A stretch of DNA of 34,705 bases from a virus (lineage: Duplodnaviria > Caudoviricetes), in IMG/VR virus record IMGVR_UViG_3300020045_021233, positions 1 through 34,705 of that record. One strand, written 5' to 3'. Within the stretch, counting starts at the first letter, position 1. Every line of letters begins with the position of its first letter. Made by a program: the position numbers and the translations under genes. This document shows, piece by piece, positions 1 through 34,705 of this stretch. The notes beneath the pieces were generated by a model. The model saw only the letters and a list, made by a program, of their open reading frames with translations. It did not search any database and was not told the DNA's origin.

Positions 1-169
1 AAGCTACACCCGTCCACGGTCCCGGAATCCGGGTATGTGTTCCATAAAACCACCTACAGAATTAAGTGAGGTCACATCAATTGTGTCCCTGGTCTTGCTT
101 GGTCCGGTAATAGAGTTCACCTCTGAGATATTCTCAAAAGCAGATCCATTCCATCTCCGAAACAACGTA
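1..169. repeat. Left arm of 169-nt inverted repeat (partner 397-565); fold-back chimera
   Basis: Reverse complement of 1-169 matches 397-565 at 161/169 positions; mismatches cluster toward the window end. Confidence 0.9.
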
Positions 170-198
170 CCTACACCAGAAATCGCTTTACTAGCCAT
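4..198 (-). pseudogene. N-terminal fragment of a phage tail tube protein (inverted duplicate of the 401-799 gene, carrying the true start MASKAISGVGT)
   Basis: Same peptide as 401..799; preceded by a canonical AGGAGGT SD (206-212, minus strand). Confidence 0.8.
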
Positions 199-218
199 TT
201 ATTTTACCTCCTTTTTTA

Positions 219-398
219 TCACCTCCGTTGGAGGTTTAAGTTAACAATAAAATTTGGATAGCCATTTTCATCCCAATTCAAAAAGTGTGGTCCATTGGCT
301 ATCTGAATACTCGAATATAGTGTCCCGTTCCATGTCTCTTGCGCCCGACCATGCAACGAAGTCCCTATGCTGTTAATCAGTTCAGAAGCCAAAGCATA
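219..398 (-). CDS. C-terminal fragment of a tail terminator / minor capsid-type protein of the foreign phage segment
   Basis: Minus frame reads YALASELINSIGTSLHGRAQETWNGTLYSSIQIANGPHFLNWDENGYPNFIVNLNLQRR*, directly upstream of the tail tube start. Confidence 0.55.
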   Translation of the reverse strand, partial: YALASELINSIGTSLHGRAQETWNGTLYSSIQIANGPHFLNWDENGYPNFIVNLNLQRR

Positions 399-565
399 CG
401 TTGTGTCGGAGATGGAATGGATCTGCTTTTGAGAATATCTCAGAGGTGAACTCTATTACCGGACCAAGCAAGACCAGGGACACAATTGATGTGACCTCAC
501 TTGATTCTGTAGGTGGTTATAGGGAACACATACCCGGATTCCGGGACGGTGGACAGGTTCAGCTT
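397..565. repeat. Right arm of 169-nt inverted repeat
   Basis: See 1-169. Confidence 0.9.
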
Positions 566-799
566 AATATGAATTTTACCCGTGCAACCTATGACAAGAT
601 GAACGCAGACTACGAAAGTAGTGCTTTGGGGTATTATCAGATTGTGTTGCCGGATACAGAACACACGACATTTGACTTTGCCGGATTTGTTACCGAACTT
701 CCTTTGTCTATTTCAGCAGATGATAAAATCACTGCCGATGTGACAATCAAAGTGAGTGGTCGGGTAATTGACGATTCGGGACCAAGTGCCGGAATTTAA
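401..799 (+). CDS. Phage tail tube protein (lambda V-like), 5'-truncated; foreign segment
   Basis: EVNSITGP...RDTIDVTSLDS.GGYREHIPGFRDGG.V.L.MNF...F.GFVT...ITADVTIKVSG pattern typical of tail tube proteins. Confidence 0.8.
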   Translation: MCRRWNGSAFENISEVNSITGPSKTRDTIDVTSLDSVGGYREHIPGFRDGGQVQLNMNFTRATYDKMNADYESSALGYYQIVLPDTEHTTFDFAGFVTELPLSISADDKITADVTIKVSGRVIDDSGPSAGI

Positions 800-864
800 G
801 AAAGTAAATCCTAATCATGGATTTTATTACTTTGCATTATTAATTTTAAATTATATTTCTAATC

Positions 865-1245
865 ATGGGACAATTAACAGCGCAGGATTTATTGAGTAAA
901 TCCAATTTGAAGATTGAAAAAGTTGATTTGGGTGAAGGTAATTTCGTTCACGTAAAACAAATGACTGCCAGAGAGCGTGACAAATGGCAGGGAATGATGG
1001 TTAAGCCGAAGACCAATGACAAAGGTGAGGTTATTGAAGGATATGATAATGACCTGTCTGATTTTAGCACCAAATTAGCAGTATTCACCGTATGTGATGA
1101 AAAAGGTGATTTGTTATTTACTGAGTATGACATTGACAAATTAGCGACTTCAATCAGTGCAAAAATGCTAGGCATTATTGTAGAAGCCGCCAGTGTTTTG
1201 AATAAGGTTTCAGAGGAAGGAAAAAAAGAAAGAGTAAAAAAATAG
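865..1245 (+). CDS. Tail assembly chaperone (G-like) of foreign segment
   Basis: Follows tail tube; V.VKQMTARERD..., TVCDEKG.LLF motifs; ends in A AAA AAA slippery run (1236-1242) whose -1 frame continues IEGLPNKLFQFRLCRELG. Confidence 0.75.
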   Translation: MGQLTAQDLLSKSNLKIEKVDLGEGNFVHVKQMTARERDKWQGMMVKPKTNDKGEVIEGYDNDLSDFSTKLAVFTVCDEKGDLLFTEYDIDKLATSISAKMLGIIVEAASVLNKVSEEGKKERVKK

Positions 1246-1340
1246 AAGGCCTCCCCAACAAACTGTTTCAATTTAGATTGTGCAGGGAGTTGGGGGTCAT
1301 ACACCCTGATTATCTTTTAGACAATTTAACATCAGAGCAA
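1242..1340 (+). CDS. -1 frameshift extension (GT-like) of tail assembly chaperone, truncated by a chimeric junction
   Basis: -1 frame IEGLPNKLFQFRLCRELGVIHPDYLLDNLTSEQ resembles T-segment motifs (F.F.LA.ELG...L...LTS.E). Confidence 0.6.
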
Positions 1341-1691
1341 ATTTATTGGTACAAGTATTTTGGACAGCAGCTGATTGATACAAAGAAATTAACAAAGCCA
1401 GATTTGATTCATCTTCACCAATTAGCTACTTCTGTAGATTATTATATACAGGCGGAAAATGAAATAAGAAAAAAAGGATTTCAAAATGGATTAATTCAAG
1501 TTTTTAAGGGTGGAGCAACAAATGTTTCTGGCTATGTTACTATTCGTGAAAAAATGATAAAAGAAATTAACGGATTATCAAAACACTTTGGATTCTCTTT
1601 TTCTGATAGATCTAAACTTAATGAAAATGCTCCAACTAATGATGGTCAAATTGATTTGTTTGATGCATTTGCAAAAGCTAAACACGGATAA
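1341..1691 (+). CDS. terS: Terminase small subunit, P27 family (5' end missing)
   Basis: L...DL..L..LA...D.Y..AE..I...G...; SGY.TI...M.K.I..LS..FGFSFSDRSKL corresponds to the P27 GLTPxSR motif; upstream of terL. Confidence 0.75.
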   Translation: MYWYKYFGQQLIDTKKLTKPDLIHLHQLATSVDYYIQAENEIRKKGFQNGLIQVFKGGATNVSGYVTIREKMIKEINGLSKHFGFSFSDRSKLNENAPTNDGQIDLFDAFAKAKHG

Positions 1692-1723
1692 AATTTAAAA
1701 TAATTATTAATAAACAAAAAAAA

Positions 1724-2200
1724 ATGGAAACACTTAACATTACAAAAGAAAATGCTTTAAAAGCATACGGTTCAGCCGACAAAAAAGGAAAATCGATTTT
1801 AGAAAATTTACTTGGAAAAAATGTTTTTCAAAAAGAAATCACAGAACGAGTAAGTTGCTTTGATGATATTTTACAGGAATTATCAATTGATAAATCAGAA
1901 TTTGAAAAGTCATGTAAAGGACTTGAATCAGATGAAGTAGCCTACAGAAAAGCAAAGCTTGTTTGTAAAGCACTAAATGAAGGCTGGGTTCCAGATTGGA
2001 CCAATGGTCAATATGACAAATATTTTCTATGGTTTAAGATGGGTTCTTCTTCGGGCGTCTGTTTCGCGTACAACGGCTACGGTCACTGGTGCACGGTTTC
2101 GGTTGTCGGCTCGCACCTTTGCTTTAAATCTTCAAAATTAGCAGAGTTTGCAGGGAAATTATTTGAACAAGAAATCTATAAACCATTATTTACTTTATAA
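1724..2200 (+). CDS. DGR target protein 1 (158 aa, variable repeat VR1)
   Basis: Contains VR1; paralogue of 2213..2587 (KAlNxxWVPDWT...QY.KY..WF.MGSSSGV...VGS.LCF....AEFAGK.F); no signal peptide or TM segment. Confidence 0.9.
   Translation: METLNITKENALKAYGSADKKGKSILENLLGKNVFQKEITERVSCFDDILQELSIDKSEFEKSCKGLESDEVAYRKAKLVCKALNEGWVPDWTNGQYDKYFLWFKMGSSSGVCFAYNGYGHWCTVSVVGSHLCFKSSKLAEFAGKLFEQEIYKPLFTL
2042..2122 (+). repeat. DGR variable repeat VR1
   Basis: 81-nt copy of TR; 14 of 15 mismatches fall on TR adenines; the exception is at the 3' edge (ctg/ctt). Confidence 0.95.
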
Positions 2201-2212
2201 AATTAATCAATT

Positions 2213-2587
2213 ATGTACACAGAAATCACAACATTTGAAAAAGCCTGCGAAGTTCTAAAACTAGATGCGGCAACAGTTATTCCAGATTTTCAATTTTTTC
2301 CAGAATCCGATAAACAAGCGATGGTAGATCATGCAAAACTTGTAATAATTGCAAAAGCCATTAATGGTGATTGGGTTCCAGACTGGACAGATTATGATCA
2401 GTATAAATATTATCCATGGTTTGAGATGGGTTCTTCTTCGGGCGTCGGTTTCGCGTACGGCGACTACGCTACCTGGCTCACGGGTTCGCGTGTCGGCTCG
2501 CGCCTTTGCTTCGAAACTAGAGAAAAAGCAGAGTTTGCTGGTAAACAATTTGAAGAATTGTATAAAAGCTATTTCGTAAAAGCATAA
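2213..2587 (+). CDS. DGR target protein 2 (124 aa, variable repeat VR2)
   Basis: Contains VR2; paralogue of target 1 lacking its ~38-aa N-terminal extension. Confidence 0.9.
   Translation: MYTEITTFEKACEVLKLDAATVIPDFQFFPESDKQAMVDHAKLVIIAKAINGDWVPDWTDYDQYKYYPWFEMGSSSGVGFAYGDYATWLTGSRVGSRLCFETREKAEFAGKQFEELYKSYFVKA
2429..2509 (+). repeat. DGR variable repeat VR2
   Basis: 81-nt copy of TR; 16 of 17 mismatches fall on TR adenines. Confidence 0.95.
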
Positions 2588-2593
2588 TAAACA

Positions 2594-2790
2594 AAGGTTG
2601 TGCCGTGTAGTTGCTGTAGTTCTTCTTCAGGCGTCAGTTTCGCGTACAACGACTACGATAACTGGAACACGAATTCGAATGTCAGCTCGCACCTGAGCAA
2701 AATATTAAAACACGGCAAACCTTGCAATCATTGCAAAAAATAAATTTTTAACCGGCGCATTAGTAAGTAAAATGAAAATGAGCCAATTAA
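2594..2790 (+). ncRNA. Putative DGR template RNA (TR plus structured flanks/spacer)
   Basis: 2594-2608 pairs with 2710-2723 enclosing TR; hairpin ttgcaa-tca-ttgcaa 2722-2736; stem 2748-2761/2777-2790. Confidence 0.6.
2618..2698 (+). repeat. DGR template repeat (TR)
   Basis: Intergenic, immediately upstream of RT, 21 adenines, five AAC/AAT codons in target frame; ungapped match to VR1 and VR2. Confidence 0.95.
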
Positions 2791-2798
2791 GCAAAGGA

Positions 2799-3842
2799 AT
2801 GAAACGATTAGGAAACATATTTCAAGAAATAATTTCAATAGAAAACCTAGTTCTAGCAGAAAAAAAAGCCAGAAAAGGAAAATCTAGTCAATACGGTGTG
2901 CAAGTATTTGATAAAAATGCCGATGAAAACCTATTGAAATTAAATCAAATGCTATCTGAAAAAACATTCCAAACTTCAACTTATAAAGTATTTCCGGTTT
3001 ACGAACCAAAAGAACGCTTAGTTTATCAATTACCTTATTTTCCAGATAGAATTGTGCATCATGCAATTATGAATCAACTAGAAAAAATGTTTAATTCAGT
3101 GTTCACTTCAGATAGTTACAGCTGCATAAAAGGTCGTGGAATTCATGGTGCATTTTACAATTTAAAAAATGCATTGAAAGATGTAGAAAATACAAAATAT
3201 TGCTTAAAAATTGATATTGTAAAGTTCTATCCAAATGTGAATCACCAAGTTTTAAAAACTCTAATCCGAAAAAAAATAAAGGATCAAGATTTACTTTGGT
3301 TGCTAGATGAAATTATCGATAGTGCCGATGGTTTACCAATTGGAAATTACCTTAGTCAATACTTTGCTAATTTCTATCTAACTTATTTTGATCACTGGCT
3401 AAAAGAGGTGAAAAAAGTAAAATACTATTTCAGATACGCCGATGATATTGTAATTCTTTCAAACAATAAACCAGAATTACACCAACTTCTAGAAGAAATG
3501 AATGTCTATTTATCTGAAAATTTAAAACTAAGGATAAAAGATAATTACCAGGTATTTCCTGTAGAAAAACGCGGAATCGATTTTATTGGTTATGTATTTT
3601 TTCACACGCACATTCTTATTAGAAAATCAATTAAACAAAGTTACGCACGTGCCATTTCTAAAAATAAACCTGCTGCAACATTAGCAGCTTACAACGGATG
3701 GTTAATGCACGCAAATACCACAAACTTAATCAACAAATTACAACCAAATGAACGATACAATAAAGAAGTTTTCCGACTTCAACATAAAACCAATTATAAC
3801 AAATTTCGTAGGCGACAAAATACCGATGCAGAAATTAATTGA
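2799..3842 (+). CDS. DGR reverse transcriptase
   Basis: MKRLGN start, YEPKERLV..LPYFPDRIVHHA, LKIDIVKFYP, GLPIGNYLSQ (DGR-type SQ), YFRYADD, GIDFIGY; no maturase/endonuclease domain; start placed at ATG 2799. Confidence 0.93.
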   Translation: MKRLGNIFQEIISIENLVLAEKKARKGKSSQYGVQVFDKNADENLLKLNQMLSEKTFQTSTYKVFPVYEPKERLVYQLPYFPDRIVHHAIMNQLEKMFNSVFTSDSYSCIKGRGIHGAFYNLKNALKDVENTKYCLKIDIVKFYPNVNHQVLKTLIRKKIKDQDLLWLLDEIIDSADGLPIGNYLSQYFANFYLTYFDHWLKEVKKVKYYFRYADDIVILSNNKPELHQLLEEMNVYLSENLKLRIKDNYQVFPVEKRGIDFIGYVFFHTHILIRKSIKQSYARAISKNKPAATLAAYNGWLMHANTTNLINKLQPNERYNKEVFRLQHKTNYNKFRRRQNTDAEIN

Positions 3843-4056
3843 CAAAAATATAATTGTCAAAGATTTCAAATTTGAAAATTCAAAATTTGAAGGAAAAGAT
3901 AAAAGAGTTGATATTCAAATTGAATATCGTGAAGAACCAAGACTGATAATGACTGATGCAAAATACATAATTCAGTTATTAGAAAGAATACCAAAAGACA
4001 ATTTACCATTTTCAACTACAATAATCAAAAACGGCGAACACTATGAATTCGCGTAA
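3748..4056 (+). CDS. Small beta-rich protein overlapping RT 3' end; candidate DGR accessory factor
   Basis: 102 aa, KKFSDFNIKP...IIVKDFK...IQIEY...LPFSTTIIK...YEF; 95-nt overlap with RT; not helical like Avd. Confidence 0.65.
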   Translation: MNDTIKKFSDFNIKPIITNFVGDKIPMQKLIDKNIIVKDFKFENSKFEGKDKRVDIQIEYREEPRLIMTDAKYIIQLLERIPKDNLPFSTTIIKNGEHYEFA

Positions 4057-4062
4057 ATTCAA

Positions 4063-4981
4063 ATGGATAACTTAATTAATAAAATTGCTGATTCTGAAAG
4101 AATATTTCTTCAAGCTGTTAAGAAATTTAAGCCTTCTGTAATAATTGCTTTAGTTTCTGGTGGTGATGATAGTATGGCAATGTATTGTGTAGCAAATTTA
4201 ATTGGAAAAATTGATCATGTTGTGCATGTTGATACAACAACTGGAATAGAAGCAACAACTGAATTTGTAAAACAAAATGTAAATCACGATTTAATAATTG
4301 CTAGAACAAATGAAGAAACTTTTGAAGAAATAGTTTTAAAAAATGGTTTTCCTGGTGCTGGTCAGCATCAAAATATGTACATAAGATTAAAAGAACGTGC
4401 TTTAAGAATAGTACAACGTAGATTTCAATATGATGGAAGCTTTTGTCGAATTGATAGTACAACCGCTTATAAAAAAAATGTTCCATTAGTCTATCATCCA
4501 GATTACCCAAATATTGAATCTTTGGTAATAAAAAAACCAAATCGTAAAATAATGTTTATTTCTGGTGGAAGAAAAGATGAAAGCATTCGGCGTATGGGAA
4601 CTGTAAAAGAAATTCATAAAGAAGGTAATCAAGTGTGGGTTTCGCTAATTGCTAATTGGAACAAGTCAGATATATATCAATTACAAAAAAAATATAATCT
4701 TAAAAGAAGTCCAACAAGCATTTTATTAGGAAGAAGCGGTGAGTGTAACTGTGGATCTTATGGATTTCCAGAAGAAGTAGATGAAATGAAATATTTTTTC
4801 CCAGATGATAAAAATGTAAATATGATTATTAGGCTTCAAAATGAATTAAAGCAATCTGGTCATAAATATTGCACTTATGGACATTCTGGAAATAACAGAA
4901 AATTTAATTCGGAAAAAAAAATCAATTCCGCACTTATGTAGCACTTGTATAAATAATCCTAAAGCATTAATTAATAACTAA
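4063..4981 (+). CDS. PAPS-reductase-family (PP-loop) protein, frameshifted near the C-terminus
   Basis: SGGDDS PP-loop, HVDTTTG, GGRKDESIRR, SGECNCG; annotated frame stops at 4941, but the +1 frame after the A9 run (4913-4921) gives SIPHLCSTCINNPKALINN* ending 4981. Confidence 0.75.
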
Positions 4982-4992
4982 ATAAAACAACC

Positions 4993-5187
4993 ATGCCAAC
5001 ACAAGTAAGATTACACCAATTAAGTGATTTATCAAATGAAGAATCACCAAATGAAATTTTTCTAGAAACTGAAATCAATACTCAATTAAGAATTGTTTCA
5101 AAACCTTCCGGTGAAACTATTATTAGTTTTCCTTATGGTAATAAGTTCGATATAATAAACGGTCATATAATAATTCACGAAAAATGA
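4993..5187 (+). CDS. Hypothetical protein (64 aa)
   Basis: ORF in operon context, A-rich leader. Confidence 0.6.
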   Translation: MPTQVRLHQLSDLSNEESPNEIFLETEINTQLRIVSKPSGETIISFPYGNKFDIINGHIIIHEK

Positions 5188-5360
5188 AAAATTGGATAAT
5201 TAAAAATTACAATAGAAAAAATAATTTCGATTTTGGATTTGCTTTTTCTTATGATAAAACAGGGTTTGATATTTTATTTCTTGTTTGGACAATATCTTAC
5301 GATTTTAAAGTAAAAAATAATAGTTTTAAATCTGGTGGATTAGTAAACACAAAAAAATAA
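5184..5360 (+). CDS. Hypothetical protein (58 aa, MKNWIIKNYNRK...), not in ORF track
   Basis: ATGA overlap with previous stop; fills the gap to terL. Confidence 0.55.
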   Translation: MKNWIIKNYNRKNNFDFGFAFSYDKTGFDILFLVWTISYDFKVKNNSFKSGGLVNTKK

Positions 5361-5368
5361 TTACATTA

Positions 5369-7102
5369 ATGCAACCAACCCAACAACAATTAAATTCAGT
5401 TCCGTTCCAGTACGCAAACGATGTGCGAACTGGTAAAATAATCGTTGGAAAACGCATCAAGCAAGCGGTGGAACGTTTCTACACCTGGATAGAAAACGCC
5501 GAAACCGATGGCTATATTCTGGACCACGAAAAAGGAATGAAAATTATAAATTTTTATCCTTCTTTTCTAAATCACACCATCGGTAAATTAGCAGGTAAAC
5601 CTTTCGAATTAGCACCATTTCAACAATTCACAATGTACAATTTGTTTGGATGGATAAACGAAAAGACTGGTTATCGCCGAATAAACACCGTTTACGACAA
5701 ACGCGCAAAGAAGAACGGAAAAACAGCAGAAATGGCTGGTTTGGCTTTGTACTGTTTGTCTTTTGATATGGAAATGGAAGCGCAAATCTACGTTGGTGCA
5801 ACCAAAGAAGAACAGGCGCGCATTTGTTGGAAACAAGCTAAAATGTACATCGAAAGTCCTGTTGCAAATCCTGCATTACGAAATATGGGTTTCTATTGTC
5901 AGCAAAAAGTAATAGGTTTTAAACGTACCGGATCTACAATGATGCCTTTGGGTGGCGATTCTAAAACGCAAGATGGTGTAAACTGTCATTTAGGTATTAT
6001 CGATGAATATCACGGCCACAAAGACGATTCTGTAAAAGAAAATCTAGAATCATCTACAGTACAGCGTTCACAACCAATTATCTACCAAATTACAACAGCT
6101 GGAGCCAATATTCAATCCGCTTGTAAACGTTATGAAGAAAGTGTTATCGAAGTTTTAGAAGGTAGAAATGTAGATCACTCACTTTGGATAATGATTCATG
6201 ATATAGATCAAGAAGATTTAGCAACTCCAGAAAGTTGGGAAAACTCGGAATTGTGGTGTAAAGCAAATCCGCTGCTTGGAAATGGTTTGGCTTTAGAAGG
6301 AATTCAAAAAGAATACACCAAAGCAATAAATCAAGCTTCCAAAATTCGAAACTTCAAAACTAAAAATTTAAACATGTGGGTGGACCAGCAATTCGACTGG
6401 ATTCCAACTGACATCTGGATGCGTAATAAAGTAGATATTATTCCGTTATCAATATTCACAAAACTAGGAAGTTACGCAGGATTAGATTTATCGACAACAA
6501 CCGATTTATCAGCATTTTCAATCCTTTCGGAACCGAATGATTTTGGCGAACGATTTTTAAAGGTTTGGTTGTTTTGTCCCAAAAATACAATCGAACGTAG
6601 AAGTAAAGAAGATCGTGTACCATATCAGTATTGGGCTGATAATGGTTATATTATTGCAACGCCTGGTGATGTAATTGATTATGCCGAAATTGAAAAAGTT
6701 ATTCTAAAAAATTATTACAGCTACAATGTAAAACGTATCGGTTTCGACAGATACAATGCCTGGGATTTAATCCAGCGATTACAGGAAGCAAATTTAAACG
6801 TATCAGAATTTAGTCAAGCCATTGGTGTGATTTCCGCACCAACAAAAGAATTCGAAAAGCTAGTAAGTTCAGATAAAATTAAACATGATGGCAATCCGGC
6901 ATTAGCTTGGATGCTCGCTTCGTGTGATATTTATCGCGATGCTAACGAAAATATAAAAGTACACAAAGGTCGTTCTAGTGCAAATGGTCGCCGTGTAGAT
7001 GGAATTATTGCAACAATAAATGCACTAGGTGAATCTATGTCAACACCAGAAGAAACAAACGAATCATATTATAATAAAGAAGATTCAGAATTTATTTGTT
7101 AA
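5369..7102 (+). CDS. terL: Terminase large subunit
   Basis: FELAPFQQF, KRAKKNGKT Walker A, GIIDEYH Walker B, ITTAG, GLDLSTTTDL, RVDGIIA. Confidence 0.95.
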   Translation: MQPTQQQLNSVPFQYANDVRTGKIIVGKRIKQAVERFYTWIENAETDGYILDHEKGMKIINFYPSFLNHTIGKLAGKPFELAPFQQFTMYNLFGWINEKTGYRRINTVYDKRAKKNGKTAEMAGLALYCLSFDMEMEAQIYVGATKEEQARICWKQAKMYIESPVANPALRNMGFYCQQKVIGFKRTGSTMMPLGGDSKTQDGVNCHLGIIDEYHGHKDDSVKENLESSTVQRSQPIIYQITTAGANIQSACKRYEESVIEVLEGRNVDHSLWIMIHDIDQEDLATPESWENSELWCKANPLLGNGLALEGIQKEYTKAINQASKIRNFKTKNLNMWVDQQFDWIPTDIWMRNKVDIIPLSIFTKLGSYAGLDLSTTTDLSAFSILSEPNDFGERFLKVWLFCPKNTIERRSKEDRVPYQYWADNGYIIATPGDVIDYAEIEKVILKNYYSYNVKRIGFDRYNAWDLIQRLQEANLNVSEFSQAIGVISAPTKEFEKLVSSDKIKHDGNPALAWMLASCDIYRDANENIKVHKGRSSANGRRVDGIIATINALGESMSTPEETNESYYNKEDSEFIC

Positions 7103-7122
7103 CCAAAATAAACCCTAAAAAC

Positions 7123-7377
7123 ATGACACAAGCTGAAGAAAACGCCTTACGAATTTACATCGCTAAACTCGAAAAACAAAATGCAATGATGTTGAAGCTT
7201 TCTACAACATCTGGTTTTTATGAATTTTATTTTGCTGAACTAAAAACGGCGAAATCAAATATTGAAGCTTTCAACACGGTTAACGAAATATATCACACAC
7301 TTTTCAATCGGTACAGGTATTCAGATTGGAACTCTTTTAAAAAAATGACTAACTATTATAACAATAAACGAAAATGA
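7123..7377 (+). CDS. Hypothetical protein after terL
   Basis: ORF with ATG at 7123 (track start 7096); GFYEFYF...RYRYSDWNSFK. Confidence 0.65.
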   Translation: MTQAEENALRIYIAKLEKQNAMMLKLSTTSGFYEFYFAELKTAKSNIEAFNTVNEIYHTLFNRYRYSDWNSFKKMTNYYNNKRK

Positions 7378-7562
7378 AGAAATTATTAGCACAAATTATA
7401 TTGATATTTCTACTTGCTTTTTCTGCAACATTACTTCTTGAAATTAATCTCATATCTAAAAATTGGCTTCGATACGGATTAGTAATAATTATTACTTTTT
7501 TTATTTTGATAACAGGAGTTTTTCATGTAATTGACGAAGTTAAAAAATTAAATAAAAAATAA
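7374..7562 (+). CDS. Small two-TM membrane protein
   Basis: Two hydrophobic stretches; ATGA-type overlap. Confidence 0.6.
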   Translation: MKKLLAQIILIFLLAFSATLLLEINLISKNWLRYGLVIIITFFILITGVFHVIDEVKKLNKK

Positions 7563-7564
7563 AA

Positions 7565-7717
7565 ATGTCTGAAAAATTAAAAACTAACAACCTTAAGCAA
7601 GCAATCGCATCACTTCCGAATCCGAAAACCTATAATGCAAAAGTCGTTTCACTTGCAGTTAAAAATATAACTTATACCTTTGAGAAAATTAACGACGAAT
7701 GGTATTTTAAATTTTAA
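7565..7717 (+). CDS. Hypothetical protein (50 aa, MSEKLKTNNLKQAIASLP...), not in ORF track
   Basis: Starts 2 nt after previous stop; open to TAA 7717. Confidence 0.5.
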   Translation: MSEKLKTNNLKQAIASLPNPKTYNAKVVSLAVKNITYTFEKINDEWYFKF

Positions 7718-7735
7718 TCTAATATAAAAACAAAT

Positions 7736-8008
7736 ATGTCAAATACATCACAATCACTTATAAAGAAAATTGTAGTAACTTTTCAAGATGATCAAGAAGT
7801 TATTATTGAAAATGAATTTACGATTTTATCTCAAATAGCTGGTATTACAAACATTCCTAATTTTGATTATAAAGTAAACGGACCAGGTTCTCAAAAAGTA
7901 AAAACTGAAAATGGTATCTTTTTTATTATTTCTGGTAAAAATCAAAATATTGTTAATGAATTGAATTCAGATATAGTAGAAGAAATTAAAAGTAGAGTTC
8001 AATTTTAA
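7736..8008 (+). CDS. Hypothetical protein (90 aa)
   Basis: ORF in operon context. Confidence 0.6.
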   Translation: MSNTSQSLIKKIVVTFQDDQEVIIENEFTILSQIAGITNIPNFDYKVNGPGSQKVKTENGIFFIISGKNQNIVNELNSDIVEEIKSRVQF

Positions 8009-8027
8009 TTAAAATTTTACTTTCTTC

Positions 8028-8077
8028 ATTAAGTTGAATTATTCAACCATTTAAAAAGCACCGCAAAACTATTTTTA
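8028..8077 (+). promoter_or_regulatory. Putative activator-dependent late promoter, copy 1 (upstream of portal)
   Basis: ATTAAGTTGAATTATTCAACCATT (8028-8051; palindromic core GTTGAAT-T-ATTCAAC), with TATTTTTA -7-like box at 8070. Confidence 0.65.
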
Positions 8078-8098
8078 CACTTTAAATACATAAGTGTA

Positions 8099-9316
8099 AT
8101 GAGTTTAAACGGTGCTTTTTCTGAAATGTTTGCTACCAATAAGCGTGCAAAAGTCACTAACGAAAGTGTTTTCGGTGGTTTTGGTTCGCTTTTTAATTGG
8201 GGTAATACAGGTGGAAGTTCTATAAACTATAAATCTTCACTTAAACTTTCGGCTTTCTACAATGGTGTAGATCAAATATCTAATGATATAGCCAAAATCC
8301 CTTTTGGAATTTACCGCAAAGATGGTCAAAACCGTGTTTCTGTAAATGAACATCCTGCATTTAATATAGTTTCTGGTGAACCAAATATGCTAATGACATC
8401 GTTTACTTTTCGTAAAACGATGGCTATATCAACTATTATTCGTGGTAATGGATTAGCTAAAGTTAATACTGTAAATGGTTTTCCTACAACAGCCGATTAT
8501 ATCGATTGGGATAGAGTAAAAGACATCCGTATTAAATCTGGTCAACTTGTTTACGATGTACAAGGTTATGATAAACCTTTACTAGCTTCGGAAGTACTTC
8601 ACTTTAAAAACTTTTCTCATAATGGTATTACTGGTGTTGGTGTAATTACTTATGCAGCACAGCAGTTAAATCTTGCAATAGAAGTGCAAACATTTACTGC
8701 AACAAATTTTGAGAATAAAGGTGTGCGTCAAGGTGTTATCGAAACCGACAAAGTTGTTTCTTCTGGTAAAGAAAAAATTATTGGTGGATGGAAAACTGCA
8801 ATGCAAGAAAAATCGCCAGATAGAATTGTGGTTTTAGATGATGGATTGAAATTTAAACCAATCAACATAACACCACAAGAAGCGCAAATAATTGAGCAAA
8901 GCCGTTTTTCTGTAGAAGATATTGCGCGTTGGTTAAACATTGCGCCGCACAAAATTAAATCGTTGCAGCAATCTACAAACAATAACATTGAGCAACAATC
9001 ACTAGATCATGTTTCAGATACAATTCAACCGTATGTAACCAATTGGGAACAAGAATACGCAATGAAATTGTTTAACGATACCGAAAAGAAATCGGGTTTC
9101 TACGTTCGTGGAAATATCGATGTTTTACTGCGTGCCGACATTAAGTCGAGAGGTGAATATTTGTCTAAAATGGTTTCTTCTGGAATTTTTAACAGAAATG
9201 AAGCGCGCCGAAAAGAAGATATGAATGATGGACCAGAATTATTGAATGAGTTTTTAACTCCAGTAAATCAGTTCACAGAAAAACAAATTGAAAACAATCT
9301 TAATTCTAAGGAATAA
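8099..9316 (+). CDS. Portal protein, HK97 family
   Basis: ISNDIAKIPF, EPN..MTSF.F, RGNG, EVLHFK, QIIEQSRFSVEDIARWLNIAP, NEAR. Confidence 0.95.
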   Translation: MSLNGAFSEMFATNKRAKVTNESVFGGFGSLFNWGNTGGSSINYKSSLKLSAFYNGVDQISNDIAKIPFGIYRKDGQNRVSVNEHPAFNIVSGEPNMLMTSFTFRKTMAISTIIRGNGLAKVNTVNGFPTTADYIDWDRVKDIRIKSGQLVYDVQGYDKPLLASEVLHFKNFSHNGITGVGVITYAAQQLNLAIEVQTFTATNFENKGVRQGVIETDKVVSSGKEKIIGGWKTAMQEKSPDRIVVLDDGLKFKPINITPQEAQIIEQSRFSVEDIARWLNIAPHKIKSLQQSTNNNIEQQSLDHVSDTIQPYVTNWEQEYAMKLFNDTEKKSGFYVRGNIDVLLRADIKSRGEYLSKMVSSGIFNRNEARRKEDMNDGPELLNEFLTPVNQFTEKQIENNLNSKE

Positions 9317-9984
9317 TGGAAAATCAAGATTATATAAAAACATTGAGCGAAAGTGCCGAACGTAGATTTTTTACGTCCGAAGTTCGCGCTGTAGTTCCTG
9401 ATGATGCAAACGATAACACAGGATCAGTTATTGAAGGTTACGCTGCTAAATTTAACAGTGAAACCGAAATTGGATATTACTATAAATTCCGCGAAAAAAT
9501 TCTTCCTGGTGCGTTCGACGATGTATTGAATGATGATGTAAGATGCTTGTTTAATCACAATCCAAATTTTTGTTTGGCACGTTCAAATAATGGTCAAGGA
9601 ACTTTGACTTTATCTGTAGATAGTATTGGTTTAAAATATTCTTACAAAACGCCAAACAGACAATATGCCAAAGATCTAGAAGATGCAATTGCTACTGGCG
9701 ATATTTCACAATCTTCTTTTGCCTTCGATATTGCTGAAGAAACTTGGACTGAAATCGATGGCGAAATTGCAACACGTGATATTGTAAAGTTCAAACGTCT
9801 TTATGATGTTGCTCCAGTTACATATCCAGCTTATGCTGATACAGAAGTTGCAAAACGTAGTTTGGATGCATTCAAAGAAAAAAATAAAAATATCGATGTT
9901 ACGGACGAAATAGAAGTTCGTGGATCTAACAATAAAGAGCTCGATGCTTTTGATGCTCAAATTATTATTAACTCAAATTTATAA
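9316..9984 (+). CDS. Prohead protease, HK97 family
   Basis: IEGYAAKFNS, FREKILPGAF, LFNH, GDISQSSFAF, LYDVAPVTYPAY. Confidence 0.95.
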   Translation: MENQDYIKTLSESAERRFFTSEVRAVVPDDANDNTGSVIEGYAAKFNSETEIGYYYKFREKILPGAFDDVLNDDVRCLFNHNPNFCLARSNNGQGTLTLSVDSIGLKYSYKTPNRQYAKDLEDAIATGDISQSSFAFDIAEETWTEIDGEIATRDIVKFKRLYDVAPVTYPAYADTEVAKRSLDAFKEKNKNIDVTDEIEVRGSNNKELDAFDAQIIINSNL

Positions 9985-9990
9985 AAGAAG

Positions 9991-11292
9991 ATGAAAAAGT
10001 CTGATTTATTTAAGCAACAACGAGCTCAAAAGATTGAGGCTCAAAAAGCGTTGCACACAAAAGCCGAAGGCGAAAAAAGAAATCTGAATGAAACTGAAAC
10101 TGCTGAATTCCGTGGTTTACAAGTTGAAATCGATACTTTGTCTGCGCAAATTACCGATGCATTAGCTTACGAAGAAAATCTTCGTTCGTTAGAAGGATCA
10201 GAAGGAACTGATTTTAAACCGGAAAATCCAGAAGGAAAAGAAGGTAAAAAAACAAGAAAAGCTTATTCATTAGCTGCACATATTCGTGGTGCAATGGGTG
10301 GAAAACTTACTGGTGCTGAACTTGAAGCACAGCAAAAAGGTGTTGCCGAACGTCAAGCGCGTGGTTTAGAAGTAAACGAAAAAGCGGTTTACATTCCAGA
10401 GGAATTAATGACTAGAGCAGCGCAACAAACAGTTACGCAAGATTCTGGTGAATATGGTGGCCAATTAGTGAGTGATGCTGCACCAAGATTGATTGATGGT
10501 TTTATGCCAAAATTATTTTTGGAAGATCTAGGTGCTAATGTTTGGACTGGTTTATCTGGTGGTGACATTCCTTTACCGGTTTCTTCAAATTATACTTTCG
10601 AGTGGTTGGAAGAAGGTGAAAGTATTACTGGTCAAAAACAAAAGTTTGTTGGTCCAAAATTATCACCAAAACGTGCTGGTGCGTTAGTGTCTATCACTAA
10701 AAAACTATTAATGCAAACTTCTATTGATGTAGAAGCTACAATTAGAAAGAGATTGCAAGATGGAATTCGTAGAACATTGGAAGGTGTTGCTATTCAAGGT
10801 TTAGCAGTAAACAACGAGCCAGTTGGTATTTTAAATACAGTTGGAGTTTCTGCTTCGGCAAATCAAACGTCTGCAGGTGCTGCAACGTATGCTAATGTAG
10901 TTGAATTGCAAGGATTGGTTGAAGATGCTGATGCAACAGAAATCTCTTTAGGGTATTTATGTAATCCTAAATTACGTGCTAAAATGAAAACTATTTCAAA
11001 AGGTACGGATATGGGTGGAGCAATTTGCCAAAATGGATTAATCGATGGTATGTCAACAGTTTCAACTTCATTAGTGAAGAAAATTGCTGGAACTCCTGAT
11101 ACGTATCCGTTGATTTATGGTGACTTCTCACAACTTTATGTTGGTGTTTGGGGTGGAATAGAAATTATTGTTGATGCAGTATCTACAGAAGCAGCTTCGA
11201 AAGCGTCTGTGAATTTAATCATCAACATGGAAGCAGATGTTCAAATTGCAAATCCAAAAGCGTTTGCAAAAAACAACTTCATGACTGCGTAA
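9991..11292 (+). CDS. Major capsid protein, HK97 fold with N-terminal delta domain
   Basis: Coiled-coil N-terminus, GGQLV, WLEEG, LSPKR.GA, EPVGILN, GDFSQL.VGVWGG. Confidence 0.93.
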   Translation: MKKSDLFKQQRAQKIEAQKALHTKAEGEKRNLNETETAEFRGLQVEIDTLSAQITDALAYEENLRSLEGSEGTDFKPENPEGKEGKKTRKAYSLAAHIRGAMGGKLTGAELEAQQKGVAERQARGLEVNEKAVYIPEELMTRAAQQTVTQDSGEYGGQLVSDAAPRLIDGFMPKLFLEDLGANVWTGLSGGDIPLPVSSNYTFEWLEEGESITGQKQKFVGPKLSPKRAGALVSITKKLLMQTSIDVEATIRKRLQDGIRRTLEGVAIQGLAVNNEPVGILNTVGVSASANQTSAGAATYANVVELQGLVEDADATEISLGYLCNPKLRAKMKTISKGTDMGGAICQNGLIDGMSTVSTSLVKKIAGTPDTYPLIYGDFSQLYVGVWGGIEIIVDAVSTEAASKASVNLIINMEADVQIANPKAFAKNNFMTA

Positions 11293-11305
11293 TAAATTAT
11301 AAATC

Positions 11306-11334
11306 AAGGAAAAGAGTTTCGGCTCTTTTCCTTT
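11306..11334 (+). terminator. Intrinsic terminator after capsid gene
   Basis: aaggaaaagag-tttcgg-ctcttttcctt hairpin. Confidence 0.75.
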
Positions 11335-11348
11335 AATTAAAATAAATC

Positions 11349-11582
11349 ATGGCAAAGAAAGTAAAAATACTTGCATTACTACCATTACTAGCTTTTGGAC
11401 TTCCTCAAAGTGAAGGTCAAGTTGCTGAAGTAGAAAAAAAACAAGCTGATGAAATGATTGAAGCTGGTTATGCTGAATTGTATGTTGCTTCTAAAAAAGC
11501 AGATACTTCAGAAGATGTTGAAGAAGAAGTTTCTGATGAAAATGTTGTAGAAGAAACTTCTGATGAAGTAACTGAAAAGTAA
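11349..11582 (+). CDS. Small head-associated protein with acidic tail
   Basis: Position after capsid; G.V.EV....A..MIEAGYAE motif. Confidence 0.6.
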   Translation: MAKKVKILALLPLLAFGLPQSEGQVAEVEKKQADEMIEAGYAELYVASKKADTSEDVEEEVSDENVVEETSDEVTEK

Positions 11583-11599
11583 TATTAAATAACAATCCA

Positions 11600-12160
11600 A
11601 TGGTAAAGCATTTTTATACAGAAGTTACAGCACAAACTCCTTTACTTACTTTAGAAGAAGGTAAAAAACATTTAAGAGTTGATGCCGAGTTTACCGATGA
11701 AGATACATTAATTGAATCCTACATTGATTCTGCACAAGTAGCTTGTCAAGATTTTATTAATAGATCTATTGCCGAAAGAACTTTTGTGATGGAACTTGAT
11801 AGTTTCACATCACCAATTACTTTCGAACGCAATTATGAAAATGATGTTATCACAAAGATTGAGTATTATGCTCCAGGTGATGAAGAACTAACAGTTCTAG
11901 AAGCGTCTGAATATCAGTTAAGAAAATCTAATGTTGCTGAATGTTTCGATATAAAATTTAAATCGCTTCCAGAAACTGAAAAACGTGATGATGCTGTAAT
12001 TATTACAGTCGCACAAGGTTTTGATGCTGATGCATGTCCAACACCAATTTTGCAAGCTATAAAATTAAGACTTTCGGCTTTCTATGATTATCGTGAAGAT
12101 CGTCCACAAGGTTTTGATACAGCTTCTAATAATTTACTTCGTCCTTACAGAAAATACTAG
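11600..12160 (+). CDS. Head-tail connector (HK97 gp6-like)
   Basis: LTLEEGKKHLRVD...EDTLIESYI.SA...; P.PILQAI.L....YDYRE; LLRPYR. Confidence 0.9.
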   Translation: MVKHFYTEVTAQTPLLTLEEGKKHLRVDAEFTDEDTLIESYIDSAQVACQDFINRSIAERTFVMELDSFTSPITFERNYENDVITKIEYYAPGDEELTVLEASEYQLRKSNVAECFDIKFKSLPETEKRDDAVIITVAQGFDADACPTPILQAIKLRLSAFYDYREDRPQGFDTASNNLLRPYRKY

Positions 12161-12162
12161 TC

Positions 12163-12498
12163 ATGGAAGCCAAAAAGCCTTTTATCGGTTCGTTAGATAG
12201 AAAAGTGCAAATAATTCAATTTGTAACAACTAAAAACGAGGTTAACGAAAAGATTACAACGCAAGAAGTAATTCTAGAACCTATGGCAAAAATGGAAGAT
12301 GTTTCTGGTACTGAAGATGTAGAAGGAAAAGTTAGATACATAGTAACTAGAAAATATTCTATTCGTTGGAATAGTCAAGTTGCAACATTAAAGAATAAGC
12401 TAGCCGTTAAAGATGGTGAAAAGTTATTCGATGTGATAAATGTAGTAGAGATTGGTAGGAAGTCGCATTTAATGCTAATGGTGAGAAATTATGAATAA
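12163..12498 (+). CDS. Head closure / head-tail adaptor (SPP1 gp16-like)
   Basis: IGSLDRKVQI..., FDVINV.EIGRK.HL; synteny. Confidence 0.8.
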   Translation: MEAKKPFIGSLDRKVQIIQFVTTKNEVNEKITTQEVILEPMAKMEDVSGTEDVEGKVRYIVTRKYSIRWNSQVATLKNKLAVKDGEKLFDVINVVEIGRKSHLMLMVRNYE

Positions 12499-13033
12499 TA
12501 TTACTGTTACCGGATTTCCGCAACTTCGTGAGAAGATAAAGGAATTAGCTAATGATAAAGATAAGAAAAAAGAAGTTTTACTTATCCTACGTCAAGTAGC
12601 ACGGCCAACATTAATAGCTTCCAAAAATGCATCACCGGTAAGTCGAAAGTCACATATTGCTAGAGGTAAAAAAATCGAACCTGGTAACCTTAAAAAGTCA
12701 CTTGGAATGATTACTTCTAAGTCACAGAATCCAACAATATTAGTTGGACCACGTGTTAAAAATGGCAATCAAGGTTGGTATGGTCATATGGTACACGATG
12801 GACATGATATATATCGTAATCCTGGAAATGTAAATAAGACTTTAAAAAGCGGACGTAAAAAATCGGTTTTGGCGCGAGTTACCAATAAAAGAAAAGGAAG
12901 TGTTGCTGGTAGAGTAGAAGGAATACCTTTTATGGATATAGCTTATGCACAAACGAAAGGAACGGTAACCGCCGATGCCGAAAAAAAAGTAGCTGCATTT
13001 ATGCAACGTAGAATTAATAGATTAAGTAATTAA
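12491..13033 (+). CDS. HK97 gp10-like tail completion protein
   Basis: ITVTGF.QL, GNLKKS, WYGHMV, PFMD.A; synteny. Confidence 0.75.
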   Translation: MNNITVTGFPQLREKIKELANDKDKKKEVLLILRQVARPTLIASKNASPVSRKSHIARGKKIEPGNLKKSLGMITSKSQNPTILVGPRVKNGNQGWYGHMVHDGHDIYRNPGNVNKTLKSGRKKSVLARVTNKRKGSVAGRVEGIPFMDIAYAQTKGTVTADAEKKVAAFMQRRINRLSN

Positions 13034-13035
13034 AG

Positions 13036-13377
13036 ATGTTTGAATTAAGTAAAGAAATTACCGAAGTTCTTTTAGCTAGTTCGGTTTTTACAGATGTAAT
13101 GTCCGAAAGGTTGGCTCCAGTAGTTTCTTCTGTAGATGAAACTTATCCTTTCACTAATTATTTAATTCAACAACAATCTGGTCAAAGTAAAGATGGTTCT
13201 GCTTTTTCAGTTAGTCTACTTTGCTACTTCGAAAATGAAAAATACCAAGATTGTGTAATGTTTCTGGATCAGTTAAAACCAGTAATTGAAGAAAATTACG
13301 ATTGGGAATCTTCTACTGTAGAATTTGTAGAAAGTGATCAATCATTTGTTGGAATTATTAACTTTAATAAATTATAG
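13036..13377 (+). CDS. Putative tail terminator
   Basis: Synteny before tail tube; P...YPFTNY motif. Confidence 0.6.
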   Translation: MFELSKEITEVLLASSVFTDVMSERLAPVVSSVDETYPFTNYLIQQQSGQSKDGSAFSVSLLCYFENEKYQDCVMFLDQLKPVIEENYDWESSTVEFVESDQSFVGIINFNKL

Positions 13378-13382
13378 AAATT

Positions 13383-13802
13383 ATGGCTGGAAATACTTAT
13401 GCCGGAAAAAATCTAAGAATTAGAATTGATGGAAAAACAGTTTTCCATGCTACAGAATGTTCGTTCACTACTTCTAGAAGTATGGAATCTATTGCTTCAA
13501 AAGATACGAATGGTGAACAAGTTACACCAGGTAACTACACTTGGAGTGTTTCAACTAACTTTTTAGTTGCCAATATTCCTACAGCTTCTACAACTCAAGT
13601 TGGGACTAAGCAAATCTTAGATACTTACCAAGCCGGAACTGAAGTAGAAGTTCAATTTACAACAGAAATTGTTGGTGATGTAGTTATTACTGGTCAAGCG
13701 TATATTGAAGGTATTAATATGTCGGCGCCAACTAACGGTGTTGCTACTGGAGATAGTTCGTTTAAAGGAAACGGCGATTTCGTAACTGAAGTTGTTGTAT
13801 AA
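13383..13802 (+). CDS. Major tail (tube) protein
   Basis: GKNLRI, HATECSF, SKDT, WSVS, GQAYIE...SAP..G.AT....FKGNG. Confidence 0.85.
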   Translation: MAGNTYAGKNLRIRIDGKTVFHATECSFTTSRSMESIASKDTNGEQVTPGNYTWSVSTNFLVANIPTASTTQVGTKQILDTYQAGTEVEVQFTTEIVGDVVITGQAYIEGINMSAPTNGVATGDSSFKGNGDFVTEVVV

Positions 13803-14149
13803 TGAATGATTTACAATTAAAATTAGGTTCTAAAAGTTTCAAGCTAAAATTTGGCTTGAAACTTTTAAGAATTCTTGGTGAAAAATGGAAGTTACCAGGA
13901 ATAAATGAAGTGGTAGCAAAAATTTCAATTCTAGATCAAGCTAATTCTAATCTAACGTTTGAGCAGTTAGATGTTCTAGAAGATTTAATTTGTGTAGCTA
14001 TTCACGCTGGTGGACATGATTATTCAGAATTGAAAGATATTGAAATCATTGATGAGTTTTTTAAAGATCCATATGCGTTACAAGATTTAACTAGACAGTT
14101 AATTGAATCTTTACCGCAGCAGCAACCCGATGAAAATCTGGGAAAGTAG
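13802..14149 (+). CDS. Tail assembly chaperone (G-like)
   Basis: After tail tube; ends ...ENLGK* on GGGAAAG slippery site. Confidence 0.8.
   Translation: MNDLQLKLGSKSFKLKFGLKLLRILGEKWKLPGINEVVAKISILDQANSNLTFEQLDVLEDLICVAIHAGGHDYSELKDIEIIDEFFKDPYALQDLTRQLIESLPQQQPDENLGK
14140..14146 (+). other. Programmed -1 ribosomal frameshift site G GGA AAG
   Basis: Same heptamer as lambda G/T; -1 frame open (VENGDKTEIVVNLTWDQ) into ORF 14182..14529. Confidence 0.85.
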
Positions 14150-14529
14150 AAAACGGTGACAAAACCGAAATAGTTGTTAATTTGACTTGGGATCAAATGG
14201 AAGAAATTGCATTTGGCGAAATGAGAATGACTTTTGATGAGTTTTATAATTTAACGCCTCGAAGTTTTTCTAATGCAGTTAACGGTTATAGAAAAAAAGA
14301 AGAAACGTTAAGTCGAGAACGTTTTATGATTATGCGAAAATTAATGTTTGCATCATTAAAACCTTATTCTTCTAGTGGTTTTGTAGAAACCGATATAATG
14401 GAATTTCCTTGGGAAGAAAAAATACTCAAAGAATTATCTGAAGAAAAAGCAGCTCAAGCATTAATTGATATAGAAAATATAGAAAATTTCTGGAAAAAAT
14501 ACGACGATAAAAAAGTTGGTAAAGCATAA
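14146..14529 (+). CDS. Tail assembly chaperone frameshift extension (GT-like)
   Basis: FGEMRMTFDEFYNLTPRSF...GY, FPWE; in -1 frame of upstream gene. Confidence 0.8.
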   Translation, partial: VENGDKTEIVVNLTWDQMEEIAFGEMRMTFDEFYNLTPRSFSNAVNGYRKKEETLSRERFMIMRKLMFASLKPYSSSGFVETDIMEFPWEEKILKELSEEKAAQALIDIENIENFWKKYDDKKVGKA

Positions 14530-14564
14530 ATTTTGTTTATTTAGTTTGGTAAATTGATTGGTGG

Positions 14565-14593
14565 AAACCTTAGTGTAATGCTAAGGTTTTTTT
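14565..14593 (+). terminator. Intrinsic terminator
   Basis: aaaccttag-tgtaatg-ctaaggttt followed by T run. Confidence 0.75.
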
Positions 14594-14643
14594 ATTAAGT
14601 TGAATTATTCAACCATTAAACATAAATGTTAATTCTATTTTCG
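14594..14643 (+). promoter_or_regulatory. Putative late promoter, copy 2
   Basis: Identical 24-mer (14594-14617); TATTTTCG at 14636, same offset as copy 1. Confidence 0.65.
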
Positions 14644-14666
14644 AGTTCTAAATAATAATTTAAATT

Positions 14667-15056
14667 ATGAAAACAATGAAAAATCTTAAATTCCTATTTG
14701 TTGCATTATTTGCAATCTTTAGTTTATCGATGTTTGCATCGGTTGAAGTCAAGAAAATTGACAAAAACAATTTGACAGAATTTGTCAAAACACAAAATGT
14801 AATTGTATCACAAATTACACCTTCAGTTTTATTCCAGGAAGCAAATTTAAATTTCGTCCAGAAGGATCTAATTTTTACGAATTCCAATCAAACTAAAAGG
14901 GATGTAATTCTTGAAAAATCTTTTTATCTAGAAACTATTACTTATCGATTCAGTGATAATTATAAACAGATAAAAATGCCGAAAAGTAATTACGTTATTG
15001 ACAAACAGAAAATTCTTTATGATAAAGGAATTCTGTATAATCATCTTCAAATTTAA
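14667..15056 (+). CDS. Moron-like exported protein with Sec signal peptide
   Basis: MKNLKFLFVALFAIFSLSMFA signal; sits between tail chaperone and tape measure, bracketed by duplicated terminator and promoter. Confidence 0.65.
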   Translation: MKTMKNLKFLFVALFAIFSLSMFASVEVKKIDKNNLTEFVKTQNVIVSQITPSVLFQEANLNFVQKDLIFTNSNQTKRDVILEKSFYLETITYRFSDNYKQIKMPKSNYVIDKQKILYDKGILYNHLQI

Positions 15057-15092
15057 TATTGTAGTTTGTTAATTTGGTTTATAGGTTAGTTG

Positions 15093-15123
15093 AAAACCTT
15101 AGCGTTACGCTAAGGTTTTTTTT
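15093..15123 (+). terminator. Intrinsic terminator
   Basis: aaaaccttagcg-tta-cgctaaggtttt plus T run. Confidence 0.8.
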
Positions 15124-15173
15124 ATTAAGTTGAATTATTCAACCATTTTAACAAGGTCGTGAAAGTACTTTTA
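15124..15173 (+). promoter_or_regulatory. Putative late promoter, copy 3 (upstream of tape measure)
   Basis: Identical 24-mer (15124-15147); TACTTTTA at 15166, same offset. Confidence 0.65.
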
Positions 15174-15197
15174 AACCTTACAAAAAAGTAGTTTTTC

Positions 15198-17759
15198 ATG
15201 GCTTCATTGGCTTCAATAAATGTACGATTTTCTGTTGATTTAAAGGATTTTAGCAGTCAAATGCAAAATTCATTACGTCAGATAGATTCTGCTGGACAAA
15301 AGTTACAGTCTATTGGTCGTGGATTATCTGCTGCAGTTACTTTGCCAATCGTTGGGTTAGGTATTGCATCATTAAAAACTTTTGGTGATATACAGGCTTT
15401 ACAAAAAGGTCTTATTTCTGTAATGGGTTCTTCTGAAGCGGCGGCCGTAGAATTCGAAAAACTTAAAGAAGTTGCAAAGCTTCCAGGATTAGGATTAGAA
15501 GAAGCCGTTCGTGGTTCTGTAAATTTACAAGCTGCAGGCTTTTCTGCTGATGAAGCGCGCCGTGCTTTGCTATCTTTCGGAAATGCATTAGCAACCGTTG
15601 GTAAAGGTAAACGTGAACTAGATCTTGTTACGCTTGCAATTACTCAATTAAATAATAAGTCTGGAGGTTTTGGTCAAGATTTACGACAGTTAACAGAGCA
15701 GTTGCCACAACTTCGTGGTGCTTTGCAAAATGCATTTGGTACAGTTGATACTGAAACTATTTCTAAAAGTGGTGTTACTGGTAAACAAGTTGTAAATGCA
15801 TTGATCACCGAATTCGAAAAACTTCCTAAAGTTACCGGTGGTTTAAATAATGCTTTCGAAAACTTTGCCGATTCTTCCAAATTGGCTTTATCATCTTTTG
15901 GTGATTCTATAAACAAAGCATTCAATGTTGAAGGTTTGCTTAATTCTTTAGGTGAAACACTTTCTAAGTTAGCAGAAAAATTTTCTAATTTATCACCAGA
16001 AGCACAAAAAACCATTGTTGTTTTCGCTGGTGTTGCTGCTGCAATTGGACCAGTATTAATTGCTATTGGTGCAGTTACTTCATTTGTTCCAAGTGTAGTA
16101 ACTGGTTTGTTAGCGATTAGAACTGCTGTTGCGTCTTTAACTGCAACTATTGCGGCTAATCCTATTGGTGCATTGGCTGTTGCTTTGTCTTTGGTTGTTG
16201 GTTCTTACTTATTGTTTAATCAAGAAACTGAAAAAGCAATAACTAAAGTTGATACTTTAAATCAATTAAATGAACAAGCGGCTTCGATTATAAGCGCGCA
16301 AAAAAGTCAGTTAGAACAATTTTTATCGGTTGCTCGAGATGAAAATAAAAGTAAAGCCGAAAGAGAAAAAGCAATTCGTTCTTTAAATAAAATTGCTCCA
16401 GAATATTTAGGGAATCTAAAATTAGAAACGATCAATACTGATGAAGCAAAAGAAAGTATTGAGCGTTACAATATTGCATTATTAGAAGCTGGAAAAGCTA
16501 AAGCGGCACAATCTGCTTTACAAGCTAATTACGCTAAGCAATTGCAAGCCGAATTAAAGTATGAAAATGCAACCGCAGGAACTGCTGAAAAAATAGTTGC
16601 AGCACAAGAAAAATTAAATGCATCGCGTGGAAACGATAACTATTTTCAAGTTTTACGTGAAGTAAATAAATTGATTCAAGAGCAACAAGGTTTACTTAAT
16701 GCTACAATTGATCCATTAAAAAAAGAAGAAGCAATAATTTTATCAGTATTTAATAAATACAAAGATAAATTAGGTTTAATCAAAGATGTGACTACTGCAA
16801 CAATGGATTTGTCAAAATCTAACGAAAAAGTATTTGCACCTGGAACCGTAGCTTTCTATGAAGCACAAATAAAACTTTTGCAAACATTGCAAAACGAAAC
16901 TGCAAAATCTTCTGAATCTTGGGATGCTTACGGAAAATCGATTGATGCTGTACAAAAGAAAATTGATTTAATTACTGGTAAGATTGGTGTTAAACTACCA
17001 AAGCCACAAATTGATACAACAGATCCAATTGCACCGCCAGCTTTTTCATTACAAGATTTAGGAGACCAAAAAACTTATTTTGAAAATATAAGACTACAAT
17101 ATTCTAAAACTTCTGATGAATATAAAAAATTAACTGAACAAATTAATAATACCGAAATTAAAATTAATGCTATTGAAGGTGTTGAAGAATTTAAAACAAC
17201 GGTTGATGATATTAAAACTAAAGTTGGTGAATTTAGTTCAGAAGTTTCTTCTTCAATAACTACCGGTATTTCTCAATTTGCTGAAGGATTTACACAAGCT
17301 ATCATTCAAGGTGGTAACTTTTTTAATTCTGCAGGTAACTTATTGTTGCAAACTATTGGTAATATAATGGTTGAACTTGGTAAAGCAGCAATTAATATTG
17401 GTGTTACCATGTTAGCTATTAAAGCAGCTTTTAAAACTCCTTTAGCAGCAATAGCGGCTGGAGCAGCTTTAATTTTAGCAGGTACACTTGTAAAGTCACA
17501 AGTGAATGATGCTGGTGGTTTTGCTAATGGTGGAATGGTTGGTGGAACATCATTTACTGGTGATAAACTTTTCGCGCGTGTAAACAGCGGCGAAATGATT
17601 TTAAACCAAAAACAACAATCCAATTTATCTAGGATGATTAATCCAGCAGTTACTGCAGGTGATGTTGCTATTCAATTAATTGGTGGTTTAAAAATTACTG
17701 GTTCTGATTTGGAATTGGTTTTAATGAGAAACGATATAAGAAACAATCGTATAAAATAA
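15198..17759 (+). CDS. Tape measure protein
   Basis: MASLASINVRF, Ala/Gly-rich helical, hydrophobic segments, C-terminal FANGG.VGG...GD...ARVNSGEMILN. Confidence 0.92.
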   Translation: MASLASINVRFSVDLKDFSSQMQNSLRQIDSAGQKLQSIGRGLSAAVTLPIVGLGIASLKTFGDIQALQKGLISVMGSSEAAAVEFEKLKEVAKLPGLGLEEAVRGSVNLQAAGFSADEARRALLSFGNALATVGKGKRELDLVTLAITQLNNKSGGFGQDLRQLTEQLPQLRGALQNAFGTVDTETISKSGVTGKQVVNALITEFEKLPKVTGGLNNAFENFADSSKLALSSFGDSINKAFNVEGLLNSLGETLSKLAEKFSNLSPEAQKTIVVFAGVAAAIGPVLIAIGAVTSFVPSVVTGLLAIRTAVASLTATIAANPIGALAVALSLVVGSYLLFNQETEKAITKVDTLNQLNEQAASIISAQKSQLEQFLSVARDENKSKAEREKAIRSLNKIAPEYLGNLKLETINTDEAKESIERYNIALLEAGKAKAAQSALQANYAKQLQAELKYENATAGTAEKIVAAQEKLNASRGNDNYFQVLREVNKLIQEQQGLLNATIDPLKKEEAIILSVFNKYKDKLGLIKDVTTATMDLSKSNEKVFAPGTVAFYEAQIKLLQTLQNETAKSSESWDAYGKSIDAVQKKIDLITGKIGVKLPKPQIDTTDPIAPPAFSLQDLGDQKTYFENIRLQYSKTSDEYKKLTEQINNTEIKINAIEGVEEFKTTVDDIKTKVGEFSSEVSSSITTGISQFAEGFTQAIIQGGNFFNSAGNLLLQTIGNIMVELGKAAINIGVTMLAIKAAFKTPLAAIAAGAALILAGTLVKSQVNDAGGFANGGMVGGTSFTGDKLFARVNSGEMILNQKQQSNLSRMINPAVTAGDVAIQLIGGLKITGSDLELVLMRNDIRNNRIK

Positions 17760-20422
17760 TGGCAAATAATATTACCATAGAATTATTGGGGCAACCAGCC
17801 GAATTTGAAACTTTATGGTTTGAAGTTTCAAATTCGGCTATTGGCTTTGAATATGCATGGAAAAAAGTATTTGTTCCTAATACTGCTATTCTAGTAGGTC
17901 ATGTGCAACTTGGTGCAACTATTGCCGATACTTTGCAAAATTTAAAAGATAATTATGTTGCTCATCATTCTATTGCAAATGTTACTTATGAAATAATTGG
18001 TACAAAATTACATTTAATATTTTCACCTGTTGGAACTTATGAAGTAACGGTTATTAGTACGCCAAATGAAGATATTGTTTTTAATAGTGAATTGCTTCCA
18101 GATACGCCACCAATTACTATTCCGGAATTGGTTTTAAATGATTTGAGTATTGAAATTATTGATACTTACGAAAACGAATTGCCATTGTTTATTGAGTTTA
18201 CGCAAAATAGTTCGCCTAAATTATCTTTTGATTCTGGTGATGATTTACTAAAGTCTTTTATGACTAGTAAATTAACTTTTAATATTCTAGTTACCGATGG
18301 TGTAGACGCACATTTTAAGCATTTATACACTGGTGATGAAAAACGTTATTTGGTTAAATTAACGGCTATTGATGAAGAAGAAAATACACAATTGCTTTGG
18401 CAAGGTTATTTATTACCAGATCAGTATAATGAGCCTTATGTTGGCGGTGCTTATTTTGTAGAATTTACCGCCATCGATATGTTGGCCAATTTAAAAAACA
18501 GATTTTTAAAACCTTGGTATTATCATCAAAAAATTACTCTAGTTGAGTTTATTGCAATTTGCTTAAAAGAAACTGGTATCAATCAAAACTTTTTAGTTGC
18601 TCCAGCATTGGTTCCAAATAATCCATTGTACAGTTTTCAAGATTTAAACATTGAATTAAAGCAATATATCTCGAATGATAAATACACCGATTTATATACT
18701 ATTCTTACGGATGTTTTAGAAAGTAATTTATTGACAATTTACAATTTTAAAGGCTATTGGAATATTGTTGGTTTCAATAATAAAAGAAAAACTTCTATCA
18801 CATTTGAGCAATACAATTTAGATGGTGAACAATTGCAAAACGTTATTTTGAATAAACGATTTATACCCTTAATCAATTCTAATGGTTCTGTAAATATGTC
18901 GGTTAAATCTCCGTTTAAAACAGTAAAAATAGATTTCAATTCTAAAGGTCGTAAAAATATATTTTCTGAAAATGTAGTTGTTATTCCTAATAAAGAACAA
19001 TACGGTACATACTTTTTTCAAAATGGTGCCTATTTGCAAACAATTACATCTTTACCAATTGATTTACCTTCTGTTCATTATCTTAATAATGATTTTAAAG
19101 ATTGGATTGTTAATTTGAGTTTAACACAACCTTATTACAGAAGATTTAAAGAGCGTTTTTTTAGTGTTAATTATTATAATTTAGGTACATATGTAGCTAC
19201 TGAATCTATTGCTTTAAATAACTATTTTGAATGTCCCGAAAAGCCATCAGTAAAAGCTGGATTAGATTATAAGTTTGAATTTGATATCGAACATAGTGTA
19301 ACAAGTTCTTTATCTCAAAGTGCATTGACTGAAAGATTGAAAAATGGTTATTATGATAAAACTGCACTATTTCAAATATTTTTAAATGATGTAGAAATTC
19401 TTTCAAATAGACCTGCTTTTGCTTCAGATAGTAATTTAGTTTATAAAATGACTATTGAGCCAACTGCTGGAACTGGATATGATGTAAAGTTTTCAATTTC
19501 TTTAGATTATAAATTTGAAGAGTCTGGTGAAATAAAATTCAGATTATTAGTTCCTATTTTGGGTGATAGTTCAGATAATTCAACTGCTAAATTTTTAATT
19601 AGTAATACATTAATTTCAAAGCTGCAAATTTCTGTTGAAGAAGATTATGATGTTTTGCAAAATGTTGTTGCTGTAAGGGATATTAATTTTACAACTTTAT
19701 TAGATTACAGTTGCAAATTTACTTCTACAATTGATAATTCTTTAGAAAACAATATTGGGCTTGGACGTCCTATTTCTGATGTTTATTTTCATCTTGTTTC
19801 TCGAACTACTAATCCTGGTACTTTTCAAGATTTGCACTTTTTTCCGCCTGCGTCAATTCTTATTTTGACTTTAAAAATGTGGGATGTAAATGATGTTGTT
19901 TACACTGATTTATTTTCGAACGGATTCAATAAAACTTTATTCCTTACTTCTGGAACTGATGAAAAAGAGTTTATAAGTATTTATGGTTATAAAGATATTA
20001 CCGGTTATTCCAGAATGGGATATTTATTCGATTATGAAGGCCGTCCAAACATACCAAAAAAGTATACTAAAAATCTAGATGTTGAAACTACAGATGTTCT
20101 TCAATACATGAAAATTATGTATGCCGATGAAGATTTAAGTGATCGTGAAAAATGGAGTATAGTTGGCGAAATGGAATCGTTTGATAATTTCAATAAAACA
20201 ATGGCTAAAATATTGCATAACCTTTATTCTGGACCAACTTATGTGCAAGAAACTACGGCTTTAAATTTGGTTTTTCCAGATGATTTAATCAAGTTTTATT
20301 TTGATGAAGTAGATAGAAAATTTATTCCAACGCGATTAGAATTAGATTTATTTGAAGGAAAAACAAGAATCACGCAAACAGAAGATGTGTATCAAAATGT
20401 AACTGACATAACCTATGAGTAA
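17759..20422 (+). CDS. Large tail tip / baseplate hub protein
   Basis: Follows TMP; LLWQGYLLPDQYNEPY...VEFTAID.L..LK motif. Confidence 0.65.
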   Translation: MANNITIELLGQPAEFETLWFEVSNSAIGFEYAWKKVFVPNTAILVGHVQLGATIADTLQNLKDNYVAHHSIANVTYEIIGTKLHLIFSPVGTYEVTVISTPNEDIVFNSELLPDTPPITIPELVLNDLSIEIIDTYENELPLFIEFTQNSSPKLSFDSGDDLLKSFMTSKLTFNILVTDGVDAHFKHLYTGDEKRYLVKLTAIDEEENTQLLWQGYLLPDQYNEPYVGGAYFVEFTAIDMLANLKNRFLKPWYYHQKITLVEFIAICLKETGINQNFLVAPALVPNNPLYSFQDLNIELKQYISNDKYTDLYTILTDVLESNLLTIYNFKGYWNIVGFNNKRKTSITFEQYNLDGEQLQNVILNKRFIPLINSNGSVNMSVKSPFKTVKIDFNSKGRKNIFSENVVVIPNKEQYGTYFFQNGAYLQTITSLPIDLPSVHYLNNDFKDWIVNLSLTQPYYRRFKERFFSVNYYNLGTYVATESIALNNYFECPEKPSVKAGLDYKFEFDIEHSVTSSLSQSALTERLKNGYYDKTALFQIFLNDVEILSNRPAFASDSNLVYKMTIEPTAGTGYDVKFSISLDYKFEESGEIKFRLLVPILGDSSDNSTAKFLISNTLISKLQISVEEDYDVLQNVVAVRDINFTTLLDYSCKFTSTIDNSLENNIGLGRPISDVYFHLVSRTTNPGTFQDLHFFPPASILILTLKMWDVNDVVYTDLFSNGFNKTLFLTSGTDEKEFISIYGYKDITGYSRMGYLFDYEGRPNIPKKYTKNLDVETTDVLQYMKIMYADEDLSDREKWSIVGEMESFDNFNKTMAKILHNLYSGPTYVQETTALNLVFPDDLIKFYFDEVDRKFIPTRLELDLFEGKTRITQTEDVYQNVTDITYE

Positions 20423-20984
20423 GATAGCTACAATAGAATTTTTAAAAACCATTGATAGGCCAACTATTACTGCTGCAATAGCATTGCCAGAAACGATATC
20501 AATTGGTTATTTAGATAATAACCAATATGAAAGTGAAGTGGTTATAAATGATTTAAGTTCTGATAATCTAGAAGCTTTTAAAAAAGTCATTGATTTTATG
20601 TCATTTTCAGTTTTAGAAGATGCTATCATTTGGAATATGGAATTAGTAGATAAAACTTTTTATCTAGCAAAATCCTACGTTCGTGATGCTGAAAGCACAG
20701 GAACCGTAACCGATGTTACTGTTGGAACACCATTAATAGTACAGTTTGAAACACCGAGTTTCACCGTTTTTAATATTACAGAATTATCACTTTGGTACGA
20801 TCAAGCATTTGATCCAGCAGAATTAACAGCTTTAGAGAATGTTGGAATAACTGTTACTGGCGATGGAAAACAATTTACTATTGATAATACAATAGAATGC
20901 AAAGTTTATTTTAAAAAACCAGATGCTGTTACGGATGTTTATGTAATAAACAATCAAGCTTTAAATCAAGTAATACCAATATAA
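20415..20984 (+). CDS. Putative tail protein
   Basis: Overlap-coupled in tail operon; beta-rich, acidic. Confidence 0.55.
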   Translation: MSKIATIEFLKTIDRPTITAAIALPETISIGYLDNNQYESEVVINDLSSDNLEAFKKVIDFMSFSVLEDAIIWNMELVDKTFYLAKSYVRDAESTGTVTDVTVGTPLIVQFETPSFTVFNITELSLWYDQAFDPAELTALENVGITVTGDGKQFTIDNTIECKVYFKKPDAVTDVYVINNQALNQVIPI

Positions 20985-21130
20985 TGGCAGAAAATAACAC
21001 AATCCACAAGATAAGATTTACACCTAGAAAGTTCTTTGTTCCAAATGGTTTTTTTGGTAAATACTTAGTAACTCTTACTGGAAATAAATTAACAACCTTA
21101 ACTGGTAAAAATATTAAAACAAATGGCTAA
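20984..21130 (+). CDS. Small tail-associated protein (48 aa, MAENNTIHKIRFTPRKF...YLVTLTGNKLTTLTGKNIKTNG), not in ORF track
   Basis: TAATG coupling to previous gene; overlaps next start; repeated LxTLTG motif. Confidence 0.55.
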   Translation: MAENNTIHKIRFTPRKFFVPNGFFGKYLVTLTGNKLTTLTGKNIKTNG

Positions 21131-23429
21131 TGAAACTGTTTTAGATCAAACTCCTTTAGATAGTATTCCTGGTGATGCAGTAATGTATATTATTGTTGAT
21201 GGTCAAGATTATCGAACCACTAAAGATGAATTTCTTGGTGCGTATAAAGATATTTTTCTTGGTTCTGTAATTCCTACAGATACACCAACAGGAACAACGG
21301 CTGCAATGTGGATTGCAACCGAAGCTGGAACTTATACAAACTTTGGTGGCGTTGTAGTTGATGCAAATAGTATCGCTGTAATTTCGCGTGATGATGTAGG
21401 TGATTTTTCTATTTCTCAAACTGAAATTGAACTTGGTGATTATGCTAAGAAAGAAAGATTAGAATTTTTAGCAGATTTAGAATATGATGAAAATTTAGTT
21501 AATCCAAATGATGAAAATTATTTAATTGACAAAAGACTTGATTATGATGGTTCTGTAGTTAATTCTGGAGCAAATTGGAAAGCAACTGGATATATCAAAG
21601 TTATAGTTGGTGAAAATTACACTCCAAATTATAAGCAAATAGTATTGTTTTATGATGATAATAGACAACTAATCGATGCGATAGATTCATCACGTCCAAA
21701 TCTTTATTTTGAAATTCCATCTGGTGTATCTTATATAAGATTTAGCGGCTTTAGTGACTTGTTGCAAATGGTAAAAGGTTCATTCGCGACTTTTCCAGAT
21801 GATGTTCCCGATTTCAAGTGGATAATTGATAAAAAAGGAAATGAAATCATTGAAGCCAATAACGTAACAAGAAAAGTAAAAGATGAAATTAAAGTCGAAT
21901 ACTTAGAAGTTATCAACGTTCTACAAACCGCTTTAACAGATACTCAAAATGAGGTTGAATTAATAACCAACGAAAAGTTTCCATTATTTATTAATATGGC
22001 TTTGCACGCAAAAACTCATGGTTACGCTCAAAGCCAAAAGGTAATAACTGATGTAACTAGAATTGATGATTATACTTTAGAAGTTCCGTTTGCAGAAATA
22101 GCTGGATTCGATGATGCGGATCTATTTTTTCCTTTAGTTATAAAAACACCAACCAACTATATCGTAGTTACTGGTGTTGTTACTGACAAACCAAACGGTA
22201 TAATTTCAACGCGTCAAATTTTACCCGCTGTTGTTGATGAAATATCTACATTTTTTGTTGATGGACAACATCTTTCAAGATATGGTTATCGCTCTTTAGC
22301 TGAATATATTGTTGAACAAATTGAGAGATTTTGTTACCGAAAAAAGGTTGACTATTCATTCATTTCTCAAAATTGCAAACCTTATGAATTAAAAGGGATT
22401 GATATTGTTACTGATGAAGTAATTGCTGATTTTATTAAGTTACCAGGCACACCTTCTGGTGGATTTATGATTCCAGAAGAAGGAATTCCATTTCAATGTG
22501 AGATGTCTGCTAATGCCTCTAATGATCAATCGGGAACTATTTTTAAAAATGCTTTTAATCTTTTTCAAAATACTGAAGATTTAGGAATGAAATTATTGGT
22601 AAACAATAGTAACAATGGTTTCTTTAGGTTGATTCTTGGTGAGTATTTGCCATTTAATGTAGGTGCGTTAAAGATTACAGCATTCGATCAAAATAATGAG
22701 GAATTCTTTTCTGAAAATGTTACTGGAACTACGCAAGAAATTATTTTAGATGTTCCAATATCTATTCCGCAGTTTACTCTGTTTTTTCAATGCGCTGATT
22801 CGGTAAACACTTTGTGGCGAATTGCTTTAATAGAAGTTTATAAAAGTGGAAAAGTTTCTGAAAGTCCTTTCTTAGAAAAAGATAATATAGTCATTGCTTT
22901 TTTAGGTGATAGTTGGATAGAGTTTCCAAATTTGATAAGTGGTGAAACACCAATTGATAGAGCTGATGGTTCTGAAGCTGGTGGTTTACAATTTTTATCT
23001 GCGCACATGAAAGATTACCTTAATGGTAAAGGTTACAACGTTACAACATACAATAATTCGCATGGTGGAATGACTTCGGCTTGGGCAAAATATTGGCTCA
23101 AAGAACTTGTTTTAGATTTACCTGTGAAGCCAGATTTCTGTTTAATAAATTTTGCGATTAATGACGCTAATTCAATTTCATTCGCAGAGAGTGGCGCTGA
23201 TTCAGTTTATGATTTTTCACCAACTGATCCGCATGTAAAAATAGTTCAAAGTTTGGGTGGTGTTAAAGGTTCAGTAACTCAAAGCGAATGGTTTGATAAT
23301 ATGAACTTCATTGTAAAAACTTTGATTGCCAATAATATTAAACCGGTATGGCTTCACAATCCAATGCTTGACGGAATGTCATTTGGTTTAATTGAACAAA
23401 ATGTATATCTACTTAATAATATGAAATAA
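21123..23429 (+). CDS. Putative receptor-binding / tail spike protein with SGNH (GDSL) esterase motifs
   Basis: Last tail gene; N-terminal FLG...PT.TP...IATEAGTYTNFGG motif; IAFLGDSW, HGGMTS, INFAIND blocks; DGQH block upstream. Confidence 0.7.
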   Translation: MANETVLDQTPLDSIPGDAVMYIIVDGQDYRTTKDEFLGAYKDIFLGSVIPTDTPTGTTAAMWIATEAGTYTNFGGVVVDANSIAVISRDDVGDFSISQTEIELGDYAKKERLEFLADLEYDENLVNPNDENYLIDKRLDYDGSVVNSGANWKATGYIKVIVGENYTPNYKQIVLFYDDNRQLIDAIDSSRPNLYFEIPSGVSYIRFSGFSDLLQMVKGSFATFPDDVPDFKWIIDKKGNEIIEANNVTRKVKDEIKVEYLEVINVLQTALTDTQNEVELITNEKFPLFINMALHAKTHGYAQSQKVITDVTRIDDYTLEVPFAEIAGFDDADLFFPLVIKTPTNYIVVTGVVTDKPNGIISTRQILPAVVDEISTFFVDGQHLSRYGYRSLAEYIVEQIERFCYRKKVDYSFISQNCKPYELKGIDIVTDEVIADFIKLPGTPSGGFMIPEEGIPFQCEMSANASNDQSGTIFKNAFNLFQNTEDLGMKLLVNNSNNGFFRLILGEYLPFNVGALKITAFDQNNEEFFSENVTGTTQEIILDVPISIPQFTLFFQCADSVNTLWRIALIEVYKSGKVSESPFLEKDNIVIAFLGDSWIEFPNLISGETPIDRADGSEAGGLQFLSAHMKDYLNGKGYNVTTYNNSHGGMTSAWAKYWLKELVLDLPVKPDFCLINFAINDANSISFAESGADSVYDFSPTDPHVKIVQSLGGVKGSVTQSEWFDNMNFIVKTLIANNIKPVWLHNPMLDGMSFGLIEQNVYLLNNMK

Positions 23430-23430
23430 A

Positions 23431-23982
23431 ATGAAACAATTTATTCAAGACACAATGCAAATAGCATTACCGAAGTTCACTCTATTTATAGAAATTTTTA
23501 CAAAGCCTTTAATTGGAATTATAACGGTAACACCTGTTTTAATAACTGCTCCAATCGTTGATTTTTGGGGTGCAGTAAATCTTTTGAAGTGGTTGTTTAT
23601 TGGCGACCTTGTATCTGGTTTATATGGTTCTTATTGTGAATGGAAAAAATCAGAAAAAAAGTCAGAGCGTTGGTTTTTTGGAAAAGGAGAAGGTTTTTCT
23701 TCAGACAAATTCAAGAAAATGTTTGTCAAGATAATTGTCTATTGTTCTACGCCAATTGTAATGTTCAAGCTTCAACAAACATTCTCAATAAAAAACATTA
23801 AGTACGAATCAATAATGGAAGCAGAAATGAATATTCCAACTGCGTTGATATTGTTATTTTGCTTAAATGAAGGTTTTTCTATTTTCCATGAAAACCTACC
23901 TAAATGCGGGTTTAACCTTTGGGAACAAGTAAAAAAAATGATTGGTTTTTATAAAGAAGCTAAAAAAGAAATCGAGGAATAA
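23431..23982 (+). CDS. Holin
   Basis: Several TM segments, D.VSG, FSS.KFKK...KII.Y, E.FSI.EN pattern; precedes endolysin. Confidence 0.75.
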   Translation: MKQFIQDTMQIALPKFTLFIEIFTKPLIGIITVTPVLITAPIVDFWGAVNLLKWLFIGDLVSGLYGSYCEWKKSEKKSERWFFGKGEGFSSDKFKKMFVKIIVYCSTPIVMFKLQQTFSIKNIKYESIMEAEMNIPTALILLFCLNEGFSIFHENLPKCGFNLWEQVKKMIGFYKEAKKEIEE

Positions 23983-24500
23983 TGAGTTACAATTTTTTAA
24001 AAAAAGAAAAAGCACCTAGAATAATTGTTGAATCCTACAAGTTAATTGGCACGGCCGAATTGATTGGTAAAGATTCTAATCCGGTTATCTTGGAATGGGC
24101 TGAAGAAGTAGGTTTAAAAAAAGAATACACAAGTGATGAAATTCCTTGGTGTGGTTTATTCATGTCTTACGTATGTAAACAGGCTGGAATTGATGGTGTA
24201 GCAAAACCACTTTGGGCGCGCAATTGGAATAATTTTGGAACTCCAGAACGAATTGCAATGCTTGGTGATGTATTGGTGTTTTCTCGTGGTTCTGGCGGCC
24301 ACGTTGGAATCTACATTGGTGAAGATAAAACGTGTTATCATGTTCTTGGTGGAAATCAAGGTGATAAAGTTTCTATAGTTCGAATTCAAAAAGTGCGCTG
24401 TATTGGAATTCGTAGAACTAAATGGAAAATATCACAACCAGAAAACGTTCGAGTGATACAATTATCATCTACTGGAGTGATTAGTGAAAATGAAGCTTAA
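23982..24500 (+). CDS. Endolysin, TIGR02594-like NlpC/P60-CHAP-type peptidase
   Basis: DEIPWCGLF (Cys), ARNW..FG, GDVLVFSR..GGHVG (His), LGGNQGD. Confidence 0.85.
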   Translation: MSYNFLKKEKAPRIIVESYKLIGTAELIGKDSNPVILEWAEEVGLKKEYTSDEIPWCGLFMSYVCKQAGIDGVAKPLWARNWNNFGTPERIAMLGDVLVFSRGSGGHVGIYIGEDKTCYHVLGGNQGDKVSIVRIQKVRCIGIRRTKWKISQPENVRVIQLSSTGVISENEA

Positions 24501-24501
24501 T

Positions 24502-24529
24502 ACCATTTTGTTGACGTCAACAATATGGT
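24502..24529. repeat. 28-bp near-perfect palindrome
   Basis: accattttgttgac|gtcaacaatatggt, one mismatch, no loop. Confidence 0.8.
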
Positions 24530-24552
24530 TATAATTTTAATAAAATTTAAAA

Positions 24553-25194
24553 ATGACAACATCAAATAAATTAGAATGGTATTATAAAGTGATAATCGGC
24601 GCATTGATTATTTTGCTTGGTTCTGTATTGTTTTCAACTTGCGAAAATGAAAAAACAGCAGCAGCCACAATTTTGGCATTACAATCTGAAAATACAACCT
24701 ACAAATTAAAAAATGGTCAATTAGTGACTAGTCAAAAAGTTGCAGTTTTAACCGAAAAGCAATTGAAAGACCAGTTGACAAAAAAAGAAGCTGAACTTGT
24801 AAAAAAGTTTTCAAATGTAAAGACTTTTACAAAGTACATCACCAATACTAAAATTGATACGATTACAATTTCGTATAAAGATACTATTCCGTGTAAATTC
24901 GAACGCGATGGTGTGCTTTTCACGAATGAATATAATCTAGCTTACAAATCCAATCAAAAAGGAATTTTGATTACGGAAATGGCAATTCCAGATAGTGTAT
25001 TAATTGCAACCGGATATAAACGCAAATGGTTTTTGGGTAAAAAAACCTTAACCATGGATATTACTCATTCGAATAAGTTTGTGCAATCGGACCAGGTGCA
25101 GCATTTTGAAGTTCAAGAAAAAAAGAAGTTCTATGAAACCGATATTTTTAAATTTGGAATTGGATTATTAAGTGGGATTTTGATAATAAAGTAG
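24553..25194 (+). CDS. Putative spanin-like lysis protein
   Basis: N-terminal TM/possible lipoprotein Cys, coiled segment, C-terminal hydrophobic tail; follows endolysin. Confidence 0.55.
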   Translation: MTTSNKLEWYYKVIIGALIILLGSVLFSTCENEKTAAATILALQSENTTYKLKNGQLVTSQKVAVLTEKQLKDQLTKKEAELVKKFSNVKTFTKYITNTKIDTITISYKDTIPCKFERDGVLFTNEYNLAYKSNQKGILITEMAIPDSVLIATGYKRKWFLGKKTLTMDITHSNKFVQSDQVQHFEVQEKKKFYETDIFKFGIGLLSGILIIK

Positions 25195-25219
25195 TTTTTT
25201 TGTTTAGTTTTGAAGTTTG

Positions 25220-25247
25220 GCGCATCAGAAATGGTGCGCTTTTTTTT
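25220..25247 (+). terminator. Terminator of late/lysis operon
   Basis: gcgcatca-gaaa-tggtgcgc followed by T8. Confidence 0.8.
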
Positions 25248-25254
25248 ACATTTG
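25247..25254 (+). promoter_or_regulatory. Bacteroidota -7 promoter box TACATTTG
   Basis: Perfect TAnnTTTG ending 18 nt upstream of ATG 25273; no well-spaced -33 box seen. Confidence 0.45.
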
Positions 25255-25272
25255 TTTTTTAAAAGACTAATT

Positions 25273-25602
25273 ATGGTACAATGTATTGATGTTATAAGTG
25301 CAAATAAATATGATTCGGCTCCAGAGTTTTCAACAATTAAAGATGAATTACTAGCATCTTTAAAAATTGAGAATGTTATTTATTTTGGTGAATTACCAGA
25401 TAATGATTCTGACGGACAAGATGAATTGCTTTCAAATTCTACTTACTTCAGAATTATTTTCGAAGATTCGAATGAAACGCAAATTGAAAAAATTATTGAA
25501 TTTTTGTCGATTCATTTTAATTCGAATGATCCAAAAGAAATAGTTTTTAGAACTGATTCTGGCGAAATGAAAAAAGATACTTACATTGAGATTTATGTTT
25601 AG
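25273..25602 (+). CDS. Acidic hypothetical protein (moron), start re-assigned to ATG 25273
   Basis: In frame with track ORF 25210..25602, whose 5' part overlaps the terminator. Confidence 0.6.
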   Translation: MVQCIDVISANKYDSAPEFSTIKDELLASLKIENVIYFGELPDNDSDGQDELLSNSTYFRIIFEDSNETQIEKIIEFLSIHFNSNDPKEIVFRTDSGEMKKDTYIEIYV

Positions 25603-25692
25603 TTTAAAAATAATTACAATTTTATTGTAATATTTAATTTTATTTTAGTAATTAAATTATTGATTATTAGGTACTTAAATATAAAATATCTT

Positions 25693-25738
25693 TGCCTTCT
25701 AAGCAGTAGGTCGAAGGTTCGAATCCTTCTGGGATCAC
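25693..25738 (+). mobile_element. attP core: 3' half of tRNA-Arg(UCU)
   Basis: Anticodon loop CTTCTAA (TCT 25698-25700), T-arm gaaggTTCGAATccttc, acceptor 3' strand gggatcac; no D-arm or 5' half; next to integrase. Confidence 0.85.
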
Positions 25739-25742
25739 ATAC

Positions 25743-25776
25743 AAAGCCACTAGAAATAGTGGCTTTTCTTGTTTTT
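25743..25776 (+). terminator. Terminator supplied to the reconstituted tRNA after integration
   Basis: aaagccacta-gaaa-tagtggcttt plus T-rich tail. Confidence 0.8.
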
Positions 25777-25846
25777 ACAATTTCTTATTTATACATTTAC
25801 TTGCGCATTTTGGCGTATTTTGGTATAAAATTGTAATATTTTTGTA

Positions 25847-27058
25847 ATGACATTATCTTTTCGATTGGATTCTAACTCTGAAAATAGTGATGGTTTTCCG
25901 CTGGTGCTGAAAATTACTCACAAAGGTATTCAGCGAAGAAAAATTATTGGTTACTCTAAAAAAAATCACTTCGATTTGGATGCCGAAATGATAAATACTA
26001 AACATCCGGATTATGAAATTTTGGCTCCAAAAATACTTAATTTTAAGTTGAAGGCGCGAAAAATGATTTATAAAAACTACACTGATGCTGATAAATTTCT
26101 GCAAGATCTATTGGCGGCCGATATTGAAACGATAACTTTTAATGAAGCTGCAACTGAAATTATCGCCGAAATGGAAAAATTAGCGGCGCAATTTGGAACT
26201 ATTAAAGATTTGAAAGGCCAAAACCGATTGAAAGGAAATATTAAAGTTTATCAAAATGTAAAGGCGCAATTTGAAAATTTTTCTAGTGATGTCCTTCTGG
26301 TGAATTTAGATTATAATTTGCTGTTGCGATTTAAAAACTACCAACTCGGAATTGGAAATTCTAAAAATACGGTGCACAATTATTTACGGACCATTCGAGC
26401 AATGTATAAAAAGGCAGCGATGAAATATAAAATTCCTGCTGCTAATCCGTTTGAAGGTGTGTTTGCCGGATTGAGCCAAAAAAGTTACAACAGTAAAAAG
26501 AAAAACATTACCAAAGAAGATATTTTAAAACTAGAATTGGCGGTGGTTTCTCAAGCACAAAGGAAATATCTCGATATGTGGTTGCTTCAGTTTTATTTTG
26601 GTGGATGTGATTTAATTGATATTTACTACTTGTATAAAAAGAGTTTGCGCCGTGGCCGTGTTTACTTTGAACGTAGTAAAACCGATTCTGGATTGCCGAT
26701 TGATTTGAAAGTGCATCCAAAAGCCAAAGCAATACTAGATCGTTACGAAAATACTACCGATGAATGGTTATTTCCATTTGATAAAAAGAAGGAAATCTAC
26801 GAAAGCTTTAGAAGTGCCTACGCAAAAGCATTGAAACAAATACAAAAGCAGCTTGAAATTGAAGTGTTACCTGGTGGTGGTGCTATTGGTGTGAAAGTCG
26901 CTAGGCATACATTTGCAACGATTGGTAAAAATCTATTGATTCATGAAGATATTTTGCGTGAATTGATGGGCCACGAACGTAATGAAGTTGATAATTATTA
27001 TAAGGATCGTTTTTCTGAAGCGGTTCGTGATGAAGCTTTGTTTAAGATTATTGGTTAG
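25847..27058 (+). CDS. int: Tyrosine integrase (Bacteroidota type, arm-binding + SAM-like + catalytic)
   Basis: FPLVLKITH N-terminus, NTVHNYLRTIRA, FERSKT, KVARHTFAT, ELMGH, DNYY. Confidence 0.9.
   Translation: MTLSFRLDSNSENSDGFPLVLKITHKGIQRRKIIGYSKKNHFDLDAEMINTKHPDYEILAPKILNFKLKARKMIYKNYTDADKFLQDLLAADIETITFNEAATEIIAEMEKLAAQFGTIKDLKGQNRLKGNIKVYQNVKAQFENFSSDVLLVNLDYNLLLRFKNYQLGIGNSKNTVHNYLRTIRAMYKKAAMKYKIPAANPFEGVFAGLSQKSYNSKKKNITKEDILKLELAVVSQAQRKYLDMWLLQFYFGGCDLIDIYYLYKKSLRRGRVYFERSKTDSGLPIDLKVHPKAKAILDRYENTTDEWLFPFDKKKEIYESFRSAYAKALKQIQKQLEIEVLPGGGAIGVKVARHTFATIGKNLLIHEDILRELMGHERNEVDNYYKDRFSEAVRDEALFKIIG
27026..27053 (+). repeat. Direct repeat copy A (3' end of integrase)
   Basis: cgtgatgaagctttgtttaagattattg; 26/28 identical to 27775-27802. 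Confidence 0.85.
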
Positions 27059-27291
27059 TTTTTATCTAACCATTCGTATAAATATGATAAAGTAAAACCC
27101 ATCGTACGTAAATTTGTAGATAAATGCATTGCCGGTATTTCTTTTTCTTGACCTCTGAAAGTTATAGTTCTAATACAGTTTGGACATTTATAATGTACAT
27201 GCGAAGTACCTTTGTGACGTTTTTTTTCACAATCATGTTCGGTCAAAAATCTTTCCCAATCACTTGTTTTTATGGGTCTATTATTACCCAA
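27055..27291 (-). CDS. hicA: HicA-like toxin
   Basis: 78 aa; ERFL...C...R.KGTSH..Y...RTITF....EIP..L...LR.MG pattern of HicA dsRBD-fold toxins. Confidence 0.7.
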   Translation of the reverse strand: MGNNRPIKTSDWERFLTEHDCEKKRHKGTSHVHYKCPNCIRTITFRGQEKEIPAMHLSTNLRTMGFTLSYLYEWLDKN

Positions 27292-27292
27292 A

Positions 27293-27691
27293 TTATGCTG
27301 TTGCTAAAAGTGTACGTTTTACCTTTTCTGGAAAATCAAAATTTTGCAAAATTCCATTTTCATCTACAAATGATTTTGAATATCTTTTTTTGTAAATTTT
27401 GTTAATTACCCAACCTAGACGATTAAGTTCGCCGCGACGTTGTTCTTCGGAAACTGAAAATAAATCATCGCAAAATAAATTAGAATTGTAATTTAGATCT
27501 TCAACTGATTCTTGTTCTGTTTTTCCATATCCAGAAACGTTTAAAGATGGTATAACACTAACCCAATATTCTCCTTGCTGACCAGTATAGCATTTTAAGC
27601 TTGCTTTTAAACTGTGTGCTGCCAGCGTTAAAGTTTCTTCAATATCCTGCCCTTTAGGAAGTTTTATTTTTTGTACAACTAAGTTTGACAT
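27293..27691 (-). CDS. hicB: HicB-like antitoxin
   Basis: YWVSVIPSLNVSGYGKTEQESVEDL is the HicB partial RNase H fold signature; adjacent to hicA. Confidence 0.7.
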   Translation of the reverse strand: MSNLVVQKIKLPKGQDIEETLTLAAHSLKASLKCYTGQQGEYWVSVIPSLNVSGYGKTEQESVEDLNYNSNLFCDDLFSVSEEQRRGELNRLGWVINKIYKKRYSKSFVDENGILQNFDFPEKVKRTLLATA

Positions 27692-27774
27692 TTAATAAGA
27701 TTTGTTTAGCGATGTAAATATATGAAAGTTAGTTAATATCTTGTATGAGATTTAACATTTTTATTTGAGAAATG

Positions 27775-27807
27775 CGCGATGAAGCTTTGTTTAGGATTAT
27801 TGAGTGA
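27775..27807 (+). repeat. Direct repeat copy B: relic integrase C-terminus (RDEALFRIIE*)
   Basis: cgcgatgaagctttgtttaggattattg then AG TGA; stop abuts the stop of ORF 27808. Confidence 0.8.
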
Positions 27808-28353
27808 TTACCAACCTTTATCTATTTTATTTTGAATAGTAAATAGATTAGTAAAATATTGGTTTAAACATTCTAGATCAGTTTTAATTTGAGAATTTTT
27901 TCTAAATGTATTATTGCTATCTCGTAAAGCAACCGATTCTAAATTTATTGATGAATTAGATGTGGAAACATTTCCTACGTTATATTGAAGTTGGTTTTCA
28001 AAATTAATACCAGAAACCGAAACTCTATACTTATTTTCTTTAATCTCAATTAAGAATTTAAAATTGAAATTTCCAGAAGCATAAAATGCAATTCCTTTGC
28101 ATTCAAGATTGTTATTGATAGAAGTTCCAGAATCTTCATTTAAAAAAGTAAGTCGTAATTGTTTTCTGAAATAACCAGTAACATCTTTATCGTTGGATTC
28201 AAAAACTTTTTGCCAAATAATAAAATTATTATCTAAGCTGAAATTTTGAAACTCAATTAATTCCTTTTCGTTATTAAAAACTTCAATGTATTTTGTGTTT
28301 TCTTGTGAAAAACAGATTGTAGAAATTAGCAATAAAAATAAAACTTTTTTCAT
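27808..28353 (-). CDS. Exported protein downstream of repressor (possibly DUF4468-like)
   Basis: Signal peptide MKKVLFLLLISTICFS-Q; FKFLIEIKENKYRVSVS motif. Confidence 0.6.
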   Translation of the reverse strand: MKKVLFLLLISTICFSQENTKYIEVFNNEKELIEFQNFSLDNNFIIWQKVFESNDKDVTGYFRKQLRLTFLNEDSGTSINNNLECKGIAFYASGNFNFKFLIEIKENKYRVSVSGINFENQLQYNVGNVSTSNSSINLESVALRDSNNTFRKNSQIKTDLECLNQYFTNLFTIQNKIDKGW

Positions 28354-28387
28354 ATAGTTATTTTTTAGCTAATATATTAAAAAGTAG

Positions 28388-28789
28388 TTATTTATCCAAA
28401 TAGTAATTTTTTTTAGCAGTTTTGATTAAGTCAATTTGTTTTATAAGTAATTTAACAATTTCTTCATGATGCACCTTCAAATTTTGGTCATTATTTGAAA
28501 TTGCCAATTCAATAATTTGATTGTGTTCGCTGATTTTTTCTTTTACTTGACTTATTTTTTCTTCAAATTCATCTTGAATAGTATAATTTTCTTCTGGTTC
28601 ATTAAGTGTATTATTGCTTTCTGAATTAAGAATTTTATGTAATAATTCCTTTTTTGACTCTGGAATCACTTCGCCTTTTTCGTAATTAGATATAGTTTTA
28701 AGAGAAACTCCAAGCTTTTTTGCTAGTTCTTCCTGTGTTAAACCTAATTTTTTCCTCTTTTGTTTTATTTCTAATGCGTTCATAATCAT
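28388..28789 (-). CDS. XRE-family HTH repressor (CI-like), no S24 peptidase domain
   Basis: IKQKRKKLGLTQEELAKKLGVSLKTISNYEKG; divergent from early operon. Confidence 0.85.
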   Translation of the reverse strand: MIMNALEIKQKRKKLGLTQEELAKKLGVSLKTISNYEKGEVIPESKKELLHKILNSESNNTLNEPEENYTIQDEFEEKISQVKEKISEHNQIIELAISNNDQNLKVHHEEIVKLLIKQIDLIKTAKKNYYLDK

Positions 28790-28812
28790 TGATTTATAAA
28801 TTATTTATGTAA

Positions 28813-28865
28813 ATAATATGAAATATTACTTATTTTATTAGGTTATAATATGTAATATTACTTAT
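28813..28865. promoter_or_regulatory. Two putative repressor operators in the genetic switch
   Basis: ataatatgaaatattacttat (28813-28833) and ataatatgtaatattacttat (28845-28865), 20/21 identical, near-palindromic, 32 bp apart; second overlaps TATATTTA -7-like box. Confidence 0.65.
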
Positions 28866-28897
28866 ATTTACACTTGTAAACATATATACGTTTTAAA

Positions 28898-29170
28898 ATG
28901 ATTGTCAAAGATACAAAAAGCATACCAAATCTGACTATAAGAGAAAAAGAAACTATAAATAGGTTCGATACATTTCATGTATGTAGTGCAATATTGCGTA
29001 GTTTTTTTGAAATGGGTTTTAAATCATTTGATGCTTTAAAAGCAATTATGATTTTTCATTATCCAGATATTGATTTGGTGAAATTAAAACGATTTTGGAA
29101 TTGTCAATTGATGGATGCCGAAATTGTTGAAAAGGTAAAAGTTGTTTTCGATAAACTTAAAGCTGAATAA
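28898..29170 (+). CDS. First early gene, Cro-position hypothetical protein
   Basis: Divergent from repressor. Confidence 0.6.
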   Translation: MIVKDTKSIPNLTIREKETINRFDTFHVCSAILRSFFEMGFKSFDALKAIMIFHYPDIDLVKLKRFWNCQLMDAEIVEKVKVVFDKLKAE

Positions 29171-29172
29171 CA

Positions 29173-29343
29173 ATGAAACTACAATTTTCCAAATTAGAAT
29201 TTGCTGCTTACTTTTTTTTGTTCTGCTTTTTTATGGCTGGATGTTTCGGTTATGATCTTGTTGCACTTGGATGTATTACTACAATGGTCGTGCTAATTGC
29301 TATTGATAGTTATTTGTTTAACCAGGAATTGAAAAAATTGTAA
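29173..29343 (+). CDS. Small two-TM protein (56 aa), not in ORF track
   Basis: MKLQFSKLEFAAYFFLFCFFMAGCFGYDLVALGCITTMVVLIAIDSYLF...; TAATG coupling to next gene. Confidence 0.55.
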   Translation: MKLQFSKLEFAAYFFLFCFFMAGCFGYDLVALGCITTMVVLIAIDSYLFNQELKKL

Positions 29344-29648
29344 TGGCACAACCAGTTTACATAGATGTAAATGAATTTATGCAACTATTGCAAGATAAAG
29401 GCTTGGTGATAGTGCATCAAGGCGAACTTGAAGCTAATGCCGAAATAAAACGGCAGCAGCTATTGAGAAAAATAGATTTGTCATTTTCTGAAATTGTGAA
29501 AGCAAAGTTTTTTCCGATTAAAGATACAGAAACATTACGACGTTGGTGTTTGTCTGGAAAATTTGGTAAAGATGGTTTCTACCAACTTGAAAACGGACAA
29601 TTTAGAATAGTAACCACGGCAATAAAAACGGTGCTTTATGGCAAATAG
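29343..29648 (+). CDS. Putative excisionase-like winged-HTH protein
   Basis: LSFSEI...TETLRRWC..GKF pattern; early operon. Confidence 0.5.
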   Translation: MAQPVYIDVNEFMQLLQDKGLVIVHQGELEANAEIKRQQLLRKIDLSFSEIVKAKFFPIKDTETLRRWCLSGKFGKDGFYQLENGQFRIVTTAIKTVLYGK

Positions 29649-29787
29649 TGAAATTATAGAAGTTGAAAACGAAAACGAATTGGTGAAAGCTTCTGCTGAA
29701 AACGGATGCGTTCCTGGTGAAGTGTGTGAGGCGATGGAATATTTTGAAATGATAACTCAATTTAAACTATGTGGGAAATTATGCTAG
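29638..29787 (+). CDS. Small Cys-containing hypothetical protein (49 aa)
   Basis: Overlap-coupled ORF MANSEIIEVENE...CGKLC. Confidence 0.4.
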   Translation: MANSEIIEVENENELVKASAENGCVPGEVCEAMEYFEMITQFKLCGKLC

Positions 29788-29918
29788 AAGTTTTGTGTGT
29801 GGTCATGGCAATGGCTGTTGTTGTTGATTGGGTTTTAATGGTAAAATCTATTACTGATTTAAATAAAGCCGAAAAGAGGTTTAAAGAACTTTTTGATGAA
29901 GAAATTAATTATAAATAA
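29781..29918 (+). CDS. Small membrane-anchored hypothetical protein (45 aa)
   Basis: Overlap-coupled ORF MLEVLCVVMAMAVVVDWVLMV... Confidence 0.4.
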   Translation: MLEVLCVVMAMAVVVDWVLMVKSITDLNKAEKRFKELFDEEINYK

Positions 29919-29924
29919 ATAAAT

Positions 29925-30353
29925 ATGGATCAAAAATTATTTCAGGATGTAAATCCTAAAGAAAGAATTCAACTTCTTTCGGACAATGCGGTTTTAATCG
30001 AAAAGAAAACCTACAGCCGTGCGCTGGATGTTGCTGAAGTTGCAAAGCTTCAAACAGAATTCGCGCAAAAAGCGATTGAGTTGAATATTGAAGAAAGTGA
30101 ATTGAAAGTTCACCGTGAAAGCTTTAAAATTAAAGCAAAACCTATCAAAACAGAAATGGCTGTTCTTATGCAAGCAATCCGTTCTGGTAGTGAAGAAATT
30201 ACCGAAGATGTTTATCAAATTTCGGATATGGAAAATGAAATGATGGGTTATTATAATAAAGATGGAATCTTAATTTTCTCTCGACCATTATTGCCAACTG
30301 AAAGACAATTTAGTATAACCGATGCATTTAAAACAGGAACACATGGAAAATAA
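29925..30353 (+). CDS. Conserved-looking phage early protein
   Basis: 142 aa with coiled-coil centre, MGYYNKDG.LI.SRPL...ERQ. Confidence 0.7.
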   Translation: MDQKLFQDVNPKERIQLLSDNAVLIEKKTYSRALDVAEVAKLQTEFAQKAIELNIEESELKVHRESFKIKAKPIKTEMAVLMQAIRSGSEEITEDVYQISDMENEMMGYYNKDGILIFSRPLLPTERQFSITDAFKTGTHGK

Positions 30354-31053
30354 TATAAAGCTAACTGTTAATTCAGAAAAAAATGAAGTAATAGTTTTAA
30401 CCGGAACTGCTGAACCGGTTTATCACGAAAAAGCAATTAATGTAAGTGATGCATCAATTAGTTCAGTTTATGAATATTTAAGTAAAAAAGATATTGAAGA
30501 AACTGAAATTTTAAATTCTAAATTAGAATTTAGCTATGATAAATTATTTATCAACTTGTATTTCAATGCTCGAAGCCGTAAGAATGATGTTGTTTTAGGG
30601 AAATTGAAACTTCATCCAGACCTGGAAAAATTCTCGATAAATTCTAGTAAAACTTATAGCACGTTTGAACTTGCTGATTTTATTAAAATGAATCGTCATT
30701 ATTTTGAAAATAGAGATATTGCTATGAAGCTTGTTTCTGAATTAAGAAGTTTTGAAGGTAAAGTGAATTCAGAAATTGAAAAGAAAGCTGATACACGTGG
30801 AAATCAAAAACAATTAATTCATCAAACTGTTGAGAGTAATATTCCTTCTGGATTTATTTTGGTTCTTCCAATATTTATTGGTCAAGAAAAATTGAGATTA
30901 GAAGTTGAAATTAATATTACTGCTGATTTCAGTTGTAGTTTAATTTCTCCAGACTTGAAGCAATTGATTGATTTGGAAACTAAAGTAATCCTTGATGAAC
31001 AACTTCAAAAAATCAAGGAATTGCATCCTCAATTACGAGTTTATGAAATGTAA
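30343..31053 (+). CDS. Early protein, possibly YfdQ/DUF2303-like
   Basis: ELADFIKMNR, D.RGN, NIPSGFILVLPIFIGQ motif; start at ATG 30343. Confidence 0.55.
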   Translation: MENNIKLTVNSEKNEVIVLTGTAEPVYHEKAINVSDASISSVYEYLSKKDIEETEILNSKLEFSYDKLFINLYFNARSRKNDVVLGKLKLHPDLEKFSINSSKTYSTFELADFIKMNRHYFENRDIAMKLVSELRSFEGKVNSEIEKKADTRGNQKQLIHQTVESNIPSGFILVLPIFIGQEKLRLEVEINITADFSCSLISPDLKQLIDLETKVILDEQLQKIKELHPQLRVYEM

Positions 31054-31062
31054 AGTTTAACC

Positions 31063-31097
31063 GGAATTATCGGAATTCCTACTATTCCGATAATTCC
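31063..31097. repeat. Perfect 14-bp inverted repeat, 7-nt loop
   Basis: ggaattatcggaat-tcctact-attccgataattcc; no U tract. Confidence 0.8.
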
Positions 31098-31111
31098 TAA
31101 TATTTCCAACT

Positions 31112-31633
31112 ATGAAATTTCCAGAAAAATATACCGAAAATTCAATAAGAACTTTTACAGAGAAAGTTTTTGATTTAAAAATATTAGATCCAGAAAGTAT
31201 TTGCATTGAAGATATTGCTCATGGGCTTTCTATGACGCCACGTTTTGGCGGTCAGTTGGATGGTTTTTTGAGCGTTGCACAGCATTGTTGTATGGTTGCT
31301 AGCTATGTATCAGATGAAAATAAATTGGCTGCATTGCTACATGATGCATCTGAAGCTTATCTGGGTGATATGCCATCACCTTTTAAAAAGATGCTTCCAG
31401 ATTTTAAAGAACACGAAAACCGATTAATGCAAGTGATTGCTGATAAATATGGTTTTGAATTTCCATTGAATACAGAAGTTAAAAAAGCCGATTATAAAAT
31501 GCTTAGTGTAGAATGGCACGAATGTGTAGTAAAGAAAAATGAGCAGTTCTATTGGACGCCAAAACAAGCGAAAAATCGCTTTTTGGAATTGTATTGGAAG
31601 TTTGAAAGAAACGAAATTTTAAAAGCGGTTTAG
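31112..31633 (+). CDS. HD-domain 5'-deoxynucleotidase, YfdR/YfbR-like
   Basis: IEDIAHGLS..PRFGG...SVAQH...ALLHDASEAYLGDMPSPFK...VKKAD. Confidence 0.85.
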   Translation: MKFPEKYTENSIRTFTEKVFDLKILDPESICIEDIAHGLSMTPRFGGQLDGFLSVAQHCCMVASYVSDENKLAALLHDASEAYLGDMPSPFKKMLPDFKEHENRLMQVIADKYGFEFPLNTEVKKADYKMLSVEWHECVVKKNEQFYWTPKQAKNRFLELYWKFERNEILKAV

Positions 31634-31634
31634 G

Positions 31635-31964
31635 ATGGCAAAGTTAATCGAAATTGATGAAGCTATGATTTTGTTACGGCAAAACGTAAGGCATTATCTA
31701 TGGAATAAACCAATAAGAAATTGGAGTGAAAATGATGTTAAAAATTTGCGTGCTGGGAAAAATATAAACTACGGCAATATTATGCGCGAAAAGTATAATA
31801 CTAAAGGTCAACCAATTGAGATAACTGCGCCAGATGGTGAGAAAATAATTGTAGAAAGTGTTTCGTCTGCTGCTAAAGTTACTAAACTTCAAGCTAATGC
31901 TATTTACGCAGTTGTGAATGGTAGATATGCAAAAACTAATAATTTCAAATTTATTAAAATTTAA
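31635..31964 (+). CDS. Protein with C-terminal NUMOD1-like DNA-binding motif
   Basis: ESVSSAAKVTKLQANAIYAVVNGR...NFKF. Confidence 0.55.
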   Translation: MAKLIEIDEAMILLRQNVRHYLWNKPIRNWSENDVKNLRAGKNINYGNIMREKYNTKGQPIEITAPDGEKIIVESVSSAAKVTKLQANAIYAVVNGRYAKTNNFKFIKI

Positions 31965-31966
31965 TT

Positions 31967-32350
31967 ATGGCTTTAAAAAAAGTTGTTCTTGATAAAAAAG
32001 TACATAGTGGTCGAGTGATTTCAATTGGTAAAGATGGTTCTTTTTTAGTTTCAACTGAATTGTCAGATGAAATTAGAAAAATTAAAAACTTATCTGTTGA
32101 GTTTTATCAAGATGATAAAATTGAATCTGATTGGTATATAAGATTTGGATCTGATTGTGAAATTAATGTCGTTGCTAAAGACGAAAAATCTTTTGCTTTT
32201 TACTCTAAAGAAATTAGAAGAAAAATATTTTCTTCTTTGAAAAAAAAAGAAGTTTTATTTGGTCGTGTTAGGATTAGAGTTGCAAAATCGATAGTTAAAG
32301 ATACTGTTGAAGTTTATCCGTTAATTACTGCTAATATCATTGAGTTATGA
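31967..32350 (+). CDS. Hypothetical protein
   Basis: ORF in operon context. Confidence 0.6.
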   Translation: MALKKVVLDKKVHSGRVISIGKDGSFLVSTELSDEIRKIKNLSVEFYQDDKIESDWYIRFGSDCEINVVAKDEKSFAFYSKEIRRKIFSSLKKKEVLFGRVRIRVAKSIVKDTVEVYPLITANIIEL

Positions 32351-33084
32351 ATTTTCAGTTTGATAGTGAAGTAGCAAAGCTGTATGGCGTGAATGAAGCA
32401 ATATTTATTAATAATATTTACTTCTGGATTAATCACAATGTGGCTAATAATAAACACTTTCATGATGGTAGATTTTGGACGTATAACACAAAAAATGCTT
32501 TTACTGAATTGTTTCCATTTTGGACTTACTCACAAATCAAAACGATCATCAAAAAATTAGTTGAAAAAGATGTATTACTAACTGCTAATTACAACGAAAA
32601 TTCTTGGGATAAAACGGCTTGGTATTCATTATCTGAAGATATTATTGAAATGTTTAAAAATGGTAGTAAAGTCAATGAAATTGCATTGGCTAAAAATCGC
32701 CAATCGAATGTCGAAAATAAGCCAATCGATAAGTCAGAATTAGCCAATCGAATGGCTAAAAATGAACTTTCATATATAGGAACAGATAATAAAACAGATA
32801 ATAAAACACAGATAGAGGGTTCACTCTATTTTTTAGAAAATAATTTTCCAACTGAATTTGAAAGGTTAATGATGCAATTCAAATCTGGAATAAACGATTG
32901 GAATCTTTTTGTGAGTTTGTTTGAAGCGAAAGTTGAAAAAGAGCAATTGAAATATGAATTACATATTATCTCTGGAAGGTTTAAGGAATTTGCAATTCAC
33001 TGGACCAAAAATCAAAACAAATTTGATAGAGTTATAAAAATTGAAGATGAAAGTCCTGTTTATTCAAAATTAAAAATATCGTAA
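32347..33084 (+). CDS. Replication initiator (N-terminal winged helix)
   Basis: FDSEVAKLYGVNEAIFI..I.FWI..N...DGRFWTYNT...LFPFW; internal iterons; upstream of DnaB. Confidence 0.8.
   Translation: MNFQFDSEVAKLYGVNEAIFINNIYFWINHNVANNKHFHDGRFWTYNTKNAFTELFPFWTYSQIKTIIKKLVEKDVLLTANYNENSWDKTAWYSLSEDIIEMFKNGSKVNEIALAKNRQSNVENKPIDKSELANRMAKNELSYIGTDNKTDNKTQIEGSLYFLENNFPTEFERLMMQFKSGINDWNLFVSLFEAKVEKEQLKYELHIISGRFKEFAIHWTKNQNKFDRVIKIEDESPVYSKLKIS
32686..32814 (+). repeat. Putative replication origin: iterons plus AT-rich tandem repeat
   Basis: GCCAATCGA at 32699, 32721, 32743 (22-bp period); aacagataataa x2 at 32781-32804. Confidence 0.7.
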
Positions 33085-34580
33085 TGTCAGAAGCTTATAA
33101 AAATATACAACCGGTCAAAGTAGAGAAAACAGTTCTAGTTGACTTTCAAAAAGGTAGAATGCCTCCACATGCAACTGACTTAGAAGAAGCTATTCTGGGT
33201 GCAATGCTAATCGATAGAAAAGGTGCTGAAGATTGTTTGTTGGTACTAAAAGATAGTTCGGTATTTTATAAAGATAATCATAAATATATTTTTGAAGCTA
33301 TTCAAGATTTGTATAATAAAGCCGAACCAATTGATATGCTTACAGTTTCTTCTAGATTAAAATCTATGGGTAAACTTCAAGATGCTGGTGGTGATTTTTA
33401 TCTAATTGAGTTATCACAAAAGGTTTCTTCTTCTGCTCACATTGAATATCATTCTAGAATAGTGATGCAGAAGTATGTTCAGCGTGCTATGATACGTGAT
33501 TGTAGTGAATTGATTTCTAAAGCTTACGATGAATCGACTGATATTTTTGATTTGATTGATGAAGCTAATTCTAAAATAACTAACCTACAGGAGCAAACTA
33601 ACGTTGGTGTTCAAGATATGACTATCACTGAAGCATTGGATGTTATTGAAAAGAAAGTTGAATTACTTTCAAAAAAAGATGCTGATGAAATATCTGGAGT
33701 TTATACCGGATTCAAGAAAGTTGATTTGATTACATCTGGCTTTCAACCTACAGATTTAATTGTTATTGCTGCACGTCCAGGAATGGGTAAAACTTCTTTA
33801 GTGATGAAAACTATGTTGGCCAATGCTTTGAAGGGTATTGATGGTGGATTTATATCACTTGAAATGAGTACTGTTCAATTAGTTACTAGAATGATTGCAT
33901 GTAATTCACACTTTCATTTGAATCAGTTATTCCGAACTGGATTTGAACATAAGAAATACTTTGAGCAGTTTGCAGCAAAGAAGTATGAAATGCAAAAGTA
34001 TGGTGTTCACTTCGATGATAGATCACGTGAGTTGTTTGATATAGTTGCTAAGATACGTTTGTGGAAAAGAAAGTTTGATATTAAGTATGTGATTATAGAT
34101 TATCTACAGATTATGAGTTTTAAATCTTTAGGTAAGAATTCATTGCGTGAGCAGGAAATATCGATGGCAACACGAACGCTTAAAGCATTGGCTAAAGAAT
34201 TAAATATACCAGTGATTTTATTATCACAGTTATCACGTGATGTTGAAAGTCGTGGTAGTTCTAAGCGCCCACAATTAAAAGATTTACGTGAATCTGGTGC
34301 GATTGAACAGGATGCTGATATGGTGGCATTTATATATCGTCCAGAGTATTACGGTATTGAGCCAGATGATGAGTTACTTGCGATGGGTGCTAATACAGAA
34401 TTTATAATTGCTAAACATCGTAATGGTTCGCTGGATATAAAAGGATTGTATTTCGATAAGAACAAAACAAAGTTCATGGATCCAGATGAGTTAGAAGAAA
34501 GTAATCAGCATGATGTTGAAATGAATAATCAACTTACAAATGATGTACCAAAGATTAATCCTTCGGATGCATTCACATAA
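33084..34580 (+). CDS. dnaB: Replicative DNA helicase (last codons probably chimeric)
   Basis: PPH..DLEEAILGAMLID, ARPGMGKT, SLEM, IDYLQ, LSQLSR, DLRESGAIEQDAD, IAKHRNG. Confidence 0.95.
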   Translation: MSEAYKNIQPVKVEKTVLVDFQKGRMPPHATDLEEAILGAMLIDRKGAEDCLLVLKDSSVFYKDNHKYIFEAIQDLYNKAEPIDMLTVSSRLKSMGKLQDAGGDFYLIELSQKVSSSAHIEYHSRIVMQKYVQRAMIRDCSELISKAYDESTDIFDLIDEANSKITNLQEQTNVGVQDMTITEALDVIEKKVELLSKKDADEISGVYTGFKKVDLITSGFQPTDLIVIAARPGMGKTSLVMKTMLANALKGIDGGFISLEMSTVQLVTRMIACNSHFHLNQLFRTGFEHKKYFEQFAAKKYEMQKYGVHFDDRSRELFDIVAKIRLWKRKFDIKYVIIDYLQIMSFKSLGKNSLREQEISMATRTLKALAKELNIPVILLSQLSRDVESRGSSKRPQLKDLRESGAIEQDADMVAFIYRPEYYGIEPDDELLAMGANTEFIIAKHRNGSLDIKGLYFDKNKTKFMDPDELEESNQHDVEMNNQLTNDVPKINPSDAFT

Positions 34581-34703
34581 TGTTTGAATGTTATTATCAT
34601 CTAACTTTGCGCCACCTGCATTAATCGGAATGATATGATCCGCAACAGTTCCAACAACAGTTAAATCTTTTTTCAAACATTCAGCACACAAAGGAAATTT
34701 TAT
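34572..34703 (-). pseudogene. Fragment of HNH endonuclease (HK97 gp74-like), inverted
   Basis: FPLCAEC...VADHIIPI..GG..LD..NIQTLCE; truncated before the CH..K end. Confidence 0.75.
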
Positions 34704-34705
34704 CT

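What the first reader, a model, noticed from the sequence alone, without database searches (positions are those of the whole stretch)
1724..4056. Compact DGR hypermutating two tandem small non-tail paralogues
Seen: one TR (2618-2698) matches two VRs without gaps; 14/15 and 16/17 mismatches are at TR adenines, and the two VRs carry different substitutions, implying independent retrohoming. The targets are 158 and 124 aa with no signal peptide, TM segment or fibre repeats, and lie far from the tail genes. Established: the model phage DGR (Bordetella BPP-1) diversifies the C-terminal CLec domain of a tail receptor-binding protein for tropism switching. Inference: this DGR diversifies an intracellular binding surface instead, possibly a heterodimer with two variable faces. 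Candidate roles are anti-defence, host-factor capture or shielding of the packaging machinery. The VGS(H/R)LCF end resembles the GFR motif that closes CLec VRs, suggesting a minimal CLec-like fold. Whether this target family is already catalogued cannot be judged without a search.
Basis: partly seen in the sequence, partly recalled or inferred. Interest (0 to 1): 0.92.

Follow-up and report, generated by a model that had tools for sequence, protein, structure and literature searches.

The report
Phage hypermutator aimed at early proteins
A temperate phage, likely of Flavobacterium, carries an intact diversity-generating retroelement that rewrites a ten-codon patch in two small paired non-tail proteins that likely act inside the infected cell; this target family was already catalogued as 'non-structural, unknown' and its job is still untested.

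Summary
Observation confirmed: TR 2619-2694 matches VR1 and VR2 with 12/12 and 14/14 mismatches at adenines. The cassette target1-target2-TR-RT-small ORF recurs across Bacteroidota phages (55 of 64 viral loci have a TR/VR pair), usually among early recombination/replication genes; five near-complete relatives have no tail target. The family is catalogued: Roux 2021 cluster PC_00007 ('Phage_other', DGR clade 1), and a homologue is the remote second target in LoVEphage/BI-TP1, apparently the non-structural Quimbyvirus target of Benler 2021. This scan also met it before on another genome (e1-3545259). Added here: only the VR segment resembles CLec3 tail targets, while the rest models as a helical scaffold with no solved match; first and last paralogues are separate lineages, occur fused, and give weak complex support; covarying stems enclose the TR; the downstream ORF looks like a phage SSB and is fused to RT in relatives. 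Best reading: diversified intracellular binders, most likely counter-defence (inferred). The packaging-shield idea is not supported. New member of a known kind with an open function.

The parts
1724..2200 (+). Target 1 (158 aa), PHROG 11581 / Roux PC_00007 family, with an N-terminal two-helix extension
2043..2118 (+). VR1 (freely varying part 2070-2103); ends about 80 nt before the stop codon
2213..2587 (+). Target 2 (124 aa), paralogue of target 1
2430..2505 (+). VR2 (freely varying part 2457-2490)
2619..2694 (+). Template repeat, 19 adenines, 15 of them freely varying in the VRs (10 codons, about 8e8 protein variants per target, no stop codon reachable)
   Evidence: the variant number is my arithmetic, 4^5 x 15^5
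2596..2784 (+). Predicted DGR RNA: 2596-2608 pairs with 2710-2721 and encloses the TR; hairpin 2723-2735; stem about 2754-2784
2799..3842 (+). DGR reverse transcriptase (347 aa from the conserved start, YADD); relatives fall in Roux RT cluster t122, clade 1
3748..4056 (+). Conserved small ORF (102 aa, PHROG 19665), phage-SSB-like by predicted model, likely the accessory factor; fused to RT in relatives

Best explanation
This is an intact DGR whose RT likely copies the TR RNA with errors at adenines and writes the copy into two small paralogous genes, which likely encode soluble, early-expressed binding proteins, possibly acting as a pair, that most likely bind and neutralise a fast-changing host factor such as a defence protein. 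Shown: TR/VR adenine bias, cassette anatomy and conservation, family identity, absence of a tail target, purifying constraint on the VR framework. Established by analogy (BPP-1 and Bacteroides DGRs): mutagenic retrohoming. Inferred: early expression and non-virion location (about 70%), a T1-T2 complex (about 40%), counter-defence as the role (about 40%), an SSB-like accessory in place of Avd (about 60%).
For: Adenine bias in 96 distinct TR-VR pairs: 1278 of 1782 A sites mismatched against 61 of 5519 other sites. Among 9 close gut-type relatives, pairwise differences are 52% at A sites, 0.3-1% at other VR sites and 3-7% outside the VR. Of 55 viral loci with RT, 37 have a recombination, replication or transposition gene on the same strand and none on the opposite strand; 17 have virion genes on the opposite strand and 1 on the same. 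No remote VR in the window or in 5 of 5 records of 98-100% completeness. In BT-TP2 the homologue directly follows the repressor/cro-like pair and is a remote VR. In BI-TP1 it is a remote VR among methyltransferases and a tRNA ligase, the setting from which Benler 2021 inferred a phage-host conflict role. Roux: 1.6% of PC_00007 predicted structural. No lipobox in 227 family proteins, 1 with a hydrophobic N-terminus. Pairing: nearest neighbour has the same cassette position in 147 of 148 cases; 7 of 17 two-domain proteins have a first-like then last-like order; complex score 0.32 against best control 0.00, runs agree in at least 81% of contacts, partner pLDDT at least 70, rated weak (mark reached by 116 of 157 solved and 2 of 215 mismatched pairs, but at 0.60 or under by only 18 solved pairs and both mismatches).
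Against: No ligand, expression or virion-proteome data exist here. The Roux preprint read PC_00007 as likely unknown structural proteins, and in this window the cassette lies between terS and terL, co-oriented with late genes. The neighbours are mostly recombination and replication genes, not known anti-defence genes. Single-gene versions exist (BI-TP1, BT-TP2, Versailles, crAss cr53_1), so pairing is not obligatory; 10 of 17 two-domain proteins are not first-plus-last; no homodimer control was folded. 8 of 227 family proteins have a hydrophobic 19-mer above 1.6. Present-day activity of this copy was not shown: no run held it closely.
Confidence: 0.5

Rival explanations
1. The targets are uncharacterised virion accessory proteins (head or neck decoration, auxiliary adhesins) diversified for surface binding, as the Roux preprint guessed.
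For: Their VR is templated by the same TR as tail CLec3 proteins in BI-TP1, BT-TP2 and L145. This copy sits between terS and terL. Most viral DGR targets are tail proteins.
Against: Same strand as early genes in 37 of 55 loci and opposite to virion genes in 17; directly after cro-like gene in BT-TP2; the same cassette occurs in lambdoid, Mu-like and primase-type elements; 1.6% predicted structural.
Confidence: 0.15
2. The proteins act against competing phages or mobile elements (superinfection exclusion or sensing), binding a variable protein of the rival inside the lysogen or co-infected cell.
For: The carriers examined are largely temperate (integrases or transposition genes); hypervariability suits a viral ligand as well as a host one (inference).
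Against: Placement downstream of cro-like and recombination genes suggests lytic, not lysogenic, expression (inference); no PADLOC match for the targets; no membrane anchor.
Confidence: 0.15
3. They are adaptors that tune phage replication, recombination or transcription to different hosts by binding a divergent host housekeeping protein (host-range adaptation after entry).
For: Commonest neighbours are RecT/Bet, exonuclease, SbcC-like, helicase loader, primase and transposition genes; one family member carries a C-terminal HTH (P0162).
Against: Housekeeping targets change slowly, which fits poorly with 65% substitution at free sites and no preferred residue there (inference).
Confidence: 0.15
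4. The cassette is a selfish or neutral module and the variable patch has no selected ligand.
For: Free positions show near-flat residue use; the cassette moves between unrelated phage backbones.
Against: Mutable framework codons are held at Gly, Gly and Arg (35, 36 and 33 of 36 VRs); both genes persist after loss of TR and RT in L039 and L056. The fixed sites could also lie outside the usual retrohomed tract.
Confidence: 0.05

Closest known systems
Roux et al. 2021 DGR target cluster PC_00007 ('Phage_other'), RT cluster REF_DGR_[t122]FP929032.1, DGR clade 1 (PMC8144416 supplements)
   Same: 5 of 6 IMG ids of my related loci are listed with PC_00007 targets, VR position 0.70-0.77 in four, and RT lengths equal to those I find; viral, FCB hosts.
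   Different: Listed only as non-structural/unknown; in the parts I read there is no account of pairing, gene context, fold, TR RNA stems or the downstream ORF.
Quimbyvirus / LoVEphage remote second DGR target (Benler 2021 PMC8008677; Dahlman 2025 PMC12629997)
   Same: BI-TP1 gp84 (93-95% identical to LoVEphage proteins) is about 30% identical to target 2, shares PHROG 11581, is a VR of the tail DGR's TR, lies among methyltransferases and a tRNA ligase, and its RT is split over three frames as described for Quimbyvirus.
   Different: There it is one remote gene sharing a full-length TR with a tail protein; here a dedicated cassette has two adjacent targets, a shorter TR and no tail target. Identity with Quimbyvirus ORF80/84 is inferred from context; that genome was not compared.
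Wu et al. 2018 Lineage 3 / CLec3 DGRs without avd, e.g. Alistipes shahii FP929032 (PMC5758913)
   Same: Target-TR-RT order, no avd; that record names the RT cluster of our relatives and has a 531-bp non-adjacent target and no GC-rich hairpin after VR.
   Different: Its main target is about 390 aa; ours are 124-158 aa with a helix after the VR; Wu lists no accessory gene downstream of RT in that row.
Bordetella BPP-1 DGR (mtd-avd-TR-brt)
   Same: TR/VR adenine-specific mutagenesis and an RT next to the TR.
   Different: Target is a tail-fibre CLec; Avd present; hairpin after VR. Here no Avd-family hit, no significant hairpin after either VR, non-tail targets.

Membership tests
DGR | TR and VR repeats differing almost only at TR adenines | tested here: met
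   12/12 and 14/14; 1278/1782 against 61/5519 in relatives
DGR | Intact RT of the DGR clade next to the TR | tested here: met
   RVT_1 and YADD; relatives at 60-70% identity are in Roux's DGR clade 1; no RT tree built here
DGR | VR in frame in the 3' part of a gene, variation compatible with coding | tested here: met
   (no stop codon reachable)
DGR | Avd or other known accessory gene (HRDC, MSL, CH1) | tested here: inconclusive
   No Pfam family for the downstream ORF or its 25-row alignment; SSB-like by atlas model; Lineage 3 lacks avd; no direct comparison with Wu's CH1 or PAG sequences
DGR | Ongoing retrohoming in this copy | tested here: inconclusive
   Only contigs of relatives were available
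Roux PC_00007 target cluster | Clusters with listed PC_00007 targets and RT cluster t122 | tested here: met
   5 of 6 ids found, all PC_00007; match by genome id and RT length, not by sequence; the table was cut when stored
CLec3 VR class | VR sequence shared with CLec3-type tail targets | tested here: met
   One TR serves both a tail-type target and family members in BI-TP1, BT-TP2 and L145; 29-column match, probability 82%. The CLec3 label comes from Wu's row for the RT cluster's reference
C-type lectin fold | Two helices plus the beta-sheet core around the VR | tested here: inconclusive
   Models (mean pLDDT 82 and 78) are helical with VR pLDDT under 50; best Z 4.5 and 4.0, no lectin listed; profile likeness limited to the VR. 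Benler reported C-type lectin domains in both Quimbyvirus targets
Phage tail receptor-binding DGR target | Encoded in the tail module, fibre or tail domains | tested here: not met
   Tail genes lie at 13383-23429; no tail PHROG for either target
Phage tail receptor-binding DGR target | Present in the virion | not testable with these tools
   needs virion proteomics
Anti-defence protein | Inhibits a host defence system | not testable with these tools
   context only

The most novel reading that the evidence does not exclude
Bacteroidota phages grafted the variable segment of a tail lectin onto an unrelated small helical scaffold, duplicated it and built a two-chain, antibody-like binder with two independently mutated faces (about 8e8 variants each) that works inside the cell against host defence proteins, driven by a DGR that uses an SSB-like protein instead of Avd. 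It would be a phage adaptive counter-immunity system on a non-lectin fold.
Probability: 0.15. Interest if true: 0.88.

Novelty: new member of a known kind. Interest (0 to 1): 0.5.

Why it matters
Phage DGRs are known for tail-fibre tropism switching; why some hypermutate non-structural genes has been an open question since Benler 2021 and Dahlman 2025. This cassette is the cleanest case, because it has no tail target, and the family is large (2,824 clusters at 50% identity with E up to 1e-10). Cultured phages (BT-TP2, BI-TP1, LoVEphage) carry homologues, so the question is directly testable. A 124-aa scaffold with a compact Avd-free DGR would also be useful for protein engineering.

Tried and rejected
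Read-level variation: no run held half of the stretch's words (best 0.14) and the four runs laid were contigs of relatives, so activity of this copy is untested. Solved-structure searches by sequence and fold gave nothing significant for either target or, by sequence, the small ORF; this does not show a new fold. The shared top VIA hit (SSV19 tail chain 7xdi_D, Z 4.5 and 4.0, rmsd 3.3-3.6, about 70 aligned) is within noise. Pfam, NCBIfam and PADLOC gave no credible family for the targets. The ESM Atlas gave only unnamed viral clusters for target 2. No significant hairpin after either VR (z 1.14 and -0.04); the whole TR region is not unusually stable on its own (z -0.95). The promoter scan used a sigma-70 consensus unsuited to Bacteroidota and was not used. 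BLAST for remote VRs in 15 records missed 9 of 30 known adjacent VRs, so it was replaced by an exhaustive scan of 5 records. No plasmid record matched target 2; no cultured-phage record matched the small ORF. The 'tail protein' label on the Versailles homologue is best explained by a VR-only match to PHROG 5302. The adjacent PAPS-reductase-like gene is not part of the cassette (unique to the window among the loci clustered). Paper searches found no functional study of this family or of an SSB-like DGR accessory; subscription papers and bioRxiv supplements are not covered, and Roux's figures and PC summary sheet could not be seen.

Full report
OBSERVATION. The TR/VR counts are exactly as reported: 14 of 15 and 16 of 17 mismatches at TR adenines over 2618-2698, and 12 of 12 and 14 of 14 over the core 2619-2694. 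No other VR exists on either strand of the window. The order is target 1 (1724-2200), target 2 (2213-2587), TR, RT (2799-3842), small ORF (3748-4056). The window is a temperate long-tailed phage record: terminase, portal, capsid, tail 13383-23429, lysis, integrase, repressor, DnaB. The closest named homologues of the targets are from Flavobacterium, so that host is likely but inferred.

THE CASSETTE IS CONSERVED AND DIVERSIFIED. A scan with target 2 gave 64 viral loci. 55 have a TR/VR pair; with the window, 47 have two VRs, 6 one and 3 three (some loci are duplicates, pairs were dereplicated). In 96 distinct pairs 1278 of 1782 adenine sites differ against 61 of 5519 other sites. Of 53 viral loci with a whole RT ORF, 51 also have the small ORF. 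In named genomes (best 79 loci of 104 stretches) 52 have target, TR/VR, RT and small ORF, with up to five tandem targets; nearly all titles are Bacteroidota. Only the 15 adenines at 2646-2679 vary freely (65% substituted in 37 VRs); four flanking adenines are nearly fixed at G. That gives 10 variable codons and about 8e8 variants per protein, with no stop reachable (my arithmetic).

CONTEXT POINTS TO AN EARLY, NON-VIRION ROLE. I annotated 83 of the neighbour clusters. Of 55 viral loci with RT, 37 have a recombination, replication or transposition gene on the cassette's strand and none on the other; 17 have neck or portal/minor-head genes on the opposite strand and one on the same; 5 have a terminase gene nearby. 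The terS-terL position in this window is therefore the exception, and the packaging-shield idea loses its basis. An exhaustive scan of five records of 98-100% completeness found only the two adjacent VRs. In cultured BT-TP2 the homologue follows the repressor and cro-like genes and is a remote VR of the tail-module DGR. In BI-TP1, gp84 is a remote VR among methyltransferases, a TIGR02757 gene and a tRNA ligase. Timing of expression is inferred from position only.

IT IS CATALOGUED. Five of six IMG ids of my loci appear in Roux's DGR table with target PC_00007, RT cluster t122 and clade 1, with RT lengths equal to mine (match by id and length; the table was cut when stored). Roux classed PC_00007 as non-structural/unknown, 1.6% predicted structural, while allowing uncharacterised structural proteins; the preprint leaned to the latter. 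Benler 2021 described a Quimbyvirus second target in a methyltransferase/tRNA-ligase island, with an RT in three frames, and inferred a conflict role. BI-TP1 shows the same layout and split RT, its gp84 is 93-95% identical to LoVEphage proteins, and Dahlman 2025 cites Benler for LoVEphage and reports four phages with a second VR near counter-defence genes. So the published non-structural target is very likely this family, though I did not compare the Quimbyvirus genome itself.

FOLD. AlphaFold models (mean pLDDT 82 and 78) show a helical scaffold, the VR at pLDDT under 50 and a long helix after it. No solved structure matches; BFVD matches are uncharacterised phage proteins, including crAss-like ones. 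The VR is of tail-lectin type: in L145 one TR serves a 384-aa tail-type target over 115 nt and two family members over only its last 77 nt. Profile likeness between family and tail target is limited to 29 residues. The simplest reading is a CLec3-type variable segment on a different scaffold, or a very reduced lectin; this is not settled, and Benler called the Quimbyvirus targets C-type lectin domains.

PAIRING. In a FastTree of 74 two-target cassettes (VR columns removed; 15 near-duplicate loci and cassettes without exactly two targets left out) the nearest neighbour shares the cassette position in 147 of 148 cases and is never the own partner. Related cassettes are not independent, and first-position proteins fall in more than one group. 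Of 17 two-domain proteins that I picked from the top 150 hits, 7 read first-like then last-like, 9 have both halves on one side and one is reversed; they have no genomic context and may include gene-calling artefacts. The T1+T2 prediction scored 0.32 against a best control of 0.00, with at least 81% contact agreement and partner pLDDT of at least 70; it is weak support (116 of 157 solved and 2 of 215 mismatched pairs reach the mark, but at 0.60 or under only 18 solved pairs and both mismatches). No homodimer control was run, and single-gene versions exist.

OTHER PARTS. The TR is enclosed by a 12-pair stem, followed by two more stems. On 33 sequences 97.4% of cells pair, 15 of 21 pairs change on both sides, and slid controls give 39-49% (I drew the structure from this alignment, so the controls lean in its favour). 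The small ORF resembles phage SSB clusters (PF17427 on 44% of the nearest cluster; TM 0.88-0.91 to predicted models) and also a part of RT-domain proteins; its profile hits the C-terminal part of the BI-TP1 and BT-TP2 RTs (E 1.9e-9 and 6e-12). It is likely the accessory factor; Wu 2018 notes that Lineage 3 lacks avd and that 20% of RTs have unexplained C-terminal extensions.

MECHANISM AND VERDICT. TR RNA is likely reverse-transcribed with adenine errors, helped by the SSB-like protein, and recombined into each VR separately. The products likely present a variable patch inside the cell early in infection, most likely against host defence proteins; host-adaptor, anti-competitor and virion-accessory roles remain open. 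It is a new member of a catalogued DGR group with unknown function, met before by this scan on another genome; interest 0.5.

PAPERS SEEN. PMC8008677: passages and supplement passages. PMC8144416: passages, sections 8 and 9 whole, supplement passages and rows; its preprint: passages. PMC5758913: passages, section 10, one supplement row. PMC12629997, PMC12694917, 10.1101/2024.11.15.621889, PMC10743442, PMC12135933: passages. Others: search listings only. Figures were not available; Roux's PC summary and bioRxiv supplements may hold more on PC_00007. BPP-1 details rest on passages.

Noticed in passing
window 1-1340: Likely assembly chimera: a second tail tube and chaperone set (GC 44% in 1-800) with a 169-nt, 95% inverted repeat (1-169 / 397-565) is joined to terS, whose homology to a relative starts only near 1326; the phage's own tail genes are at 13383-14529.
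   Followed up: partly
L145:4866-9547 (Rikenellaceae MAG): Intermediate cassette: two small targets plus a 384-aa tail-type target on one TR; the small ones use only the 3' 77 nt.
   Followed up: partly
L147:118-243 and 44946-45224 (BT-TP2): Unannotated gene across the record's ends, right after the cro-like gene, is a second VR of the phage's DGR.
   Followed up: yes
L039 and L056, about 5476-6345: Both target genes are kept but TR, RT and small ORF are replaced by an HNH-family gene.
   Followed up: no
L119, L092, L120, L137: Arrays of up to five targets, or extra targets 3-4 kb away, on one TR.
   Followed up: no
contig 24 of run X4: A close relative (about 85-90% alike) appears to carry two copies of the target 1 gene.
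   Followed up: no
window 4063-4941: PAPS-reductase-like gene between the DGR and terL, not conserved with the cassette; possibly DNA modification.
   Followed up: no
window 27055-27691 (-): HicA-like ORF (below Pfam cut-off) with a 132-aa upstream partner beside the integrase, likely a toxin-antitoxin pair.
   Followed up: no
window 8021-8084, 14535-14650, 15064-15180: Three copies of an intergenic repeat (TTAAGTTGAATTATTCAACCATT), two preceded by a hairpin; possibly late regulatory sites.
   Followed up: no
window 21123-23429: 768-aa tail-end protein with a weak GDSL/SGNH esterase hit, a candidate receptor-binding protein not touched by the DGR.
   Followed up: no
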